In this document: in pieces, positions 1 to 64,000 of the stretch
How the letters are laid out: the number at the start of each line of letters is the position of its first letter
Numbering within the stretch: the stretch's first letter is position 1
NCBI GenBank assembly: GCA_000004985.1
Contig: GG738892.1
Source: Naegleria gruberi
Lineage: Eukaryota
DNA: 64,000 bases
Reading direction: 5' to 3' (one strand)
The notes under the pieces: generated by a model
What the model was told of the DNA's origin: nothing
The model's input: the letters and a program-made list of their open reading frames with translations, nothing else
The model's database searches: none
Translations under genes and position numbers: made by a program

Positions 1-163
1 CATCGATATGATTTAAAATTGATCGGAATAAATGATCCACCTGTTCCGAAACTTGTTTCATATTAGTTTCATTTAGTAAAGCATCTTGTTTGATGATTTT
101 TAAATAGTTAATAAATTGTAATTCATCAATGGTGGAAGGAAGTATGTTTTTAAATGATGCCAT
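1..163 (-). CDS. 5' end of a protein-coding gene that runs off the window start (N-terminus MASFKNILPSTIDELQFINYLKIIKQDALLNETNMKQVSEQVDHLFRSILNHID...)
   Basis: ATG (plus-strand CAT at 161-163) opens a minus-strand frame that stays open to position 1. Not in the ORF track because it touches the window edge. Product unknown. Confidence 0.35.
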   Translation of the reverse strand, partial: MASFKNILPSTIDELQFINYLKIIKQDALLNETNMKQVSEQVDHLFRSILNHID

Positions 164-291
164 TTTTTTTAAATATCTTTGTAATTGAATGATCTTTAAT
201 TTTTCATAATTTTATAAAATCTTTAAATATATTAAACTATTTAACTATTTAAATAATTATCAAATCGTAAATTTAAAAAAAATAAAAAAAA

Positions 292-519
292 ATGGCACTC
301 GATGACGAAACCAAACATGTCCTGAAAACTGTCGGAATTTCAGTCGGAGTTAGTCTCCTCGTTGTCGGCTTGTATCATCACATTGTGATGGGTCCAATCA
401 TGGACGATGTCGACAATGCACGACAATACATTGCAAAGATTAAAGCACCTCTGGCTCCACTGGTGGAAAAGGCAAAGGCTATTGAACTTCCGAATTGGTT
501 GAAGAAATCGGATCAATAA
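292..519 (+). CDS. small (75 aa) single-pass membrane protein, unknown function
   Basis: True ATG preceded by an A-rich leader (aaaaaaaaATGG). One hydrophobic helix TVGISVGVSLLVVGLYHHIV with a Gly-zipper-like GxxxG spacing. No family recognised. Confidence 0.35.
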   Translation: MALDDETKHVLKTVGISVGVSLLVVGLYHHIVMGPIMDDVDNARQYIAKIKAPLAPLVEKAKAIELPNWLKKSDQ

Positions 520-683
520 TTGGTAATCTTTTTAGTCATCTATTTATCTACTAGTATTTATTGTCATCATCATGTTGGAAATTTCATTCCTGAGATGATG
601 ATTGAATTTTTGTATTTATTTTGGAAAAATTGTAAATTTAATGATGAAATTGTAAATAAAATTGGAATTGTTTGGAATTGGAA

Positions 684-3600
684 TCAAGTTACTTCTTGGA
701 CGAGTTGTTGGGCAGTTAGGCGAGCTTGAGGAAGGAATTTGAGAAGACGAGTCATGATATTGAGGAGTTTGTTTAACAATGCTTGATTGTGGGTATTGCT
801 GTAGTGATCTGTGATTGCTTTGGTCATTTCTTGGAAGCTGAATAGGTAATAATTCGAATAATTTATCAGACCATTAATTAGAAATATTGAAAATGAAACA
901 TACCATTGTTCTTCAGAGTGAATGAGTTTGGAACAAATTGAAGTAGAAGTATCCAAAGTTAATAATTGATACAATGTCACTCCAAGTGAATACATGTCAG
1001 TGGCAAATCCATAAGGTTGATTCAATAGTAATTCTGGTGAAATGTAGCAAAGAGAACCAGCATAGGTATTTTTGGTAGTGTGTGCATTCTCTTTGGCAAT
1101 ACCAAAATCTCCCAAAACAACCTCAATCAAATTCGAGTCAATATCCCTTCTTCTGATAAAGATGTTTTGAGGTTTAATGTCTCGGTGCATGACTTGTTGG
1201 GAATGCACATAGTTAAGAGCTTGGGTGGTTTGAGAAATGATTTTCCAAATAATTGGCAGTGGAATAGTTGTGGCTGATTTGATGGATTCACTAATGATGG
1301 ACATGACATCTCCCTTATACAGTTCCATGACAATGCAAAACATGGAAGAATGCTCGGTATCGACTTGGAAAGTGTCATAAATCTTTACCACATTCTGGTG
1401 ATCCAATTGCTTGACAAGATTGGCTTCATTTTCAGCATCTTGTGTTGGTTTCTGAATTGAATTTTTACCTGTAGCGATGGTTTTGATTGCCACATTTGGT
1501 TCCTCTGGTGTATTCAACACTTGGCATTCAAAAATGATACCAAATCCTCCCTCTCCAATAATTCGAATAATTTTGTATCGATCATCAAGAGTCATTCCCA
1601 AATATTGTTCATATCTTCCATTGCCTGCTCTTTGTGGAAGAATTGAATCGACAGTATTCTTGACTCTCTTCAATTTAATCAGGTTGAGTTCATCATCCAA
1701 TAATTGTAAATCCTTCATGTCCACAACATCCACAAATTCCTCAAAATCGGGATCATAGTATTGCAATTCGTAACTACCTCGAATTCCACATCTGAGCTTG
1801 GTTTTTTTCACAAAATCTTGAACACTCTCAGAATAATTGACAACCATTTTGAATCTCTTACGATACAGATTCAACATGTTATCTATATATTCCACTTCAA
1901 ACTTGTAACAGAGATAGGTTTCGGATTTGTTAAGGAGCTTTCGTGCCCAAATAATCATGTCTGAATTTTCAGTTGTTTCTGCAACAGAGGCCAAATCCAT
2001 TCCATTCTTTTTAACATCCACATCAGCTCCCTTCTCAACTAGGATGAAAGCCAATTCTTGTTGATTCGTCTCTACAGCAAAAGTGAGAGGAGTTCCATTA
2101 TTGATCAATTGGCTGAGACCTGTTTTTCCATTACTGTTCGATTTGGCAGGAGCTTGCTCAGCTTCATTTCCATGATTCAATCGAGCATTTAATAACTTTG
2201 GAAACATTTCAATGAGTGTTACAACGCTTTTGGTTGATCTCTTTCTGAGTGCATATAGAATAAGTGAAGGATTCGAATAGTGAGATTCTTGATATCTAAT
2301 ATCACTAATGGTTCTTCTGGTGGCAAGCTCTGGTTCTTTTTGAACAAGGTATTTCAAAGCACTTGTCATGCCATAATCAATTGCTATAAAGCAAGCCTTT
2401 GATAGAACCTCCACATTGAAATTCTTGTCATCCGTAATCATTGCATTGATGAATAGTTCAACACCTGGATACTTAGAGTTGACAATACAATAATCAATTG
2501 GTCTCAGTCCTCTAAAGCTCTCAAAGCAAAGCTCCTTATTTTTCCTAGCAATGATTTCGACTACAGGCCAATACTTGTTATCGATCGCGTAGAGGAGTAG
2601 ATTCATGTCAACTGGTAATTTCTCATTACTTTTTTGAATATTGTCAATCCGTGTCAAGTGGCAATAATCTATCATTTCTTGATTCTTTGTTCTGAGACTT
2701 TCAGCAGCAATGTCTTTGCCTTTTCTGAGGGCATTGACATTAGCTCCTTTGGAAATTAATTCTTTAAGCTCTTCAAATTGGTTGAGTTGAATGGCTACAA
2801 ACATAGCCTCGTCCAATGACATTCCACCACTCTTATCATAGACAGTAAGGTAATATCTATAATAATTTCCACATTTAACAAGATATTTGATGATTTGATT
2901 TTCATATTCCACAAGCTTTGACTTGTCAACCTTGTTGGTCTTGTTTAAAAGATCATTGACCTTTCCAGTAAATTTGTTCAATCCATCCGTTGATGTTTTT
3001 TCTTTCTGGAATATCTTTTCCACCTCTAGTAAATTTTCCTTATATCTTAGAATAGTATCATTGATATTCTTCCACAATCTGCAATATTCAAACATTTTGC
3101 TACAATAAGTTTCATTGATATTGTAAAAGTATGAAAGAACCATACAAATATTAACATTAGGATATTTCAACGAAACAGTTTTGAGCATATTTCTTGTAAC
3201 AGCTATTGGATGACTTCCAAGATCTGGAATGTTCGAAACATTTGGAAGAGTCTCCTTCGAAAGGCAAATTAACACAATATGAGAAGCACAAATCTTTTTC
3301 AGGATATCTCTTTCCAACTTGTAGGTAGAAAGCTTTGAAACCTCATAGTGAAGTGCTCCAATTAATTTGTAATAGCTGTAGAAATACTTGATGAGAGCAA
3401 ATTGCTTTTCTTCTTGATATAAATAGGTCAATTGATTGATGAGAGCATTCGTATTGTCGAATATTGAACTCATTGCTTCAAATCCAATACCTTTGAGCCG
3501 ATATTTCAAATCAGCAAGTTGATACATATTTTGGGAATTATGCAAACAATCTCTCAATGTTAAAATATTCTGTCTATGCTTGTGAATTAAACACTTGACT

Positions 3601-6600
3601 TTCATGTGAACAAGAGCAGGGAAGCCAACAAATGAGGGTGAAATTGAGTAAATCTCCTTTTGCCAAGTGATTGAATGGGATTGAACAAAAAATTGTTTCG
3701 AAACCAAACTCAGAATGAATAAACTTGTTGGTGTGGTAAAGAGACAAATTCTGCCAATGACCTTATCAGGAAGCCACTTATTAAAAGTTGGGAATCTCCG
3801 TTTGATACTTTCTGAAAGTGCCATATACACATTTCCCATACTCAACAAGTGTTTCAATGGTAAATTGTGCATTATAAATGTAGAATAGAGTGGAACTGCT
3901 TTTTCAATAATTCCAAGAACTATATTATCCGTTTGTTGACCAGGATCTTCTTCGTCATCCTCCTCACGAAACAGCTTCAATTTTTGCTCCAGCTCAACTC
4001 GTAATGACATCTTATTGGACTTTGGTTTTGAGAGTGGAATTGGTGATTTGGATTTTGGAGTACTAGCTTTCGAAAACAAAGTAGGGGGAGGTGGTGGAGG
4101 GATTGCCTTTTCTAGTGGAGTAGGTTTGATAAAGAGTTTGACATCTATTGGTTGGTTAATATTTGGAGGTGGAAGAGGTATTTCCACTTGTTTTGTTGTG
4201 GTGTTCTCTTCCTTCTTTATGGTAGAGGTAGCAGTGGAAATTAGCTTAAATGAACTGTCTGTGTTAGTCTTTTCGATAAAGATACTCGTTGTCAGGAACA
4301 AGTAGTACAATTCATTTCTATCGATGAGTTCATTATCCATCGTCTTGTTTCTGTATTGAATGAGGTAGGGCTGATTGGCCGAGTAGACCTCCATCTTGCC
4401 AGCAATAATTCTCTTTGCTGTTGGTTCCTTGCTCTTAACTGGTCTAATCAGTAGTGGATTGAATATTGGAACTGGAGGAATAATACCACGTTTGTAAACA
4501 ATTACCTTATTATCGAATGGATTGTCTAATTTTTCAACAGATCGTAATGGCAAATTCTTGACATGTTCTGGCAATTCTTTTGGAATCAATTCCAGCAAAT
4601 ATTTGACTTCCTCCTGACGATGCTTTGTAAGCATTGACTCTTTCATAACTGTTATAATAGTATAGAGGAAGGTACTGAATTGATTATCCTTGAATCCAAA
4701 TCTCTTCTTGATATCCATGAAGAATGTTCCATGATAACGTTCCATAATTGAATCAATCCAAGAAGATGCTCTGTTCCAATCAAATTGTTTAGACAAGTTT
4801 AAAACTGTCTTTTTAAGAATTTCGAATAATCTGTTATGATTCTTGGAGAAAACATAGGCCAAATAATCAACATATCTCACATTGTGAAAGTATAAACCAG
4901 AACCAGCCTCTGACTTTTTGATGAACATTTTCAATTCCATCAAGTCATTAGTAATGGAGGTGGAATTTTTCAATACATAGGTCCCAGTAACCTTTGCATC
5001 AATGCCATGATTGAAAATGATCATGGTTTGGTCAATAATTGCCATTAGAGTTTTCATTGGCAACATGAATGGCTCGAAGAGTGAGGGAACAACCTCGAAA
5101 AGTCTGTCAAATTTTGGATCAGAAACAATTTTTGATTCATAGTCATGAGTTTCGTCCAATATTTGTTTCAGATATTTTGCAGATGATGATTTTAACAGGG
5201 TGTCTGCAATTTTAAATTCCAAAGGTTCTAAATCTGTACCTCTAATATCGTGACTAATAATTTCAAGAGATTTTTCCGAGAGCATATCAATAAATTTCAA
5301 AACCTTGACGCTTTTGATCGCATCCAAATCTGGATATCTCAAAAATTCAAAATCTGTACTATTCTGTTGTAAAAATTCTTTCAAATTCACATCCTTGACA
5401 AAGTTCTGCTTGTTTAAAACCTTGCTCAACCTCATGTAGAGATGATTCTTTTCATAGACGCTGGTAATATTCTCGTGAAGTCGTTCGACATAGTTCAGGA
5501 ATGTTTCCAACTCATTACTCTCATCCTCAATTAGTTTTTTAAATGTTTTCCCTCTGTGTGAATGCAGTACTGATGGAAACATGTCACTGGAGAGAAAGGT
5601 CACATTATGAACAAAGGTCTGAACGTACGGATCATTGGTGAGGAAATTTCTCAAATAATCAGGTGAAATATATTTGGAGTTTAAATAGTGATTATTATTT
5701 GTCTCTCTTTTGTTATTTCCATTAGAAAAATTAGAGCTACCCGAAGGAGGAGTATTAGTTGGTGAAGGTGGAGGAGTAGATTTGGGAGATTCTTCTAAGT
5801 TATCAAAGACTGAGGCAAACGAACCTGCTAATGATAAATTTCCAGATGAATTTTCCCTCTTCATTTCCGTTTCAGATGAGAAGAAATCATGAGCATGAAT
5901 CCACAATTGAAATAATTCCTTTTGATTATTTTCCAATAAATGATTCAACACTTGTAATATTTGATAACTGAAAAAGTAAGATTCTTGTCCAGAGTTTGGA
6001 AAGGATTTGTCATTATATTCATAAATATCCAATCCTGTTGTATCCTTTTGTTTTTTCAAATAGAATTTGAATCCTTGTAAATTTCTCTGAATAAAGTTTA
6101 GAATAAACTCATGGAAATAATTACTTACAATGATGGTCTTTTTAATTTCCATAGTTGGATATCGAATTAATTTCTTTTGGAGAATTGAATTTGGAGAAGC
6201 CATATTCGAATCAAAATTAGGTGTCTGATCCGAAGTGAAAGGATTTACCTTGATAATCTTATTTGAAAAGTTCTCCACCTGTTGTCTATTTGGTTTACTA
6301 TTTTGACTTGCAGATAAATATTTAAATCTTCCATTAGTTTCTGATTGACTAGAATTGGGCACTGTTTGTTTCTGTTGAAAATGTTGAGATTGAACATTCT
6401 TCGCCTGATAAACTGTGGAACGAATAAAATCAGCCAATTTACTCTTTCCACTCGACTCTTTACTCCAACCAAAATCTTTAGGTTTCGCACTAAATGAACT
6501 AATCTCACAAATTAATGGAATTTGTAAGACATTAGAAGATTGAGACATGTTTTCCAAAAAGATTCCCTTCCTCACAGTGGGCTGATCCCTCATTAGTGAA

Positions 6601-6956
6601 ATTAAATCAGTCAATATAATTCCTCCAAACAAGTAGGCATCCTCAGTATTGAAATATTGTGAACGTTCGGGAATGACTTGAATTTGTATGGAAATCACAT
6701 CACGGGATGGATTTTCTATATCGAGTGTGGTAGAAATAGAGGTTGTATTGGTTTTTAATTGATCGGCAGAAAAACTTTGTTTATGTTGTAGGTGTCGTGA
6801 GGTGTAGATGGAAATTTCCACTTGAGTGGGAGAATAGAGTTGAGTATTGATGGTGTTGAGAAGGTTGGAATCAAATTCCTTGATGCTCGTAGAGATGTTG
6901 ATGAACCCGAGCTGTAGTTCCAGGCTTGTATTTGCTGCCTGTGTTTGTGTGAGCAT
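684..6956 (-). CDS. large multidomain Ser/Thr protein kinase with ankyrin repeats. N-terminal ~1300 aa is uncharacterised with a poly-proline stretch, then ankyrin repeats, then a C-terminal kinase domain (GEGGFG...HRDIKPQN...DFGIAK...SPE). Possible in-frame 66-nt intron at 838..903.
   Basis: Continuous 2090-codon ORF. Kinase subdomains I-XI are readable (GxGxxG, VAIK, HRDIKPQN, DFG, ISPE, DMYSLG, C-terminal RLTAQQLVQ). Ankyrin-like repeats (..G..PL.FA......ELAFILVEKGADVD.). The candidate intron is GTATGT...CAG, 66 nt, with no stop; removing it deletes an odd low-complexity insert (WYVSFSIFLINGLINYSNYYLFS) inside the kinase C-lobe. Confidence 0.8.
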   Translation of the reverse strand: MLTQTQAANTSLELQLGFINISTSIKEFDSNLLNTINTQLYSPTQVEISIYTSRHLQHKQSFSADQLKTNTTSISTTLDIENPSRDVISIQIQVIPERSQYFNTEDAYLFGGIILTDLISLMRDQPTVRKGIFLENMSQSSNVLQIPLICEISSFSAKPKDFGWSKESSGKSKLADFIRSTVYQAKNVQSQHFQQKQTVPNSSQSETNGRFKYLSASQNSKPNRQQVENFSNKIIKVNPFTSDQTPNFDSNMASPNSILQKKLIRYPTMEIKKTIIVSNYFHEFILNFIQRNLQGFKFYLKKQKDTTGLDIYEYNDKSFPNSGQESYFFSYQILQVLNHLLENNQKELFQLWIHAHDFFSSETEMKRENSSGNLSLAGSFASVFDNLEESPKSTPPPSPTNTPPSGSSNFSNGNNKRETNNNHYLNSKYISPDYLRNFLTNDPYVQTFVHNVTFLSSDMFPSVLHSHRGKTFKKLIEDESNELETFLNYVERLHENITSVYEKNHLYMRLSKVLNKQNFVKDVNLKEFLQQNSTDFEFLRYPDLDAIKSVKVLKFIDMLSEKSLEIISHDIRGTDLEPLEFKIADTLLKSSSAKYLKQILDETHDYESKIVSDPKFDRLFEVVPSLFEPFMLPMKTLMAIIDQTMIIFNHGIDAKVTGTYVLKNSTSITNDLMELKMFIKKSEAGSGLYFHNVRYVDYLAYVFSKNHNRLFEILKKTVLNLSKQFDWNRASSWIDSIMERYHGTFFMDIKKRFGFKDNQFSTFLYTIITVMKESMLTKHRQEEVKYLLELIPKELPEHVKNLPLRSVEKLDNPFDNKVIVYKRGIIPPVPIFNPLLIRPVKSKEPTAKRIIAGKMEVYSANQPYLIQYRNKTMDNELIDRNELYYLFLTTSIFIEKTNTDSSFKLISTATSTIKKEENTTTKQVEIPLPPPNINQPIDVKLFIKPTPLEKAIPPPPPPTLFSKASTPKSKSPIPLSKPKSNKMSLRVELEQKLKLFREEDDEEDPGQQTDNIVLGIIEKAVPLYSTFIMHNLPLKHLLSMGNVYMALSESIKRRFPTFNKWLPDKVIGRICLFTTPTSLFILSLVSKQFFVQSHSITWQKEIYSISPSFVGFPALVHMKVKCLIHKHRQNILTLRDCLHNSQNMYQLADLKYRLKGIGFEAMSSIFDNTNALINQLTYLYQEEKQFALIKYFYSYYKLIGALHYEVSKLSTYKLERDILKKICASHIVLICLSKETLPNVSNIPDLGSHPIAVTRNMLKTVSLKYPNVNICMVLSYFYNINETYCSKMFEYCRLWKNINDTILRYKENLLEVEKIFQKEKTSTDGLNKFTGKVNDLLNKTNKVDKSKLVEYENQIIKYLVKCGNYYRYYLTVYDKSGGMSLDEAMFVAIQLNQFEELKELISKGANVNALRKGKDIAAESLRTKNQEMIDYCHLTRIDNIQKSNEKLPVDMNLLLYAIDNKYWPVVEIIARKNKELCFESFRGLRPIDYCIVNSKYPGVELFINAMITDDKNFNVEVLSKACFIAIDYGMTSALKYLVQKEPELATRRTISDIRYQESHYSNPSLILYALRKRSTKSVVTLIEMFPKLLNARLNHGNEAEQAPAKSNSNGKTGLSQLINNGTPLTFAVETNQQELAFILVEKGADVDVKKNGMDLASVAETTENSDMIIWARKLLNKSETYLCYKFEVEYIDNMLNLYRKRFKMVVNYSESVQDFVKKTKLRCGIRGSYELQYYDPDFEEFVDVVDMKDLQLLDDELNLIKLKRVKNTVDSILPQRAGNGRYEQYLGMTLDDRYKIIRIIGEGGFGIIFECQVLNTPEEPNVAIKTIATGKNSIQKPTQDAENEANLVKQLDHQNVVKIYDTFQVDTEHSSMFCIVMELYKGDVMSIISESIKSATTIPLPIIWKIISQTTQALNYVHSQQVMHRDIKPQNIFIRRRDIDSNLIEVVLGDFGIAKENAHTTKNTYAGSLCYISPELLLNQPYGFATDMYSLGVTLYQLLTLDTSTSICSKLIHSEEQWYVSFSIFLINGLINYSNYYLFSFQEMTKAITDHYSNTHNQALLNKLLNIMTRLLKFLPQARLTAQQLVQEVT

Positions 6957-7097
6957 TTTTATTTGATGTTATTAAACGACAGTTGACTCGTAAAATGGTT
7001 AAGTGATTAATGAGCTGATTTGGGTAATTAACATGTCTATCACAACAAATAGCAGACTTTGTAAAGGATCCAAACATTTTGAAATCATGTAGTTTCA

Positions 7098-8045
7098 TTA
7101 ATTTTCAATAATTAAAACACCAATAACATGACTTCCTCCTTTTTCTTGTTCATTAGAAAATGGTTCAAAAGTAACCTTAACTTGAGACATTACTTGTGAA
7201 TAATCTCCAACACCTTCCAATTGCAAAGTATCATCTCTATTCAATATGTGAATAGAACTCTTATCATCATGATTGGATGATTTTGGAATGTTAACTTTGA
7301 CCAAGGCATCCAAATCATCGGGTACATATAAAAACAAGTGCCACTTCCTTTGATTGTTACTAGTATCTATTTGTTGTTCTTCTTCATCTTGTTCTGTTGT
7401 AGTTGATGAAGTTGTTGTTACTGGTAATAAATCCAATAATTGCAACAAATTAATTTCTTCTGATGAATCAAAGTCATGCACAGAACGACAAACGACCTTC
7501 TCACACTTGGTTCTTTCATCCTTCGTCATGACATTATAGTCAATAATTAAATGTTCCTGGTCTCCTTCATCGATTGTTGAAGGAATTAATTCACACTCTG
7601 TTTTGGCAGAACCAGAAAAGTAATAGGGAACCATCAGTGGAAGATAATCCCTTTGTATTAATTCCTTCCTTGATGAATCTTGTTCTTCATGTTGTTGAAT
7701 AATGTACATTTGTGTTGGATGTGTAGTCTTTTGTTGTGGATGTTGCGATAGATTACATTGAGTATAAATTAAAACACGAGAATAGCCTACAAAGGATGAG
7801 AAGGGGACCTTTTGAGAGTTTGTTGTTGTTTGTTGCTCTTCAAGAGGTTGTTGTTGATGAAATTGTGTTTTCATCTGAGCACTCGATAAACGGAATGTAA
7901 AATCATCATTAACAGATGTACACGTTGATGGAGAAATGATAAATTGTCTGGTAGTTCCTTGACCATTCTTCCATGGCATGGTTTGATAGTCAGAACTTGC
8001 GAGCTTGGAAGAAGATAAAATAGAATAGTGGATTGGGGGAGACAT
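7098..8045 (-). CDS. HutD/Ves-family protein (315 aa)
   Basis: ATG start. N-terminal motif YQTMPWKNGQGTTRQFIISP matches the HutD/Ves signature (R..MPWKNGGG.T.EI). The remainder is consistent with a cupin-like protein. This family is mostly bacterial. Confidence 0.55.
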   Translation of the reverse strand: MSPPIHYSILSSSKLASSDYQTMPWKNGQGTTRQFIISPSTCTSVNDDFTFRLSSAQMKTQFHQQQPLEEQQTTTNSQKVPFSSFVGYSRVLIYTQCNLSQHPQQKTTHPTQMYIIQQHEEQDSSRKELIQRDYLPLMVPYYFSGSAKTECELIPSTIDEGDQEHLIIDYNVMTKDERTKCEKVVCRSVHDFDSSEEINLLQLLDLLPVTTTSSTTTEQDEEEQQIDTSNNQRKWHLFLYVPDDLDALVKVNIPKSSNHDDKSSIHILNRDDTLQLEGVGDYSQVMSQVKVTFEPFSNEQEKGGSHVIGVLIIEN

Positions 8046-8153
8046 GTTTTTTATTGTTTTTTTTAATTTTTAATTTAATAAATTTTAAATATTGGCTTTA
8101 CAGAATAACAAATCATCACTTCCAGTGCCAACAAGAATTATGTTTTCAATAAA

Positions 8154-8702
8154 ATGGATAAACTGCACCTCGAACGGCCAGATGAAAAGTTCGACTACCG
8201 AAACGAAAAGTGTGTCTGTTGTTTTTGTGGTCATAAGAAAAAGAATTGGAGCCGATTCTATCTTTTATCACCGAAAGGAATAGAGGTTGCAAGTAGATTA
8301 CTTGGAAAGGATATTCAGCCGGGTTATTGTTGTTGCAAAATGTTCACTCGAGTAAAGAGATACTATGGGAAGGAATGTTTATCAAGAAAGGAAGAGTTAC
8401 AAAAGAGAGAATCGAGAAGCAATGATACAGGAAATATTTCAGTGGTTCCCTTCTCAACATTGGCAAGTGACACAAATCAAACAATTTCATTGGTTGCCCA
8501 TGATGATCTGCCAGTTAAAAGTGTTCTAGTGGTAAAAAAGAAACATACAGAATCAAAGATGATTTCAAAAAAACACAAAATGAAATTAATGGACAGCAAA
8601 TGTTTACCCTTAAAATCACAACTTCTCACCACAACTGAAAAAGGAGCAATTGAATTATTGGCTATTAAGGAAACGCAAAATTACGAGTATAGAAATAATT
8701 AA
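8154..8702 (+). CDS. hypothetical protein (182 aa), Cys-rich N-terminus (CVCCFCGHKKKNW...CCCKMF), basic
   Basis: ATG-initiated ORF with AT-rich flanks. No recognisable family. Confidence 0.35.
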   Translation: MDKLHLERPDEKFDYRNEKCVCCFCGHKKKNWSRFYLLSPKGIEVASRLLGKDIQPGYCCCKMFTRVKRYYGKECLSRKEELQKRESRSNDTGNISVVPFSTLASDTNQTISLVAHDDLPVKSVLVVKKKHTESKMISKKHKMKLMDSKCLPLKSQLLTTTEKGAIELLAIKETQNYEYRNN

Positions 8703-8728
8703 TTTTGTAAATAGATATATATAGATTA

Positions 8729-10555
8729 TTAAACAAAAATTTGTTGAAGGGCAGGTAATTTTCTAAGCATATTTCTAACTTGGTTACCATAGGGGTTTGG
8801 CCAGTATGCACAGAGCCATGTTAAATTTTTCAAAGCAAGTATGGATTTTGCTCCTTCATCAGTCATTCCAATGCCATTAATGTGGAGTTTTGTGAGACGA
8901 GTTAGTCGACTAATAGCCTTAACTCCTTCATCTCCAATTTCATAATCGCTGTAAATGCGCAGTTCAGTTAATTGGCTCATCTGACCAATATATTTAGCTC
9001 CTACAGTTCGAATATTATTAGCGCCAATCGAAAGAGCAGTTAAATTGGGTAATTGACTGATAAATCGAGCCCCTTCTGAACAAATATTATTATAGTCAAT
9101 CTTGAGAATTAGTAAATGTTTCATCTCGCTTATCTTTTCGGCACCTGTTGTTCCAATTTCGTTGTTTTCAATATCAAGTTCAGTTAAATGCTTTAACTCT
9201 GTAATTGATTGAATTCCAGTTTTGTTTATGGAATTTCGTGGGACAATTAATGATGTCAAATGTGTCATTTCACAGATTGATTTGAATTCATTTTGAGTAA
9301 AATTTTTCGAAATGTCAAGTTTTTTCAAATGTTTCATTCTTTCAAGTAAATTGGGATCCAAATAATAATTATAGTGTAGGTACAGTGATTTCAATTGATC
9401 TAATTTGGTGATGGAAACCAATCCATTCGTGGTAATTTTGTTATATCCTAAATTAAGGTATGTTAAATTTGTAATTTCACTACTTTCTACCATTACATTC
9501 TCAATTTGATTATATTGCATATCCAGAAAGGTTAATTGTTTCATTTTGATAATATACTCCGCACCAACATCACCAATTCTATTTCCATTAATGCAAAGTG
9601 CAGTTAATTTTTCAAGTCTACTAATATATAAGGCACCTTTAGCATGAATATGATTATTTCCAATGGAAAGGCATGTCAATTGTTTCATTTCAGCAACATT
9701 TTGTGCTCCTTTAGATCCGAGATTATTTCTATTAATATTGAGCGATTTTAAATATTGTAATTTTTCACTAATCGGCTTGCAAGAGGTAATACCACAACCA
9801 CTAACATTGAGATATATCAAATGATTTAAATTTTCTGCAATTTCCTCAATTCCCAAATCTCCAATTCTATTCTTTTTAATATTAAGATGTGTTAAATTTT
9901 TCATTTTACAAATTGATTCTACACTTTCAATTCTATTATTTCTAATATTCAACAATGTTAAACCTTTCAAATCACTCAACAATTCCAACCCTTCATCTTT
10001 TATATGATTATCCCCTAAATTTAATAATTCCAAATTTTTAAATTGAGATAGTATTTTAACTTGTTCATTTCCAATATCACTTGAAGCAATGTCCAATCTT
10101 TTCAAATGTTTCATTTTACAAATTGTATTCTCTACACTTTCGAATAAAGTTTCATTACCATGATCAACATGTCTTGATTGTTTGAAAAATTGCATAAATC
10201 GTAATCCAACAAGTTTTAAATTGAAAATACCCTCCATATGATGATGTTTCCAACTCGAATAAATCCAAACTCTATTAAAATAACCTTTTCTCATGACCAG
10301 GGAAAGTTTCGCCTTCTTGTTTGTAATCACCCGATCCCACTGTTGCGAAATTAATGTACAAACTGTTTTTACAAATTGATAATCAAGATATTGAACAATT
10401 TCTGAACAAATATCATCCGAAAACAATTCATCTAAACTTTGATAATATTAAAATGATTTTTATAAATTTTGCATGTAAATAGAGATATGTAAATATTACT
10501 TACCACTCGATAATCTAAATTTCAATGATTCCGATAATGATACTTGTTCTGGCAT
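8729..10555 (-). CDS. F-box-like + leucine-rich-repeat protein (RNI-like LRRs), 2 exons: join(8729..10431,10504..10555)
   Basis: The track ORF 8729..10426 begins with TTG, not ATG. An upstream mini-exon ATG CCA GAA ... TCG AGT G is followed by GTAAGT, a 72-nt intron and acceptor tttag|AT, which restores the frame (MPEQVSLSESLKFRLSS-D-ELFSDDICSEIVQYLD...). The body has about 16 repeats of the type LxxLxIxxNxIGxxGAxxIS.Lk.Lt.L. It is a paralogue of the gene at 17310..18524. Confidence 0.6.
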
Positions 10556-10648
10556 TTTTTTTGTGAATTTTGTAAAGATTGTAAAGAGAGAACAAACTTG
10601 ATCAAGTTCAATATTGCATTCAATATTGATAGGTTTATATTCACTGGT

Positions 10649-12201
10649 TTATCTGTTTGACAGGATTTCATCAAGTGATTTCATCAATTTCCCATGAACG
10701 ACCGACACGAGTGAAAATCGAGAATTTAATAAATTGAGAGCATTTTGATTTCTTTGCAGAATTTCATAATAATCAATTGGTTGAAGAATGCCTAGCTCTC
10801 CAAAACTTATTTGATTGTTCATTCTCGATCCATTCTTGATGCCTTTCACAACTTGTAAATTGACACGTGTTGCCATTACTATAAATGGAATTGAGAATAA
10901 ACTACAATGATTGAATGAATCAGTTTCACATAGATAGGTTATTCTGAGACTGCATTCTTCTATCAGATCGGTTCTACTGAGAGAGGAGACGTAAACTCCC
11001 AATTTTAAACCTTCAATTAATAAGGTTTGAGTGAATTCGAAACTATTCGAAGGGGAATCTTCACTATTGGAATCTGTATTTCTTGATAGAATGGTCGAAA
11101 TACATAACTTTACAATTTCAGATCCAGTATTGATAATTTCATTACAATTTTCTTTCGTAATTTTTTGTTGTAATAATGTCACCAATTGACTTGATAGTGT
11201 AATTCCACAAATAAACTCAAATACGGAAGGTAATCGACTTGCAAAGTTTAATGCATCCATTTCTCCAAATGAAAATTGTTCCAAAAACGAAATTGTCCTT
11301 TTCAATCGTGATTGGTTGACTAGATTTCCAAATTTACAACAATGTAAATGAAAATTCGACAATTCCATATTTCCTCTTCCAATTTCAAAGAGTCCTAGAT
11401 TGAGATGTGTATAAGAAACTAGAATAAAGCTTGGATTGAAGCTTTTTGAGAGGAAATTTCTAGATTTCATTGCACATTCCTCTGAAAGATTCGATTTTCC
11501 ACATGATTGATTACACAGAGCTTGTATACTCCAATATAATGCATTTCTCTCCAACATGAAACTTTCTCTCTCGCATTTCGTTTCGTATATTTCAATATAT
11601 TTTTCCAATAAATCTCTGTTGAAGCATGTTTTCATGCTTTCATTCACATCTTTGGTAATATAGAAATTAAATGGGAGAGGCATTGAAAAAGTCCATGGCA
11701 GGTAATATGCAATGCTCGCTTTGTTATTGTTGGAATGAGTTTCTTCCAAATTGACACTCACATGTTTGTTATTGGGTGAAGATGAATCAGATAGTGTCAA
11801 TTCCCTCTTTCTCTTTGTTGAGGATCCTGTTGGTGAGATTTGATTCGCCTTCCTTGATTCTCTATTTTTATAGATGCATTCCACTCCTCGAGATGTACAT
11901 CTTTCACATGAGGGTTTTGTTTTTGCTGTTTTTGAAATAATTTGTTAACATAAATATTTGTCTAAATCAATTGGTGTGAGCTCAAATACTTACAACAAAA
12001 TTTATGCATTCGTCTACATCTTACACAAGAGATTGGATGAAAATGTTCTTGAGTGTCGCTGTTGTTGGAACTTTCAGATTCTTCTGTAATGTTGCTGCTG
12101 ATGGAGCTACTACATGTTATTGGAAAGTCTTCTTCCAACAATAAGTTATCATTTCCAGTCAAACTCAATACCAGAGAATCAATATTATCAAAGGGATTCA
12201 T
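10649..12201 (-). CDS. Zn(II)2Cys6 (GAL4-type) binuclear-cluster transcription factor, 2 exons: join(10649..11925,11993..12201)
   Basis: Exon 1 ends ...CVRCRRMHKFC + t | GTAAGT. A 67-nt intron (11926..11992) ends with acceptor cag|CA. The spliced product gives C-x2-C-x6-C-x6-C-x2-C-x6-C (CVRC RRMHKF C SKTKPS CERC TSRGVE C), a textbook Zn2Cys6 cluster, followed by a basic linker and a long fungal-TF-like middle region. Confidence 0.7.
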
Positions 12202-12544
12202 CTTGTTTTTTCCTCGAGGAATTTGAATTATTCGAAAGTGTTGGAAAATAATAAACTAGAGAGGTCATTGAAACTATTCCTTGTTCTTTTTAGTGCTACA
12301 ATGCAAGATATGAGACCCAATATGGAGAAGCCAACAATTCCTTCTCATTCTTATTTAACAATTTGTCAATTATTATCCTAAACAGTTTCTAACATAAATT
12401 TTCGAGTAACAGTATATGTAAACCATGTACTCGACATTGATATTTCATTCTTTCTAATAAGGTGTTAAATGTGCTTCTGTAAATGGAACCGGAATTGGAA
12501 CAATTAAATGAGCTCCAATAACAAAAATTAACAAACAAAACATC

Positions 12545-12616
12545 CTCCCATGCCGGGAATTGAACCCGGACCTCCTGGGTGAAAGCCAGGTATCCTAGCC
12601 ATTGGACTACACGGGA
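12545..12616 (-). tRNA. tRNA-Glu (anticodon UUC), copy 1
   Basis: Minus-strand read TCCCGTGTAGTCCAATGGCTAGGATACCTGGCTTTCACCCAGGAGGTCCGGGTTCAATTCCCGGCATGGGAG folds as a cloverleaf: 7-bp acceptor TCCCGTG/CATGGGA, anticodon loop CTTTCAC. No encoded CCA. Confidence 0.85.
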
Positions 12617-12703
12617 TTTACATTCATGTTTCCTTAATGCTCTAGTCCAGTAAGATAAGGTAATTAATTTAAAAGGTGAACTTGTTTTGCATAATAATAA
12701 AAA

Positions 12704-13684
12704 ATGAAAAGAAACAAGACAATCACAACGGCGTCAACATTGTCATCACATTGGTACGAAACATGCGGAGAAGCCTTTTTTACACAACTACTCGTACCAT
12801 TCCTCAGCAACCCATCCCGAGAATTAAAATCACTCTCCCTAACGTGTCGATTTATTTATCAAATTTATGCATCATCATCGAGTGGAAATGATTTGTGGAT
12901 GAATTTCCTATTGAACAAGTATCATGACTTGAATAGGGAAATATTGAAAAATAACGATGGAAAATTAATGATGTATTATTATCAATTAGTTTATTTTGAA
13001 AATCATTTGGATCAGATTCTGCCAGAATATTTAATACCAACATTATCTTATGGAAGAGATTTAAAGAATGATGATGTTAGACCTCGTTTTATTTGTTCAT
13101 CTTCTAATGGATATTATTATTCTATGGGATTTATTAACATGTTGATTAATTCGGAATTTGATTTGGAATATGATCCATGCCTTGAGGATAATTATACATT
13201 TAATTTGGAAATGGAAAATGCAAAGAAATGTATTTCATTATATCCCATTTCATTATTGGAGGAATATTCACCACTCTATCAAGGTTATATCGATATGAGT
13301 GATGGAATGATTTTTACACTTGTTATCAAGAATGATTTTAATAATATCGAATCAGTATTGGATCAATTTCATATATTTTACAAGCAAGTGCAATTGCAAA
13401 AAAGGTTAAACTCGTTTATATTTACCATTGCAATTACTTACAAGGATTTTATGGAAGATTCTTTTAAGAAAATGGTCGAAGAGGAATTGAGAATGCACAT
13501 TTCACATTATAACATTGTAAATTATGTAATTATGGAATGTAATCCAAGGAAGAGAGATCAAGTTTTAAGAATAACCATCGAGTCTGTGAAGAGATTTAAA
13601 TTTATTGATACCAAACTATTCTTGAAATATCTTCAAATTAAATCGGAAGAGGAGAAGAATAAGAAGAATTGTTCAATAATGTGA
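12704..13684 (+). CDS. hypothetical protein (326 aa)
   Basis: ATG-initiated ORF (aaaaATGAAAAG) with typical AT-rich codon use and no internal stop. No family recognised. Confidence 0.45.
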   Translation: MKRNKTITTASTLSSHWYETCGEAFFTQLLVPFLSNPSRELKSLSLTCRFIYQIYASSSSGNDLWMNFLLNKYHDLNREILKNNDGKLMMYYYQLVYFENHLDQILPEYLIPTLSYGRDLKNDDVRPRFICSSSNGYYYSMGFINMLINSEFDLEYDPCLEDNYTFNLEMENAKKCISLYPISLLEEYSPLYQGYIDMSDGMIFTLVIKNDFNNIESVLDQFHIFYKQVQLQKRLNSFIFTIAITYKDFMEDSFKKMVEEELRMHISHYNIVNYVIMECNPRKRDQVLRITIESVKRFKFIDTKLFLKYLQIKSEEEKNKKNCSIM

Positions 13685-13937
13685 ATATTTGAACAGTCAG
13701 TGTAAATTCATCAAATTCAAACTTGATACAGACATCAAATGGCCAATATGGAGAAATCTCACAAGTAATCATATAATTCAATACAAGGAAAGGCAATGCT
13801 CTCACTACAAGTCTCTTAAACACTTCATATACTTTTGCAAAGTTACAGAGATTATTTCAACAAAAAAGTTTTTTTTGAAGATCCCTTTCTGAGTTGTAAA
13901 CTGTTTGGTAAACTTGAGTTGCATTTATGGAAATTTT

Positions 13938-15202
13938 TTATTCCAAGTCACCTCTAATCTTTAAAATAATCTTTCCACTATTCTTATTTTGTTCCATATG
14001 TTCATGAGCTTGAATAACTTGATCCATATCAAAGACTGTATCAACATTGGCAACTAGTTTTTTAGTTTCAAAAGCATCCTTAATGTAATCTTTCAATTCT
14101 TGAACAAGTTGTTGCTTATAGAGAGGAGATCTATTTCTCAAAGTACTATATTGAATACGAATTCTCTTTCTCAACATTAATCCTAAATCAATAGTAGCGC
14201 TGGTTCCTCCCATTGATGCAATTCCAATAATAGTGGCATCTAATCTGGCAATTTGTACATCTTGTTCCAAATAGGTATTTCCACCAATTGGATCTAGAAT
14301 ATAATCAATGAGTGGTGTAACACCACTTTCAGAATCATTGGTCAAGATTTTTGAAAGTTTTTCACTCCACTTTGGATTTTCCTTATAATTTACATAATGA
14401 GTAGCTCCATATTGTTTACAAAATTCACCCTTCTCATCACTTCCACAAGTAACACAAATGTTCTTACACAATCCACTCAATTTACACAATTGAATCAATG
14501 CCAATCCAACACCACTTGCACCACCATGAATCAAAACATTGAGATTTCCCTCAACTTTTTCATGTAATCTTCCAATTTTGAAGAAACATTGAAATGCAGT
14601 CAGGAAAGCTTCTGGAATTGCAGCAGCTTCCTTCAATGAAATTCCATTACAATGAAACATTTGACTTGTAGTAGCAATAACATATTCAGAATATGCACCT
14701 CCTTCAACAAGACAATAAACGTAATCTCCAACTTTGAATTGACCATCAGTGGATGTTTCTTGTCCATTGGAAAACTTTTCAATAATACCCGAAACTTCTA
14801 ATCCAATAATTGGACTACTACCAGGTGGTGGTGGATACATTCCATTTCTTTGTACAATATCTAGATACACATTAAATACATTAAATAATTATTAAATATT
14901 GTGATTAATACATTAATTAATAATCGGAATACAACATCATCAATCAAACATTAGCCATTAATATATATTGATAAATATTACAATCATTTAATATATTTAA
15001 TATATTTAATAAAAAACATACCAGCACGATTCAAAGCAGCATAATAAACTTTAATCAAGGCTTGAGTATTACCAACTGCTGATTGTTGTTGTGATGGTGG
15101 TGGGGCAGAAAATTCAGGAATTGGATATTCATTATCAATGTATAAATCTTTGGCTGATTTGGTGATTGGTTGACGAACTTGAACAACTCGTTGATGACTC
15201 AT
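13938..15202 (-). CDS. NADPH:quinone oxidoreductase / zeta-crystallin-like medium-chain dehydrogenase, 2 exons: join(13938..14860,15022..15202)
   Basis: Exon 1 (MSHQRVVQVRQP...YYAALNRA + g) ends at GTATGT. A 161-nt intron ends with acceptor ctag|AT, giving ...[30 protein letters not shown]... with the cofactor glycine motif GGASGVGLALIQL. Typical quinone oxidoreductase family. Confidence 0.75.
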
Positions 15203-15683
15203 TTTTTTTAAATATACTTTACAATATTAAATACTATTGAATGTATAATACTTCTTTTAATTAAGTTCAATACTTGTCGAAATTTTTTCGATTTTGTCTT
15301 TGTTGAGTGATTATCTGGCTATTCCTTCTCAAGTTTCTGATAGCTCTGATTTTTCATCAGCTCCTTCAGATCCAATGTTAACCTTTGATGATGAAAATTC
15401 CATAATGTCATCTGTTAGTGCCTCTGAGAATGATCCATTACTTATCGACCAAACCTCAATATTCTCTGTCATTAGAGAAGAAGCTAGTAACAACTCTCAA
15501 GCAACTCCTCAAAAGAGATAATCTTGGTGTCGAGGTTTATCTTCAATTTTTAAAGTTTGCCTTAATTAAAATTTGTAAAGTTTTATTTAGAATCATTTTA
15601 AAGATGCCTTGGTGAAATTTGGGTGAAAGCAAGCTATTACTGTCCCAATCAGTCGTGTTAACAATTTTTTAATATTTCCCGAA

Positions 15684-15763
15684 GGTGTGTTGACCGAGTG
15701 GTTATGGTGCTGGCTTCAGGTGCCAGTGGGTAAAACCGCGTGGGTTCAAATCCCACACACATC
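15684..15763 (+). tRNA. tRNA-Leu (anticodon CAG), long variable arm, copy 1
   Basis: GGTGTGTTGACCGAGTGGTTATGGTGCTGGCTTCAGGTGCCAGTGGGTAAAACCGCGTGGGTTCAAATCCCACACACATCA. Anticodon stem CTGGC/GCCAG, loop TTCAGGT; class II variable arm; T-arm GTGGG TTCAAAT CCCAC. Confidence 0.85.
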
Positions 15764-15770
15764 AGTTCAA

Positions 15771-15779
15771 ATTTTTTTT
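15771..15779 (+). terminator. Pol III terminator T-run downstream of tRNA-Leu copy 1
   Basis: T9 run 8 nt after the tRNA 3' end. Confidence 0.5.
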
Positions 15780-15804
15780 TCTTAGGGGAAATAATTCTAA
15801 AAAA

Positions 15805-16412
15805 ATGAAAGAACCCAAACTTAATGAATACATTACCGTTCCGTTGGTTTTTATTTGCTGTTCTTCCTCTTCAGAATCATCATCACCATTAAATTATTAT
15901 TTTCTTGAAAAGGAATTTAATGGAAAGAGAAATGATCATGTTTCGTATGCTATTTGTTTGAGAAAGAGATTATATTTTTGGGAAGATGAATTTGATCAGG
16001 GAATGATAATTAATATGAAAGTGCAATTGATAAAACTATTAACCATCCAGCAGCATGATTATGGAAAATTTGAAAAGTTTAATTTTGAGGAATTAACATT
16101 GAAATGAAATTTGAAAGAGTTGATTTCAAATTTAGTAAGCCAATGTTTAATGAACATTCCAGCACTAATGGTGGAGCCAGGAAGGAAATTGATTATTATT
16201 GTGGAGTTAGGGCATTTAGAATTACAATTGAATTGGATCAGATGGATATTAGCAAGTCAATTGTGAAAAGTCGTGAAATTAACTCTATATTTGAAATTGA
16301 ATACAATCCATTTTGTGATATGAATCACGTTGTGGATGAACCATTTCTACAACATGACATGTGCATGAATTTAATTGTAGACGCTGATGTGAGAATTCGA
16401 AACAAAGATTAA
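15805..16412 (+). other. two overlapping ORFs (15805..16107 and 16104..16412) in successive -1 frames; hypothetical, possibly a disrupted gene
   Basis: Both are ATG-initiated. The first stop overlaps the second start (aaATGAaa). No family recognised. Confidence 0.25.
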
Positions 16413-16438
16413 TTGGAAATCCTGTTAAAATTCCTCCA

Positions 16439-17209
16439 ATGCCATTCGATTCCTTACTTCTCCATGCAACAATTCTCTCAAGATTGGATGAATCCAACGA
16501 AAAAGTTCTAATGATTCACTATCGTGATACTGCTAAAAAGTATCGTCATCTTGTGAGAAGAATTTCATTCGAAGATAATAATGGGAAACTTGTTGGAAAA
16601 TTGGGAAAGTGTGAATTGCTTAATTATTTCAAACATTTCAATGAAAAAGTGAGAATTATTTCACATTGTAGAGTCAGTGAAACATGCTACCTTTACAAAA
16701 TTGTTTCAAATCATGATTGTGATACACAATTACATTTCAAATCGGTTAAAGAATTTTCAAAGCATACTCAATGGATCTTAATTGATCTGGAAAGCCGTAT
16801 TGTTAGTGAAATTGAACCATATTATGCTAAACTCCTTCCTTCAAGTATTCCAAATGAGTCAATTGCAATTGATGAGGATGGATTCATCCAAAAACCAAAA
16901 CGAAAAAAGTATTTCGCCATTAGAAATAGAAAGGAGCAACACATTTCGACTGTGGGTTTTTGTGACTTTGCAAGAATCAGTCTTTCCTCCTTTACTCCAT
17001 TCCCCTATTCCTCTTCGAATTCATCACTGGTTAATGTACTTTGTACTGTGATGGTTACTGAGACGACAACTCGTCACAAGAAATTCACGAATGAGAATTC
17101 TGTTGTTTTCATTAATTATCAATTCAAACTTTTGAAAGGAGGATGGAAGGATTTGTTTGAAAAAACAAAAGACAGATCGCTTGTGGATATTGAAATTAGA
17201 TTTAGATAA
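16439..17209 (+). CDS. hypothetical protein (256 aa)
   Basis: ATG-initiated ORF in a third frame directly after the two ORFs above. No recognisable domain. Confidence 0.4.
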   Translation: MPFDSLLLHATILSRLDESNEKVLMIHYRDTAKKYRHLVRRISFEDNNGKLVGKLGKCELLNYFKHFNEKVRIISHCRVSETCYLYKIVSNHDCDTQLHFKSVKEFSKHTQWILIDLESRIVSEIEPYYAKLLPSSIPNESIAIDEDGFIQKPKRKKYFAIRNRKEQHISTVGFCDFARISLSSFTPFPYSSSNSSLVNVLCTVMVTETTTRHKKFTNENSVVFINYQFKLLKGGWKDLFEKTKDRSLVDIEIRFR

Positions 17210-17309
17210 TCTTTGTCTACAACCATCCATCACTTTGATTTAAATGTCAAAATAGTTTACAACACAAAATTTCAAGTGATGAACTTTGTGTCAAGAACAA
17301 CCTAAAAAA

Positions 17310-18524
17310 ATGCATCAACAAGATAAATACACCACCCCTTCAACGTTGCTAGAGAAATCCAATGCTGTATTTTCGGATGATATTTGTTATGAAATATTGT
17401 CATTTCTTGACCATAATTTCAAATCTTCATCACTTTGGAATTATGCATCAATTTCAAAACAATTTATGAAAATAATTGGAGGACGATTGGAATTGAACAT
17501 GTACTATTCAGAAATGACTTCTCAAAAGATTGAGTTAATGAGGAGAAGTATCCTGTCTCAAAATGTTGTGAGTTTGAGAACTGAAAGAGTTTCGGATTTT
17601 CCAAAATTTTGCACAATTCTTAAAAGCATGAATCAATTGAGGAGAGTTGAAATTTGTGGTCATCACTTGAAAGGAGCAACAATTAAACCATTGACCATGT
17701 TGAAACAAGTTACAGATCTTGTACTAAATGAGAATGGAATTAGTGAACTGGGTGTGATTTACATTTCTGGAATGATTCAATTAAAATCTCTCGATATTAG
17801 GAATAATGAAATTAATGTTGAGAGTGCCAAATATATCACTCAACTGCGTAAACTACAATCTTTGAGTGTTTCAGTTCGTAACAATGAAGTTCTGACATTA
17901 ATAGGTGGAATGAAAAATTTGACTCGATTGAGGATTGATAGAAATAACATAGGACATGATGGAGCCAAAATAATCAGTAGAATGAAGCAATTGACCAGTC
18001 TGCATATTTCCAATAATTCACTGCTATCTGAAGGAGCAAAATTGATAAGTAGTATGAAGAAACTAACCGAATTGGTCATTACCAACAATAATATTGGAAT
18101 AATGGGAACCTTTTATATTAGTGAGCTGAAAGAATTAACCAAACTTTGTATTGGTTTTAATTGTATTGGAGATGAAGGAGCCAAACATATTAGTGGGTTG
18201 AAAAAGTTGGTTGACCTTAATGTCACTTGGAATGAGATTGGCCTTGCTGGTGCCAAGTCAATTGGAGAATTGAGAAATTTAACTCATCTTTCTGCGGGTG
18301 AGAATGATATTCCAGCAGAAGGAGCTAAAGCAATAAGTCAATTAAGGAATTTGACCTATCTTGATATTGTAGGCAATCCAATAGGTGATGAAGGAGGTTT
18401 AGCAATTAGTGAATTGACAAAATTGACTACACTCTTCATTGGCGTCTATTCCTTGAGTAATTGCTCAATTGACCAACTCAAGAAAATGAAGCAGTTAAGA
18501 GTATCAGATCTTCTTGATGATTAG
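17310..18524 (+). CDS. F-box-like + leucine-rich-repeat protein (RNI-like), paralogue of 8729..10555
   Basis: The track ORF starts at a TTG (17286). The first ATG is at 17310 (MHQQDKYTTPSTLLEKSNAVFSDDICYEILSFLDHNF...), with the same N-terminal motif as the other paralogue (FSDDIC.EI...LD), followed by about 10 LRRs (N.IG..GAK.IS.LK.LT.L.I..N). Confidence 0.7.
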   Translation: MHQQDKYTTPSTLLEKSNAVFSDDICYEILSFLDHNFKSSSLWNYASISKQFMKIIGGRLELNMYYSEMTSQKIELMRRSILSQNVVSLRTERVSDFPKFCTILKSMNQLRRVEICGHHLKGATIKPLTMLKQVTDLVLNENGISELGVIYISGMIQLKSLDIRNNEINVESAKYITQLRKLQSLSVSVRNNEVLTLIGGMKNLTRLRIDRNNIGHDGAKIISRMKQLTSLHISNNSLLSEGAKLISSMKKLTELVITNNNIGIMGTFYISELKELTKLCIGFNCIGDEGAKHISGLKKLVDLNVTWNEIGLAGAKSIGELRNLTHLSAGENDIPAEGAKAISQLRNLTYLDIVGNPIGDEGGLAISELTKLTTLFIGVYSLSNCSIDQLKKMKQLRVSDLLDD

Positions 18525-18582
18525 TTTCATTGAGATTTCATTTGAATCGAATAATTATAATTTATTTAATTATTAAAAAAAA

Positions 18583-20980
18583 ATGAAAAGACAATATGAT
18601 ATGATTAATACTTGTTCTTCTGATCAAGATGAAGATGATGATTGTACAGAAACTTGTTCTTCCGAAGATGAACAATATGAACTTGCTTTAAAATATTTTA
18701 ATGGGACTAATGTTGAAACAAATTATTCTAAAGCTTTCGACTTGTTTTTGAAGAGTGCGGAACAGGGAAAGACAGAATCACAACATCAAATTGGCTATTT
18801 TTATCATTGTGGATTGGTGGTGGAGAAGGATTTATCTAAAGCAATGGAATGGTATCTGAAAGCTGCCGAAAAGGGATTTTCAGAATCACAATTTTCAATC
18901 GGAATTTTGTTTTATAAAGGAGTTGAAGTGGAGTATTCGAAAGCTATGGAATGGTTTTTGAAAGCAGCTGAAAATGGTCTTTCGAAAGCTCAGTGTAATC
19001 TTGCTGCTTTATATGAAAATGGATGGGGAGTTGAACAAGATTATTCGAAAGCTATGGAATGGTATTTAAAATCTGCTGAACAGGAAAATTCAATAGCTCA
19101 ATGTAATATTGGAAATATATTTGCAAATGGAAAGGGAGTTGACCAAGATTATTCTAAAGCATTCGAATGGTATCTGAAAGCTGCTAAAAATGGTGATTTA
19201 ACTGCTCAATCATTTGTTGCATCATCATTTGCAACTGGAAGAGGGGTCAAAAAAGATTATTCTAAAGCATTCGAATGGTATTCAAAAGCAGCTGAAAATG
19301 ATTATTCTCATTCAGTCTACAGTATTGTAAATGGAAAAGGAACAGACAGTGATGCAAAATTCAATCTAGCTTATTTATACGAAACTGGATCAGGTGTTCA
19401 AAAGAACATCCTGAAAGCATTCGAATGGTATATGAAAGCAGCTCAAGATGGTCATCTAAATGCACAATTTTCCATTGCAGGATTTTATAGAGATGGATTG
19501 GTAGTTCAACAAAATTTTTCAAAGGCAGTAGTATGGTATTTGATAGCTGCTGAAAATGGTCATATGGACGCACAGTTCAATGCTGGTTATGCTTTTGAAA
19601 ATGGTTTAGGAGTTCCACAAGATTATTCGAAAGCTATGGAATTATATTCTAAAGCTGCTGAACAGGGGAGTGCACGTGCTGAATGTAATATTGGAAATAT
19701 GTATTTGTATGGGAGAGGTGTTGAAATAGATTATTCGAAAGCTGAGGAACATTTATTGAAGGCCTCTGAAAGAGGTGATGCATTATCACAAGTTAATGTT
19801 GCATATTATTACATGAATGGAGTATTCGATAGAGATTACACCAAAGCATTCAAATACTTTCTTGAGGCTGCTAAAAATGGTGAGCTAACCGCCCAGAATA
19901 ATGTTGCAAAATTATTCGAATTGGGCCTAGGAACTGAGAAAAATTTGAAACAAGCTCTATTTTGGAATTCAAAAAAATTGAATGATAGTTGCAGTTTTCA
20001 ATTTATTGAGGATCCGTATGACCAATTTGCTTTAAAAACTTTCAGACCAGTAATAGACAGCGAGATGAGTTTAATTACAGATTCGAATGAGATGGTGATT
20101 ATTCGATTTGAAACTAGAGATTTTACAATCTTGAAAAACAAGGTGATCACAAGCAAATACTTGACAACAATGATGAATTCTAATTGGATTGGTTTCAATT
20201 CGAAAGGAGAATGGTCAACTTGTACTTGATTTACAAACTATTGAACATGAAATATTTCAGAGAAATGTCAATCACATTGAAATATTTGAGAAATATGTTG
20301 AATACTTGACAAATGATACGATACCATCTAATTTTGATACTAAAATGGAATTAATTGAATTATCAAGATATTTACAGGACGATTCATGTATTTTTAAAAT
20401 TGTGAAATATTCTGACGTTTTGACAAGATTTTACATTTCATTTTATTTTGACAAAACGGAACAGCTTGACATTCCAATAGTTAGTTGTTATATAATGGAT
20501 ACTACATTCAACACGTGCGATATTTCACCTCATGCAATTGAGAAATTATTGACAGGACCTGATTTATCACCAATTGCCAAGAGGAAGATTTTAGATCTAG
20601 TTCCATTAAATAATTTGGGAACCAATTCGACAATATTCGAAGGTAAGTAATCGAATCAAATTTAATTACCAACCAGCTCGATAGATAACAATACAATTCA
20701 CACAATTTTTTCACCAATTGAAGTTAAAAAGGAAATTAGAATTGATACGAAATCAATTATTCTAGAATTAGAAATCGAAGAAACTGGAATGATAATCAAA
20801 AGCGATGATTTGAGTAATTCCCAGATTTACATTCAATTAAATAATGATAATGATCACGTTGGGTTTTGGTTATTGGTCAATCCTGGAAAAACTATTTTGA
20901 AATTACCAAAATATGATTTTGACACAATTGATATGATTATTATTCCAACCGTAACTGCAATACTGGACCAAGAAAATTGA
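18583..20980 (+). CDS. Sel1-like repeat (TPR-like) protein with a C-terminal non-repeat extension. Multi-exon, model uncertain: 18583..~20142, ~20215..20643, 20724..20980
   Basis: There are about 12 tandem Sel1 repeats (DYSKAMEWYLKAAEQG...AQ.NLG.LYENG.GV.QD). The main ORF stops at 20229 but a second frame is open from 20177. A 72-nt candidate intron GTGATC..aaag (20143..20214) joins them in frame. A clear GTAAGT donor at 20644, an 80-nt intron and acceptor gaag|TT lead to a final exon ending at TGA 20978-20980. Confidence 0.55.
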
Positions 20981-21035
20981 ATCACATCTTGCAAGATAAC
21001 AAGCAAGTCTTGATAGAACCATTGAAATGGCAAAT

Positions 21036-21042
21036 AAAAAAA
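21036..21042 (-). terminator. Pol III terminator T-run downstream of tRNA-Leu copy 2
   Basis: A7 on the plus strand, which is T7 on the minus strand, 7 nt after the tRNA 3' end. Confidence 0.45.
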
Positions 21043-21049
21043 TTTGAAC

Positions 21050-21130
21050 TGATGTGTGTGGGATTTGAACCCACGCGGTTTTACCCACTGGCACCTGAAG
21101 CCAGCACCATAACCACTCGGTCAACACACC
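21050..21130 (-). tRNA. tRNA-Leu (anticodon CAG), copy 2, inverted relative to copy 1
   Basis: Exact reverse complement of the 15684..15763 gene (plus-strand text tgtgtgggatttgaacccacgcggttttacccactggcacctgaagccagcaccataaccactcggtcaacacacc). Confidence 0.85.
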
Positions 21131-21291
21131 TTCGGATATTATTAAAAAATTTTGAATACGACTGATGGCGACACCTTCACTTTAAATTACTGTGCGGCGT
21201 GCATTGATTCTATTAAATATATCTATGGTAATGTGAAAAATCATAATCCAAAAATTAATTTACTATTTCATAACTACAGCTAAATATTAAT

Positions 21292-24200
21292 TTATTTAAA
21301 AACTGAAACTCTGTTGTTAGTCTCCTCACAAATATACAATTCTCCTGTGTGATGATCGACATCAAAACCAGTTGGTGAAAATAATTGACCGTGCTTACTT
21401 CCCTTCTCACCAAATCTCTTGACAATTCTCAAACAACGAGTCTTTCCATTTCTTGGTCCAAGTCTATCAATTAACAAATCATCATAACTTTCAAATTGTC
21501 CCAATTCATCCTTACTCTCCACAAAATTACAATCCTCATAGACATTGATTCGATGCCAATTATGAACTGACAAGTACAAGTATCCTGTAGATCTTTCAAA
21601 ATAAATATAATTGGTGGCCCATTCAATTTCTGGTGAAACACTTAGACTTCTCATATCATGAATTAATTCTCCTTCCCTTGTAAAGACCTTAATGGAACCA
21701 CTTGTAAAATCATAGGCCATTAAATGACCATCATTATTAAAGTCAACTCCCCAACCAGAATTAATTTCCTTAATGGTTCCAATAGTTCTGAGAATTTTAC
21801 CATCATGACTAATAACAGCAATTCTATTATTACACATGTCAGTAACGTAGACATCACTAGTCTCTGGATCGACAGTGAGACATGTTGGAGTAGAAATTTC
21901 ATCTGGATAATCTCCTGCAGATCCTCTTCCTGCTTGCCAAACTTGAACTTTTCCATCCCATGTATATTTGCTGTTTGTGTTGGCATTTCAATTAATTGTA
22001 ATGTAGCAGTAAATGCAATCAATTGTAAGAAAAATAAATAATACATACTAAACCTTATTAGTTGAAGTTCCTGATACAAGCAAAGTCTTATCATTGTAGT
22101 CAAATGCAATAGATCTACTTCCACCTGGAACTGAAAAGTGATACAAATATTTTTTAGTAGCACAATCAAAAACTTGAATTCTACCATTCAAATAATCTGA
22201 AACAAATGCTTGTCTTGTCATGGCATTAATTTTCACATCGTGTGGCAAGCTAAAAAGGCCAGGATCTCTTTGATGTCTAGAGTAATTTCCATACTTGTCT
22301 CCAAGCTTTCCAACATATTCAATCTTTCCAAATAGGCTGAATGTCTTTCTCTTGAAAACCGGTTGAGCAAGAGCTGAGGATTTGGTTGAGTTTGGAGGGG
22401 GCAATTCTTTAAGACCAGTATGGAATTTGGTCTTGTTTGACTTGTTGTGGAGAGTCAAGTGAAGTTCACAGAAATAGGCATCACAATCAGAGCAGTGATG
22501 AGTGGCATTGGTTTTTTCCTCTGCTTCATCAAAACATTTGGTACAATGAGGTACAGAACTTTCCTTCTTCAATTCTACCAAATCATCAACATGGAATTTG
22601 GTCTTGTTTGCCTTATTGTGTAGTGTCAAGTGTTCTTCACAAAAGTGGAGAGCACATGTCTTACAAAAGTGAGTAGCTTGCGTTTGTTCTTCATCATCGA
22701 GACACTTGTCACAGAATCGTTCGCCACTTGAGGAATCATTTGTTTCGGCAAGTGGAATCTTGGTTTCAACTGTTTCAATCAAATTTCCTCTCAAATATAA
22801 ATTAGTAGTGATTAATACATCTTTTCCATCGCCAGCTTGTTCCAACTCAATTGGAATGGATTTTTCATACTTTCCATTTTCTGGAATTAATTGAACTTGT
22901 TCTTCAAATGTTTTTGTGACAAATCTTGTGTCAAATGTAATGACATAGTGTACAGGGTTCGGAGTATACTTTCCATATGGAATTCCAGAAGCATTATTCA
23001 AGGTAATTTTCAATGTTGCTGCCTTTCCTGGTCTGAGAGCAGTTGGATCTTGAGAGATGGATTCAATACTGACAGGATATTGAACCTTAAAAGTTTTTGG
23101 AAGGGTTGAATTGTTAAATGTCTTTCCAAGAAGAGTTGCTTGTGAAATGATGGTAATTTCAGATTCCAAGCCACTACTACCATTCTCTCCTACAGTACCA
23201 TGAAAATCGTGTGGAACGACAATTTCCTCTTGAGGAGCAAGACTTGTATTCAATGTAAAACTTTCCTGACCAGCATTTGGAAGGAATTTGAATTTAGAGC
23301 TAGCCAAACTGGTAAAGCTAATCACTACTCCACTTGGGCATGTCAATTTTCCTTCATTCTTAATTTTGAGACCTGTAATCATGACAGCTTCACCTGGTTC
23401 AATAATTCCATCATTGGTGTTTACATCAGTTGTTTTCAATTCAAAATCTGAAACAACCAAATCATACATTTCACTTGCTTGCTCTAAAACCTGTCCAGTT
23501 TTAGAATCTACAATTACAAACTTCTTAACTCCTGATTGACCAGATTTTGATCCAGGTTCGCCAGCCTTGCCTTCCTGACCAGACTTACCACGATCTCCCT
23601 TTTGGCCATCCTTTCCTTTTTCTCCTGCCTTCTTTCCAGCACCATTTAGTGAGCTAGGATCTCCTCCTGAACCAGCATGTCCACGAGAACCTCCCAAACC
23701 AGCTGATCCAGCTCTACCTTGTTCACCTCCCATACCAGACATTCCTCCTCTACATTCAACTTGTAAAAAGATGAGATATTCTGGGTGGGATGTAGTTACA
23801 ATGACTTGATTGGTTGCATCTCCTCCATTAGCTCCATTTCCACCACTTTAGTTATTATTATTAAATTAGAAATTATTAGAAATAATTTAACAAATAATGG
23901 AAGATGAAAAAACTTACTCTCCACCATTACCTGAATGTCCACCATTTCCTCCTCTGCCACCATTTCCACCATTACCACCACTTCCTCCACTTTCACCTTT
24001 TCCTCCCTTTCCACCATTGCCACCTGATTCATTCAGAGAAGTGAAAAGTAGGGTCAGTACAACTCAATGAAATAGGATAATTAGAAACTTACCACTACCA
24101 CCTTCGCCTCCTGCTCCTCCGTCACCACCTCTACCACCATTTCCTCCATCACCTCCATTAGCTCTGAAAATCAACACGGATTCAGAAGCATCTTTAATAT

Positions 24201-24729
24201 CCAACAAGACACTTTCATTTGCAATATTTGATGACATGTTAAACTTTAACAAATTATCACTCTGGGATTCGATTGTAATTTGCACACTGGTGTGAGGACA
24301 CGATTTACCATCACTAGCATGACTGCCATTCAATCCATCAGTACCATTTCCTCCATTTCCTTTTGTGATTTCACAGAATTCCATAAGATGATGAATTTAA
24401 TGTCAACATATATATATTGAAATCATGTGCAATGATAACAAACCTCCAGAATCACCATCATCTCCTCTACCACCTCCACTCTTTCCCAAATGACCCGATC
24501 TTCCACTCTAAATTTGTTTCAACAACATATTAATATTTACATTTGATCATCAATCATATGATCAACAATACATTAAAATTTCCTTAAATACTATTGTGTG
24601 ATAGAATTACAAACCTCTCCTTTTGATCCTTTTTGTCCAGCTTGACCATCTGAACCATCCGAACCAACCTCACCACTCCAATCAATTATTTTAATCGAAT
24701 CAGTACATGAAGTGGCCATTTTGTTTTTT
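21292..24729 (-). CDS. collagen-like (Gly-X-Y) + 2x B-box zinc finger + NHL-repeat protein, 6 exons (~1000 aa): join(21292..21970,22049..23845,23918..24023,24092..24359,24444..24507,24607..24729)
   Basis: Exon 1 is ATG...GQAGQKGSKGE | GTTTGT. Exons 2-4 are small and encode SGRSGHLGKSGGGRGDDGDSGG, GNGGNGTDG...ANGGDGGNGGRGGDGGAGGEGGSG and GNGGKGGKGESGGSGGNGGNGGRGGNGGHSGNGG, all with Gly at every third position, separated by 64-116-nt introns with GTAAGT or GTTTGT donors. Exon 5 continues GGNGANGGDAT...GEQGRAGSAGLGGSRGHAGSGG...GKAGEPG, then two B-box-like zinc fingers (CDKCLDDEEQTQATHFCKTCALHFCEEHLTLHNK...; CTKCFDEAEEKTNATHHCSDCDAYFCELHLTLHNK). After donor ta|GTATGT, a 78-nt intron and acceptor aacag|C, exon 6 carries NHL repeats (DVYVTDMCNNRIAVISHDGK..., LYICEETNNRVSVFK). 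All phases are consistent. Exact boundaries are +/-1 nt because my count of the printed sequence near 24300 disagrees with the ORF track by one base. Confidence 0.6.
23846..24729 (-). repeat. coding Gly-X-Y triplet repeat (collagen-like), split over four small exons of the gene above
   Basis: Minus-strand codons GGN GGN AAT/AAG/GAT repeated. Read-through ORFs in the track (24064..24384) show GNGGNG...GGDGGNGGRGGDGGAGGEGGSG. Confidence 0.6.
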
Positions 24730-25010
24730 GCTAAATTCGACTTGTAAAACATTATTCAATATTTATGCTCAATCAAACATGAAAGAACTTGCTAGGAAAT
24801 TGCAAATAACCGAATTGGAACACTAATAGTAAGGAGCGCCAATCAAGGTAAAAAATTCGTTGTGGGGGCGATTAAACATAATATTGTTGTCTAAGGCTAA
24901 AATGCGCGTTTTTGATTGTTATCGTGAGAAAATTTTGTACCAACATCGGATCAAGCCTTTTTAATTTTTTCAAAACTTGAAAAAAACAAATCAAAGACTA
25001 AGAGAGCAAA
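24730..25010. promoter_or_regulatory. inferred bidirectional promoter between divergent B-box/NHL genes
   Basis: 281-bp gap between the ATG of the minus-strand gene (24727-24729) and the ATG of the plus-strand gene (25011). No motif verified. Confidence 0.3.
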
Positions 25011-26480
25011 ATGCCACCAAAATTCTGCGCCAAATGTCTCGATGAAGAGGAAGAAGTTGCAGCAACTCATCACTGTCCAACATGTGATCTGTTAATGTGT
25101 GAGGTCCATTTGATGTTACACAATAAGGTGGCCAAGACTAAAGGACATGCTGCCGATGTGGTGGAAGTTAAAGAGGAAGAGGAAGAAAAGAAACAAATAA
25201 TGTGTCAAATGTGTATGGAAGATGATGAGGAAACAGCTGCCTTGTACTTTTGTCCTATTTGCAAGTTGAATATCTGTGAACTTCATTTGAATTTGCATAA
25301 CAAGATGAGCAAGACAAAGGGTCACGAAAAGGAGATCAAGATATTGGGAGAGGACGGATTGAGTACTTGTGCTCATTGTCAAGCTCATTGTCCTGATGAT
25401 TTTGTTGATGCTGTCTTTGCCTGTAGAGAATGTAAAACTAATTTGTGTTATCATCATGCTAAAATTCACACTCTTGCTTGTAATCATGCCAAAAATCCAA
25501 AACCTCAAGGTGAAGGATGTTCCCAACTCGATACCAACTCGTTCCGTCTATTGGCCGATAACAAGTTTAAACAATTTGCAGGAGATTTTGAATTTGTTGG
25601 ATTTTTGGGATCAAGTAATGAAGCTCAGGATGAATTTTTCTTGAAAGGAAGTGAAGGAAAGCAACCTCAACAATTCAAAAAACCAAATGGATTGAAAATT
25701 AACATTTATACAAAGGAAATATTTGTTTGTGACTCTCAAAATTGTAGAATTCAAGTTTTTGATTTGACCACAAGAGCATTCAAACGTGAAATGAAGTTTT
25801 TCAGCTTTTCACCACTTCATCTTGATTTTGATCTTTCAGATGACACTATGATCATTAGTGGTGATAATCAAACAGTTGCCAAGTACACAATGGATGGTAG
25901 AACTTTAATTTGGGAATATGGTAAACCAAACAATTATACTGCAACCGATGAGACATTTGGTAATTGTCGTGGTATTGTTGTAGATAATGAAGGGGATGGA
26001 AATGTTTACATTGCCGAGTGGAATAACGATAGAGTGAAGGTATTGACAAGAGATGGCAAGTTTGTCAAACACTTTATTGAAAAGCAATTATGGACTGCTC
26101 CTCAAGGATTGGCTATTAGAAATGGAAATTTACTAGTCAATTCTCGTTGTTATGGTCAAGGACAAGTTGCTGAATTGAGTCTTCCTGATGGAGAATTTAT
26201 TAAGAGTTATGGTAAAAAGCAAGACCTGGATCCTGAACTCCAAGATTCATGCTACATGTGTGTTGAACGATTTTCAGGAAATATTGTCATTGCGGATACT
26301 GACGATTCGTGGACCTCTCCAATTAAATTCATCAAGGGTCAAAGTTTACTCAAACTTGAAAAACCAAGAGGGCAAGGAAAGTTACATTTCAGTGCCCCAA
26401 CTGGCATTGACATTGATCCTTACACTGGTTTATTGTATGTATGCGATCGTGAAAATAATCGTGTTCAAATATTGAAATAA
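25011..26480 (+). CDS. 3x B-box zinc finger + NHL-repeat protein (489 aa), single exon
   Basis: ATG start. Three Cys/His modules (CAKCLDEEEEVAATHHCPTCDLLMCEVHLMLHNK..., CQMCMEDDEETAALYFCPICKLNICELHLNLHNK..., CAHCQAHCPDDFVDAVFACRECKTNLCYHHAKIH). The C-terminal six-blade NHL signature ends in LLYVCDRENNRVQILK. Confidence 0.8.
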   Translation: MPPKFCAKCLDEEEEVAATHHCPTCDLLMCEVHLMLHNKVAKTKGHAADVVEVKEEEEEKKQIMCQMCMEDDEETAALYFCPICKLNICELHLNLHNKMSKTKGHEKEIKILGEDGLSTCAHCQAHCPDDFVDAVFACRECKTNLCYHHAKIHTLACNHAKNPKPQGEGCSQLDTNSFRLLADNKFKQFAGDFEFVGFLGSSNEAQDEFFLKGSEGKQPQQFKKPNGLKINIYTKEIFVCDSQNCRIQVFDLTTRAFKREMKFFSFSPLHLDFDLSDDTMIISGDNQTVAKYTMDGRTLIWEYGKPNNYTATDETFGNCRGIVVDNEGDGNVYIAEWNNDRVKVLTRDGKFVKHFIEKQLWTAPQGLAIRNGNLLVNSRCYGQGQVAELSLPDGEFIKSYGKKQDLDPELQDSCYMCVERFSGNIVIADTDDSWTSPIKFIKGQSLLKLEKPRGQGKLHFSAPTGIDIDPYTGLLYVCDRENNRVQILK

Positions 26481-26578
26481 ATTTGGTAGCTCTGTAAATT
26501 GTATATTATTAATCCAATTACAAAATCTTATTAAAATAATAATTTGTCAAGTTATTAAATACAAAATGAATTGGCAAT

Positions 26579-27817
26579 TTATTTATAAATAACAACCTTA
26601 TCTTCATCACAATTGACATACAAATAGCCATTAGTTGGGTCAATATCCATACCATATGGTCTGAATGGTCTTTCTCCTAATTGAGTTGAGCAACCAGTTG
26701 CTGTAGCCATTAATACTTTGCCATCTTTTTCAGTTAACTCGTAGAGAGTCAATTTCTTAGAGGACGGTTCAGACATGATCAAGTTGCCAGTACACTTTTC
26801 TACTATACAATAAATTGGAGGATTACAGAATGCATTCAGGGTGGAATTCTCATATCCAAAAACCTTATTAACAAATACTCCATCCTTTGTAAATAATTGA
26901 ACTCCTCTCTTGTGATATGTCTTGTTGCAATAGACAAGTAAATTCTTATTGTCGGCTGTCAACCCAATACAGTAAGGATCGTAAATTTCAGCAATGTCGC
27001 TTCCAATCTCTCCCTTCATTGTTCTTAAATATTGACCTGCACTGGAGAAGACTTGAATTCTTGAATTGAAACAATCAGCAACAAATACAGAACCATCCAA
27101 AGGATCGACCACACAAGTAGTATGATCAGAGAATCTGTCATTACTTTCACCTCTTGATTGATCAAATTTCCACACAACTTCACCACTCTCAACTTTAATT
27201 TTGTAAATATTACAACCACAACACAAGATCATTGCTTCATCATTATCACACAAGCACATCCAACGAGCAGTGGAAGGAGCCTTGATCGTTCTCTTTGGCT
27301 CTCTAGTCTTGCTATCAAAAACAGCAATCATACTATATTCATAAGACATGTAAATCTCTTGATTCTTGGCACTCACTTTAACATCAAATGATTTTCTAGT
27401 GCCAAGAGTTTGTTTTTCAATTTCCAAAGTACCAACAAGTGTGAAATTTCCACTAAATGGAACATCACCTCCCTTTCCAATCACTCTAATTTCTGGAGTG
27501 TGTGATTTACTCAGAGTTGAAATCTTGTGCAACTCGACATGATTTTTACATAAATTTAATTTACATTCATGACAATGATGACTAGCCTTCAAACATGTAT
27601 CCAACAATTTCTTCTCCTTCATTTCCAAACACTCATCACACATGTAAACAGGTTTTGAATTAATATCAATCACTTGATCCGCATGCCCGGAAGTCTTCTT
27701 TGCAGCATTATGAAGCTCCAAATGACTCTCACAAAAATAGAGAGCACATTGTGGGCAGTGATGAGAGGCTGGTGTTGTCTCCTCCACTTGTTTACACTTA
27801 TCGCAACATTGAACCAT
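26579..27817 (-). CDS. 2x B-box zinc finger + NHL-repeat protein (412 aa), single exon
   Basis: ATG start. CDKCKQVEETTPASHHCPQCALYFCESHLELHN... and CDECLEMKEKKLLDTCLKASHHCHECKLNLCKNHVELH..., then NHL repeats (FVADCFNSRIQVFS, LYVNCDEDKVVIYK). Confidence 0.8.
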   Translation of the reverse strand: MVQCCDKCKQVEETTPASHHCPQCALYFCESHLELHNAAKKTSGHADQVIDINSKPVYMCDECLEMKEKKLLDTCLKASHHCHECKLNLCKNHVELHKISTLSKSHTPEIRVIGKGGDVPFSGNFTLVGTLEIEKQTLGTRKSFDVKVSAKNQEIYMSYEYSMIAVFDSKTREPKRTIKAPSTARWMCLCDNDEAMILCCGCNIYKIKVESGEVVWKFDQSRGESNDRFSDHTTCVVDPLDGSVFVADCFNSRIQVFSSAGQYLRTMKGEIGSDIAEIYDPYCIGLTADNKNLLVYCNKTYHKRGVQLFTKDGVFVNKVFGYENSTLNAFCNPPIYCIVEKCTGNLIMSEPSSKKLTLYELTEKDGKVLMATATGCSTQLGERPFRPYGMDIDPTNGYLYVNCDEDKVVIYK

Positions 27818-28143
27818 GGCTTTTTTTTTTGATTTTCTTCTTGTGAGTAAGCGACTAAGCGTTTTTTTTGATCACGAAGGATTCTTGTTCGGGTAATATT
27901 TTTGCCTATCGCCCTTTGTGAACATATGTAGTACGGCAATGTTCGATTTGGAAGGGAGAACAACTGGTGCAAAATTTAATCTTTACTACAGTATGTACGG
28001 TTTAGAGTCTTTGAAAAAAACAGTCTTAAATCTTCTATTGAGGTGGTTTAATAATTTTCCTTGATATTGAGGAAAGTGTTGCAATCTTCTTTAAATAACT
28101 GGAAATTTCCAATTTTTTTAAAATTAATAAAAATTAAAAAAAA

Positions 28144-29310
28144 ATGCCTCAACTCGATAACAATGAAGAGAAAGCCTTGATGATCAAACAGGAGAAAAGA
28201 CGGGAAATGTCTCTCCGATTTGGAAAGTCCATGATTAAGAAAACATTTCAACCAATGAAAAAAGTTTCTGCTATGGAGAGGAGGAAAAAATTGGGAATTG
28301 ATTGTGAGGAGGAAGAAATGAATTTAAATAGTGGCAAGAATGTAAGACCTTTATCGGAGGAGAAGAAGAAAAAGAGGTCTGTTGTGGATATGTCTCTATT
28401 CGAAAGTAGTGATGATGATATTTGTGATGATGAAGTTGAGGAGAAGGTGAACAATAGGATGAGAAAAAATAAGCCTTCCGACTTTATTGAAGAACAAGAT
28501 TCATCAAGCAAAGAGGAAGAAGAAATTATTCAAAAAAAGAAGAAACGAAAGGTTTCGTCCACAACTAAAAATATAATAACTAGCGAAAGAAATGTAAAAA
28601 TACCAAAAACAGCCAAATACTATACAAGCCTTGGAGTAGAAACATGTGAGTCTTCCAATTTGGATTTGGAATTTATTGAAATTTCATCCAATTCAAACTC
28701 TAAAAAAAAGATTTTAGAAATTAAGGAGCTAGTGGATAGCTCATTAAATTACGACGAATCAGAAGAAGACTTTACCAAAAAGCCATATAAGTTATTCATT
28801 TGTTTGGAAAAAGATTCTCGAGTGGTAGTTGGATGTCTGATTGCAGAAAAGATTTCATCTGCAAGAAGAATTCATTTCAAGAGGAAGGAAAATGAAAGCT
28901 CTTCCTCCAATAATAGTAACAGCAGTGACAATGGTTGTGATGATATTTTATCAGCACTCTTTGAATCATTTAAGCACTCACTCTCTCAGAGTATTGGAAC
29001 AGAAGAATTACACTCACCCAAGATTATTGATCATCCCAGCCTAGACATGGCTGATATAAATTTTGATAATAGCACCAATGAGAAGGAAAAGGCTGTGTGT
29101 GGTATTTCTAGGATTTGGGTCTCTGACGACTACAGAAGAAGAGGAATTGGAACAAAACTATTGGACTATACGAGAAAGCACCTCTGCTATGCCTATCAAG
29201 TACCAAGACAATATATTGCCCTTACTCCTTTCACACCACTGGGTTTTAAATTTATTATTGAATATCTTTCGAAAGGAAAAACAAGAGTGGATTCAGTTTT
29301 GGTTTATTGA
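28144..29310 (+). CDS. Eco1/ESCO-family cohesin N-acetyltransferase
   Basis: C-terminal acetyltransferase core KLFICLEKDSRVVVGCLIAEKIS...VCGISRIWVSDDYRRRGIGTKLLDYTRKHL matches the Eco1/ESCO motifs (GISRIWV...RR.GIA..L). Lys/Glu/Ser-rich disordered N-terminus. Confidence 0.75.
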   Translation: MPQLDNNEEKALMIKQEKRREMSLRFGKSMIKKTFQPMKKVSAMERRKKLGIDCEEEEMNLNSGKNVRPLSEEKKKKRSVVDMSLFESSDDDICDDEVEEKVNNRMRKNKPSDFIEEQDSSSKEEEEIIQKKKKRKVSSTTKNIITSERNVKIPKTAKYYTSLGVETCESSNLDLEFIEISSNSNSKKKILEIKELVDSSLNYDESEEDFTKKPYKLFICLEKDSRVVVGCLIAEKISSARRIHFKRKENESSSSNNSNSSDNGCDDILSALFESFKHSLSQSIGTEELHSPKIIDHPSLDMADINFDNSTNEKEKAVCGISRIWVSDDYRRRGIGTKLLDYTRKHLCYAYQVPRQYIALTPFTPLGFKFIIEYLSKGKTRVDSVLVY

Positions 29311-29436
29311 GAATATTAGAAGTTACATTTTCATAATATTGTGAACCATTCTTGGTACCAGGAGCTGAAGTCCGTAATTAGTGATTTTACAATAGCAAGG
29401 AAAATCTGTAAAATTTTTTATTGTCAATCAAAAAAA

Positions 29437-31346
29437 ATGTCCAAACGAAGCAATGATGAGAGAACAAGAGAGGAACACGCCAAAAAGATTAAACTCTCGA
29501 CTGTTACCACCAATGAAACAACAACAGCATCACAAACGAATAATTTGTTGATGAATTTACCAAAGGATGAATTTTCACACATGATTTCTTTTTTAAATAT
29601 CGGAGAAGTGATAATGTTGAGTTTGTCATGTAAATTTATTCACAACTTCTTAAACGAACACCTACAAATGATTTATCCATATGTTGTTAATTCATATTCG
29701 GAGGGAAAGTATCCAGAGTGGAGTATTGGACGTGCTTTAAAGACTCATCGAAGATTGGTAATTAATAGCAAGTCAATTGATGAACTTAATGACGTTTTTA
29801 ACAGCATGATTAAAAAGAATGAGCCATTTTCCAAATTAACAAAATCAGTGGAAATAATTAGTATTGATCCTGGATTGGAAATGAAAAAACTTTTAAATCT
29901 CCTTTCCAAATCAACAGGACAACCAAAACAAAATGTGAAATTTGTAAGACTTTCCTATTCTAAAGATGAAAAATCAGATGAAGAAGACGAAGATGAAGAC
30001 GAAAAGACCCAAATGTTCAAAAATATAGAGAAGAATCACCAACATTGACGAGAAACTTGAAATCAATGCCAATTGGTTTCTCTGTCAAGGAATTAATCAT
30101 TGATGATATTGAAATATCTCTTTCAAATATTTACCAAATTCTATCCCATTGTAGTTCTTTGGAGAAATTAAAACTTTCTATATCCTCAGATGATGCAGAT
30201 TTGAAAGATTTTTCTATTGAAGTTCCATTGTTGGAGAATCTCAAATATCTCCAATTAGAGACAGTACATGGTTATGATGATAATGAGCTAAAGATTGCCT
30301 ATGATTTGGTGAAACTTGCCCCTAACCTCGAATATTTGGAGATTACATATGCCAATGAACCTGCAGGTAATGACTTTCTCCTTTTTCTCACACAAAAATG
30401 TCCAAATTTGAAAGGTATTTCTATTGATGTGGATGGCGATGTACCAGATTTACAAATTTCCGATGAAGGAATTCTTACATTCCTAAAAGGAGAACCTAAA
30501 TTAGAATATTTGAGCTTTGCATATTATTGTTGCAATATTAGTGGAGAAATATTTTCCAAAATTGGGCAGTTCAAGAACTTGAGATGTATAAAAATTAGTA
30601 GGGATGTGTACATGGAGGATGCCATAGATCAGTGTACAGATTTAAAATTTGGTGGAGGAATTCTAAACAAGCTAGAATCCATCTCGTTTGGAAGTAATTT
30701 TTCACTCAATCATTGTACCCAATCAGAGAAAGATAAATTCATTACATCCTTGATAGAGATGGCTCCAAACATTAGGGATATTGGAACTCTTAATGATATT
30801 GAAGCTATTGAAATTCTGGATTATTTAGATCAATTAAGTCCACTGTTAACTGTTTTTCCACACCTTGGTGATGAATGCACCCTAGATGAATGCAAAAAAA
30901 TTGAGCTTTGGTTGAAGAAATCAAAACAATTAGAAGAAATTGAGTGGAATTTCAATGTTGATCTTTCTAATATTGAACCAATTCCATCTGTGAAGAAACT
31001 CAGCGTGTATGAAGACCTTAATTTAAATAGTTCCAAGGAATTGAGCAGAGTCTTTCCTTCTCTTACTGAGCTTGCATATTATCCAAAGGAAAATCAAGAG
31101 AACGAGGTTGTTGAATTGTTAAAGAATGGCATTTGGCCTGATTTGAAATGCTTTAAAGGACCAAATAGTGTTTTGAAAGCTAGGCCAAATCTTTATGGAA
31201 ACAGAAAAGATGAGGGTTTAGTTGATTTTATAGAATTGTGTAAACTTGAAGATGAAACTCTTCAGTTTGAAAAGGAATGGCTTATTTTAGATCACGTCGA
31301 AGAGGAAATCAATACTTCTAAAATGATGAAATTCCTTAAAAAGTGA
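29437..31346 (+). CDS. F-box + leucine-rich-repeat (FBXL-like) protein; apparent -1 frame change near 30023..30048 (intron-less join not possible)
   Basis: The first ATG at 29437 (MSKRSNDERTREEHAKK...) gives an F-box-like segment FSHMISFLNIGEVIMLSLSCKFIHNFL. That ORF stops at 30048, and a second frame open from 30023 (track ORF 30045..31346) encodes cysteine-containing LRRs typical of FBXL/Skp2-type proteins. F-box and LRR normally sit on one polypeptide. Confidence 0.5.
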
Positions 31347-31425
31347 TAAATGACAACATTTTGATAAAATATATTTCATCAAAGAGTTAAATCTTATATT
31401 GTTTATTTATAAATCCAATTCTAAC

Positions 31426-33250
31426 TTAATAACCAAAATATCCACCAATGGATTTGGCAATACCCTTACTAGCATCATATAAACTATAACTCAATTGAAT
31501 GGTTTGTTCAGTGATGGATGGAGTGGTTCCAGGAGTAGTTGTTGAAACTGCAACTGATGCTGGTGGTTGCGAACGACACTTGGAATAGATTCCAATAGAA
31601 ATTGCTGAAATGGCACAAGCAGCAAGAGTTTGAACAGCATATTGCTTAATCTTGGCAATGAAATTCTCTCTATTCACATGCGTATTCCAAGCATCAGCAT
31701 AGGTCTTTTGTGGAGTGAAGGCAACCATATTGTACAATGGCTTGAATGCATTTACTTGTGGGAAGTTCTTGTGGAGGAAACGCATAACAGCTTGTTCCAA
31801 TAAGAATAATGGATCAGCAGTCTTTGATCTCATTACAATGAAATTGTGCAATGACAAGTTGAGAATGGCATCAGCTGAAGGTTTTCTTGTCAAACTGTAA
31901 TTTTCAAAAACAGCTTGAATGAGCTCTGAATTGAATGCAGTTGGCTTCAATCCTCTCTTACTTTGTTCCTCCTTGATAATATTTGAAAAGACGTGACAAT
32001 CTTCAAATCCACAATTTACTCCTTGTCCATAGAATGGAATAATTGCATGAGCTGTTAATATTGACAATGAATCGAATCGAATAGAATCGAATATTATTAA
32101 ATTAACATGAAAATATATTGTAAAATAACTTACAAGAATCACCTAACAAGATTAGTTTGTTATCATAATGATGTGGATTACATTGAACATAACTCAATGA
32201 ACTCGTTGGATTTCCATTCCAATCTTCCATAATATAAGATTTGACCATTTCATAGGCATCTGGGAATTGTTCACTAAAGAATTTACGAACATTGGTTTCC
32301 TTCATTTCAGGAGTCAATTCATCATAACTCTTACAATCTCCCAATTCAACACTTTCGAATGAAGGTTGATTGCTACTGGCAATAGATTCATCCTCACCAT
32401 AATCTCTCTTCTTGTATTGTCTCATAAAGAGAGTAACTGTGAAATCTCTAGTTGGATTTGGTAAGGCAATCAACATGAAATCACCACGTGGCCAAATATG
32501 CAAACAATCTGAACGCATCACATAATCACCAGTTTGTGCATTTGGTCTAATTGACAATTCCTTATAAGCATGTGAAATATAGGTCTGAGAACTTGAAAAA
32601 CGACAATTTGGATTATTTTGCATTTGTTGACGAACGAATGAATTCAATCCATCAGCTCCAATGATAAATTTACCAGTAACACTCTTCAATTCTCCCTCCT
32701 TATTCTTAAAATGCAAAATAGAGACACTCTCATTGTCCATTTTAGCATATTCAATCCTTGTTGGAGTGGCCTCAAATTCCACCTGTAAAACATTTGCAAA
32801 TTTCTTCTCCAATTCTTCCAATAAAAAACAATTCAAGTGATGTCTGCCAACACTCACAATGTATTCATCAGGAGAAATGCCATACGGTTGAAATCCAACT
32901 CGTGAGGTCTTTCCAAATTGATCCTCAAGAGAATCACTCTTCAAATCCTTCATGTGAATGCCACGACCTTTCATTTTCAATCCAACACTTTCGTCCTTGA
33001 AATGTTTAACAAATTCTTGATCAATTCCTCCCAAGGCTTTAAAAGCACGATGACTAATAGCCAAATTAATAGAACGTCCTTCATATTTATGGCTTCTATA
33101 ATCCTGTCTCTTGTCAATCAAGACAACTTTTTGTCCGTGATGTTGTGCCATATACAAAGCTGCCATACAGCCAACAAGACCTGCTCCATTGATGATGATT
33201 GGTAAATCTTGATAATTTGATGAAGAGGTATCAGTGAGTGGTGGTGCCAT
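31426..33250 (-). CDS. kynurenine 3-monooxygenase (FAD-dependent), 2 exons: join(31426..32051,32134..33250)
   Basis: N-terminal FAD fold IIINGAGLVGCMAALYMAQHHGQKVVLIDKR. Exon 1 ends ...LLGDS + t | GTAAGT, then an 82-nt intron and acceptor aacag|CT, giving [24 protein letters not shown], the KMO signature (HAMVPFYGQGMN.GFEDC). Confidence 0.8.
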
Positions 33251-33482
33251 TTTTTTTTAAATTATTTGTGTTTGGTTGACTTGATGGAATTTTTGTTTAT
33301 TTATGGTGTTATTTTGATTGAATGGAAAATTGATTGTAATTATCAGATCAGTTTGGATTTTGGGAAGAGAATGAGGAATGGATGATGATGAGAAGTAGCA
33401 GCAGAGAAGTAAATAGTTTAGAATAAAAAATTCACATTTCTCAGCTATTTATATGAAAAGAGAATATGATATAAAAAGGATT

Positions 33483-33554
33483 CTCCCATGCCGGGAATTG
33501 AACCCGGACCTCCTGGGTGAAAGCCAGGTATCCTAGCCATTGGACTACACGGGA
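33483..33554 (-). tRNA. tRNA-Glu (anticodon UUC), copy 2, identical to copy 1
   Basis: The same 72-nt sequence as 12545..12616 (plus-strand text ctcccatgccgggaattgaacccggacctcctgggtgaaagccaggtatcctagccattggactacacggga). The flanks are unrelated. Confidence 0.85.
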
Positions 33555-33813
33555 ATCTTGTTAACTTTTTCAATTGATTAATTATGAATTTTCTTCCACA
33601 CAGATTCTTTTTGGAAACGGATAAAGGAATTTTTGTAATGGACTATTTAAATATTGTAATCATTTTAACAAATGTCAAGGCTTACATGTAACATTTCGAG
33701 ATTTTTACTTTGGAAATCTTCCATCACAGATTCTTCACAAAATAAAATATCTTCAAAAAAAACAACTAAACCGCCACTTTCGAATAAAATCAATTATTTG
33801 AAAAAAGGACGAA

Positions 33814-34700
33814 ATGATGAGAACAGTGCAAAAACCAGTATTGTTCATTGTTATATTGATGGTTTGCATCATGACATGTTTAACGAAACAAGCCGAAAGT
33901 AAAGTTTCGTTAAAGATTGAAAAAGTTTCGTCTACTTTATCCGTAATTCCAAAGGACGATACCATTTCCCAGATCATGTGTGGTATGGTCGTTGGTATTG
34001 CTCAACAAGTAAGTACTTTTTCCTTTCCCACTAATTCGCTTATACGAAACTTGAATTTATTAGAAACTAGTCAAGGAAAAGAAATCAATGGACGAAACCG
34101 AACAAGATTTGATCAAATTCTGCTCACTTTCTTCATTCAGTAAGAATGTAACCATGATGAATATGTGTCATGACATGGCGCTGTCATTTGTCCCACACGT
34201 GATTAGTGAAATCTTGATTGCACATCAAGAACCACTTGCCATCTGTCAAAGACAAAAACGTGGTATTGAATATGCTCTTACTCGTGTTAGAGAACAAAAT
34301 CAGACAATTGTTTGTAATATTTGTCAATTACTGGTCTATGAAGTTGGTAAGTTGACCAAAAAATTGTAATTTTCATTGTAACCTTGATCCAAATGTAGAA
34401 CTTTTTATTGCACAAAACGAATCTCTGAATCAATTAGCATACAAATTAGATGAAGTTTGCTCAACAGTCCCAGAAACCTATCAAGGATTATGTGTCTACA
34501 CTGTCGAACAATATTTACCAAGTTTCATCAAAATGGTGGAATCTGAACTCTCTCCAATTTCTTCATGTAGAATGATTGGGTACTGCCCAACAACTGATAA
34601 TTTGAGTAAATTCAAACCAATTCTGAAAAATAATACAGTGCAGAAGAAGGAATATCATGGATGTGGAAAGAGAAGATTGGAAAAACAAATTCTTAATTGA
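33814..34700 (+). CDS. secreted saposin-like protein (two saposin-B-type domains), 3 exons: join(33814..34008,34064..34346,34399..34700)
   Basis: ATG then signal peptide MMRTVQKPVLFIVILMVCIMTCLTKQ. Donors are caa|GTAAGT and gttg|GTAAGT, acceptors ttattag| and aatgtag|. The spliced product carries the paired cysteine spacing of saposin folds (ICGMVVGIAQQ...FCS...MCHDMALSFVPHVISEI...AICQ...IVCNICQLLVYEV; VCSTVPETYQGLCVYTVEQYLPSFIKMVE...SSCRMIGYC). Confidence 0.6.
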
Positions 34701-34879
34701 TAGATATATCTTCTTTTGTATGAAATTGAAGCTAACTGAAATGATCATGGAATGTTACATTACTTGTATTTTTATATTTTAAATTGTTGTCGTGTGAAAA
34801 TAAACATTTAATATTGAAATGGGTTTACTGAACTAGTGTGTGAGAGTCTTTTGATATTTGTAATTTTTATCAGAAAAAA

Positions 34880-35479
34880 ATGAGTAAACAAGCAGAAGAG
34901 GAATTATCGACCGATCCAGCACAAGTCATTCTAGTTTATTCCGATAAAAGAAAGAAAGAAATTCGAATAATTAATCAAGAGGAAATTGAAACAGCCGAAA
35001 CTAAACCCTTTCTATATTTGGGCGATTCAGATGCTGCTTTAATTTCTCATCTCAACAAGAACAAACACATCACTCACATTCTAAATGTTACCAAGGAATT
35101 GAAACTTCCCAATCTAGCTCATTTGACAACTTTGCAAATTCCAATTCAGGACGAAGTTGGTTGCGATATTGGAAAGCATTTTCCATCCATTGTGGAGTTT
35201 ATTCGAAACTGTTTGAAAGAGAAAGGTTGCGTGTTGGTTCATTGCTATTCTGGAATTTCAAGATCTTCTTCGATGGTTGCTGCTTTTTTGATGAACTACT
35301 TTCGAATGGAAGTTGACGAAAGTTTGCTGTACATTAGATCTAGAAGGAAGGTTATTTGTCCAAATCCTGGTTTCGTGACTGCATTGAATGATTATGAAAA
35401 GTTATTGAAATCTGCTCCACAAGACGACAATCAAGACAATTCCAAACAAAACGAAACTAAAAACTGCACAGTTCAATAA
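34880..35479 (+). CDS. dual-specificity protein phosphatase (199 aa)
   Basis: ATG start. Catalytic loop VHCYSGISRSSSMVAAFLM (HCxxGxxRS) preceded by DEVGCDIGKHF. Intron-less. Confidence 0.8.
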   Translation: MSKQAEEELSTDPAQVILVYSDKRKKEIRIINQEEIETAETKPFLYLGDSDAALISHLNKNKHITHILNVTKELKLPNLAHLTTLQIPIQDEVGCDIGKHFPSIVEFIRNCLKEKGCVLVHCYSGISRSSSMVAAFLMNYFRMEVDESLLYIRSRRKVICPNPGFVTALNDYEKLLKSAPQDDNQDNSKQNETKNCTVQ

Positions 35480-35579
35480 CTAGTTAACTTGTTTGGGATA
35501 TTTTGAAAGTCATGTACTATTGTAATAATTTAATTAATAGGGTTTTTTACAAAATCTGATAGATATATGAGAATAGTTA

Positions 35580-38014
35580 TCAATTATAGAGTTTGGTTCC
35601 TCTATCATAACCTAATAAAAGGAACATGTTCATATTTTGAACTAATAATCTACCTTCCTCAATGGTTTCAATCTTTTTCAAAAAGGAAACACTCAAAAGT
35701 CTCATCATTTCAGATGAGTGCAATGTACAAATGGCAATAGGTTCGATGCCTCCTTCATTTTCAGGAAGGAAGGTCAAGAATTCCAGAATTTCTTCTCTTG
35801 TATTCACATGTTTGATAAAGGTTTGGAATATGGATATTAATTCCTCCTCTGGTAAGGTTTTCTTTCTCAATTTTTGGATGGCACTCTCAATGTTGAGTGT
35901 TTCAGTAGAGATGTGAACTTGTCTTCTTCCTGAACGATAGATTCTCTTATTCTCCTTGAAGGATAGTGTAGATCTCCATGCAAGGGCCTTCTTGATGTTA
36001 TCAGTTACAGCTTCTTGATTGCTTGGAACAGAGCCATGATATAATTGTTGTTGATAGAGAATTTGTTTTTCTTGATCAAATGCCAAATCAATGATAGACT
36101 TGGAGTAGGAATAGAATTTAGAACGAATCAAATCTTCCAACATTTCAAAATTGTTTGATTTTGGTGTTCTGAATTGAATAAGTTCAATAATTTCCTTGAT
36201 AAATTGCAAGTCATCGTTGGTGAGGAAACAAATATCATCAAATGTTTTTGGTTTGTTCACACCAACTGAAACGCCAATGGTATCGATAATGTCCATAGTA
36301 TCCATCAGCATGGATCCAAACAAGGACTTGTCCTGTTGATTGGAAATATTTTTCACATCCATGCTGTTAACTTTGGAACCTCTTCTCTTTCTCAATTCCT
36401 TCTTTTCCTTCTTTTCCTGCTTTTTAACTTCCTTTCTCACTTCATTGATGGTTTGGCTGACCTTAACTTCCATCTTGTCAATATCGACCAAGAGATCATA
36501 ATATTCCTCTCTCTGGGCAAACATTGGATTACAAACACCAACAATGTAACCTTCCACATCCAAAAATTCCAAATTTGAAAAACTAGCATATGGGAATGTT
36601 CTCTTCTTTAACAAATCATGTAAGAATGGGAACATTACCAATGAGGACAAGAGGGTGTTTACAACTTGTCCAGCCAATTGTTGACCACTGAAGAAAACAA
36701 TTCTCTTCTGATAGAGAATTGCATTGAAAATAAGCATGGTATTTTCCTTGAAATTAGTCACCAATCTACACAAGCTGGTTTGTGTAATACCGTTGAGTTG
36801 ATATTGTATCTCATTATCTGAGAGACAGATTGGTATTGAAGTTGGAAATTGTTCAACCTTATTTCCATACTGATATCTGATCATTAAATTATGTGTAGTG
36901 TGCTTCTTCTTGGCAATGGTATATCTCCAAAATAATTTTTCTTGGGCAGTGTATAATTTCATTGATGACAAGTCAATACTATTACAAGTTTCGAATATGT
37001 GTTCAACAAGTGTTTGAACAAGACCATCAATAAGATCCGTCTGTTGTAAATTATTTTCTGATAGTGAAGATGGTAAACTTTCATTTTCATCCTTTTTCCT
37101 TTCCTTGCTGTATGCAGTATGATCATAGGCATCAAAGATGTGATCCAATGCTTTACTCAATAAATCTCTAAGTGAAAAACAATATGGATGCTTTGATACA
37201 ATAGCAAGACTCTTGACACGAGCAGCTCTTCTCAAACCTTTCATCAATTTCCACATAAATAATAATAATTGAAATAAATAACATTTTGTAATTGTTATTC
37301 CTAATCAATCACACAGTGATACTCACCTTCATATTTCTTTTGTTTTTGTACATTTAATACATAGTAGAAAATTTCTTCCTTCTTTGATTGTTCAGTAATC
37401 ACTTGATCCGACGACAAAATTGTTGATTCTAAACTTGTATTCAAATCAACCTTCTCTACCACTTCCTGACTATTTCTTGGTGATGATTTAGCTTCCTCAC
37501 CACCATCATTACTACCATTACTCAATATACTAGAATTATTATTTCCACTATTACTATTATTTAACGATGATGCTGATGTATTATTTTCGTTATGGTGATT
37601 ATTATTAATTTCATTATTTCCTCTCAAGAAGAAAACGGTTGTATCTTCAATACAATTATGAGATCCATCCGGAAGCATTAGATTAGCAATGGAATATTCT
37701 GTAGCGTATGGATAGGGTGATGGATATTGTACTTTAACAATGGATCCTTTATCGATATCAAACTCTGCCAAGAAGATGTATTCAATGCCCATATTCTTAA
37801 TGATTTGAAGTGAAGAGTCGTTTGATGAGTTTTGTGGAGAAGTTATTGTTGTTGTTGTTGTATTATTGTTGATATTAGTTGAATCTTCCAGCGAGATCAG
37901 ACTATCGGAGGAGATACATGATGAGATGATGTTGGGAAGAGCAGAGGAAGGAGTTGATGGGATCATTTTTTGTAAATTGTTGTTTTCCAATTGCTCATTA
38001 GCATTTCCTTTCAT
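35580..38014 (-). CDS. AVL9/DENN-domain-like protein, 2 exons: join(35580..37237,37327..38014)
   Basis: Exon 1 (ATG at 38012-38014) has a uDENN/AVL9-like N-terminus (YIFLAEFDIDKGSIVKVQYP...TEYSIANLMLPDGSHNCIEDTTVFFL) and ends KKYE + g | GTGAGT. An 89-nt intron with acceptor gaaag|GT joins the second frame (GLRRAARVKSLAIV...) with a DENN-like core. Confidence 0.6.
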
Positions 38015-38309
38015 CTATCTTCATCATATTTGAAAAAGAATTAAAATTTTAATAAATAATTGAAAAAAATTAGAGCACGGAAAAAGCCGCACGTAAATTG
38101 TAAAATTGTGTTGTTGATGATGATTTGAAGTTGAAAATCCGCGGTAGCATTAATAGTTGCTACCTCTTCTTTTCGCACAAATTGAAAACAAATATATTTA
38201 GAGAATGAAACTCTTCATAAAAAAAATAGAACACACACTCTTAAATATTGCAAAATAGTATTCTATATTTAAATAATCAATTAATTGGTAGGATTTAATA
38301 ATTTAGAAA

Positions 38310-39310
38310 TGATTTCGGAATACTCACAAGAAGAAACCTCCCTCATTATTGATTCATGTTTTGAAATGATTAAAATAATGGGTGAGGCTCATAGGAACCT
38401 TACTAGTGTTGAAACTTCTTCCGATGGAAAAGAATCAATGATTTGCATCAAGCCTGAATATAAACAAGTGGACGATCCTGCACAATATTATGCTACGAGA
38501 GGAGAGGAACATCCACTTCAACTCATGGAATCAATAAGAAAACAAGCTGATTTGGCCTTTCTGTTATTGTTCCTTCCCGATACTAGATGTAAATCTTTAA
38601 AATTGGTGGACGGAAAATTGGAGAGTAATTTGGAGGAGATGAAACAACTTGGATTGGTCAATGAAGATGGCACCAAACTCACTAGATATGCATACCTTCA
38701 TGAAAAGTTGAATATTTCCTTCTCGTATCTTTACTATGCATTGATTTATCATTTGCATAAAGATAACACTCAATATTTAAATGATAAATTGGACAAGATG
38801 ACAAGAGAATTGAATTATAAGAGTGTTACACAACCTTTTAATTTGTTGAATTTTGGAAAAGTCTATTTTGGAAATGCAGATTTTGTTGTAAAGACAGTAG
38901 AAACTAAGGAGGAAATGGCAAAGATAATTGACTGTGTCCAAGATGGATTTGCATCAATGAGTGCTGGACCAATGAGTTCAGAAATTGTCATGAGTGGTCA
39001 ATATCCACTTCATGATGCCAATTATGATTGGGTATTTGTAATGGAATCGGATGGAAGCATTGTGTCAACAGGTCAAGTTTTCTATGGAGAGAAAACGCAC
39101 TATGTTAATAATGTTTGTACTCGGCCAAGAAGTAGAGGAAAGGGATATGCCTCTTTCGTCATGACAGCAATTATTGAGCTGTGTAAGGAAAAATCAAAGG
39201 ATAAACCACTCATTCTCCAAGCCTCTCCAAAAGGATTGAAAATGTATCATCAACTAGGTTTTGATTATCGTTTTGATTATGAAATTGGATTATTCATTCC
39301 ATATCAATAA
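38310..39310 (+). CDS. GNAT-family N-acetyltransferase
   Basis: The track ORF starts at TTG (38285). The first ATG is at 38310 (MISEYSQEE...). C-terminal GNAT motif A (VCTRPRSRGKGYASFVMTAIIELCKE, i.e. R.RG.G.A). Confidence 0.6.
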
Positions 39311-39497
39311 TTCAAGCATAGTATCCTCATGATTTCAACAACAGAATAAAGTGTTAATTCCTTGAAACCACACGTTAATAGTGCAAGAATAAGTTAACAA
39401 CCAAGTTCTCAAATGCAGTGACAATGTGAACAAAAGGCAAGATTCACAATTGTAAACAAGTCAAGTGTCATTATGACGTTGATAGTACACTGACAAT

Positions 39498-40481
39498 TTG
39501 ATTATTCTCATCATAATTATTAAAAAAATGTCTCAACTCACACCACAACAACTCCAAGAAATTGAATCTGCCTTCAAAAAGTTCGACAAGGACAATTCCA
39601 AAACCATCGACAAACAAGAACTCAAGGATCTTTTGGAAACCACCTTGAAAACCAATCTCTCACAGAAAATGTTGGAAAAGGTTTGTTTTATTCGCTCTAT
39701 CATCCATTGTTGTTGACCACAATATGTGTAAACTGCTTTTATATTACTGGTGTGAATTTAAATTTTTATGATGATCAAAAACAATATTTGATTTCTGTTA
39801 TCCGTTGTGTTGAATCGGATTGATGATATTGGACAATACTGATAACATAATTCATCGTATTGTACTTTTTTTTATTGTTGTGACCATGTGTGTGAAAATG
39901 CAAATGAATCTAAAAAATAACAATGTTGTTGATGAATTTTAAATATGGGACAATTAATAATTGGATAGTACGTTGATGTGCAATTCCAAAAGAACGACAA
40001 GGATAAGAATCAAGTTATTGATTTCAATGAATTTGTCAAATTGTACACAACCTTGTACTTTTCACCTGAATTGCCAATTTCCATGAAAGTTCAATACAAT
40101 GTCAAGAAGAATTATGCTGAACCTCACACTAATTCACCATCAGGTTCTGGATTGGAATCCAAACTCTTACAAAAGAAACCACTCAGTGAACAAGAAAGAA
40201 TCAAAGCCAAGCAAACTTTTGATAAATTTGATTTGGACAAGTCAGGAACAATTGACAGAAGTGAAATGGCTAAATTATTGGAATCTGTTTACAATGAAAA
40301 TGGAAAAATGTCAAAGGTTTTGTTCAATCGTTTGGTGGAAATGCACATGCAAAAGGCAGGTGATGACAATGTCTTTTCATTCGATGAATTTTTGAGTATT
40401 TATAGAAACATTTTCGGAGAGGATGATCCAGCTAGTGAAGGAGGTGTTCCAAAGCAAGGTTTTGTTCTCCCTGGCATGTAA
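39498..40481 (+). CDS. four-EF-hand calcium-binding protein, 2 exons: join(39498..39680,39969..40481)
   Basis: Exon 1 is MSQLTPQQLQEIESAFKKFDKDNSKTIDKQELKDLL...MLEK | GTTTGT. A 288-nt intron ends with acceptor ttggatag|TA. EF loops are DKDNSKTIDKQE, NDKDKNQVIDFNEF, DLDKSGTIDRSE and AGDDNVFSFDEF. Confidence 0.75.
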
Positions 40482-40591
40482 TTCTCTTTCAATATTCCAT
40501 TGTAATACTATTAATAATATTTAACTATTTTAAATATTATTTAAAAATTTGTAATAAAGTGGAATCGATTTGGATTCCTTTTAGAAAAAAA

Positions 40592-43292
40592 ATGTCTCAA
40601 CACGAACGATTTAATTTCGATAATTCGGAGGAGGATGATTTAGAATTGATGGAAAATCTTCCTCGTGATGATGAAGATGAAGATGAAACTCTACAAACAA
40701 CAAGAAGAACAAGAATACAAAACGAAGTAAATTATAACTATAACAATAGAAAGAAGGGAATTTCTCAAACTCTAATTCAACCCGTGCTCGGATTATTGTA
40801 CAGAAAACTCATGCTCTTGAAACGCGATTGGAAAAATTCAATCATGATGATCATGTTTCCCTTGCTATTTATTGTATTAATTATATTGAGTCATATATCG
40901 TATAGACAATTATTTAAGAATTCAATGAATCCGTATGAGGCTGGAACGGAAGAGTATTACAAATGGATGGCTGATAATTCGCCTGTTTTCTTGTTGGGTC
41001 AGATGGGTAAACCAAGTAAGGCTGCTTTAATGAGTGATTTTTCGACAATACCAACTGAGAAGGAAAAAACATTTTGCATGGCTATGGTTGCGAATGGCCA
41101 ATTGTTGAAGGATAAGAATGGTAAAAAATTAATGCAAACCATTGAGAGAAGGTTGACTAATTTCATGTCTTTTTATGTGGATTTTAGAACTTTTTCAAGT
41201 ATGATGGAAATGGAAGAGGCAATGAAGAGTTCATCTGAAACTGACTATTATTTTGGAGGATATATTTTCCATCAATTGGATTTTGATTCTATGGATTTTA
41301 ATGTTACTGTCATGTATAAGAATTCAGATATGGCCACTTTGCCAACTCTTTCTCAATTGGTTCAACAAACTATTTTGGATATAGCCAGTGCTCCAAAGCA
41401 GTATAACGAAACAAGATTGGAATCTATTTTCCCATCAATTGGTATCCAATCGATTGCGTTTGGAGATCCAATATCATTGTTATTTTTGGAAAATACTATT
41501 TATTATTTGGTTATTCCAATGGTATTTATTCTTCCTCAAATAGTTTCAAATATTGTTGCTGAGGAGGAAAAGGAAACCAAGGTTCAACTCTTACTCAGCT
41601 CTGTATCAAAGAAAATGTACTGGTTCTCACATATTGTTTTTGATTCCACCCTACTGTTAATTATTTCTCTCATACAAATAATTGGAGGTACATTCATAGC
41701 ACAAGCGAAGGCATTCACAGATAATTCACCATTTGCTTATCTTTCTCTCTATTTATTTTATTCAATTTATTTCTTGACCTTTGCTTACATGTTCAGTTAC
41801 TTTTTCAAGAAGGTTGAAGATTCTCAAAGTGAGTTTTATTAACATTAATTTATTTACGATAATAATTTAAGAATGGTCTGGTTTTATTGTATCACTGACA
41901 GTAGTATTTACTTTCCTTGTATTCAAATTTTTATTTGGATACGAGACTAGTATGGCACTCAAGATTTTCTTGTGCTTTGTCATTCCTGGTTGGAATCTTT
42001 TTTACGGACTTTCAATTTTAGGACTTGCTGCTTATAATGGAACACCAATTTCATTCCTTGACATTATTTTATTTAGAAATCATGGATCTGAGATGTCTGT
42101 ATTATTGATTGTTATTATCATTTCGAGTCTTTTGAATGTTTTTGTAATGCTATCTCTTGAATACTTTGAATATTTGAAGAGAAAGCCAAATTCTTGGATT
42201 AACAGAATTATTCCTTCCTTTATTAGAAGAAAGGTACAAATGGACACTAACGAATTACCAGTTAGTGAAGTTGAACTCCAAGAAATGATTGAAAAATACT
42301 CTAATGCAGACGAAATCTTTGGTGAGAGTGAAGAGGAATCATTGGGAGGATATTCTCTCCTTGTGGAAAACGTTTTCAAATGGTATGGTGACTATTGCGC
42401 TCTTAAATCGGTCAATTTAGGGGTAAGGAAAGGAGAAATTTTTGGCTTGCTTGGTAAGAATGGTAGCTCAAAAACAACCCTATTGAAATGTATTTGTGGA
42501 TTGTCTGGAATTAGTAGAGGAAAAATATCAATTAATGGTACAAGCGTTTTTGAGAATTTCTCTGCAGAACATAGTTTGGGTGTCTGTCCTCAAAATAATA
42601 GATTGTATGAGAATTTAACAGTGTGGGAACATTTAAAGACCTATCATTTAATTCGTGGAACCTATTCCTTTGCAAATGTAACCCAATGCTTGAATACTTA
42701 CAAATTTGCTCCAGAAGATGCCAACAAAACTGTAAAGGAATTATCAGGAGGTATGAAACGTAAATTATCAGTTGCTTTGGCATTCATTGGTTCTGCTAAT
42801 TTGATTCTTCTCGACGAGCCTACATCATCTCTGGATGTTGCTACCAGAAGAGTTATTTGGTCAATTATCAAACAAATGCAAGAAAGTCACTCTATCATTC
42901 TAACTTCTCACTCTATGGAGGAAACAGAACATTTATGTAATAGAATTGGTATTATTGTTGAAGGTAAGATGGCAACAATTGGAACAAAGAATGCTCTCAA
43001 AGACAAGTATGGAAAATTCTACAAGGTCGTTATTACCAACTATGATGAAGACAATGTGGAAAGAACAAACGACTTTGTGAGAAATACTTTTGGAGAAGAG
43101 AATGTTCGCTTATTGAATCAAGTTGGAAGAACTCAAACTTTCGAAGTGTCTAACTCCATACCAATCTATGAAATCTTTGGAGAAATTAATTCACATTTGG
43201 ATGAGTATGGAATTGAAGATTATTCTGTCAGTAACACAACATTAGAGCAAGTATTTTTGAACTTTTCAAATGTTGGAGTTGTGAAAAACTAG
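40592..43292 (+). CDS. ABC transporter, TMD-NBD half-size (ABCA-like), 2 exons: join(40592..41828,41872..43292)
   Basis: The first ATG is at 40592 (the track start at 40559 is GTG). The TMD carries an ABCA-like LLKRDWKN motif and a large loop after TM1. Donor caaa|GTGAGT, a 43-nt intron and acceptor ttaag|AA continue the TM region. The NBD has Walker A GLLGKNGSSKTT, signature LSGGMKRKLSVA and Walker B ILLDEPTSSLD. Confidence 0.7.
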
Positions 43293-46200
43293 ATTAATTC
43301 CTGTTTTATTTCCATTAACGATTGCAAATTGTTGAATGACTGCATTTTAGAGTAGAGAATAGGACATTCGAGAGATAGGCATTTTTGCTCCATGGAAAAG
43401 CTAGAGTTTGGCAGTAAACCATTTGTCATATCCAGACTATGATTACAATATCTACAGAGTTCTTTTAGCTCGTTTAAACGCTTCTCTGTTGCTCTCCTTC
43501 TTAATAATAAAATAAGAGGATAACTATTGCAATCAGAACATAATAAATCTACGGTAACATCCTTCTTTGAGCTGTCAATAATCTTTCCACAACTTGAGCA
43601 AGGCCTACTCAAAGGTTGGAAGTATTGTTCAATAAAGTTTTTAGACTTTCTAAATACTTGCTTTCTCCAATCAGCCAACAAGTAAATATCCTTCTTTGGT
43701 AAATTAGTGTACCAAATATTACAATTTACAAAACTAAGCGAAAATAATCTGTCTATTGAGGGAAGTAACTGTCTTGTAATATAATAATTGTAATGAATTC
43801 GGTATTTTTGTTTGTAATTTTGAACTTGATTCATTCTGTCCTCGATGAAATATTTGGGGTGAATGACCATGTCTGAGAGTTTGGCTTTAGCTGGATTCAG
43901 TGAACTAAAAACAACTACATAGGGAACTCTTTCATTAAATCTTGGCTCTGCTCTTGGATCACGTTGCATTTCTCTGACTGCAATTCTTGCAGATGGTGGA
44001 AGATGTCTCTCCGACTTGTAATAACCCAATTTGACCTTTTTCCAGAATATGAAATCTTGCAACGAGCACTTTTCTGAAATTATTCTATAGAATTGCCTTG
44101 ATAAATATGCTTTCACTCTGGAAAAGTCCAATGATTCGAATAATATTTCCAAACTCTTTTCCATTAAAGATCTTACCATTAAACAATTATCTCTTCTGAC
44201 AGCCTCTATGCCTTTACAAAAGAGTGTTCCTTTAGTTTGTGCTGGGCTCTCATATGCCATCCCTACATATCTCTTCTTACTCACCAAATATGACGGATGG
44301 AATACTCTTTCCATTTGTAAAGTAATTGGTCTTGGATTTGCATTGGTAACGTGCTTGACAATTTCCTTTCCAAGTTTGAATGCTTCCTCTCGAGTTGAAT
44401 TTATACATTCCACAAATAAAGAGTCAGTATCTCCGTAAGCAATTCTACACTTGCCTGGAAATTTTTCATTTACAATATCAATGGCATTCTCGAGAGTAGC
44501 TCTAGCCAGTTGCACAATAGCATCTGCAAGATCAGAGAGTGGCATTCTACCAGAAAAATTTGCACTGGTATAACCATAGGTAACGTTGGCAATCAGTTTC
44601 AAACCAAGCTGTCTTGCATTTAAAATTCTTTGAGTTTCTTTATCATCCTTGCTAGTTTCCTTCATAGCTTGTTTAACCATAATTCTAGTATTCAAAATTT
44701 CAGAGCACATTCTTGGTAGAACACCTTGTCTTACGTTTGGCTTGACAAATAGGCATTGATTAGGCGTTATGAAAATGTCCTCTTCTATTGAATCCGATCC
44801 TGTTCTATCCTGGAGTAACTTCCTCAACTCGTTATTAGGTTCATAGTTTTCCAGAGTTCCTAGCTTTGTTTTCTTCCTATCCACAAATGCCAACTTTCCA
44901 AGACATGTACTGTAGCACAAATTATAGGCAATTATAATGGATGGATAAAGTGATTGAAAGTCCAAGACAATCATTGGATTGGTGTAGAGTTTGCTTTGGG
45001 GCTCCATAACCAGTGGCAAGCATTCAATGGCTGCTTGTTCCATAACTTGTTTTCTTGTTGGGGAAAGAGCAACATAATTCCTCAATCTGGCCAATCTCAA
45101 CATCATGCTCTCCACTCTGTACTGACTTCCTCTACTTATAACAGAAAAGAACTCAATTCCATAAACCTTTCCCAACTCTCCCGTTCTATTCAAAATATCC
45201 AAATGGTTTAGTACCTCGAGGGTCACACTCGTTTTAATCAGATAATATTGAAGAATAACCCTGTACTCAAAACTATCTTTTTCGTGTGAGCATGAGTGTG
45301 AAAGATCGGTGAGAGTTTGATGTGAATAGAATGGAATTCTCCTTCCCAAAACATTAAAAACCACATTGTGAAGGGTATACATGTCCAGTTTAAGCTCTCC
45401 ATTCATAATTCTCCATACATTCATAACGACTCTTCCTTTAATCATCACTCCAGACTGTTTGTTTCTTGCGTATTCCTGTGCCTTCTTTAAGGCCTTTTCT
45501 CTTTGGAAGTTATTGGAGGTGTTGGTGGCCTTTTTCTTATCAACTTTTGGTTTATCACTTTGAAAATTGGCAACTCTAGAAATTTCAAAGCAAACATTTC
45601 TTCCCATCACGAGAAATCCTCTTTCTATGAGATAACCCAATCCTTCAGTTTGAATTTCATAACCCAATAAAATATCTGGGTCGACCTTACAAAGTACATC
45701 AATAAATCCTTCATACAGGTCTTTTTCATTTTTAAATTCTATAACTCTATCAAAATGTGTTGGGAAAGCAAGAGGTCTCTGAGCAGCATCATCTGCTTCC
45801 ATTTCTCTATTGACAAGTAGCCAATGCTCCAAACTCTCAGCAATATTCGCACAATTCTGGTAAGTGATTACTATTGTTTGAACTGAGTCATAGAGTGGAT
45901 TAGGTAGAAACGTTGCTCTCGTTAAAACGTGACATTCAATACACATGACTGATAGGTTTTGCTTGGACACCAAATCTTTCTTTTTCTTATTATCTCTAGG
46001 TATTGCTGCCTCGTCGAAAGCAATCTTTTTTCTCTCACTCATAACAGATAATTCTGACAAGAGGGATTGATATTCTGGAGCTCTATTCCTGAGAGTATTA
46101 GGTGTGTTATTCAGGGAGAGTAATTTCCTAGCTGTGAGTGAGGAAGCAACATCCAATATTGGTTCGTCATACTGTGGAGATAGTGGTCTGTGTATTTCTT

Positions 46201-49200
46201 CGATATCGGCTATTACTGGCTTTTTCTCTTGAGATAACTCTTCATAAACCATCGATAATGAAGGTGGTTTGGGAGCAAAATCTAGAATAAGCTTTCCAAA
46301 CTTTTTGTGAACAGGTCTTTCAATAGGATTTAGTTTTGATTTGAAATTTAGAAACGGTAATTCCTTATAATCTTTGCTCTTGGGCATTTCTTCGTTCAAT
46401 TTTTTCTTTCCAAATATCGAAGAAAATCTAATTAGACTACTTCTTTTGCTTTCCAAATAATCGTCATGTGAACTAAAAAATGGATAATTTTCCATTTGCC
46501 TTATCAATCCTTTATAAGCAATAGCTGACTCATGCAGTTCATTCTCCAATGCTTCAATAGAGGGTGGTTCCTTAAAGTCCAAAATTAGGTTTCCGCTTCT
46601 TACCACCGAAGAAGAATCTGTTTCATTTAAAGTTACAACAATTGGAGATGTTTCGTTGGAGATTGTTGTAATTGCTGATGGTTCGAACTTTTCCGAAGGT
46701 GGTGAAATGTCAATCATTGGAGGTGTTAGTTCCACATTGAAAACCTTTTCCAAGAACTCTTCTTCCTCTTGTTGTACTTCAGGTTGTTCCTCTTCTGCAA
46801 TGGTAGGTATGATAATTGGTGATTGGAAGGGAGAATTAACTTGTTTAGCAATATTAGATGCCAAAGGAGGGCTAGTCTCAGTAGGCTCCTCTTGTATTAT
46901 TGGAGGAGTAGGTTGAATCGATGAAGAGGAACTCGAGTTTGCTGCAAAATTAAACCTATCTGGATCAAAGCTTTCCAAAGCTTGTTCCATCATGAGTGTT
47001 GAGACTGTAATATCTTCAGAAGGTTTATCTTGGGGCAGATGCTTTGCTTGACTAAAGAAATTGTCAAAAAAGAAATTATCATTGGTAGATTGAGGTGTGA
47101 CTTCTGTTTCACTTGGCTGCTCTTCGTCTGCGAAGGATATTTTTCGTTTCTTTGCTGGCAGTAGAACTTTCCTTTCATAGTTTTGCAAAATTTGTTTTGA
47201 TTCTGATGACAGAGGTTTGTATTCATCTTTCCTTACTGAATATTCAAATCTGCAAAAGAAGGTATCCTCATTGTGGTCAGTGAACTCCTCGGGAAGACTT
47301 GTCTGGTCATACAGGGAGCTTGGCATTTGCACATTTGGTGGCATATTCCTAAAGTAATCGTCTACCACCAAAACTTTGCATTTCCCAACAACAGTTTCGA
47401 AGGGATTGGTATCAGATTGTGAAATTAGGAAAATTTCACTTACTCCTGTCCAATCTCGAGCTCCAGTTTTAGTTTCTTCTGGTCTGTAGAACCACCTGAC
47501 TTGTATTGTCTTTTTTTCGTTATTCTTATCAAGAATACATGCAATATAAGGTTTAGAGTTTTTAGGAGCTCTCATATAGACAAAATCTCCAATATTTACA
47601 GATTCAATGGTGATACGCTTGTTTTGCTTTCTTGATTTAGTTTCAGGATGCGTACCATCAAACTGAGGAATAAATTCAACAACATCCTCACCCTCACTAT
47701 CAGATGATACATTCCACTCTTCATCTGAAACTTGTTCTTCCTCTTCATCGACGTGGAATATTTGTTCGTTACCAGAGAAAACTTCCTTCATTGAGTTGAG
47801 CATTTCTTGCTCGTCTTGAATCAGGGAATCTTCACTCTCCTCCTCTTCATTATCTTCTTCATCCTCTTGGTAATCTCCCAAATTATTATATTCATCCTCC
47901 TTCAATTCAAAATCCTTGTCTCTCATCCAATTCAATACATTTTCCAACTCTAAATCTCCCTGTGTTAGTTGAATATTAAAAAGTGCATTACCTTGCCCAA
48001 AGTATGAGTTGTCTCGAGAGGCTAGATAAATTTCTTTAATTTCTTCATAGGTCTGAAAGGCTGTTGGAAATTTTGAAAGGAAATCATTCAGCTCTTGTTG
48101 TGATTTTTTGAGATTTGAGTCTTGTTGCTGTGGAGTTGCCGATTTTTGACTGAAAGCTTTTGGTAGTTGACTTGTCAGAATTAGAGATTCATTTTCTTGC
48201 TCAACCTGATGTTTTGCATCATAGTTATCATCTCTATTCATATTTTCAACTATTTTCATCAAATTGTCATACATGTATCCTTCCAATTCATTTTGTGGTC
48301 TTTTTTCTTGCCTCTCAAAGGGTGAACATGGAATGAATGGTTGAGAAGCCTTCTCCAAAGATCGCCTTCTTCTCCTTTCTTCTTCCCAAATAACATTAAG
48401 AGATCGAATCAATTTTCTTTCCTTTCCAAAAGACTCTTCCTTTTCATCCTCTAACGAAAGTTGCAAATCCACAATATCTTTTCTATTCATTACATCCCTC
48501 GAAAAGGCGTCCATTTCAATTTCACATTTAGACAATCGTTTGACATTATCTGGAAGAATGGTACCGTATTGAATGGCATTCTGACTTGAAATTTTGTCAG
48601 CAGCCATATCATCCCGAAACGAATTGAATGGTAAACGAAAGTACAACTTTTCCACACTCAAATCACCCATACCATACAAATTATAGTCCATCATAAATTG
48701 AAGAGGGAATGGGATATGTGCTTCGTAGACTGAAAAACGATGACCCATCACAGTTCCATTCCCAAACATGGCTGCCATCTTTCCAACATGACTCGGATTG
48801 TACACATAAACCTTTAGAAATAACTTGTGATTGAACCAATAACCATAAAATGGTTTTCCAGAAACTAGTACAATATCATGAACAAATTGTCTCGGGTGAA
48901 TGTGAAATGAAGGCTGTTGTTGTGGATTATTCTTCAATGTCCTTTCGTATTGATTGAGAGTGTGTCCAAAAAGAGATTGATGAAAGGTATCTTCAATACT
49001 TGCTCCCAAAACTGAAATGAATTGATTAACTTTTTTCATGTCCATATTTTGATAAATGCTTGTTAAATCATCACTATCATCATTATTACTACTATTAATA
49101 TTACTATTATTTTGATTAGAATTTGATGAAAATAATTCATGAGGAAACGACAACATAAAGTACGGATACAATTGATGAACATGAAGACAAGCCTTTTGTT

Positions 49201-49348
49201 TTGTTTCCTGCACTGTGCCATACACGTGCATAATTGGCACTAAATCTATTTGTCTATTTGCAAAAAACCAACACTTCCTATCATCAAATAACGCCTGTGG
49301 AGTACACATCGAATACTCGAGCGATAGAATTTGAATATTGACGACCAT
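43289..49348 (-). CDS. REV3: DNA polymerase zeta catalytic subunit (REV3), 2019 aa, with an embedded BAH-like domain
   Basis: Single ORF with an ATG start. B-family polymerase motifs (DxxSLYPSII, KxxxNSxYG, YGDTDSLFV) and the C-terminal CysA/CysB metal-binding modules (CSSCG...CSDCN; CRYCNHSL...CLSLECP). The N-terminal MVVNIQILSLEY...HVHQLYPYF matches the REV3/Pol-delta N-terminal domain. See findings for the BAH segment. Confidence 0.9.
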   Translation of the reverse strand: MVVNIQILSLEYSMCTPQALFDDRKCWFFANRQIDLVPIMHVYGTVQETKQKACLHVHQLYPYFMLSFPHELFSSNSNQNNSNINSSNNDDSDDLTSIYQNMDMKKVNQFISVLGASIEDTFHQSLFGHTLNQYERTLKNNPQQQPSFHIHPRQFVHDIVLVSGKPFYGYWFNHKLFLKVYVYNPSHVGKMAAMFGNGTVMGHRFSVYEAHIPFPLQFMMDYNLYGMGDLSVEKLYFRLPFNSFRDDMAADKISSQNAIQYGTILPDNVKRLSKCEIEMDAFSRDVMNRKDIVDLQLSLEDEKEESFGKERKLIRSLNVIWEEERRRRRSLEKASQPFIPCSPFERQEKRPQNELEGYMYDNLMKIVENMNRDDNYDAKHQVEQENESLILTSQLPKAFSQKSATPQQQDSNLKKSQQELNDFLSKFPTAFQTYEEIKEIYLASRDNSYFGQGNALFNIQLTQGDLELENVLNWMRDKDFELKEDEYNNLGDYQEDEEDNEEEESEDSLIQDEQEMLNSMKEVFSGNEQIFHVDEEEEQVSDEEWNVSSDSEGEDVVEFIPQFDGTHPETKSRKQNKRITIESVNIGDFVYMRAPKNSKPYIACILDKNNEKKTIQVRWFYRPEETKTGARDWTGVSEIFLISQSDTNPFETVVGKCKVLVVDDYFRNMPPNVQMPSSLYDQTSLPEEFTDHNEDTFFCRFEYSVRKDEYKPLSSESKQILQNYERKVLLPAKKRKISFADEEQPSETEVTPQSTNDNFFFDNFFSQAKHLPQDKPSEDITVSTLMMEQALESFDPDRFNFAANSSSSSSIQPTPPIIQEEPTETSPPLASNIAKQVNSPFQSPIIIPTIAEEEQPEVQQEEEEFLEKVFNVELTPPMIDISPPSEKFEPSAITTISNETSPIVVTLNETDSSSVVRSGNLILDFKEPPSIEALENELHESAIAYKGLIRQMENYPFFSSHDDYLESKRSSLIRFSSIFGKKKLNEEMPKSKDYKELPFLNFKSKLNPIERPVHKKFGKLILDFAPKPPSLSMVYEELSQEKKPVIADIEEIHRPLSPQYDEPILDVASSLTARKLLSLNNTPNTLRNRAPEYQSLLSELSVMSERKKIAFDEAAIPRDNKKKKDLVSKQNLSVMCIECHVLTRATFLPNPLYDSVQTIVITYQNCANIAESLEHWLLVNREMEADDAAQRPLAFPTHFDRVIEFKNEKDLYEGFIDVLCKVDPDILLGYEIQTEGLGYLIERGFLVMGRNVCFEISRVANFQSDKPKVDKKKATNTSNNFQREKALKKAQEYARNKQSGVMIKGRVVMNVWRIMNGELKLDMYTLHNVVFNVLGRRIPFYSHQTLTDLSHSCSHEKDSFEYRVILQYYLIKTSVTLEVLNHLDILNRTGELGKVYGIEFFSVISRGSQYRVESMMLRLARLRNYVALSPTRKQVMEQAAIECLPLVMEPQSKLYTNPMIVLDFQSLYPSIIIAYNLCYSTCLGKLAFVDRKKTKLGTLENYEPNNELRKLLQDRTGSDSIEEDIFITPNQCLFVKPNVRQGVLPRMCSEILNTRIMVKQAMKETSKDDKETQRILNARQLGLKLIANVTYGYTSANFSGRMPLSDLADAIVQLARATLENAIDIVNEKFPGKCRIAYGDTDSLFVECINSTREEAFKLGKEIVKHVTNANPRPITLQMERVFHPSYLVSKKRYVGMAYESPAQTKGTLFCKGIEAVRRDNCLMVRSLMEKSLEILFESLDFSRVKAYLSRQFYRIISEKCSLQDFIFWKKVKLGYYKSERHLPPSARIAVREMQRDPRAEPRFNERVPYVVVFSSLNPAKAKLSDMVIHPKYFIEDRMNQVQNYKQKYRIHYNYYITRQLLPSIDRLFSLSFVNCNIWYTNLPKKDIYLLADWRKQVFRKSKNFIEQYFQPLSRPCSSCGKIIDSSKKDVTVDLLCSDCNSYPLILLLRRRATEKRLNELKELCRYCNHSLDMTNGLLPNSSFSMEQKCLSLECPILYSKMQSFNNLQSLMEIKQELI

Positions 49349-49618
49349 GATGAGAACGTTGCGCGTTTACATGAGGTTTTACAACATTTTTTTTATTTTG
49401 GTGTTGAATGAAAATTCATCCAATACACCAATGTATGATTCGAGTAAGTTTATTATGATGATTGTTGAAGTATCATGTCTTGTTCATGAATTCGAAAATC
49501 TTGCTTCATGAAACTCTATCGGAATGAAAATTATTTATTTGATGAAAAAATATGATGGCTGGAAAAATAAAAGTATTTTTAGAACGTTAATGTTGTATTA
49601 TTTAAATTAATCAAAAAA

Positions 49619-50831
49619 ATGAGCCAACAACATATCGATCCACACGCTGCTAAACTTGCTGCACAACGTTCCAGTGTTGATTACACGGATTTCCCAGCCT
49701 TTCCAACAAAGCTTGTAGTTCACCCTCTTGTATTATTAAGTGTTGTAGATCATTATAATAGAGTTGCCAAAGATACATCAAATAGAGTTGCTGGTGTCTT
49801 GTTGGGAGAAATTACAAAGGACGGAGTAGTTGATGTTACAAACAGTTTTGCTATTCCATTTGAGGAAGATAGCAAGGACCCAACAATTTGGTTCTTTGAT
49901 CACAGTTTCCTTGAATCCATGTTGGCAATGTTCAGAAAAGTAACTGGTATGTTTTTTGGAATTAAGCCAATTTTTACCAAATCTATTTTCATCTTTCTGT
50001 TGTGATTTTATTGTTGGATTTTCAAAATTAATGACGTCGAATAATTTCAATTTATTACAACAACAATAACAATTTTAAAATATCAAATAATTCAAATCTT
50101 GATTAAAATTGGATTAAAATTTACTAGCTAAGGAAAAGGTTGTTGGTTGGTATAGTACTGGACCAAAGATTAGAAAATCCGATATTGAAATTCATCAAAT
50201 CATCAAGGAAAAATACCTTCCTCATCCAACCTATTGTATTATTGATGTAAATCCAGAACAAGAAAATGTAATACCTACTGACGCCTATGTTGCTGTTGAA
50301 GAAAGAGAAGATCAACAATCTCAACCAAAACTCACCTTTACTCACTTGTCATCAGAAATCGGAGCTTTGGAAGCTGAAGAAATTGGTGTTGAACACTTGC
50401 TTCGTGATGTTAAGGATACCACAATTTCTGACCTTGCCTCAGCTGTTTCGAACAGAATGACAAGTTTGAAGGCTCTCAGAGGAAGATTATCTGAAGTTAA
50501 TACCTATCTTTCTCAAGTCAGTACCGGTAAAATGCCAGTCAATCACAACATTTTATATTTATTGCAAGATGTTTTCAATTTACTCCCTGGTTTGCACACT
50601 ACTGACACCAAGCAATCCCTCGTCAAGAAGACTAACGATACATATTTGGCAATGTACTTGGGTTCTGTCATTCGTTGCATTGTTTCTCTCCATGATTTGA
50701 TCAATAACAAGATTGAAATGAGAGAAATTGAAGCTAAACAATCTAAAAAGGAAGCTGAAAAGAAGGAAGAAGCTGAAAAAACATCAACAGAAACTAAGGA
50801 AGTTCAAAAAACTTCTCAAGACAAGAAATAA
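49619..50831 (+). CDS. RPN8: 26S proteasome regulatory subunit Rpn8 (MPN domain), 2 exons: join(49619..49946,50128..50831)
   Basis: Exon 1 is [49 protein letters not shown]...FRKVT + g | GTATGT. A 181-nt intron ends with acceptor ttactag|CT, giving ...[44 protein letters not shown]... The Rpn8 family lacks a JAMM metal motif. Lys/Glu-rich C-terminal tail. Confidence 0.8.
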
Positions 50832-50951
50832 ATCAATGTAAATTATAAAACAAAAGTTAGTTCACTAAGAGATTTCAGACTGTTTGATCATTGAATGGCG
50901 GAATTTCTTATTGCTTTTAAATAAGAAAGGAAACTTTGATAAATAATACAT

Positions 50952-52519
50952 TTACTTATTTACTTTACATAATTCTTTCCATTCCTTATAATTGACCATG
51001 TAAGGTTTCAAAATCCTTTCAAATTCTTCAAATGGTACTAAACCTGATTTAGCATCTTGAATAATTGAATCCTTTGCATCAAAATGCATAATCTTATCAT
51101 TGAACACAATCTTTACAAAGTGTTGACCACGTTTCAACTTGTTAACATACAATTCAAAAACCAATGTTGAAGCAAAAGGAGGCCAAACACCATCGTACAA
51201 GTTCAAAGTAACCAACAATGGAATGAGAGTAGTGTCGTGTCCTAAATAAATTTCCAATCTCCTACGATCAAGATCCTTACTTGTATCAATTGACTTTTTC
51301 ATTGAATCAACAAGTTCCTTCACCAACATTCCATTATTCATTCTCAACAAATCCATTCCACCAAAAAGTACAAATCCACTTGCTCCAACTCTTTTGTTGA
51401 TGTAATCATAATCAGCTTCAGTAATTCCCTTTGGTAATGAATGGCCATGGAACAACATTCCAGCAAATGCATTATTCAAAGATTCCCTTGATAATTAAAA
51501 TTAAATATAAGATAACTCTAATAATGGAACTTACCACTGTGGAAAATCTCTGACTTGTCTAATTTGCTTCGATTCCAACAAGCCCTTTTCGTGTGGAGGT
51601 TGACTCTGTGGTTGCTCTTCAACAATATTCTTCTCATTAGCATAGAACAAGTCCAACAATCTTGCCTTGATATCTTGGAGACCTGCATCATGTTCTCCAT
51701 CTTCATTCAATTTCTTAATTCTTTGCGAAATTATTCCACCCAACTTGGCACAAACCTTAAAGTGTCCATACAATGTTTCTCTTGCTATTGTTTTCCATAA
51801 ATTAAATTATTCGAAACACAAAGAAACTCACCTTCTTCATACATGTGAATAGTTGGATAGTATGCTTGATTCGATCCTAAAAATCCTTGCAACAAGTACA
51901 TGAGTGAGAATTCAGTTCTTCTACTTCTAATATCACTCGATCTCACATACATACTATTAATAATATCCTTATAATCCATCACCTTGTCACCATCAATAGC
52001 AAATAACTTTTTAAAATACACCTCTCTCAAATGTTCTCCAACTTTAAACATTTGAATAGCTCCTGCCTCAGTCAATTGTCCCTTCATACAATTTCCAAGC
52101 AAATCCAATCCATCCTTTTCAAAAATTGTATTAAATTTACCATAATCCAATCCAGAAATCGACTCAAAAGGTAGACACTTCCAAGGAGTACTATCAATGT
52201 AATTCGGAAGAGAATTTATGGGTGTTCTTGCTCCGTGTCGATTAATAATTTGAACCTTGATCAATTCTAAATCTTCACTTTCCGATCGGAAGGGAAAATA
52301 ATGTTCTTGAACGTCTTCTGCCTGAATCATGAACGAATGATTTACATTCATCATATTCCTCATTGAATTATTCTCTTCATTGTTATTATCATGTTCGCTA
52401 TTTTTAGCAAAATATCCCAAACTTCCTGCCAATAGAGTGGTCGTCGTGCCCAAGATTGTTTTAAAGTAGTGTCGATGCATTTTTTTTATAAGCTTAAAGT
52501 TTTCAGTGCGAAAAATCAT
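50952..52519 (-). CDS. histidine acid phosphatase (branch 2), 3 exons: join(50952..51486,51535..51784,51832..52519)
   Basis: RHGARTP catalytic motif in exon 1 and the HDTT proton-donor motif (YLGHDTTLIPLL) in exon 3. Donors gaag|GTGAGT and tg|GTAAGT, acceptors caatag| and tatcaag|, introns 47 and 48 nt. Phases are consistent (1, 2). Confidence 0.7.
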
Positions 52520-52924
52520 CTCGGGAAAATATAACTTATTGTAATGAAAGAAGAACTTTGAAGGTTTGATTCGTTGGAGGACATTAAATTATTCCTCACT
52601 CCCGAGGATGTACATCGTGTACAGCTTAGCTAATTTTTGTAAAGTGTGAAAAATGTGTGAAAATTATTTATTGTAAATGTTTGGTACTGCCATTATCACT
52701 GCTTCGATGTGAAAGAGAACCTGATGATTTGGGAGTTGGACCTTCAACAAGTGGAACGATTCGATTCTTCTTTGTATTGCCTGCTGTATTTGAAAAGGTG
52801 TGAATTTCCATTTCTTGAACTTCTTCATCCTTTAATTCCTTCTTGTGAGTTGATTGATGTCCAGTTGGAGTTGGTAAAGATTGAGCTGAATCTTGTTTTT
52901 CAATTTCATCAAAATCTACATTTC

Positions 52925-55900
52925 TTAAAGCTCCATAAGTACGTTTTGTCTTCTCCACAATTCTCTAAACATATCCTCACTAATAAGAACTTGACCACCA
53001 TGAGCAGCTGCTTCAATTCTTGCAGAAGTATTAATGGTTGTTCCATAATAATCTGGTCTTCTCATAGTCTTGTCAAATATTTGTTCTGCTTGCCCAAAAT
53101 GAAGACCAATCCTAACTCGCAATCCATTCCAAATTAATTCCTTTGTCTTTTCATTCCATTGAGTTCTACAATCCCATTGTTGAAGTAATTCAGGAGGCCA
53201 ATTACATGCCATCAAATCATGTTGACAGGCAATACTCCAATCCAAAGCATCGACAGCACTCTTGAATACCACATAAAAACTATCACCATTTGTCTTGACC
53301 TCAAATCCTCTGAAGGCTTCCAAATTCTTTCTGAGAACTTCATTGTGTAATTTCAAAGCTTCTCTCATGGCCTTGGCATCAGCTTCCCAAAGAACAGTGC
53401 TATTTTGAACATCTGTGAATGCACAAGCAATATTACCAGTCTTTGGAGCATATGTTGTGTTTCCTTGTCTTGTCTTGAGATATCTCCAATATATGATACC
53501 AATACATCCTAGAATTGAGAAGAATATTACAAGAGATAGAACAATCATTGCAATTTGAAGCTTAGTGACTGCTGGTGGAACAATGGCAACTCCACATGTA
53601 CTAAATGAAAAATCAAAGGAAATATCAGTGAATGAAGTTGTACCATTCTCAACATTGAGAGAAGAGAGCAAAACAGATCGAGGTCCTTGATTGCAATCAC
53701 AAGAGCTACTTGCTGATGAATAACTAGTTGCACAATCACCTGTTGCAACAGTGATATTGGCTACATTATTAGTTGAGGAACATTCCAAACCAAATGGGCC
53801 CATAGTTGTTAGTCCAGCAATATCGTAAACATAATTTGAAAAGATTGTACTGAAGAAATCAGGTAAGGTAACAGTGGAGGTAAATTTTTCTTGATAAATT
53901 CTGGTAAAAACAGTTTCCAAAAAGAAACCAAACAGGTAACCTTCCAATGTTTCATGAGTTGCTGGTTCAGAATATTGGTAATTGGCTAAAAATTGATTGA
54001 TAAATGTCTTTTTCTTTTCAGATTGAATGGTTTCAACACTGCTACAGACAGATTCCTGTTTGACAACTGGAGCAATATTGATTCTAGGCACAATGAGGAA
54101 ATTTGTGGACATGTCAGGATGTTTGGTATATAAATTATTCAATCCCTTTTCAAACAGTAAACTATAGGTCTCTGAAGGAATAGCAATCTTGATGGTCGGA
54201 TTAAAACTGAGAATAGCCTCAATCCAAGATATTGATTCTGTTTCATGAGCAAGAATAATGACTGCCTCAATATTTTGATTGGAAAGTTGGATTGCAGTTG
54301 AGGTTGGATTACTCACAACATCAAAAACTTCCAATCCAACATCATAATTCTCAATATATTCCTTAATGGATGGTATTGTTTTTGTTGTATAATATCCAAT
54401 TGGTGAATAGAGAATTGAAGCTTGTCCGTAGGTTTGCTTAAAATATTTCATTTGGGCAATTACTTCATCAAATACTGATGGTCTCCAATTAATAAAGTAT
54501 TTAGAGTATGGTTTTCTATATTCTAGCGAACCAGCCAAGACAAACATTGGAATTTGATACTTTTTCAAAATATCCGTCACATTTCCATATTGATCAACAC
54601 TCAATCTCAAATTACTTCCAAAAAAGCCAAATACACCCTGTTTTGTGGAAAGGGATTGTAACTTGTATTCGAGACCATATTTCTCAACTTCTCCAGAAAA
54701 ATATTCTGTGTGAATTTCAATTTTTTGAGATGCTTTGGAATTGTAAACAGTGAGATAGGTTTGAAGACCTCTTGAATAGGCATCATATGAATGAGGTGCC
54801 TCAGATATCAAATCCAATTTTCCTGCCTTTGTGGAACTGTCATCATCATAGGGAATAAGACGACCGAATATAATTGGTTTTGAAATTACACTAGAAATGG
54901 AATCTGCCAATCCACTTCTTCTATAGGTTCCCTTATAATCTTGGAATGCACAAGAAGCTGTATCATATTGTTTGGTAAATGTCTCAGTAAAAACAGATCC
55001 GGAATAGGAGTATAAAAACCCAGTTCTCAATCCCAAATTACATGGATTGGTGGCAGATTTAGAAAACGCTCCAAAAGTTATACCAGTTTCAGATTCCTTA
55101 ATTACAGATTGAGTATAGACATAATCCATAAACGATTTTTTGGTAATTTGATTTCCCACTGTATCCACTATTGTGGTAATAAATTTTCCAATATAATAAC
55201 CTTCCAAAGTTCTTTTGTGTGCCCAAACTGATGAATCCGAAGGATAGTAATCCTTGATTACCTTGTTAAACTCTGTAACAAATGAATTTGAGCTTGATGA
55301 AAATGATGGGATGTGAGAAACATAGAAAACTTGGAATGGAGAGGATGGATTCACGTTAGCTGCTAAGAATGATTTCATCTTGGTTTCTACATGATCAGAA
55401 AAATAAGAATTAATCAGATAAATACTCAATCCCTTTCTGAAAACTGGATTGGTTGTGTAGGTGAGCTGAATCTTTGAAAGTATAGATACAATGCTATCAT
55501 AACTATCAAAGAGAGTAATGAGTAAAACTTGTGGATTGGCATTACTAGTCAATTCATCAATGATTGTATCCAATGATTTAAGGCCTGAATCTGAATTGAT
55601 GATAGAAGATTGACTGTCAATATTCAAATTAATAATATTCATCATGGTGGAAAATGTTTGGAAAGCTTCACTTGAATACGGGCAATCAGGTTTGTAAATA
55701 ACACTCATTCTAGATTGAGCTTGTTTCATACTATAAGTAATTAAAGTTCCCAATTGTTCTGTCAATGTCAAGTGTAAATTCATAACAGGAGAATAGAACG
55801 AGCTCCTAAGAGTTCTCAAATTTGTAGCAGCAATCACACTAGCAATATCTGAATACTCACTGTTTTGTTTGATATCAAGAGTTTGTGCATTATTAATTCC

Positions 55901-58133
55901 ATCCAAATTGAGTACACCCTCTGTGAAACCAACCAATGCAACAGATTCATGCAAATTCTTTAATTCTCTTGTGTTGAAGAGAAGTGAACTAGAATCGTTG
56001 TGATAAAGAGTTTTCAATTCGATTTGCAATTTGTCAGAGGAAACTTTGGAATTTCTTCTCTTGAAAGCAGCTTGAATTCCCTTTCTTAACATTTCATCTT
56101 GAAGATTTTCTTTTTCAATGGATTGACCAAATATTATTGGTTTCTTGAGAATGGATGTATCTGAAATGCAAGATCCATATTCGTACCATGAAAGTTGTTT
56201 AAAAACTGAGAATGAAACATTGGAAACGTATGGTGTTTTTCCAATATTAACAGAACTCAAATAAACAATCTTGAGTCCTTGATTGCAATTTGAAGCACAA
56301 CTAACAGATGTTGCATTGGCAGAGAATGGTAAATATTGATCATAGACATTGGCACTTTCACACCATTTGAAATTGACCTTGGTTCCATCAAAAACAAATG
56401 AACCACCATTATTAGTCTCAGAATTACCTGCAGTATAATCAATGTAAGATGTTGCAATAAAATTTGATCTTGTTAAATCACCTATAATAGTTTTGAGCAT
56501 TGAATAGGCAAGCTTTCCAGTCAAATAACCCTCGAGTTCAATAAATGTTGGTTGAAAGGTAGAAACGTCCTTTCCAGTTGCTTTCAGATAAGCCTTTCTA
56601 GCTCTGTGATAAGACCTCACAACTGGTACTGTCAAATCCATTGGACTCGGCACGACTTGTGAAATGATAACATTATCCGTATAATATGTCGATGCAAATT
56701 TTAAAGAAGGCAAAGGGGATTGATTCAAATCATCAGTCAGGGCAGCACTTCCAACAAAACTAACTGTCAAGAATATCATTTCACTTGCCTTTTCATATCC
56801 GTAATTTGTTCCGTTAGCAGAGAAGGCCACATTCTTTACCATTTTGATATATTTTGAAAGTGGAGCATACGTTCCAACAAGTACAATTGCCTCAGGATTA
56901 CACTTTCCAATCGTATAGAAGGCATCTTCAACTGCCAATGTATTTCTAGTGTACAGACCTGTAGAGCAGAGTGAAATGTTCATTCGTGAGACGAGGGATC
57001 TGTTAATTCCGTTAAAACCAGCAATACCAAAGGCATCATTCTGATACATGATACTAATTCTTCTGATGAGTTTGGTATTTACAAGCCAATCAACCATGGC
57101 AGCAGTTTCATCATCATACGAAGCTCTCAAATTAATAACATTTGGATAGAAAGGTGTTCTAAGCCAACCAACTCCAGTGAATGAACCAAGAAGTGGAATG
57201 GAAGTTTTAGTAACATCTGGAAAGACTGCACTAACAGTTGGTGTTCCTATTATATCAATATTCAATTCATTAATAACATGTATATGGAGGAATAAATAGG
57301 TGATGATGGTAGTTTAGATTAAATAAGAACAGAGGAACTGTTACTACTTACCAACATATCCAATTAATCCAAATATTTTACTAACATCTACACTTGTAAT
57401 AAATTGAGGAGATGATGAGTTAAGGTAAGGCTGATAAATAAGCGAGCTGGTAGGGGGTGTTGTATTATAGAGAAAGAAGTCGGTATTAATCTTTGTATTG
57501 GTAGGCTCATAGGCATCATCTAATTGTACAATTTTATCACATGTTTACATTATTTTCATCGTTCATGTATTCAATGTATTCAATACCCAAAACATAATAA
57601 TATAAATTAAATACCGACCGAACAACAATATTACATACCCAAAGTTAAGAGTTTCAGCTTTTTGTTATTCCAAACTCCTCCCATAGAATTAACTTCTTCA
57701 AAAGCCGCTAAAATTCCATCTCTCATTTCAGTTCCCAATCTAAAGTAACAATATCATGAAGAAAGAAAGTATATTAAGGGAATTTCAAAAATAATTACAT
57801 GTTCTTTCCAATGCATAGAACTTACTTTTTAGAAAGGCCAGTGAGTGGAGCTGACTGTGCAAACCATATTTCCTGTTCGTTATTCCACAGCACAGTGTCT
57901 TCCCAAGGTCGTTTCGGCGATATTGCTGTTGTTGACGACGAGCCGTTCAGTTCGACCATTATTAAAAGTGTTACTAGGAGGAGGATTGATATTGTTGTGA
58001 TGAAGGAAGAGTAGAATGCTCTGAAATGTTGCTGTTGTGGTCTTCCTCTTGCTGCCTGATGATGAGAATGAGGTAGGCTGTTAGAGAGGCACTTGGCCTT
58101 ATTTAACCTCAATATGTCCACTCGTTGTAGCAT
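52925..58133 (-). CDS. receptor-type class III adenylyl/guanylyl cyclase with a signal peptide, periplasmic-binding-protein (ANF-receptor/LivK-like) ectodomains, one TM helix and a C-terminal cyclase domain. At least 4 exons: join(52925..57246,57349..57519,57629..57729,57826..58133). The 3' end possibly continues in another frame to 52668.
   Basis: Exon 1 is ATG (58131-58133) ...FITTISILLLVTLLIMVELNG (signal/anchor) ...WEDTVLWNNEQEIWFAQSAPLTGLSKK | GTAAGT. Exon 2 is LGTEMRDGILAAFEEVNSMGGVWNNKKLKLLTL (PBP-type motif) | GTATGT. Exon 3 is DDAYEPTNTKINTDFF... Exon 4 is the 1446-codon ORF containing the TM helix LQIAMIVLSLVIFFSILGCIGIIYW and the cyclase core IACAFTDVQNSTVLWE...FEVKTNGDSFYVVF...IWNGLRVRIGLHFG...YYGTTINTSARIE..GGQVLISEDMF. 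The domain order mirrors kinetoplastid receptor adenylate cyclases. The exon 3 donor is ambiguous: the phase argument favours gtaa|GTAGTA over ttg|GTAAGT. Confidence 0.65.
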
Positions 58134-60048
58134 GTTGAGAGGTGGTTGCAGTGTATGTTTTTTGTTGGGTTTCTTTTTGCGTGTATCGAAAAGGATATTC
58201 ACACCATTTGATGTTCACAGCATACCTCACGACCTCCGCTCTATTGAGGATAATTTCTCTTTAGAGATTCTAAATATTGGCCAAAAAGCCAAAACCAGCA
58301 ATCTACAAAATTGGTGTTTTCTCTCCAACAAAGCACGAACATATTGTGGAAATTGAAAAGTAAAAGAGATTCTCTTAAGTGAATGAATTCTTAGCCCTTT
58401 ACATATGTAAATTTTCGTGTCCAAAGTATATTAATACACTGCCAGATTCTCTAGAGATGCAATTTGAATTGATTGCCACTGCATTAAGGCTAACCTCTTT
58501 GGGAAGTTAGAATGTTGCGAGGATGATTCATTGTTATGCACTGAAAAGAAACTTATTTGTGTGAAATGACCTAAAACTTCAAAGGCTTGGGTGGGTGTCC
58601 TTAGTGAATTTGTGATTTACGCGAAATGGTTGCAATTCTTGAAAACTTGTTTGACTCTTATTGTAGTCCAAATGGGGAAGGATCCATTTGAGAGATGATT
58701 TGAATTATTCCTCCTCCTCATCATTAACCTTATTTCTTGTCAGGAATAAAAAAACGCCATCTAATAAAACACAATTTTGGTTCATTGTACACAACCTAAA
58801 AGGCCAATCCACGAGCACGAACAGTGTGCCTCTTCTCGTTGCTTAAGCCTCAATATAGTGGTGTATTCCTACAAGTTTCTCCTGCCATATTAACCAATAA
58901 CCATTTCCTTCAACGCTGTATTCATTCAAGGCTCCAAATAGAGTAGGGAACTTGTGTCACAACTTCCAATGTACCCGCAAGTTGGAGATCACTTTTTTGG
59001 GGACAGGTCAATTACTGTAATCTAAACAGAGACCAATAAATTGGAACAAAAGGCGACAATTCAACTCTAACATAAATCCCTTAATCTAGATATAAATGAT
59101 GATCCACCAAATAACAGGAATTAAATTTCATACAACTCTTTGAAAATCCAATAGAATGTTCTTCTTTGAAACTGTTGACAAATCCAATCCGAATTGTTCA
59201 ACAACCAAATCTTAAGAAATGAAGACAATTTTGTTCCGATTTTTGGAAATAATCAAACTCAAATTTCTCTTGTTAATTTTGAACGGTTATGAATATTTCG
59301 GAATTCATTATTATCACTTGATTTTCCTCTTCATCAATATTATTTAAAAATCCAATATTTGATGATGAATTTTCAAAGTTTCATCTAAATTACATTCATG
59401 ATCAACTTCGGAATGTACAAATTCCTCACTGACTACTATAAATCCCATTAGTGTTACAAAAGTGTTTAACAGGCTTTCTTTCCACTGATAAACATTTGGA
59501 TTTCTATCGACGGTAACACCACTAAAAAATGAGTTCTCTGTACTTTTGTTTATTTTGTTTGGTTATTTTCTCTTCAAGTCTCTTGTAAGTGATTTGTTAT
59601 CTATTGTTGGATTGTATTCTTTTGTTGTTGACTAAGCGTATTAATTTCAGCTGATAAGGGGCAAACACCAACCACAAGGCAATAGTTTAAGGTTGTAATT
59701 GGTGTACTGAAAAGTTCCAACTTGACTCTTCAACTTAAAATTGTGTTTGACAGTTCAATAAAGGTGCCAAAAAGCAGTATTGTCATCTCATTCGTCCTTA
59801 TTCCCTAATTGCCAATCATCAATCAACATGCTTTTCACATATTGACAGCCATCAACAATTTGTTCTTTTTTAAAAATTTTAATTAAAAAAAATCTAGATT
59901 TCAACCCCTTGTGTTGTTCTTCCATCAAAACGACAAGAACAATTTCTAACGTTTTTATCTGTGGTAGTAATTACTCTTTCTACACATTAAACAACAAGCC
60001 TGTTGTTTCCACTACATTCTAATAACAAGAAGAAAGAAACTAAACAAA
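58134..60048. other. 1.9-kb ORF-poor intergenic region between the divergent cyclase and IQGAP-like genes
   Basis: No ORF above 90 codons on either strand. Patches are less AT-rich than the surroundings. Presumably promoters and 5' UTRs for both genes. No repeat or ncRNA structure recognised by eye. Confidence 0.3.
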
Positions 60049-63000
60049 ATGTCCAATCAAACCAAGATGGATCTTTCCATCGCTGAGAGAAGAGCCTACG
60101 AATTTCTTCTCCGTTCTGAAGAAGCCAAACGTTGGATTGAAGAAATGATTCAGGAAAAATTCGGTCAAGGCTCATCCATTGCCTACTTTGGTGAAATGAT
60201 GAGAGATGGTGTGGCCCTTGCAAAGCTCGCCAAAATTTTCGCGCCAACCCACGTAAAAAAAATCAACAAGCCTAGTCAGAATGCGATCAAGTTGGAATTT
60301 TCCTTGGTTGATAATATTACTCAATTTTTGAATGCTTGTAAATCAACTGGTTTTAGAGAGATTTATCTTTTTGGTATGTTTTGTTTTTTTGAAGTGATTT
60401 TTATTCATATTTGTATTGTTTACTTGTTGTGTGTATTGATAATTTTTGTGATGATGACTACTTGTTATGATTCATATGAATGATGGTTGTGTGATATGAT
60501 GATGATTGATGATAATATAATACTACAATATAGAGGTTACCGATTTGTGGGAATTGAAGAATGTTTACAAAGTGGTGCATTGTCTCCATTCACTTTCTGT
60601 TTACTTATACACAAATGGTTTGTCAATCAAGATGGAAAGACTCAAGTCACTCAATATTTCTAGGGAAGATTTGGAACGTACAAAGAAAATGCTTGATGAT
60701 TTGGAAAATTCTGGTATCAAATTTGATGATTCCATGATTGAAGGTGATGAAGGTGAAAGTAGCGAAGATTGTGACACTGATGTTAGATCAGACAAAATTA
60801 GAGAATACGTCACTAGTTTGGCCGATCCAGATCATTGTAAAGTAGATGGAGATAAGTTAAATTCAGCCATTTGTGGTGTGGAATCAAAATTCACAATCAC
60901 AGCTTTTGATTCAGATGGTAATTTATTAAAGGGTTGCCAAGACAAATTTGAAGTTCAATTGCAATCAGGATCAACAACATTCAATGCAAACGTCAAAAAT
61001 AATAGAGATGGTACTTTTGAAGTGAGCTACACTCCTCAAGTTGCTGGTGACTATGTCATGACCATTTCTCTCTTTGATGATGAATTGGGTGATGTTGTAG
61101 GTAACATTACAAATAAGAATGCATCAGATGGTGCTTGGAAAGTCAAGATTACAGCAAACCCTGTTTCTGATCTATCAAAATGTGTACTCAAACAACAAAG
61201 AGATAATGCCAAGAGAGTATATAGAGCTGGTCAAGTTATTGATGATCTCATCTTGGAAAGTAGAGACTCATGCGGAAATATTGGTCTTGGAGGTGAAAAA
61301 TTCGCTGCCAAGCTCATTTCCACTGTTGACAAGTCTGTTGTTTTCAATTCTAATGTTTTGGACAATAAGAATGGTCTCTATCAATTCATCTTCCAAATTG
61401 AAAGATCTGGTTCTTATGAATTGGAAGTTACTCGTGGTGATGAATACCTCTCCTCAACTCGTATTCCAGTCTCAATTCATGATTCTGGTAAGACTGATCC
61501 AAACAATTGTCTCTTCATTGGATTGGAAAGCAATTTGCTTCACTTGCTTGAAGATAATGGCAGCGAGTCCAACAAGGTCTTATCTTTGAGAAAGAAGGAA
61601 AATATTGTTAAATTGGAAAGAAAGGCAGGCGATGTCATTAGATTCTTGGTTCAAGCTCGTGACCAATATGGTAACAATCGTGAAGTTGATGGAACTAATG
61701 AATCCACTCTTCCACAACTCGTCTCTGAACAATTGACTGTTATTGCTTGTTTGGAAAGCTCTGATTCACCAACTATTGAAAATATTGACTCTGTTTTGAT
61801 GACTCCAAGAACTGCCATGGTTGCCAAGAAACTTGGTGAATCAGGTACTCAATCCGATGGTGTTGCTGTTGATTCTACAATTGTCAAGATTCCACACATG
61901 AAGAACGACTCTGAATTGAGTGTATTGTTGGGTCTTGAACAATATGCCCAAAAGTTCAATGGTTCTCAAGAAATGGAAAAGAAACTCTTTGAAACCATGT
62001 CCAAGTTTGTTTCTGAAAATGGTCATCACGGTTTGTACCTTGTTGAAACTAAATTGGTCGAAAGTGGAGACTATTCTTTGCAATGTAACTTGTTACAAGG
62101 AGATTGTACTTCCACATCAACTGCCGAAACTGACTCTGAATCCAAATCAAAGCCAACTCTCTACGCTGTTGGTCCAGCTCACACTGTTCACATTACTGAT
62201 AATGGTCTCACTGATGCTAGTCAATGTGCAATTGTTCAAAGTTTCTCCAAGGGTGAAAGTGTTTCCAATACTGTTGTTGTTCCAAACAGCTCACTCAAGT
62301 TGGATCTCCAGAAGGATGATTATGAAAATCCAGACAATTTTTCCGATACTTTCAAAAAGTTCCATGCTGGTCGTGAAATGCACATTATTGTTCAAGCTCG
62401 TGACAAGTTTGGAAATGCTCGTAACATTGTAGAAAGTGATGAATTCTTATTGAAACTCACTCCAAAACAAAAATCAGAACAATCTACTGAAGTTATTCCA
62501 GTGTCTGCCTCCTCACAAAAATTCGTTCAAGGAAAGGGTCTCTTTGAAATTGTCTACACTGCCAAGATTGCTCAATCATACTATATGGAATTGGCATATG
62601 TTGACAAGTCTAAACTTGCTCCAGAAGTCACTGAACAAGAAAAGGCAGCTGCTGCTCAATTGATCAAATCATTCCCACAAGAAATTACTGTCACTGATGC
62701 TGCAATTACTGATCCACACAATCTTTTATTCTCTGGTACTGGTATTACTAATGCTGTTCAAGGAAAGGAAAGTTTCTTTGTTTTGAGAATGAGAGATGAA
62801 TTTGGTAACTTGAGACACCAAGGAGGAGATGATGTTAAGGCTACTCTCATTTCTGATGCTCGTAAGCTCGAATCTGCTGCCGAAGTTATTGACAATAAGG
62901 ATGGTTCATACACTGTCAAGTATGTTGCTAAGGCCTCCGGTAAGAATCGTTTCGAAATTGTTATCAATGGTCAACTTGTCAAGAATAATGACATTTTGGA

Positions 63001-64000
63001 TGCTGGTGTTTTCGTTTCACCACCAAATATTGAAGATGCAAGCAATGTTGAAACTATTCTTGATCACGATTTACTCTCTGCCCTCATGAATGCTTTCCGT
63101 GTTGAACAAAAGACTGATAACTTGGTTGAACAAATCCAAGCTCTCAGACAAGAATTGGTTAAACAACTTCGTGAAAACACCAAGATTAGTACTGATGTCA
63201 GAGATAAGGAAAGAAAGATTGCTCTCCTTGCTGAAAACAAGTATCGTGCTGAAGAAATCATGAATCAAGGAAAGAGTGGTATTATTGGTTACTTCCAACG
63301 TCGTAAGACTATGCAATTCGGTGGACCTCTTGGAATTACCTCTGCTGCTGATGCCATGATTAAGGAAAATATCAGTCTCTATGGTAACTTGTTCTACTTG
63401 CTTCAAACTAATCCAAAGTATCTTGCCAAGTGTATTTTCCTCGTTCCTGCATCAGATGTTGATCAATTCCTCAATACTGTCACTTTGACCTTGTACGGTT
63501 ATGCTTTCAATCCTCGTGAAGAATATTTGATTTTGAACTTGTTCAATGAAACTCTCCAACTCGAAGTTAAGAGTTCCACATTGGAAAGTTTCTTGTCTGG
63601 TAACCCAATTCTCATCAAATTGTTGATTACTTATTGTCACGAAAGAATTTCAGGAAAGACCTTCTTGCAAAAGGTTTTGTACGACAAGATTTTGGATCCT
63701 ATCCTCGAAGAAAAGGATCTCAACTTGGATCTTAACCCAATCAGTCTTCTCCGTGATATTGTCTCTCAAAAGGAAGTTGAAACTGGTATCAAGAGCAATA
63801 TTGACTTTAAGGAAATGACCTATGAAAAGGCTATGGAAGCTGATGAAAATGTTCGTAATGCCATCAATTCTAGAAAGAACAGCTTGATCAAGATTTGTGA
63901 ACAAATTCTCAATTGTATCTATGATAACATTCCTGAATTGCCATATGGTTTACGTTTCGTTTGTCGTCAATTGAGAACTTTGCTCATGCAAAAGTATCCA
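60049..64000 (+). CDS. IQGAP-like protein (N-terminal calponin-homology domain, filamin-type Ig-like repeats, coiled-coil, RasGAP-related domain), 3' partial: join(60049..60373,60534..>64000)
   Basis: Exon 1 is MSNQTKMDLSIAERRAYEFLLRSEEAKRWIEEMI...NACKSTGFREIYLF + g | GTATGT. A 160-nt intron ends with acceptor aatatag|AG, giving ...EVTDLWELKNVYKVVHCLHSLSVYL, which aligns with IQGAP1 PETTDIYDRKNMPRCIYCIHALSLYL. My translation stays open from 60534 to the window end. The last ~250 codons (LPYGLRFVCRQLRTLLMQKYP) resemble the IQGAP GRD. Not in the ORF track because it has no in-window stop. Confidence 0.7.

Follow-up and report, generated by a model that had tools for sequence, protein, structure and literature searches.

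How did two identical leucine tRNA genes of Naegleria gruberi come to lie in opposite orientation around a block of protein genes, and does this pair act on the genes that it encloses? We analysed a window of 64 kb (the whole stretch of DNA under study), which is part of a nuclear scaffold of 342,059 bp of N. gruberi NEG-M and whose proteins correspond by exact match to NAEGRDRAFT_71715 through 71727.

The inverted tRNA-Leu(CAG) pair

That the window holds identical tRNA-Leu(CAG) genes in opposite orientation had been predicted originally and was confirmed with ARAGORN, Rfam and an alignment of both genes:

15684..15764, plus strand: tRNA-Leu(CAG), left copy, 81 nt long, with the long variable arm of class II (ARAGORN and Rfam)
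21050..21130, minus strand: tRNA-Leu(CAG), right copy, sequence identical to the left copy (ARAGORN and Rfam)

The predicted coordinates were exact for the right copy (21050..21130), whereas the left copy had been ended at 15763, one base short of its true end at 15764. The two genes are convergent, identical at 81 of 81 nt, and both match the Rfam family RF00005 with 55.2 bits (gathering score 29). For the cloverleaf a minimum free energy of -33.6 kcal/mol was calculated (z = -2.5), and the long variable arm is present in the fold. By reading of the sequence, an A box TGACCGAGTGG and a B box GGTTCAAATCC were located inside the gene, both being near-consensus, and a T-run begins 8 nt past the 3' end, with nine T in the left and seven T in the right copy. 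With cloverleaf, A and B boxes and T-run, both copies appear functional and carry the characteristics of nuclear tRNA genes of the Pol III type-2.

A repeat search placed the genes within the arms of an inverted repeat (15641-15778 and 21036-21173) of 138 nt with 94% complementarity and a spacing of 5257 nt, which is the sole long inverted repeat of such quality in the 64-kb window.

The window contains another same-anticodon tRNA pair, consisting of two identical genes for tRNA-Glu(TTC):

12545-12616: tRNA-Glu(TTC)
33483-33554: tRNA-Glu(TTC)

Extent and significance of the shared flanking sequences

The homology between the tRNA-Leu copies continues beyond the genes on both sides and comprises the following elements:

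15641..15683, plus strand: 5' flank of the left copy, 35 of 43 positions identical to the flank of the right copy
21131..21173, minus strand: 5' flank of the right copy (repeat search, alignment and flank motif scan)
15765..15780, plus strand: 3' trailer of the left copy, GTTCAAA followed by nine T, Pol III terminator; the homology stops here
21034..21049, minus strand: 3' trailer of the right copy, GTTCAAA followed by T7-A-TT, Pol III terminator

The identity of the 5' flanks amounts to 81% for the two sequences compared, both from the window. Conservation of the flanks had been postulated correctly, although the 5' part was found to extend over 43 nt at this identity instead of about 45 nt at 85-90%. 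On the 3' side a conserved stretch of about 20 nt with the T-run terminator had been expected; the terminator is included, but the homology comprises only 14 nt (14/14 identical, GTTCAAATTTTTTT), or 16 of 18 positions when lengthened, with the T-run at its end.

Within the 5' flank two blocks, ATCAGTCGT and AATTTTTTAATA, are perfectly common to both copies, and the eight mismatches over 43 positions are too few for showing any clustering. Local alignment of the proximal 5' flanks resulted in a score of 46 compared to 14.2 +/- 2.6 for shuffled sequences (z of about 12), and a degenerate flank motif of 28 nt, with up to three mismatches allowed, was present solely at the two tRNA-Leu sites (0 expected). 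Past -43 and +15 the alignment scores of 21-22 are at background level (shuffles about 23.5). A structured RNA or a known RNA family in the 43-nt flank was considered and rejected, as neither an Rfam match nor a stable fold was obtained. The flank may represent a Pol III upstream or initiation region or promoter context.

In alignments of the identical tRNA-Glu(TTC) genes from the same window no flank similarity was detected, neither upstream nor downstream. The original prediction had named generic Pol III elements as a possible cause of the flank similarity; since the tRNA-Glu flanks share nothing, the similarity at the Leu genes is not a generic Pol III signal, and a strong constraint on flanks is therefore not general in the N. 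gruberi genome. The comparison thus argues for a common descent of the Leu flanks as DNA. The shared flanks also bear out the proposal that more than the tRNA was duplicated, and that the adjoining upstream region and the terminator were part of what was copied as DNA.

Genes enclosed by and surrounding the pair

Between the two tRNA-Leu genes the following protein genes and open frames are located:

15805..17209, plus strand: N. gruberi-specific orphan gene, annotated as NAEGRDRAFT_71720 plus NAEGRDRAFT_71721 (exact match)
17286..18524, plus strand: leucine-rich-repeat protein gene (Pfam LRR_6/LRR_8/LRR_4, E 1e-19 to 1e-25)
18583..20229, plus strand: Sel1-repeat protein gene with 11 Sel1 repeats (Pfam PF08238, E 1.8e-107)
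20189..20650, plus strand: 153-aa ORF, overlapping the end of the Sel1 ORF in a different frame

The orphan gene had been described as a hypothetical locus of three ORFs. These three ORFs exist; alignment with XP_002668399 and the paralogues identifies them as a single gene, split by two frameshifting deletions, one of about 4 nt near 16096 and the other of about 34 nt near 16389. Across the three frames the gene has 96.5% amino acid identity to XP_002668399, which is encoded on a separate N. gruberi scaffold of 8,155 bp, and it is collinear with the paralogues NAEGRDRAFT_63814 and NAEGRDRAFT_66235 on other scaffolds; paralogues were found in N. gruberi only. The gene probably represents a defective allele or a pseudogene, and the local gene models are to be corrected in that NAEGRDRAFT_71720 and 71721 are pieces of one frameshifted gene. 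No significant match was obtained in Pfam (best E 0.048, short of the cut-off of the family) or among PDB sequences (best E 0.17), and a single-sequence AlphaFold model was unusable (pLDDT 34.5).

For the second gene, assumed to encode an F-box/LRR protein, the LRR domain was verified with Pfam but an F-box is absent from the Pfam results; it is an old paralogue (30% amino acid identity) of the LRR gene at 8732-10447 on the minus strand. The Sel1-repeat gene was recognized correctly, and its repeats are visible in the DNA as a periodicity of 108 nt (repeat families D1-D3). The adjacent 153-aa ORF, which has no Pfam match alone or joined to the Sel1 ORF, may represent the C-terminus of the Sel1 gene after a frameshift. 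A continuation of the Sel1 gene into a BTB domain past the frameshift, guessed by eye, was not supported by Pfam.

The ADH and NHL genes lie outside the tRNA-Leu pair, and the orphan and Sel1 genes inside. As these neighbours of the tRNA copies are unrelated, the duplication comprised just a small tDNA cassette. We also considered, and rejected, an ancient inverted duplication of larger size: the paralogues in the window (LRR and B-box/NHL) are old, with 24-32% amino acid identity, they have other symmetry axes and are not mirrored around the tRNA-Leu pair.

Synteny and searches for further copies

No locus syntenic with the tRNA-Leu region was found in N. fowleri, in N. lovaniensis or in two relatives from metagenomes. 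The ADH orthologue of N. fowleri and of an ENA metagenome contig resides in an ADH-ASCH-L7Ae context which is missing from the window, and around the ESCO orthologue of N. lovaniensis and of a Logan contig the pair of ESCO and FAD-monooxygenase alone is common to the window. These loci of N. fowleri, N. lovaniensis and the Logan contig contain no tRNA genes; one tRNA-Ile is present on the ENA contig. JGI metagenome contigs were scanned for exact matches to the 5' and to the 3' half of tRNA-Leu(CAG), with 0 found in either case; 0 matches also resulted from a scan of IMG/VR viral contigs for tRNA-Leu(CAG), and a protein database search with peptides from the three open frames of the tRNA-Leu gene revealed no candidates.

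Origin of the pair

The tRNA-Leu(CAG) pair most plausibly derives, with a probability of roughly 70%, from a short and local duplication at DNA level, in which a cassette of 138 nt was copied and re-inserted in inverted orientation about 5.3 kb away. As expected for such an event, the homology reaches past the mature tRNA into the flank, and this is absent at the tRNA-Glu pair. The cassette would consist of the tRNA gene of 81 nt with 43 nt of flank upstream and, up to the terminator, 14 nt of trailer. Each copy has what Pol III type-2 transcription requires, namely A and B boxes within the gene, a stretch rich in A/T upstream and a T-run, so that both should be transcribed independently and supply CUG-decoding tRNA. 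The tRNA body was presumably kept identical by purifying selection, while the 5' flank diverged by about 19%. Given this divergence the duplication is not recent, and deletions could therefore have trimmed a longer original. Copying might have occurred by a template switch during replication or through a break near a tRNA gene at which a DNA fragment was captured; at the copying junctions no microhomology or junction signature was identified. The genome of N. gruberi contains 924 tDNAs (PMC2888827). Assuming about 20 copies per anticodon and about 41 Mb, both of which are our own estimates, a second identical tRNA copy would occur within 5.4 kb by chance with a likelihood of about 0.5%.

The exact coincidence of the 3' homology limit with the Pol III terminator would fit a functional constraint or an RNA intermediate as well. 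Selection could have preserved isoacceptor-specific Pol III elements in old duplicates or in a dispersed family whose neutral flanks have decayed. The perfectly conserved ATCAGTCGT and AATTTTTTAATA are in line with this, as is an A/T-rich block at -25..-10, a position where TATA-like elements of tRNA genes are located in some eukaryotes. However, the tRNA-Glu pair of the same window has no conserved upstream or downstream sequence, the small number of mismatches reveals no clustering, the 5' flank has neither RNA structure nor an Rfam match, and the neighbouring genes are without mirrored paralogy, also at protein level; we regard selection as a possible but unlikely cause. If the 43-nt flank were common to other tRNA-Leu(CAG) genes, the pair would have to be explained by a family that is dispersed, or by an upstream element under selection, instead of by a local copy. 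An RNA intermediate, with one copy being a retrocopy of a Pol III primary transcript, would explain the 3' boundary at the T-run, but upstream the homology extends 43 nt past the mature 5' end, and the usual leaders of Pol III tRNA transcripts are much shorter. Moreover, neither an A-rich tail nor a target-site duplication, as for a retrocopy or a tRNA-derived SINE, is present at the tRNA-Leu copies, and a reverse-transcriptase gene was not seen in the window, which makes this origin most improbable. We give equally little credit to an ectopic gene conversion between independently located tRNA-Leu(CAG) genes with a tract spilling into the flanks. Fission yeast provides documented cases of conversion among dispersed tRNA genes, and conversion would be consistent with bodies that are 100% identical between flanks that differ by 19%; it requires homology on either side of the tract, though, and cannot create homology in unrelated flanks. 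The pattern expected for body-only identity is displayed by the tRNA-Glu pair, and purifying selection alone explains the identical bodies.

According to the original prediction, inverted repeats of this kind can mediate inversions and can mark integration sites of mobile DNA. On this reading the inverted tDNA pair would form the termini of an insertion or of a composite mobile element, or drive a reversible inversion of the 5.3-kb block. An inverted repeat of this length and identity (138 nt, 94%) would in principle permit homologous recombination, the region is non-syntenic with N. fowleri and N. lovaniensis and full of lineage-specific genes, and yeast tRNA genes show an enrichment of about 3-fold at breakpoints and at sites where genes were gained (PMC2675101). 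Nevertheless, this reading has little probability. Outside the arms no target-site duplication is present, as the left ...CAAGCTATTAC and the right CCTTCACTTTAA... form no direct repeat. LRR and Sel1 were the sole Pfam families among the ORFs of the block on both strands at E up to 1-5, and domains of a transposase, integrase, reverse transcriptase or recombinase were not detected. The GC content of the block (32-34%) is like that of its surroundings, without a compositional anomaly, and its genes are members of ordinary N. gruberi families, among them the orphan family that is restricted to N. gruberi and has paralogues on other scaffolds. Loss of synteny spans about 8 to 28 kb and further, well past the block, and is not bounded by the tRNA genes. 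The proposed role of the pair as an integration mark of mobile DNA was thus not upheld; the inverted pair probably arose as a side effect of tDNA amplification and is unlikely to serve for moving or flipping the genes between its arms.

Comparison with known systems

With composite transposons and invertible segments flanked by inverted repeats the locus has in common that a block of genes is bracketed by inverted copies of one sequence. In contrast to these, the N. gruberi pair is without transposase, recombinase and target-site duplication, and its arms consist of tRNA genes of the ordinary housekeeping kind.

In yeasts, evolutionary breakpoints and gains of genes have their hotspots at tRNA genes (Gordon, Byrne and Wolfe, 2009; Di Rienzi et al., 2009). 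The tRNA genes of the present locus likewise lie in a region of lost synteny with lineage-specific or fast-evolving genes, but this association is anecdotal, coming from one window, there are no Ty-like retroelements, and no breakpoint falls exactly at the tRNA genes.

The locus illustrates how tRNA genes multiply in a tDNA-rich protist by very short local DNA copies, and matters little beyond annotation. Should the same cassette limits recur throughout the genome, they would mark out the functional Pol III transcription unit of Naegleria, whose Pol III promoters are uncharacterised. As a far-reaching and improbable extension, the 138-nt unit might be a self-contained tDNA cassette that is copied recurrently by template switching or fragment capture and would explain the inflated set of approximately 924 tDNAs in N. 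gruberi; convergent pairs might additionally be boundary or fork-barrier elements or inversion substrates around fast-evolving blocks.

The closest counterparts are the same-anticodon tRNA pairs and clusters of eukaryotes. An excess of local tDNA pairs has been ascribed to local DNA duplication (Bermudez-Santana et al., 2010; PMC2888827), and in Dictyostelium discoideum tRNA gene pairs and triplets with identical anticodons occur (PMC8163159); a systematic description of tDNA pairs in Naegleria was not found in the literature searched. As in the present case, genes of identical sequence are separated by a few kb in the genome of a protist rich in tDNA and are ascribed to local duplication, and head-to-tail, head-to-head and tail-to-tail arrangements are all found. 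The N. gruberi pair differs in its distance of 5.3 kb, which exceeds the 1-kb cluster definition of the Bermudez-Santana survey, and in the duplicated DNA of just 138 nt. Local copying of tDNA is an ordinary route of tRNA gene multiplication.

An inverted pair of identical tRNA-Leu(CAG) genes

The window carries two tRNA-Leu(CAG) genes of 81 nt each, which are identical in sequence, lie in opposite orientation and have a class II cloverleaf fold. Together with their flanks they form an inverted repeat with arms at 15641-15778 and 21036-21173 (138 nt, 94% identity, spacer of 5257 nt), the sole long, high-identity inverted repeat within the window. The homology between the copies comprises three parts: the 5' flank, the tRNA gene and the 3' flank. 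The original prediction of such a pair with conserved flanks was confirmed by ARAGORN, Rfam, repeat search and flank alignment. A scan of metagenome and viral contigs for tRNA-Leu(CAG) gave no matches, and a protein-database search, used as a proxy for further copies, found none.

Features of the pair and its surroundings
12545-12616 (-), tRNA-Glu(TTC), first copy
13938-15202 (-), quinone-oxidoreductase-like ADH gene, outside the pair on the left
15684-15764 (+), tRNA-Leu(CAG), left copy (ARAGORN, Rfam)
15805-16107, 16104-16412 and 16439-17209 (+), three ORFs of the orphan gene, left end inside the pair
LRR protein gene, second gene of the block, following the orphan gene (Pfam domain match)
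Sel1-repeat gene, third gene of the block, right end inside the pair (11 Sel1 repeats)
21050-21130 (-), tRNA-Leu(CAG), right copy (ARAGORN, Rfam)
21292-23742 (-), B-box/NHL gene, outside the pair on the right
33483-33554 (-), tRNA-Glu(TTC), second copy

ORFs of the window match exactly the annotated N. gruberi proteins NAEGRDRAFT_71715, 71718, 71721, 51768 and 71727, all located on one 342,059-bp scaffold, and also 71720. Genes for a REV3-type DNA polymerase, an ESCO acetyltransferase, Avl9, an ankyrin-kinase and an adenylate cyclase were found, and the window is rich in LRR, Sel1 and B-box/NHL genes. This gene content and a GC content of 31-38% fit the nuclear genome of the heterolobosean amoeba N. 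gruberi. At 43289-49348 (-), the 2019-aa catalytic subunit of a REV3-like DNA polymerase zeta contains a BAH domain at residues 583-713 (Pfam E 1.3e-17), a combination that is not known from other REV3 proteins. Three diverged DUF7932/B-box/NHL paralogues lie side by side at 21295-23847 (-), 25002-26477 (+) and 26582-27871 (-). On the N-terminal side of a DUF7932/B-box/NHL-repeat gene lies a Gly-rich, collagen-like stretch (23569-24348, -) whose repeats have a 9-nt period.

Conserved flanks and extent of the duplicated unit

The 5' flank homology spans 43 nt, 35 of which are identical between the Leu copies, and both share the sequence ATCAGTCGT...AATTTTTTAATA. The 3' flank homology covers 14 nt (14/14 identical), GTTCAAATTTTTTT, which represents the trailer and the beginning of the Pol III T-run. 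The conservation is real and above chance, even if the 5' identity is slightly lower than originally predicted: an alignment score of 46 was obtained for the proximal 5' flanks (shuffles 14.2 +/- 2.6), and a degenerate 28-nt flank motif, allowing up to three mismatches, occurs only at the two Leu sites, with 0 expected. In the adjoining 600 nt on each side beyond the homology, alignment scores were no higher than those of shuffles.

The tRNA-Glu(TTC) pair, two identical 72-nt genes in direct orientation and 21 kb apart, served as control. Its flanks resemble each other only at background level, and no motif is common to the Glu and Leu flanks. A general Pol III signal thus does not account for the similarity of the Leu flanks, which stems from shared ancestry of the DNA. 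All four tRNA genes in the 64 kb belong to same-anticodon pairs, an indication that tDNAs are often amplified locally in the N. gruberi genome.

From sequence comparison, the duplicated unit is the 138-nt cassette alone. The neighbors of the left and right copies are mutually unrelated, and an all-against-all BLASTP of the window ORFs revealed only old paralogues, namely an LRR pair (8732-10447 and 17283-18521, 30% identity) and the three B-box/NHL genes (24-32% identity). A larger mirrored duplication was rejected, as the symmetry axes of the paralogues differ from that of the tRNA pair. Similarity between proteins persists longer than that between neutral DNA sequences, and identity in the 5' flank is still 81%; a larger original duplicate would therefore remain visible.

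The raw 5' flank divergence of 8/43 corresponds to a Jukes-Cantor distance of ~0.21. A Logan contig (ERR1078381) differs from the window at roughly 2% of nucleotides, ~10 times less, so that the duplication is not recent. The contig matches 13869-14924 with 97-98% nucleotide identity, several indels and the last ~150 nt unaligned; its probable source is a strain or haplotype of the N. gruberi group, related to but distinct from that of the window.

Genes within the block

The three hypothetical ORFs predicted inside the pair are present but constitute one broken gene, as XP_002668399, a partial protein of 302 aa whose gene lies on another N. gruberi scaffold (8,155 bp), matches the window successively in frames +1, +3 and +2 (280/290 residues identical, 96.5%). 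Relative to this protein, deletions of ~4 nt near 16096 and ~34 nt near 16389 are implied in the window copy. NAEGRDRAFT_71720, NAEGRDRAFT_71721 and an unannotated 102-aa ORF are thereby fragments of one ~470-aa gene (15805-17209, +), and the window copy probably represents a pseudogene or else a defective allele. When 1.84 billion representative proteins were searched exhaustively with HMMER, only NAEGRDRAFT_63814 and 66235 emerged as further relatives, both from N. gruberi and both collinear with the three ORFs. With all four family members restricted to N. gruberi, the gene is a lineage-specific orphan.

For the predicted F-box/LRR gene the LRR assignment holds, while Pfam detects no F-box. 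At the end of the Sel1 ORF a 153-aa ORF begins in another frame (overlap of 41 nt, 20189-20229, +), which may indicate a 1-nt frameshift within a longer gene; Pfam found no domain in the joined sequence.

Comparison with other Naegleria

The ADH gene has orthologues in N. fowleri and on an ENA contig from a metagenomic relative, and these share a mutually conserved ADH-ASCH-L7Ae context. This arrangement is absent from the window, where the ADH gene stands between tRNA-Glu and tRNA-Leu genes, so the gene or its surroundings have been rearranged in N. gruberi. For this PIG3/quinone-oxidoreductase-like gene (13938-15202, -), no N. gruberi entry exists among the database homologues, and it is apparently unannotated. 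Around ESCO, the N. lovaniensis locus and a second Logan contig have only the pair of ESCO and FAD-monooxygenase in common with the window; the two genes are adjacent there, whereas two ORFs are inserted between them in N. gruberi (29341-31346, +), one of which shows weak LRR-like similarity (LRR_At5g56370). No tRNA genes were found in the N. fowleri, N. lovaniensis and second Logan loci, and the ENA contig carries one tRNA-Ile. As the orthologue contexts do not match the window, the whole stretch from ~8 to 28 kb is lineage-specific, and none of the loci compared is an orthologous counterpart of the tRNA-bracketed block in which its orientation could be read.

Origin of the pair

If ~20 copies per anticodon in ~41 Mb are assumed (our own estimates), a further identical tRNA gene would lie within 5.4 kb with a probability of ~0.5%. 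Given this low probability and the shared flanks, local DNA duplication is the best explanation for the pair. The cassette may have been copied by a replication template switch, or a DNA fragment may have been captured at a break; inverted orientation and tiny size fit both. In yeast, replication forks are known to pause at tRNA genes, which are also hotspots of rearrangement (PMC2675101).

Other origins are less likely. The pair had also been proposed to mark an integration site of mobile DNA; this reading is not supported, as no transposase, integrase or reverse-transcriptase domain was detected in any block ORF on either strand, no target-site duplication was found outside the repeat arms, and the GC content of the block is like that of its surroundings. 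A mobile or invertible element formed by the pair itself is likewise the less probable reading. The same applies to a selected upstream element behind the flank similarity; the 43-nt 5' flank matches no Rfam family and does not fold stably. A retrocopy origin of one copy and gene conversion between the two genes are also less likely than local duplication.

Overall, the pair is real yet ordinary: a tRNA gene duplicate, short, local and inverted, in the tDNA-rich genome of a protist. N. gruberi harbors about 924 tDNAs, and close tDNA pairs generally exceed chance in eukaryotic genomes, which was attributed to local DNA duplication (PMC2888827). The identical tRNA-Leu(CAG) genes resemble the tRNA gene pairs and triplets with identical anticodons for which Dictyostelium is noted (PMC8163159).

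Follow-up and report, generated by a model that had tools for sequence, protein, structure and literature searches.

B-box zinc fingers followed by a six-bladed NHL propeller at the C-terminus are a feature of the metazoan TRIM-NHL proteins (TRIM2, TRIM3, TRIM32/Thin, TRIM71/LIN-41, Mei-P26, and NHL-2; Marin's subfamily C), a group listed as restricted to animals (PMC3503706). NHL propellers contact RNA by way of a positively charged top surface, and the RING of Mei-P26 is dispensable for reporter regulation (PMC9070667). Drosophila Brat has a B-box1 and retains B-box2 and a coiled coil, but it has no RING; its NHL domain controls mRNAs, and no ligase activity is involved (PMC9070667). Tandem B-boxes also occur in RING-less, invertebrate-type arrays (ANCHR-like_BBOX / zf-B_box) of 4-13 fingers per protein, which have Cys as the sixth ligand and no NHL propeller; these arrays are often accompanied by fn3 or an AIG1-like GTPase. 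Plant BBX / CONSTANS-like proteins carry N-terminal tandem B-boxes, likewise without a RING, and use them for protein-protein interaction.

Three adjacent genes within a 64,000-nucleotide stretch of DNA (the window) encode a pared-down relative of the animal TRIM-NHL design, old and specific to its lineage, with neither RING nor coiled coil (Table 1). The translations of genes 2 and 3 match their deposited proteins at every residue; this exact protein look-up places the window in Naegleria gruberi, a heterolobosean amoeboflagellate, and not in the fungus-like genome first supposed. A six-frame HMM scan finds seven finger modules and three propellers in the window, all of them in these genes, in keeping with the original prediction of three neighboring genes with B-box-type fingers and a C-terminal NHL propeller. 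All three reading frames are intact. The genes had already been deposited as gene models labeled 'predicted/hypothetical protein', and literature searches for them found no publication. The coordinates first given for genes 2 and 3 are exact. Gene 1, however, begins with an ATG at 24719 and not at 24729, which lengthens its head-to-head spacer with gene 2 from the predicted 281 bp to 291 bp. This spacer is unremarkable in a gene-dense genome, and the proposal of a shared divergent promoter is not supported: gene 3 has a similar spacer of 326 bp in common with an unrelated ESCO-type acetyltransferase gene, and the two spacers share no motif beyond A/T runs.

Table 1. Positions in the window of the three B-box + NHL genes, their parts, and the spacer between genes 1 and 2.
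Feature	Position	Strand	Description or basis
Gene 1, NAEGRDRAFT_81014 (XP_002673278.1, UniProt D2VRW2)	21292..24719	-	six exons, spliced model
Gene 1 exons	24719-24615, 24507-24444, 24359-24093, 24023 or 24062-23918, 23845-22049, 21970-21292	-	spliced model
Gene 1 Gly-rich region (aa 1-296)	23500..24719	-	exons 1-4 and start of exon 5; composition
Gene 1 DUF7932 (aa 312-437)	23077..23454	-	Pfam PF25560, E = 5.8e-16, 59.5 bits vs cut-off 27
Gene 1 seven-stranded Ig-like beta-sandwich (aa 439-547)	22747..23073	-	
Gene 1 B-box module 1 (aa 559-599)	22591..22713	-	eight-ligand pattern; HMM 81 bits
Gene 1 B-box module 2 (aa 615-656)	22420..22545	-	ligand pattern, HMM scan
Gene 1 NHL propeller (aa 683-1005)	21295..22341	-	split by last intron (22048-21971)
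Spacer, genes 1/2, head-to-head	24720..25010		291 bp, from ATG positions
Gene 2, NAEGRDRAFT_51768 (XP_002673203.1, UniProt D2VRW3)	25011..26480	+	489 aa, single exon, 3 B-boxes + NHL propeller
Gene 2 B-box module 1 (aa 6-46)	25026..25148	+	ligand pattern, HMM; beta-beta-alpha element in AF2 model
Gene 2 B-box module 2 (aa 65-105)	25203..25325	+	ligand pattern, HMM; best ANCHR-like_BBOX stretch = residues 65-106
Gene 2 B-box module 3 (aa 120-159)	25368..25487	+	ligand pattern, HMM 54.6 bits
Gene 2 six-bladed NHL propeller (aa 195-489)	25593..26477	+	AF2 model, Foldseek, phmmer
Gene 3, NAEGRDRAFT_71727 (XP_002673279.1, UniProt D2VRW4)	26579..27817	-	412 aa, single exon, 2 B-boxes + NHL propeller
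Gene 3 B-box module 1 (aa 5-45)	27683..27805	-	ligand pattern, HMM scan
Gene 3 B-box module 2 (aa 60-106)	27500..27640	-	ligand pattern, HMM; longer first loop
Gene 3 NHL propeller (aa 120-412)	26582..27460	-	PDB phmmer: Thin 4.9e-18, TRIM71 5e-16

All seven finger modules (two in gene 1, three in gene 2, and two in gene 3) follow the B-box1 ligand pattern C-x2-C-x12-19-C-x2-C-x4-C-x2-H-x3-H-x5-8-H, with the eight ligand positions invariant and all 56 predicted zinc ligands kept. The original prediction had recognized a common finger signature, although the spacing before C-E-x-H is C-x4-C, not C-x3-C, and the extended LHNK..KTK.H element is present in only five of the seven. The first finger begins at residue 5-6 in genes 2 and 3, and module 3 of gene 2 is divergent, with an x15 loop, x5 before the last His, and a lower pLDDT of 53-69. 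Pfam zf-B_box (PF00643) matches none of the three proteins; ANCHR-like_BBOX matches every module weakly and below the model cut-off, which the paralogue NAEGRDRAFT_65049 clears (29.2 vs 27 bits). UniProt names an N. gruberi paralogue, D2V6C6, 'B box-type domain-containing protein'. Because zf-B_box misses these proteins and NHL exceeds its cut-off only in part, their B-box + NHL identity has to be established by transitive and structural evidence. Compared with solved structures, the module profile best matches B-box1 of TRIM28/KAP1 (6o5k, E = 1e-3). A finger-profile search of 1.8 billion representatives yields 107 matches; outside Naegleria the strongest, as low as E = 1e-60, are B-box arrays, assigned by Pfam itself to ANCHR-like_BBOX (1e-60) and zf-B_box (1e-26 to 1e-37). 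Invertebrate-type arrays (E = 1e-60 to 1e-11) are the nearest relatives of the finger pair outside the Heterolobosea, and their spacing is the same. Plant BBX / CONSTANS-like proteins, which have other ligand spacing and a C-terminal CCT instead of NHL, were not among the proteins retrieved by this search.

The Pfam NHL cut-off is passed by gene 2 (E = 2.3e-15) and by the last exon of gene 1 (22 bits, cut-off 20) only, with gene 3 falling short at 15.6 bits. The AF2 model of gene 2 (pLDDT 77) arranges 24 strands as six four-stranded blades, of which blade 6 is completed by the N-terminal strand 195-198. In a Foldseek comparison of this model with the PDB, TRIM-NHL domains fill the first 22 places, at target-normalised TM-scores of 0.56-0.80. 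Metazoan TRIM-NHL proteins are the best matches among solved structures in sequence as well as structure: phmmer relates the gene 2 propeller to Thin at 5e-20 and that of gene 1 to TRIM71 at 3e-15 and Thin at 4e-13, and across the three propellers Thin, TRIM71, and TRIM2/3 score 1e-13 to 1e-20. Brat NHL (1e-5 to 1e-9) is weaker than Thin or TRIM71, PAL reaches 1e-3 to 1e-8, and PknD matches the gene 1 and gene 2 propellers at 2e-4 to 7e-4. In the large database, secreted bacterial NHL proteins (82 bits) outscore TRIM-type proteins (65-75 bits), and the propeller alone is therefore no proof of a TRIM-NHL ancestor. No RING family or U-box is matched in the Pfam scan, and the linker of about 13-35 residues between last finger and propeller leaves no room for a TRIM coiled coil, so that the TRIM-NHL-like architecture without RING or coiled coil, as predicted, holds. 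Filamin and B-box2 domains are also absent, and in contrast to metazoan TRIM-NHL proteins, to which identity is only 16-25%, these heterolobosean proteins have B-box1-type fingers, two or three in tandem, whose sixth ligand is His.

Gene 1 differs in its large N-terminal half, about 550 residues of Gly-rich repeats, DUF7932, and an Ig-like sandwich ahead of two B-boxes and the propeller. This half and the six-exon structure were left out of the original prediction. All five introns are canonical GT..AG, and the product has 1005 aa in the spliced model of this analysis or 1018 aa in the deposited model, a variant identical to P0185. Residues 1-296 are 31% Gly, with GGxGG and collagen-like G-x-x runs separated by short beta-like segments; matches to Collagen and Scl-like are weak and all below cut-off.

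The paralogy of the three genes is real. Pairwise BLASTP gives E = 2e-41 for genes 1 and 2, and 3e-36 and 4e-32 for gene 3 against genes 1 and 2, respectively; the paralogues score 114-150 bits against one another, and no outside NHL protein exceeds 82 bits. The duplication is not the recent local event that was proposed, since whole-protein identity is only 25-28% and a N. lovaniensis relative is as near to gene 1 as gene 2 is. Identity is 43-53% in the tandem B-boxes and 28-33% in the propellers; the finger consensus that they have in common is a sign of constrained fingers and not of a young duplication. The finger profile together with a propeller HMM built from the three proteins retrieves at least five further N. 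gruberi paralogues (65049, 47029, 78767, 68017, and 53360), a tighter subgroup at 40-46% identity, and one protein each from N. lovaniensis (C9374_000220) and Willaertia magna (ABK040_005426), supporting the lineage-specific expansion originally suggested. In the heterolobosean and environmental relatives, too, an NHL-like propeller comes after fingers with the His-type B-box1 signature (..C-x2-H-x3-H..KTK.H). Unlike the three genes, the Willaertia protein has an extra zf-B_box finger together with a coiled-coil-like linker of roughly 200 residues, the metagenome protein P0176 reads RING + B-box + B-box + Filamin + NHL, and P0010, without a RING, reads B-box + Filamin + 6 NHL. With B-box2, a coiled-coil-like linker and/or Filamin domain, and, in a single protein, a RING, the Willaertia and metagenomic relatives tie this family to the layout of TRIM-NHL proteins.

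On balance, as old tandem paralogues within a heterolobosean B-box + NHL family, the three genes probably encode RING-independent binders, adaptors, or regulators, presumed to be cytosolic. A first alternative would make them cryptic E3 ligases, in which the RING-like cross-brace of the B-box1 fingers recruits an E2 and the propeller presents the substrate. B-boxes of some RING-less TRIM proteins are reported to support ubiquitination, so absence of a RING is no proof of absence of ligase activity, and weak E3 activity has been reported for the MID1 B-box and RING-less TRIM16. The fingers are of B-box1 type, with TRIM28 B-box1 as their top PDB match, and form the most conserved part of the paralogues; the true RING upstream of the same finger type in a metagenomic relative suggests a ligase as the ancestral context. 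This alternative is nonetheless quite improbable, given that RING and U-box go undetected, that even for animal B-boxes E3 activity is weak and contested, and that every module has His as sixth ligand where invertebrate arrays have Cys. Sequence-specific RNA binding, with the top face of each propeller recognizing a short motif and the regulated mRNAs differing by paralogue as in post-transcriptional regulation by Brat, LIN-41, and Mei-P26, is unlikely but deserves some weight: RNA-binding NHL domains (TRIM71, Brat, Mei-P26) stand beside Thin and TRIM2/3 among the nearest solved structures, and RING-less Brat is a precedent (PMC9070667). The propellers are mildly acidic overall (net charge -3 to -6, pI 5.6-6.0), which does not favor an RNA ligand; identity to RNA-binding NHL domains is only 16-25%, and many NHL propellers have protein ligands.

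It is very doubtful that the propeller works as an enzyme in the manner of the six-bladed NHL / SGL / arylesterase / PAL type, with the fingers doing no more than localize it. In Pfam, gene 2 weakly matches SGL, narrowly missing the cut-off at 9e-6, and Arylesterase at 3e-5, and PAL is among the PDB matches, but all of these are far weaker than the matches to TRIM-NHL and typical of cross-matches between six-bladed propellers; the low identity of the paralogous propellers also speaks against catalysis, as does the finding that, beyond the fingers, one Asp and one Gly are the only propeller-region invariants across all 11 aligned family members. Equally remote is the idea that these are decaying or unexpressed lineage-specific duplicates that have lost their function. 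The uninformative database labels, the empty literature searches, and the strong divergence of the paralogues would fit decay, but the frames, the canonical introns of gene 1, and all zinc ligands are preserved. In a comparison of gene 1 with a second strain (a metagenome contig, 98.5% identical), exon indels are 6 nt and intron indels 3 or 8 nt, so that the reading frame is kept, which counts against decay, as does a pN/pS of about 0.23 in exon 5.

RING-independent binding or adaptor function is thus the most likely role of the three proteins, and the original prediction's preference for binding or regulation over RING-type ligation is the most reasonable reading. Each finger would bind two Zn ions through its eight ligands, and the tandem fingers may form a constrained module for self-association or for docking of a common partner. 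The propeller would serve as a fast-diverging ligand-recognition module, and each paralogue would therefore have a different RNA or protein target. Gene 1 would additionally tether the B-box + NHL unit to its Gly-rich / DUF7932 / Ig-like half. The best functional analogy is Brat, a RING-less B-box + NHL protein whose NHL domain alone carries most activity; by that analogy, and in the absence of a RING, members of this heterolobosean family would act as binders, adaptors, or regulators and not as autonomous E3 ligases.

The three B-box/NHL genes of the cluster (genes 1, 2, and 3) are intact, ordinary Naegleria genes that have already been deposited yet are unstudied, and they do not represent a new kind of system. 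Exact-sequence look-up identifies the reading frames of genes 2 and 3 as N. gruberi XP_002673203.1 (NAEGRDRAFT_51768, D2VRW3) and XP_002673279.1 (NAEGRDRAFT_71727, D2VRW4), both labeled 'predicted protein' in the database. Gene 1 corresponds to XP_002673278.1 (NAEGRDRAFT_81014, D2VRW2), a deposited protein of 1018 aa named 'DUF7932 domain-containing protein' in UniProt. The exact matches of genes 2 and 3 mark the host as a heterolobosean amoeboflagellate, and not the 'fungus-like genome' of the original prediction. That prediction was sound on the cluster and on most of the domain reading, but it erred on or over-read the organism, how old the duplication is, how far gene 1 extends, and what the spacer signifies. 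The window is AT-rich (31-38% GC) and densely packed with genes; its ORFs are long, a few short GT..AG introns occur, and tRNA genes are dispersed through it. A search of the literature for these Naegleria genes (B-box/NHL, DUF7932, and locus tags) found nothing relevant, PADLOC defence-system models gave no match, an NCBIfam scan returned collagen-like noise only, and a contig look-up for the gene 2 protein gave no record. Among the neighboring features, an ORF at 20189-20650 overlaps the Sel1-repeat gene and may encode the C-terminal end of its product in a different frame, reached through an intron or a frameshift, and one tRNA-Leu gene lies 161 bp downstream of the gene 1 stop codon.

Coordinates of the gene cluster, its surroundings, and two related metagenomic genes
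Feature	Location	Strand	Remarks
Gene 1, exons (6)	24719-24615, 24507-24444, 24359-24093, 24023-23918, 23845-22049, 21970-21292	-	introns all GT..AG
Gene 1, N-terminal half	22747-24719	-	residues 1-547; unrelated to B-box/NHL
Gene 2	25011-26480	+	3 B-boxes + NHL
Gene 3	26579-27817	-	2 B-boxes + NHL
Spacer, gene 1-gene 2			head-to-head, 291 bp
Spacer, gene 2-gene 3			tail-to-tail, 98 bp
Spacer, gene 3-ESCO-type acetyltransferase gene (unrelated)			head-to-head, 326 bp
Sel1-repeat protein	18583-20650	+	12 Sel1 repeats (Pfam, 1.8e-107); just upstream of the cluster
tRNA-Glu(TTC), two	12545-12616, 33482-33555		single, between protein genes
tRNA-Leu(CAG), two	15684-15764, 21050-21130		single, between protein genes
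P0176 (metagenomic relative)	L002:4760-7105		JGI metagenome 3300057222; single ORF, 781 aa
P0010 (metagenomic relative)	L003:2771-4708		JGI metagenome 3300050206; B-box + Filamin + six NHL repeats

Rebuilding gene 1 from the window sequence exactly reproduces the deposited 1018-aa model. A 1005-aa model departs from it at intron 3 only (24024-24092), which is 69 nt long in the shorter model and 30 nt long in the deposited one, both being in frame. The 30-nt version (GTAAGT..TTGAG) keeps a hydrophobic 'VVLTLLFTSLNES' amid the glycine repeats, whereas the 69-nt version, ending ..GAATCAG, removes it. The junction of the last intron is canonical (TA/GTATGT...ACAG/C, slashes marking the splice sites), and the deposited protein (P0185) reads '..TSTNKVYKYTW..' across it. 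Interpretation of gene 1 as a pseudogene, with a 1-nt frameshift at the last intron, is ruled out by the GTATGT donor at 22048 and by this junction. Compared with a 98.5% identical metagenomic contig (L001), gene 1 shows indels of 6 nt inside exon 5 and of 3 and 8 nt inside predicted introns, together with six synonymous and five non-synonymous changes in exon 5 (pN/pS ~0.23); the indel sizes and this ratio fit an intact gene under constraint. The start codon lies at 24719, so that the spacer to gene 2 measures 291 bp and not the 281 bp first proposed, and the N-terminal half of the protein had been overlooked. This half begins with a Gly-rich region (31% glycine) without a Cys/His cluster, in which GGxGG and collagen-like repeats are separated by short beta-like inserts. 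It continues with a DUF7932 domain (Pfam PF25560; 59.5 bits, cut-off 27; matched along positions 4-130 of the 130-position model), which together with an Ig-like sandwich is joined to the zinc fingers within one exon. A word-index search for homologues of this middle region returned none at E <= 10, a result that is uninformative since it also missed the deposited protein and P0066, a near-identical second-strain copy of gene 1.

The zinc fingers of the three proteins are read as genuine, divergent B-boxes of the B-box1/ANCHR type. A six-frame HMM scan of the window finds seven such modules (two, three, and two in genes 1, 2, and 3, respectively) and nothing similar elsewhere in it. All seven keep the eight Cys/His ligands in the arrangement C-x2-C-x12(-19)-C-x2-C-x4-C-x2-H-x3-H-x8(5)-H, the B-box1 formula, as compared with the reference B-box spacing C-x2-C-x7-12-C-x2-C-x4-C-x2-[CH]-x3-4-H-x4-9-H. 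Five modules have an x12 first loop; the loop exceeds the textbook range in the third module of gene 2 (x15) and the second of gene 3 (x19). Five of the seven also have in common A-[TS]-H-[HF]-C...C-E-x-H-L-x-L-H-N-K-x3-K-T-K-x-H. PF00643 (zf-B_box) matches none of the three window proteins, and PF22586 (ANCHR-like_BBOX) touches every module below its cut-off (best 21.7 bits, E = 2e-4, against 27), which is passed in the paralogue NAEGRDRAFT_65049 (29.2 bits). Against the PDB the module profile retrieves the B-box1 of TRIM28/KAP1 best (6o5k, E = 1e-3), with FYVE next. The strongest evidence comes from a full scan of 1.84 billion representatives with an HMM of the tandem fingers, which gave 107 matches. 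The top matches outside the Naegleria type are proteins of 4-13 tandem fingers, retrieved at E = 1e-60 to 1e-11, and these arrays themselves score as B-boxes in Pfam (up to 9e-60 for ANCHR-like_BBOX and 7e-37 for zf-B_box, the latter at 1e-26 or better). The sixth ligand is a distinguishing mark, being His in the Naegleria modules and Cys in the tandem arrays. In an AlphaFold2 model of gene 2, each module has two short strands and helices, with pLDDT 73-91 in modules 1 and 2.

Other parts of the TRIM design are missing, as had been predicted for the RING and the coiled coil. A Pfam-type scan of the three proteins for RING or U-box families gave no match, and genes 2 and 3 open directly with the first B-box at residue 5-6. 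TRIM_CC likewise finds no match in the three proteins, and only ~13-35 residues separate the last finger from the propeller; these short linkers, and the lack of a long helix in the gene 2 model, indicate that there is no coiled coil. The three proteins have no B-box2, all modules having B-box1 spacing, and B-box2-like zf-B_box matches are restricted to relatives from Willaertia and metagenomes.

The C-terminal propeller is six-bladed, as originally proposed for all three proteins. The Pfam NHL profile (PF01436, cut-off 20) scores 56.2 bits in gene 2 (2.3e-15), 22.0 bits in the last exon of gene 1, and a sub-threshold 15.6 bits in gene 3. TRIM-NHL domains are the best or nearly the best PDB sequence match for every propeller: Thin (5e-20) and TRIM2/3/71 (~1e-15) for gene 2, Thin (5e-18) and TRIM71 (5e-16) for gene 3, and TRIM71 (3e-15) for gene 1, with PAL (and PknD where matched) weaker by many orders of magnitude. 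The gene 2 model, predicted from an 11-sequence family alignment (mean pLDDT 77, ~90 in most blades), has 24 strands in six four-stranded blades, the ring being closed by an N-terminal strand at 195-198, and the propellers of genes 1 and 3 align along their full length. The best 22 Foldseek matches of this model in the PDB are all TRIM-NHL proteins (Thin, TRIM71, TRIM2, TRIM3, Mei-P26, and Brat), with target-normalised TM-scores of 0.76-0.80 for isolated NHL domains and 0.56-0.58 for longer filamin-NHL chains over ~290 columns. Among 5.8 billion proteins, gene 2 finds its top matches, at 82-65 bits, in NHL proteins secreted by bacteria; a TRIM-like protein that bears a RING (P0009) reaches 65 bits, and other RING/B-box/Filamin/NHL proteins, from large and probably animal assemblies, reach 64 bits or less. 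Since the secreted bacterial proteins slightly outscore the TRIM-type ones, the propeller alone is no proof of TRIM-NHL descent. The finger profile matches none of these bacterial and large-assembly NHL proteins.

Paralogy of the three genes is well supported by BLASTP (E = 4e-32 to 2e-41 over 443-473 residues). The identity is only 25.5-28%, and an N. lovaniensis protein scores as high against gene 1 as gene 2 does, which indicates an old duplication and not the recent local one that had been suggested. Within the family, each of the three finds its best matches, loosely, in the other two, and a separate N. gruberi subgroup is far tighter (40-46% identity). The tandem fingers are 43-53% identical among the three proteins as against 28-33% for the propellers. 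By sequence comparison, the cluster is an old tandem duplication in which the fingers are constrained and the propellers diverge. A shared divergent promoter for genes 1 and 2 is not supported: such short spacing is the norm in the window, and the two head-to-head spacers (291 and 326 bp) share A/T runs only. Co-regulation of genes 1 and 2 is possible but finds no support here.

Eleven of the finger-profile matches are retrieved as well by an HMM of the propellers of the three proteins, one of them being P0066. The relatives in N. gruberi are NAEGRDRAFT_65049, 47029, 78767 (named 'B box-type domain-containing protein' in UniProt), 68017, and 53360; others with names are N. lovaniensis C9374_000220 and Willaertia magna ABK040_005426, and the remainder are metagenomic. 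NAEGRDRAFT_47029 (P0171) and 78767 (P0105) have adjacent accessions on one 665-kb scaffold, and may be another tandem pair. In its deposited 603-aa model, NAEGRDRAFT_47029 carries a C-terminal 2OG-Fe(II) oxygenase domain that is missing from a 392-aa metagenomic representative, so that this model is probably a merged gene. The Willaertia protein consists of a His-type B-box1, a zf-B_box-type finger, a K/N/E/L-rich linker of ~200 residues that is coiled-coil-like in look, and NHL repeats. P0176, a full-length member of a metagenomic cluster annotated 'TRIM71' by JGI, combines a RING, a His-type B-box1, a B-box2-like zf-B_box, a helical linker, Filamin, and NHL. Its contig (L002) does not look metazoan, being intron-less, with 36% GC and single-ORF PIG-N and Pus1 genes adjoining. 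P0010 is without a RING; its contig (L003; 54% GC) is very gene-dense, with tens of bases between genes and mostly ORFans without Pfam match, and could come from a giant virus or a compact protist. Such intermediates with RING, Filamin, or linker suggest that a TRIM-NHL-like lineage exists outside animals, with the Naegleria proteins among its reduced members. Marin (2012) regarded the TRIM-NHL subfamily as animal-only, with TRIM37 alone being broadly eukaryotic (PMC3503706). We raise tentatively the broader possibility that animals did not invent the pairing of B-box and NHL. Heterolobosea, along with other compact-genome microbes known here from metagenomes alone, would carry a whole series, whose fullest form is RING + B-box1 + B-box2 + coiled-coil-like linker + Filamin + NHL and whose barest is B-box + NHL; the TRIM-NHL design would be early-eukaryotic or have been exchanged between animals and protists (or their giant viruses), and in Naegleria the branch without a RING would have grown into a small set of regulators, each specific to its ligand and possibly binding RNA.

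As to function, the most likely reading, which we favor on balance, is that the three are putative binding or adaptor proteins that work without a RING. In this reading the fingers would serve as a conserved zinc-stabilised module for interaction or oligomerisation, and the propeller as a ligand reader specific to each paralogue. Drosophila Brat is the closest functional analogy, acting without a RING through its NHL domain, and the RING of Mei-P26 is dispensable in reporter assays (PMC9070667). That the propeller ligand is RNA seems unlikely: the closest solved structures do bind RNA by a top surface that is basic, but the propellers of Naegleria, taken over the whole domain, are mildly acidic. 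A cryptic E3 activity based on the B-boxes is quite improbable, and we give very little credence to an enzymatic propeller. It is just as hard to credit that the genes are non-functional duplicates, against which stand their intact frames, the conserved ligands, and the pN/pS ratio.

In animals, TRIM-NHL proteins play a central regulatory part in stem-cell fate and in mRNA control. The RING-less, coiled-coil-less, tandem B-box1 + NHL architecture of the Naegleria proteins is a variant of this known design, and its evolutionary interest is moderate. Should the resemblance be convergent, it amounts to no more than a domain shuffle confined to one lineage, in a genome that is already published. 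Otherwise, finding both modules together in an excavate that lives freely would extend the B-box/NHL partnership beyond animals, a case made stronger by relatives that keep the B-box2, the coiled-coil-like linker, Filamin, or even the RING, and the three genes would provide a minimal version, free of the RING, for studying the work of B-boxes and NHL propellers by themselves.

Follow-up and report, generated by a model that had tools for sequence, protein, structure and literature searches.

Why mammals need DNA polymerase zeta (Pol zeta) for normal proliferation is debated. One proposal, drawing on an HP1-binding motif of REV3L that is confined to vertebrates, is that Pol zeta helps to replicate heterochromatin. 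Vertebrate REV3L was shown to reach heterochromatin through a PxVxL-HP1 contact, and invertebrates and fungi are without it (Ben Yamin et al. 2021, PMC8561639). Repressive chromatin is also recognized by some BAH domains. PtSHL binds H3K27me3 via Tyr41, Trp63 and Tyr65 while His88 and Asp90 hold H3S28, and it is the flanking contacts, not the cage alone, that specify the mark (PMC6013494). By CH-pi stacking on H3P30 and a hydrogen bond to H3S28, the histidine of BAH readers selects for H3K27 (PMC13068663). SHL/EBS-type readers are transcriptional repressors, whereas the host of the BAH domain described here is a DNA polymerase. We know of no translesion polymerase whose catalytic subunit has a domain that reads histone methyl-lysine, and our literature search found none. 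It also returned no paper describing a fusion of REV3 with a BAH domain, for which databases carry automatic annotation only.

The REV3 gene of N. gruberi and its BAH domain

The window analyzed here, 64,000 nucleotides of Naegleria gruberi contig GG738892.1 (assembly GCA_000004985.1), contains a complete, single-exon gene for REV3, Pol zeta's catalytic subunit (43289..49348, 2019 codons plus stop), as judged by the open reading frame (ORF) list, the translation and Pfam. This gene and all the features given below are on the minus strand. Translation of the window yields a 6060-nt ORF without interruption, whose product shows 100% identity with the annotated N. gruberi protein "ATREV3" (P0001), the latter beginning at M40 of the ORF. 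Orthology to REV3, as opposed to Pol delta or Pol alpha, is indicated by the fact that every named protein among the matches listed (at least 120, E <= 1e-182) is a Pol zeta catalytic subunit.

The protein shares with the canonical REV3 of yeast, plants, fungi and animals an N-terminal domain, an inactive exonuclease-like domain, the B-family motifs and a C-terminal zinc-finger/Fe-S module. The N-terminal domain covers residues 1-330 (48359..49348) with Pfam matches to REV3_N at 4-58 and POL3_N at 107-188, and the B-family exonuclease-like domain covers residues 1122-1329 (45362..45985; PF03104, DNA_pol_B_exo1). In the polymerase domain (DNA_pol_B, residues 1400-1870, 43739..45151; PF00136, 308 bits), motifs A (DFQSLYPS, 1463), B (KLIANVTYGY, 1584) and C (YGDTDS, 1638) are all intact. 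The C4 zinc-finger/Fe-S module (zf-C4pol, residues 1917-2001, 43346..43600) is of the kind that binds accessory subunits; it matches PF14260 with 31.3 bits for a threshold of 28.9, and its cysteine pairs and clusters are visible in the sequence.

The original prediction was that this REV3 carries a BAH-like domain at 47200-47640. The peptide quoted in its support, RITIESVNIGDFVYMRAPKNSKPYIACILDKNNEKKTIQVRWFYRPEETK...YFRNM, was found exactly as residues 578-668 of the minus-strand ORF; the plus-strand translation of 47200-47640 contains many stops. In the Pfam search, profile PF01426 matched REV3 with 64.2 bits (E 1.3e-17, profile positions 2-120 of 121), well above the gathering score of 30.8, and the excised segment alone reached 66.6 bits. 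The AlphaFold2 model of the segment is mainly beta-strand, in keeping with the distorted beta-barrel of the BAH fold, and confident, with a mean pLDDT of 85.4 and a core above 95, and the best 50 matches listed by Foldseek against the PDB are all BAH domains with a probability of 1.00. These analyses confirm that residues 583-713 of REV3 (47210..47602) are a genuine BAH domain. It contains a variable loop of 26 residues (669-694, 47267..47344), in which pLDDT falls to 59-67.

The kinship of the domain differs from the one first proposed. Foldseek ranked SHL and EBS first (E ~1e-11), followed by PBRM1 BAH1, BAHCC1, AIPP3, ASI1 and TNRC18, and the HMMER sequence search returned relatives in the same order, with E-values of 3e-13 for SHL, 5.3e-13 for PBRM1 BAH1, 1.8e-11 for EBS, 0.007 for ORC1 and 0.1 for DNMT1. 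The nearest non-REV3 sequences in a scan of 1.84 billion proteins include EBS-like BAH-PHD proteins. The ORC1/Sir3/DNMT1-like identity initially read from the sequence pattern was rejected because of this similarity ranking. The BAH domains of ORC1, Sir3 and DNMT1 belong to the same superfamily and share the fold (Foldseek E still ~5e-08), but they are distant relatives and not the closest subclass; the nearest solved structures are those of the H3K27me3 readers SHL, EBS, BAHCC1 and AIPP3, together with PBRM1 BAH1.

Distribution and conservation of the fusion

The BAH domain is inserted at an identical position in the REV3 of N. gruberi, N. lovaniensis, Willaertia magna and two uncultured eukaryotes represented by environmental contigs L001 (SRR32315890) and L002 (JGI 3300062347). 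In each of them, the N-terminal domain and the BAH domain lie within a single uninterrupted ORF. The probability that a BAH gene was joined to REV3 by mis-assembly or by an erroneous gene model is close to nil, and we reject this explanation on the continuity of the ORF in five assemblies, the one uninterrupted 6060-nt ORF of N. gruberi being matched by the same architecture in single ORFs of four other independent assemblies.

In a search of 158 REV3 proteins with its filters off, the BAH HMM matched only those of Naegleria (2), Willaertia (2) and the environmental contigs (2), all others having E > 0.6. The domain was absent from all of the 152 other REV3 proteins checked, with plants, fungi, animals and oomycetes among the lineages without it, an absence that rests on the retrieved sequences, among which N. 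fowleri REV3 does not figure. The list of homologues is not exhaustive, as the alignment-based word-index search omitted Willaertia, P0137 and P0141 despite their presence in the query. The comparison with REV3 orthologues bears out the suggestion that the insertion is lineage-specific, because the BAH segment aligns to no region common to all REV3. Metagenomes were scanned with two alignments. With the BAH alignment there were 19 pattern matches, of which none was confirmed as a relative. With that of the N-terminal half, 40 REV3 loci were found, all of them lacking a BAH domain, and 9 of the 40 span the whole inter-domain region.

The five REV3 proteins carrying the domain (BAH-REV3) form a clade with 92% bootstrap support in a neighbor-joining distance tree built from exonuclease and polymerase columns only and from limited taxa (no other Discoba, no Amoebozoa and few SAR), two fragmentary sequences having been removed. 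The BAH domains of L001 and L002 have the Naegleria REV3 BAH domains as their best match. The best explanation is that the domain was inserted once, in an ancestor of Naegleria, Willaertia and the two uncultured relatives, into the disordered stretch that separates the N-terminal domain of REV3 from its putative Rev7-binding and catalytic part.

We then compared conservation along the protein. The BAH core of N. gruberi is 64% identical to that of N. lovaniensis and 49% to that of Willaertia, compared with 32-48% and 24-28%, respectively, for the flanking linkers; the N-terminal domain is 66% identical between the two Naegleria species. The dN value against N. lovaniensis is 0.25 for the BAH core, equal to that of the N-terminal and exonuclease domains, and 2.5-fold higher (0.61) for the linkers. 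Only dN by region is reported here, dN/dS against N. lovaniensis not being computable because dS is saturated. The variable loop, with 35% identity to N. lovaniensis, 15% to Willaertia and a dN of 0.61, interrupts the domain, and together with the change of one key residue in N. gruberi (the histidine discussed below) it could be taken to mean that the BAH domain is a relic of a past insertion, now without function. We consider this very improbable, given that the core evolves as slowly as the N-terminal and exonuclease domains, that its fold is confidently predicted and that 18 positions of the segment are invariant across the five proteins, although identity to N. gruberi over this segment is no more than 31-54%.

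Predicted aromatic cage and possible ligands

Residues equivalent to those of known readers were located from the HMMER alignment to 5znp and 5z8n, the PtSHL residues being taken from PMC6013494. Y601 (47546..47548) is the predicted equivalent of PtSHL Tyr41 and is invariant in the five BAH-REV3. In the WFYRPEE motif (W619-F620-Y621, 47486..47494), W619 and Y621 are the predicted equivalents of Trp63 and Tyr65. W619 is invariant across 69 aligned BAH domains and all five BAH-REV3, and the Y621 position is occupied by Tyr in four of them and by Phe in L002. In the H3K27me3-reader subclass, the cage has a Trp at its back and one Tyr to each side. By this alignment, the putative three-aromatic cage of the subclass is present in all five proteins.

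The site of SHL His88-x-Asp90, which holds H3S28/H3P30, is occupied by Q644-S645-D646 (47411..47419). D646 is invariant in the five BAH-REV3 and nearly so among the 69 BAH domains. N. lovaniensis (SHCDT) and Willaertia (SHKDS) retain the selectivity histidine, which is absent from N. gruberi, in which codon 644 is CAA, and from L002, which has a threonine. H3K27me3 specificity is uncertain in N. gruberi because the selectivity histidine is a glutamine. The Tyr/Trp/Tyr positions and the aspartate are common to the REV3 BAH and to the H3K27me3-reading BAH domains of plant SHL/EBS and AIPP3 and animal BAHCC1/BAHD1, its best sequence and structure matches. Unlike the SHL/EBS-type proteins, REV3 has no PHD finger adjoining the BAH domain, and it has the histidine-to-glutamine change in N. 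gruberi and the extra 26-residue loop.

We consider the chances evenly balanced that the REV3 BAH is a functional methyl-lysine reader taking Pol zeta to repressive chromatin. That the domain binds histones, which mark it reads and where it takes the polymerase are all predictions. The cage formed by Y601, W619 and Y621 would hold a trimethyl-lysine in the ARKS context of the H3 tail, that is H3K27me3 and/or H3K9me3, with D646 as the presumed anchor of the serine following the trimethyl-lysine. The domain is flanked by two flexible linkers of more than 100 residues each, and from this position it would enrich Pol zeta, which is complete in all other respects, on repressive chromatin. There, the polymerase could help to replicate, or bypass lesions in, hard-to-replicate heterochromatin of transposable elements (TEs). 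From the conserved cage residues, it may reasonably be inferred that translesion synthesis is tethered to chromatin.

BAH domains can also act in other ways, as exemplified by Sir3/Orc1, which contact the nucleosome face, Rsc2/PBRM1 and MTA1. PBRM1 BAH1, to our knowledge not an established methyl-lysine reader, is about as similar to the REV3 BAH as SHL is (5.3e-13 against 3e-13 with HMMER, and ranks 5-8 with Foldseek). The REV3 BAH could be a functional general nucleosome-binding or protein-protein module that holds Pol zeta on chromatin in general or docks it to a partner, for example a repair factor, a remodeller or part of the replisome, which in our estimate is a minority possibility. A conserved, solvent-exposed Y/W/Y triad would then be hard to account for without a methyl-ammonium ligand, the cage positions being aromatic in 5/5 proteins and the partner aspartate invariant. 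Moreover, the first cage position is a tyrosine in REV3, as in SHL/EBS, whereas PBRM1 BAH1 has a histidine (PHIVCI). The loss of the K27-selecting histidine in N. gruberi (Q644) and L002 would nevertheless fit such a module, as would the fact, covered in a review (PMC13068663), that the known ligands of BAH domains include histones without modifications, the nucleosome core and other proteins.

A cage of this type might also accommodate another methyl-lysine, either H4K20 methylation or a methylated non-histone protein, in which case Pol zeta would be taken to replication- or damage-associated chromatin and not to TE heterochromatin. We judge this unlikely. Metazoan ORC1 BAH reads H4K20 methylation, and its complex with H4K20me2 (4dow) is a significant structural match (E 4.5e-08), but its sequence similarity to the REV3 BAH is far weaker (E 0.007) than that of SHL (3e-13) or EBS (1.8e-11). 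The histidine filter is missing in N. gruberi and flanking contacts, not the cage alone, specify the mark (PMC6013494), yet the aspartate that pairs with the ARKS serine is invariant.

Returning to a reader of repressive marks, N. gruberi was described as having a single heterochromatin state, H3K9me3+H3K27me3, found exclusively on TEs, in a preprint based on antibodies against other species' histones (bioRxiv 10.1101/2025.03.17.643675). We propose, tentatively and with considerable doubt, that the BAH cage may recruit Pol zeta of Naegleria and its relatives directly to the H3K9me3/H3K27me3 covering TEs, as an independent one-protein counterpart of REV3L-PxVxL-HP1. In its strongest form, if true, the presence of an error-prone polymerase on TEs would raise their mutation rate and provide a mutagenic layer of transposon control.

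A role of Pol zeta in heterochromatin has precedent, because vertebrate REV3L is targeted there via HP1. As proposed for Naegleria, a lineage-specific insert in the long region between the N-terminal and catalytic domains of vertebrate REV3L links Pol zeta to repressive chromatin, and the proposed outcome common to both is an enrichment of Pol zeta on heterochromatin. The vertebrate link is indirect, from the PxVxL peptide to the HP1 chromoshadow dimer and then to H3K9me3, whereas Naegleria REV3 carries its own reader fold. P-x-V-x-L has no match anywhere in the 2019 residues of N. gruberi REV3, and an HP1-type PxVxL route was rejected for Naegleria REV3 because the motif is absent. The vertebrate chromatin link and the one proposed for Naegleria arose independently. 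The independent acquisition of a chromatin-reader fold by REV3 in a distant protist lineage lends comparative support to the view that there is an advantage in linking Pol zeta with repressive chromatin, and Naegleria REV3 offers a simpler, single-polypeptide system for testing this coupling. The practical stakes are modest, the fusion being lineage-restricted and the domain already flagged automatically by databases.

Sequence landmarks around the BAH domain

Two landmarks frame the region upstream of the BAH domain. The L-x-W-M landmark (LNWM, residues 472-475, 47924..47935), located by alignment and motif scan, is invariant in the five BAH-REV3, and a related LLSW[LM] is found at equal spacing in plant REV3. 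The second, IPQFDG (residues 560-565, 47654..47671), is an ancestral REV3 motif aligned in the five BAH-REV3, and [IVL][PA]QxDG is present in 87 of 140 REV3 proteins, including those of plants, early fungi and vertebrates. The BAH domain starts about 20 residues beyond this landmark, where plant, chytrid, Mortierella and vertebrate REV3 have low-complexity sequence instead. An acidic linker, probably disordered, with 35 D/E in 82 residues (479-560, 47669..47914) lies directly N-terminal to the BAH domain. The domain had been predicted to lie between the N-terminal domain and an acidic spacer; it does follow the N-terminal domain, but the main acidic stretch precedes it.

Just C-terminal of the BAH domain, the alignment reveals a basic patch, KKRK (residues 733-736, 47141..47152), which resembles a nuclear localization signal (NLS) and may act as one. 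N. lovaniensis (KKRK) and Willaertia (RKKRKKKK) both conserve it. Finally, a LILDF..PPS motif occurs twice further downstream (residues 921 and 1020) and, according to the alignment, both copies are kept in all five BAH-REV3. From their likeness to the REV3L Rev7-binding consensus, we take them to be candidate Rev7-binding sites, the first within RSGNLILDFKEPPSI (residues 917-931, 46556..46600) and the second within GKLILDFAPKPPSLS (residues 1018-1032, 46253..46297), both conserved in the five proteins.

A BAH domain within the REV3 reading frame

The REV3 ORF lies on the minus strand at window positions 43289-49348 and runs for 2019 codons without interruption. The plus-strand translation of the interval where a BAH-like domain had been proposed (47200-47640) contains stops throughout, so the original prediction must have used the reverse strand, and the peptide it quoted corresponds to ORF residues 578-668. 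Pfam analysis of this minus-strand ORF indicates a full set of REV3 domains, namely REV3_N (residues 4-58), POL3_N (107-188), a B-family exonuclease-like domain (1122-1329), DNA_pol_B (1400-1870, 308 bits) and zf-C4pol (1917-2001), together with a BAH domain (PF01426) at residues 583-713, window 47210-47602. The predicted BAH was thereby confirmed: it scores 64.2 bits where the gathering threshold is 30.8 (E 1.3e-17), spans positions 2-120 of the 121-position profile, and reaches 66.6 bits when the segment is excised and rescored. Since none of polymerase motifs A, B and C is disrupted, N. gruberi REV3 looks like an active enzyme. The ORF product is 100% identical to the annotated N. gruberi protein "ATREV3; DNA binding protein-like" (P0001), whose gene model (1980 aa) begins at Met40 of the ORF and for this reason lacks REV3_N. 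The 39 extra upstream codons (residues 1-39, window 49232-49348, minus strand) reach an ATG, fill out REV3_N and can be aligned to the start of the orthologue from N. lovaniensis; the public gene model is probably truncated at its N-terminus.

In order to classify the domain, its relatives among solved structures were ranked by a sequence search of the PDB, which returned PtSHL (E 3e-13), PBRM1 BAH1 (5e-13), EBS (1.8e-11), BAHCC1 (1.6e-09), rice ASI1 (3e-08), AIPP3 (7e-07), TNRC18 (2e-04), ORC1 (0.007) and DNMT1 (0.1). An AlphaFold2 model obtained from a 69-sequence alignment adopts the expected BAH fold, with a mean pLDDT of 85.4, a core above 95 and one low-confidence loop at residues 669-694. 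Foldseek comparison of this model with the PDB gave SHL and EBS at about 1e-11, then PBRM1, BAHCC1, AIPP3, ASI1 and TNRC18, in agreement with the order of the sequence search, and plant EBS-like BAH-PHD proteins are among the nearest non-REV3 sequences. The likeness to ORC1/Sir3/DNMT1 initially put forward thus holds for the superfamily but not for the subclass, because SHL, PBRM1, EBS and BAHCC1 rank far above ORC1 and DNMT1 in the sequence search.

Distribution, insertion site and conservation

An exhaustive HMMER scan of the BAH segment against 1.84 billion representative proteins gave 199 matches. Pfam scans and name look-ups identified the same NTD-BAH-exonuclease-polymerase order (NTD, REV3 N-terminal domain) in several further sources: N. 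lovaniensis (P0002, precomputed Pfam domains), Willaertia magna (P0121 and P0270), a contig from run SRR32315890 (P0137, locus L001) and a JGI metagenome contig (P0141, locus L002). ORF continuity argues against an artefact: the NTD and the BAH share one continuous ORF in every source, which rules out both mis-assembly and a chimeric gene model. N. lovaniensis encodes REV3 in one exon of 6009 nt, ORF 1206-3473 of the Willaertia locus L043 holds SFYGFH, QFMIDYNVYGM, LDWM and IPQMDG along with the BAH motifs, and the sole intron of L001 and L002 falls within the polymerase domain. The two Willaertia proteins (2075 and 2134 aa, 97% identical) are encoded on different contigs (L043 and that of P0270) and represent either alleles or a recent duplication.

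The proteins from these five sources, N. gruberi included (hereafter BAH-REV3), align in register, with an invariant L-x-W-M followed by an acidic stretch, IPQxDG and the BAH. Short as it is, IPQxDG (47654-47671, minus strand) stands out for how widely it occurs in a middle region of REV3 that is otherwise disordered: 87 of 140 REV3 proteins have it, among them those of plants, chytrid-like fungi, Mortierella and vertebrates, and it is an ancestral REV3 landmark. L-x-W-[ML] (47924-47935, minus strand) lies about 90 residues upstream of it in plants and Naegleria, and we know of no function assigned to either motif. Because low-complexity sequence and not a BAH follows IPQxDG in REV3 of the four groups named, the BAH is an insertion that follows this motif by about 20 residues. 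In the precomputed Pfam annotation of two retrieved sets of REV3 (120 and 103 proteins), PF01426 is listed for none but the two Naegleria proteins. The BAH HMM run on 158 REV3 with all filters off matched only the six BAH-REV3 proteins (next best E 0.62), indicating that the domain is not common to REV3, and it was found in no frame of 40 metagenome loci encoding the REV3 NTD, 9 of which cover the whole NTD-to-catalytic interval. The suspicion that the domain is lineage-restricted was thus borne out by the orthologue comparison.

In an NJ distance tree restricted to exonuclease and polymerase columns (838 columns; 26 taxa, with few other protists and without other Discoba or Amoebozoa), the five BAH-REV3 form a clade with 92% bootstrap, L002 grouping with Naegleria and Willaertia at 72%. 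The best non-self matches of the L001 and L002 BAHs are Naegleria REV3 BAHs. These data fit a single acquisition of the BAH, in a lineage including the vahlkampfiid amoebae.

The BAH core shares 64% identity with N. lovaniensis and 49% with Willaertia, the flanking linkers 32-48% and 24-28%, respectively. Synonymous sites are saturated between N. gruberi and N. lovaniensis, and only non-synonymous divergence is given, without ratios: 0.25 for the BAH core, 0.24 for the NTD, 0.25 for the exonuclease domain and 0.61, 2.5-fold above the core, for the linkers and BAH loop. Such values indicate that selection maintains the domain; that it is a decaying relic is disfavoured by a core divergence as low as that of the NTD and exonuclease domain.

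Predicted reader residues and a proposed route to heterochromatin

In PtSHL, the H3K27me3 cage is formed by Tyr41, Trp63 and Tyr65, and H3S28 is clamped by His88 and Asp90 (PMC6013494); the histidine recognises H3P30, thereby selecting K27 (PMC13068663, a recent review). In the HMMER alignment these residues pair with Y601, W619, Y621, Q644 and D646. Y601, W619 and D646 are invariant in all five BAH-REV3, and position 621 holds Tyr in all but one, which has Phe. The histidine is kept in N. lovaniensis and Willaertia, but N. gruberi has Gln (codon CAA) in its place and L002 has Thr. The predicted methyl-lysine cage is therefore fully conserved, allowing for the one Phe, and the K27-specific filter partly so, with His replaced in two. 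The most divergent of the five BAHs is that of L002 (7700-8260; P0141 residues 548-690), which carries the Phe as well as the Thr and has about 16 additional residues ahead of the S-x-D motif. The main rival to methyl-lysine reading is a methylation-independent module docking on a nucleosome or protein, which the loss of the histidine in N. gruberi itself and the equal similarity of PBRM1 BAH1 both favour, and which we hold possible though rather unlikely. That the BAH reads a different mark appears improbable.

On one side of the BAH lies an acidic linker with 35 D/E among its 82 residues, on the other a 200-residue stretch (S/T/P/Q/N, 90/203), a conserved KKRK patch coming directly after the domain. 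Past KKRK, two copies of (N/K)LILDF(x2-3)PPS(I/L) (46253-46297 and 46556-46600, minus strand) lie about 100 residues apart, separated by a conserved PFFSxHxDYLExKRSSxIRFSSIFGKK block. Both are kept in all five BAH-REV3, resemble the paired Rev7-binding motifs of REV3L, and may bind Rev7. Such a layout would amount to a reader on a flexible tether, joined to an otherwise ordinary Pol zeta. H3K9me3 and H3K27me3 both occur in an ARKS context, and a methyl-lysine cage reading either would lead to the same predicted target, transposable element (TE) heterochromatin. N. gruberi has a single heterochromatin state, with H3K9me3 plus H3K27me3, on transposable elements only (bioRxiv 10.1101/2025.03.17.643675). 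Mouse and human REV3L reaches pericentromeric heterochromatin through a vertebrate-specific PxVxL motif binding HP1 dimers, and heterochromatin replication is disturbed when REV3L is lost (PMC8561639). Unlike vertebrate REV3L, N. gruberi REV3 has no PxVxL motif over the whole protein scanned and carries its own BAH, which could provide an independent and more direct route to heterochromatin. We infer that the BAH may guide Pol zeta to TE heterochromatin, histone binding included.

Our literature searches turned up no report of a BAH in REV3 or Pol zeta. PF01426 is already assigned automatically to the Naegleria proteins in public databases, so the domain call as such is no novelty; what is new is the domain order as a conserved, lineage-restricted insertion in REV3, the placement of its BAH in the EBS/SHL-like cage-bearing subclass, and the parallel with vertebrate REV3L-HP1.

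Other genes in the window

The REV3 ORF converges with an ABC-transporter ATPase ORF (41952-43292, plus strand), and both end on the palindromic CTAG at 43289-43292. Their TAG stop codons therefore overlap, and the 3' UTRs of the two genes must overlap as well. The ATPase ORF adjoins an ABC-2 membrane domain ORF (40559-41842, plus strand), and the two probably belong to a single ABC transporter gene, as exons with a short intron between them. On the minus strand, a 1446-aa ORF (52925-57265) with an N-terminal periplasmic-binding-protein-like domain and a C-terminal adenylate/guanylate cyclase catalytic domain is a receptor-type cyclase, and a 2090-aa ORF (684-6956) has ankyrin repeats and a C-terminal protein kinase domain, its first ~1500 residues giving no Pfam match at E <= 1e-5. 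The window also encodes a 548-aa protein with 7 Sel1 repeats (18583-20229, plus strand; 348 bits) and another of 564 aa that carries DUF7932 (22048-23742, minus strand).

Follow-up and report, generated by a model that had tools for sequence, protein, structure and literature searches.

What does the gene at positions 52925-58133 of this stretch encode, from which lineage does it come, and is its product still a working enzyme? The whole stretch analysed here, hereafter the window, comprises 64,000 nucleotides of contig GG738892.1 (assembly GCA_000004985.1). An earlier note, made from the letters of the window, had read the locus as a kinetoplastid-style receptor nucleotidyl cyclase in a fungus-like genome. 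We find a heterolobosean receptor cyclase gene with intact specificity residues, which in its assembled form lacks the last hairpin of the catalytic domain.

Gene identity and structure

The cyclase locus is a genuine gene of Naegleria gruberi. Sequence reading and translation gave a gene of four exons on the minus strand, which runs from an ATG at 58133 to a TAA at 52925. Joining the three 5' exons to the main open reading frame (52925-57265, 1446 codons in the ORF listing) resulted in a coding sequence of 4899 nt and a product of 1632 aa. This product matches N. gruberi NAEGRDRAFT_71740 (EFC40540.1 / XP_002673284.1) at 100% identity, a protein annotated as an uncharacterised predicted protein. 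The splicing of 5' exons proposed by the earlier note held: all three introns (86, 119 and 105 nt) are of the GT-AG type with GTAAGT or GTATGT donors, and 3/3 junctions are colinear with the N. gruberi, N. fowleri and N. lovaniensis homologues in the alignment. The peptides quoted there, ILAAFEEVNSMGGVWNNKKLKLLTLDD, FEVKTNGDSFYVVF, IWNGLRVRIGLHFG, YYGTTINTSARIE and GGQVLISEDM, are all found in the product. The neighbours of the gene are ordinary eukaryotic genes, the next one lying at 52519, and the GC content is uniform along the window (about 0.31-0.38).

The identity match also corrects the view of a fungus-like genome. Naegleria is a heterolobosean and belongs to Discoba, the supergroup that holds the kinetoplastids as well. 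Since the genome is that of N. gruberi, the taxonomic surprise of a kinetoplastid-like layout is gone.

Table 1. Features of the NAEGRDRAFT_71740 locus (positions in the window)
Feature	Position	Strand	Residues or size	Evidence and remarks
Exon 1	57826..58133	-		ATG 58133-58131; codes for signal/anchor and beginning of flytrap module 1; translation
Exon 2	57639..57739	-		codes for LGTEMRDGILAAFEEVNSMGGVWNNKKLKLLTL; flanked by introns GTAAGT...TTTAG (86 nt) and GTATGT...ATTAG (119 nt); colinear in homologues
Exon 3	57352..57519	-		downstream intron 57247-57351, 105 nt, GTAAGT...AATAG
Exon 4 (large)	52925..57246	-		TAA 52925-52927 in the assembled sequence
Signal/anchor segment	57954-58016	-	aa 40-60	hydropathy peak aa 39-60
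Flytrap module 1	56147..57872	-	aa 88-559	spans three introns; Pfam PF13458 E 3e-19, PF01094 E 4e-4
Flytrap module 2	54884..56146	-	aa 560-980	divergent; hhalign against module 1 E 1e-46 (probability 100%), against module 3 E 1e-28
Flytrap module 3	53591..54883	-	aa 981-1411	membrane-proximal; hhalign against module 1 E 9e-22
Single TM helix	53486..53560	-	aa 1422-1446	hydropathy maximum 2.86; basic stretch RYLKTR after the helix
Class III cyclase homology domain, β1 to α5	52949..53452	-	aa 1458-1625	PF00211 E 7e-20, profile positions 2-156 of 183
Deletion and frameshift junction	52938..52951	-		ELWRRQ in frame 0, KRTYGALRN in frame +2; three-frame translation
Open tail in frame +2	52668..52943	-	about 92 codons	ORF 52668-52958

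Domain architecture and membrane topology

Pfam, hhalign, hydropathy and Foldseek agree on the receptor layout that had been proposed, in which one TM helix connects a periplasmic-binding-protein (PBP) ectodomain to a class III cyclase domain. From the N-terminus, the protein consists of a signal/anchor, three LivK-type periplasmic-binding (Venus-flytrap) modules, the TM helix and the single cyclase domain. Hydropathy revealed two hydrophobic segments only, the signal/anchor and the TM helix, which enclose an ectodomain of 1350 aa. The homologues P0002 and P0003 carry a signal peptide directly ahead of the same conserved block in the alignment. A type I membrane protein is thereby supported, in which the flytrap ectodomain would lie outside the cell and the cyclase domain in the cytosol. 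Pfam scans, which took in the 1446-aa main-exon product and the three ectodomain modules, gave no family beyond PBP-type and cyclase ones, and found no kinase-homology domain in the protein.

The motifs typical of Leu/Ile/Val (LIV)-binding proteins are best kept in module 1, which matches Peripla_BP_6 (PF13458) clearly and ANF_receptor (PF01094) weakly (Table 1). Its AlphaFold model (pLDDT 84, pTM 0.89) was closest in Foldseek to 4kv7, a probable LIV-binding protein (E 2e-29, TM 0.87 on the target), followed by LivK, AmiC and CaSR flytraps, while the module-1-type profile A2 matched 4kv7 at E 7e-83. With both a profile match and a two-lobed α/β fold, module 1 has the type I PBP or Venus-flytrap fold. 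The earlier note had mentioned a second module further in; there is indeed more than one, but the total is three, all mutually homologous according to hhalign. Module 2 has no Pfam match of its own, while module 3 matches PF13458 weakly (E 0.008) and ends in a Cys-rich stalk (C.CNQG...C). Among the relatives, the Pfam 'adenylate cyclase PBP-like' families PF25493 and PF25495 are matched in 5/8 (best E 2e-17) and 3/8 family members, respectively, and the Acrasis homologue gives E 2e-18 against PF25493. For NAEGRDRAFT_71740 itself, PF25495 stays below significance (E 0.03-0.16) and PF25493 was not reported.

Each ectodomain module shares fold and family with bacterial LIV-binding proteins (PF13458; PDB 4kv7, LivJ/LivK). 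In contrast to these, the modules of NAEGRDRAFT_71740 are arranged in tandem, bear glycosylation sequons, are tethered to the membrane and possess the additional Cys-rich C-terminal stalk. While the bacterial proteins serve an ABC transporter, the modules described here are fused to an enzyme.

Catalytic domain and predicted substrate

The Guanylate_cyc profile (PF00211) scored 71.8 bits, the curated cut-off being 21.9. Among solved structures, T. brucei GRESAG4.3 and 4.1 match the cyclase domain best, with phmmer E-values against PDB of 1.7e-25 (1fx4) and 6e-24 (1fx2) and Foldseek E-values of 4e-14 for both (TM 0.78-0.81). Its AlphaFold model is confident (pLDDT 92) and terminates in a helix without β7-β8.

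With roles assigned according to PMC2576301, seven canonical catalytic residues are kept. The metal-binding Asp pair, D1471 (FTD, β1) and D1514 (NGD, β2-β3 loop), falls into invariant Asp columns of the alignment; K1510 (VKTNGD) and D1591 (PDYYG) form the adenine-specificity pair, R1571 (RVRIG, β4) is the triphosphate Arg, and the α4 motif INTSAR provides N1598 (ribose) and R1602 (transition state). A Lys and an Asp in base recognition denote an adenylate cyclase, Glu and Cys a guanylate cyclase (PMC2576301). The substrate check suggested by the earlier note thus turned out in favour of the adenylate type, and the Lys/Asp pair predicts ATP as substrate and hence cAMP as product.

Might the protein nevertheless be a receptor guanylyl cyclase that produces cGMP? 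The weak ANF_receptor match of the ectodomain would fit, as would the Pfam family name, which spans both enzyme types. Animal receptor guanylyl cyclases of the ANP receptor type likewise join a flytrap ectodomain through a single TM helix to a class III domain, and they are activated as dimers. NAEGRDRAFT_71740 differs from them by its three flytraps. Moreover, it lacks a kinase-homology domain and carries Lys and Asp in place of Glu and Cys, on account of which we regard cGMP production as very improbable.

Relatives and phylogenetic position

The nearest homologues are N. gruberi P0002 (48%) and proteins from N. fowleri and N. lovaniensis (46%). In a neighbour-joining (NJ) tree of cyclase domains, NAEGRDRAFT_71740 groups with P0002 at 92% bootstrap support, and this pair with the N. 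fowleri and N. lovaniensis proteins at 91%. Heterolobosean PBP-cyclases, namely N. gruberi NAEGRDRAFT_53734, N. fowleri FDP41_010035, N. lovaniensis C9374_011605 and Acrasis kona KAL0486290 ('adenylate cyclase'), are true kin with 46-48% full-length identity and share the three-module ectodomain, the TM helix and the cyclase domain. The PBP-plus-cyclase layout was found in Acrasis kona, Willaertia magna and N. lovaniensis as well. Its sequence places NAEGRDRAFT_71740 in a family of receptor-type class III adenylate cyclases of the Heterolobosea.

The likeness to kinetoplastid receptor adenylate cyclases pointed out by the earlier note concerns the layout, and there it is real. T. brucei ESAG4/GRESAG4 proteins have the same topology, with flytrap/PBP modules outside, one TM helix, one cytosolic class III domain with the Lys/Asp pair and a variable C-terminal tail. 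A review calls this receptor layout 'a hallmark of trypanosomatids'. Differences exist in the number of flytrap modules, three in NAEGRDRAFT_71740 against two in kinetoplastid receptor cyclases (PMC6027212), in the catalytic-domain identity of 32-34%, and in the α3-β4 insertion (Δ-subdomain region), which is 16 residues shorter than in GRESAG4.3 and colinear with the fungal and diplonemid versions.

The catalytic blocks had also been said to resemble GRESAG4 rather than Cyr1-type cyclases, and this was not borne out. Pairwise comparison gave 45% identity, 159 bits and 1 gap over 165 residues with Neurospora cr-1, but 32% identity, 104 bits and 16 gaps with GRESAG4.3. Among the named matches compared directly, Cyr1/cr-1 has the closest catalytic domain outside Heterolobosea, including the same short α3-β4 insertion (WPPE.L....C). 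In the NJ tree, GRESAG4.3 falls outside the heterolobosean clade and is not its sister, the deep nodes having 22-45% support. Neither pairwise scores nor tree thus link the catalytic domain specifically to kinetoplastid cyclases as against those of other eukaryotes. Cyr1, which possesses neither ectodomain nor TM helix, is defined by the Ras-association, LRR and PP2C-like regions ahead of its catalytic domain. None of these three regions was found in the Pfam scans of the main-exon product and the three modules, and NAEGRDRAFT_71740, unlike Cyr1, is a receptor that combines an ectodomain with a TM helix.

An alternative is that a fungus-like genome acquired a kinetoplastid-type cyclase, or carries one as an anomaly, which would fit the best solved-structure matches, those of T. 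brucei GRESAG4. However, the tree places the gene amid its heterolobosean paralogues and homologues, its neighbours are ordinary and the GC content is uniform, and the catalytic domain resembles the fungal one more closely than that of kinetoplastids. This idea, to which we assign next to no probability, is refuted by the organism being N. gruberi.

Absence of the β7-β8 hairpin from the assembled copy

A feature that sets NAEGRDRAFT_71740 apart from all close homologues is the loss of β7-β8, combined with a shift of the reading frame at the deletion point. A low-complexity insert and the motif DLGEF.LKGL....LF.. (β7-β8) are present in P0002, P0003, P0004, P0007 and P0008, where the motif aligns with GRESAG4.3 residues about 196-217, and both are gone from NAEGRDRAFT_71740. 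Its cyclase-domain alignment to 1fx4/1fx2 breaks off at chain residue about 185 of 231-235. While GRESAG4.3 has the hairpin, and the heterolobosean PBP-cyclases retain the insert, the hairpin and an in-frame tail, NAEGRDRAFT_71740 lacks all three of the latter. The motif DLGEF.LKGL was not found in any of the three frames at the 3' end. Deletion and frameshift were read from a single public assembly, for which a search yielded no DNA or RNA from an independent source.

The Lys that positions the triphosphate resides on the β7-β8 hairpin and is conserved in class III cyclases (PMC2576301). Because the deletion takes the hairpin with this Lys and cuts off the C-terminal tail, the encoded product alone is probably a poor or dead cyclase. 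The earlier note had considered a pseudo-cyclase devoid of the metal-binding Asp pair or of substrate-binding residues. These are intact, but the hairpin is missing, and the domain thus falls short of a complete class III fold. The remaining 4.9-kb frame is flawless and the seven other catalytic residues are kept, as would be expected of a gene that still works and equally of one damaged very recently.

Two other scenarios could be envisioned. According to the first, the gene encodes a fully functional ligand-gated adenylate cyclase, either since its 3' end is wrongly assembled, in that a low-complexity stretch collapsed and/or an A-run was miscounted, or since a domain ending after α5 still works. 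The intact long ORF, the three correct introns, the conserved catalytic residues and the confident model of the truncated domain are consistent with this scenario. Furthermore, the junction holds an A4 run (T-run 52944-52947 on the plus strand), in which one extra A would unite both frames, and the frame +2 tail would remain open by chance at a probability of about 7e-4 (shuffling). This tail contains two short motifs, KR[ST][YF]..L.RN and NR[IV]VP[LV]V, like those in the C-terminal tails of the closest homologues, though the motif similarity by itself is non-significant (shuffle p 0.06-0.3). However, even with the frame restored, no segment coding for β7-β8 lies in the interval from 53000 to the start of the neighbouring gene region at 52519, so that an assembly error must conceal roughly 0.3-0.6 kb. 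All of the five closest complete homologues have the hairpin, and its Lys is conserved across class III cyclases (PMC2576301). Full function thus appears unlikely, albeit worth keeping in mind.

The second scenario is a selected non-catalytic or half-site subunit, which would pair with an intact paralogue such as P0002 and give its metal Asp to one composite site, or titrate its partner. Class III cyclases are dimers with composite sites, and the mammalian C1/C2 pair is asymmetric (PMC6027212, PMC2576301). The remainder of the gene appears constrained, and β7-β8 is likewise missing from the end of P0006, the public model of a further N. gruberi paralogue. Given P0006, forms without the hairpin could be a real subgroup instead of damage, yet the end of P0006 may be due to a merely incomplete gene model. 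In addition, the frame shift at the junction resembles damage, not design; the truncated form is known from one genome, with no orthologue that would indicate conservation, and the N. fowleri and N. lovaniensis homologues nearest to the NAEGRDRAFT_71740/P0002 pair are complete. We consider such a subunit doubtful at best. NAEGRDRAFT_71740 is probably a recently damaged or mis-assembled copy.

Discussion

That Naegleria possesses many membrane cyclases has been published, at least 81 of the membrane type being encoded (PMC9928731), and the flytrap-plus-cyclase layout recurs across Heterolobosea. New is the loss of β7-β8 with a frame shift at the deletion point, relative to all close homologues. 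One might speculate that the layout of flytrap, TM helix and cyclase is ancestral to Discoba and that NAEGRDRAFT_71740 is a naturally β7-β8-less, non-catalytic or half-site subunit, working only through intact paralogues; this combined idea strikes us as rather improbable.

Taken together, we favour with good confidence a heterolobosean receptor adenylate cyclase gene, of which the assembled copy is lesioned or mis-assembled after α5. Its mode of action is proposed here by analogy. Kinetoplastid receptor cyclases, in which a TM helix lies between two flytrap modules and the cyclase domain, are activated when their cyclase domains dimerise (PMC6027212). By analogy to these and to receptor guanylyl cyclases, a small ligand would bind in a putative flytrap cleft, likeliest in the membrane-distal module 1, because this is the sole module to retain a strong LIV-binding-protein signature. 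Binding would alter the geometry of the receptor dimer, and the two cyclase domains would then pair head-to-tail with the active sites at their interface, where Lys1510 and Asp1591 would choose ATP for conversion to cAMP. In the copy at hand, the deletion with its frame shift just past helix α5 strips β7-β8 and the conserved Lys and detaches the C-terminal tail, most likely as the result of a single recent lesion, or of an assembly error at the low-complexity stretch, in an otherwise intact receptor gene.

Gene structure and identity

The gene under study, NAEGRDRAFT_71740, consists of a 1446-codon open reading frame (ORF) to which three short upstream exons are joined via GT-AG introns; these measure 86, 119 and 105 nt and have GTAAGT or GTATGT as donors. 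The span of the coding sequence agrees exactly with an earlier note that was made from the sequence alone, and all peptides quoted there are present in the protein. Since the three splice junctions are without exception colinear, and without interruption, with homologues of three Naegleria species in the alignment, we consider them validated.

The spliced protein is 100% identical across 95% of its length to a predicted protein of N. gruberi (EFC40540.1 / XP_002673284.1 / UniProt D2VRX6). Consequently, the window belongs to this heterolobosean amoeboflagellate and not to a fungus, and the taxonomic surprise of a receptor cyclase in a fungus-like genome is void. Heterolobosea fall within Discoba, alongside Euglenozoa, which include the kinetoplastids. 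Nothing in the GC content, which is uniform across the window (0.31-0.38), or in the neighboring ORFs, which are ordinary eukaryotic ones (REV3-like polymerase, ankyrin-kinase, LRR, Sel1, ABC ATPase, histidine phosphatase), suggests foreign DNA. Thus a foreign or fungal origin, as the notion of a fungus-like genome would have had it, is effectively excluded. One of these neighbors, a 2019-aa REV3 / Pol-zeta-like family B DNA polymerase, also bears a BAH domain, a combination that to our knowledge is not usual for REV3.

Both ends of the public gene model are probably wrong. XP_002673284.1 begins at an internal Met (MVELNG) and therefore lacks the N-terminal hydrophobic signal/anchor segment, while at the 3' end it bridges two frames by a 38-nt 'intron' (GTTCTT...AG). 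This intron restores the frame, but it removes the conserved catalytic-domain residues VLISEDMFRELW and is much shorter than the verified introns of 86-119 nt; we judge it to be an annotation device.

Coordinates of the gene, its domains and residues, and neighboring features
Feature	Position	Strand	Remarks
Coding sequence (ATG 58133 to TAA 52925)	52925-58133	minus	4899 nt, 1632 aa
Main ORF	52925-57265	minus	1446 codons
5' stretch affected in public model (loss of signal/anchor)	57957-58133	minus	
Intron of public model	52953-52990	minus	38 nt
A4 run	52944-52947		
N-terminal hydrophobic segment	aa 40-60		
Module 1	aa 88-559		Peripla_BP_6, E 3e-19; only module with strong Pfam PBP signal
Module 2	aa 560-980		no Pfam PBP signal
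Module 3	aa 981-1411		weak Pfam PBP signal
Second hydrophobic segment	aa 1422-1446		directly ahead of cyclase domain
Metal-binding Asp pair	D1471, D1514		present
β4 Arg	R1571		present
α4 Asn + Arg	N1598, R1602		present
Base-recognition pair	K1510, D1591		present
Histidine acid phosphatase, first exon	51785-52519	minus	His_Phos_2, RHGARTP motif
REV3 / Pol-zeta-like ORF	43289-49348	minus	2019 aa
BAH domain of REV3-like ORF	aa 583-713		PF01426, E 1e-17

Ectodomain

The proposed layout of a periplasmic-binding-protein (PBP) ectodomain, one transmembrane helix and a class III cyclase is confirmed by the Pfam profiles Peripla_BP_6 and Guanylate_cyc and by a hydropathy scan, in which only two hydrophobic segments were found; the ANF_receptor match on the ectodomain is weak. 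The 13 N-glycosylation sequons and the conserved cysteines that close each module are consistent with a location of this part outside the cell. The earlier note had seen a second module further in. A further module does exist, yet profile-profile comparison puts the count at three: in the full-length alignment with seven homologues, a unit is repeated thrice in which the block '(K)P(I)IFGQS' marks the approximate start and 'LEGY ... GP(F/Y)G ... C.CNQG ... C' the end, and the unit profiles match each other with E-values of 1e-46 (modules 1/2), 1e-28 (2/3) and 9e-22 (1/3). Thus the ectodomain consists of three tandem homologous modules.

Module 1 was modeled with AlphaFold from an alignment of 21 homologous modules (pLDDT 84, pTM 0.89). 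The best solved match of the model is 4kv7 (E 2e-29, TM 0.87 on the target); LivK, AmiC, proteins that bind urea or aromatic acids, and the calcium-sensing receptor with its flytrap come next. Among solved structures, the predicted fold of module 1 is thus nearest to bacterial Leu/Ile/Val-binding-type proteins. When a sequence profile of the module 1 type (alignment A2) was compared against the PDB, the same 4kv7, a PBP of the planctomycete Rhodopirellula baltica, was found with E 7e-83, while E. coli LivJ/LivK gave far weaker values of about 1e-8. This hints that the nearest relative of the eukaryotic flytrap modules may be a specific bacterial PBP subfamily.

In other organisms, flytrap modules of the same type, with the C.CNQG stalk, are joined to other membrane parts (P0009-P0018): to a class C 7TM receptor (PF00003) in P0009-P0012, P0016 and P0017, to GCC2_GCC3 / TRP-like multi-pass regions in P0013-P0015, and to HAMP and a methyl-accepting chemotaxis signalling domain in the bacterial-looking P0018.

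Catalytic domain and its missing hairpin

The cyclase domain matches Pfam Guanylate_cyc with E 7e-20, well over the curated cut-off. By sequence, its closest solved structures are the Trypanosoma brucei receptor adenylate cyclases GRESAG4.3 and 4.1 (E 1.7e-25 and 6e-24), followed by a mycobacterial cyclase (4e-9), and the AlphaFold model of the domain (pLDDT 92) gave the same ranking by fold. Seven of the residues that define active class III cyclases (PMC2576301) were found. Because the base-recognition pair is Lys/Asp, the adenylate combination, the choice between ATP and GTP falls on ATP as the predicted substrate, and a guanylate cyclase is effectively excluded.

The end of the domain is unusual. 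In the closest N. gruberi paralogue P0002 and the homologues P0003, P0004, P0007 and P0008, 'GGQVLISEDMF.ELW' is followed by a long low-complexity insert, by 'DLGEF.LKGL....LF..' and by a tail. With the insert taken out, the DLGEF.LKGL motif aligns to residues ~196-217 of GRESAG4.3 and to the last strands of mycobacterial Ma1120, which identifies it as the β7-β8 hairpin, the loop of which contributes the triphosphate-positioning Lys of class III cyclases (PMC2576301). The frame-0 product of the window ends with '...ISEDMFRELWRRQNVLMEL*', its model finishes in a helix beyond β6, and translation of the window revealed no β7-β8 motif in any frame up to the next gene, that of the phosphatase. As the first exon of the latter begins only ~150 nt downstream of the stop of the tail ORF, there is no space for a hidden cyclase exon.

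From the junction onward, frame +2 is open for ~92 codons, with a chance of ~7e-4 by shuffling. In this tail, 'KRTYGALRN' and 'NRIVPLV' are similar to the segments 'KRSFSLLLRN' and 'NRIVPVV', respectively, which the closest homologues have in their own tails. However, the likeness is not significant alone (shuffling p 0.06-0.3), and we thus take homology of the tail as a hint only and rely on the open-frame statistic. One extra A in the A4 run would give an in-frame '...ELWRRQKRTYGALRN...'. The most parsimonious explanation is that one deletion, of a length not divisible by three, affected a gene that is intact elsewhere; alternatively, a low-complexity stretch was assembled wrongly. A 27-nt mini-intron (GTACTT...TAG) leading from the stop region to the tail did not restore the frame. 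Exact-protein look-ups for an independent sequence of the 3' end (P0001, the large ORF, P0006 and P0002) gave no match, and the exact junction pattern, with 0-2 extra bases allowed, matched no metagenome contig. Under both the deletion and the assembly fault, the domain as assembled is encoded without β7-β8. The public model of P0006 (NAEGRDRAFT_58846), another flytrap-cyclase paralogue of N. gruberi, likewise ends without the motif, which could reflect either an incompletely predicted gene or truncation of a second copy.

We conclude that the window copy is most likely a compromised enzyme, with seven catalytic residues in place and its hairpin missing. A normal enzyme concealed by an assembly error ranks second, and a pseudo-cyclase or half-site partner kept by selection third. 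The absence of β7-β8 together with the frame-shifted tail is the sole notable feature of this gene, and it is seen on one assembly.

Phylogenetic affiliation

According to the earlier note, the catalytic domain resembles trypanosome enzymes rather than fungal Cyr1-type cyclases. Head-to-head comparison contradicts this: the Cyr1-type enzyme cr-1 of Neurospora has 45% identity to the domain (159 bits, single gap), whereas GRESAG4.3 has 32% (104 bits, 16 gaps). Between α3 and β4, the domain also has the insertion that is called Δ-subdomain in trypanosomes (PMC6027212), here in the short version common to fungi and diplonemids. Exhaustive phmmer against 1.84 billion representatives returned 22,233 relatives; the 20 named among the 150 matches listed come from heteroloboseans (N. 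lovaniensis, Willaertia magna, Acrasis kona), diplonemids, the ancyromonad Fabomonas and Neurospora cr-1. When the catalytic domain by itself served as query, a word-indexed homology search gave only 4 matches; with a mixed catalytic-domain alignment (A3), bacterial STAND-ATPase cyclases dominated the same search, so that it did not inform on eukaryotic relatives.

In a bootstrapped NJ tree of 165 columns, the window protein groups with P0002 (92%), and both are then joined by N. fowleri and N. lovaniensis proteins (91%) within a heterolobosean clade of weak support (59%). The tree does not resolve its deeper nodes, and GRESAG4.3 does not come out as sister to this clade. By these comparisons, it is the architecture of the window protein that is kinetoplastid-like, not its catalytic-domain sequence.

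Proteins of diplonemids (Diplonema, Hemistasia, Sulcionema, Namystynia) and Fabomonas carry 2-5 tandem cyclase domains of the same subclass per polypeptide (P0028, P0029, P0033, P0034, P0048, P0053, P0055); the one protein of this set that was scanned showed no PBP domain.

Mechanism and distribution

By analogy to kinetoplastid receptor cyclases and receptor guanylyl cyclases (PMC6027212), members of the family most likely act as ligand-modulated dimers, in which the paired cytosolic domains would form two ATP sites. From Pfam and the comparison of module profiles, the ligand would most likely be bound by module 1, while modules 2 and 3, degenerate in appearance, might be spacers or elements of transmission.

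The combination of PBP modules with a downstream cyclase domain also occurs in Acrasis kona, Willaertia magna, further proteins of N. lovaniensis and two metagenomic proteins. Several of these relatives match the Pfam families 'Adenylate cyclase, periplasmic binding protein-like domain' (PF25493, best E 2e-18; PF25495, best E 3e-7), for both of which the window protein stays below significance in the Pfam scan. Naegleria is described to possess a very large number of membrane-bound cyclases, 'at least 81' (PMC9928731, echoing the 2010 genome paper), and receptor-type cyclases, with two flytrap domains, are reviewed as 'a hallmark of trypanosomatids' (PMC6027212). Our literature search found no paper that ties Naegleria to flytrap-type receptor cyclases, and none that mentions the identifiers of this gene.

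The gene itself adds a member to a known kind of receptor cyclase; since its protein is in public databases together with the Pfam domains, and the many cyclases of Naegleria have been published on, it carries little weight as a discovery. Nevertheless, the window copy offers a natural experiment on whether class III cyclase domains still function when the β7-β8 hairpin is lacking. Taken together, flytrap-type receptor cyclases are common in the free-living heteroloboseans Naegleria, Willaertia and Acrasis and thus are not restricted to trypanosomatids.
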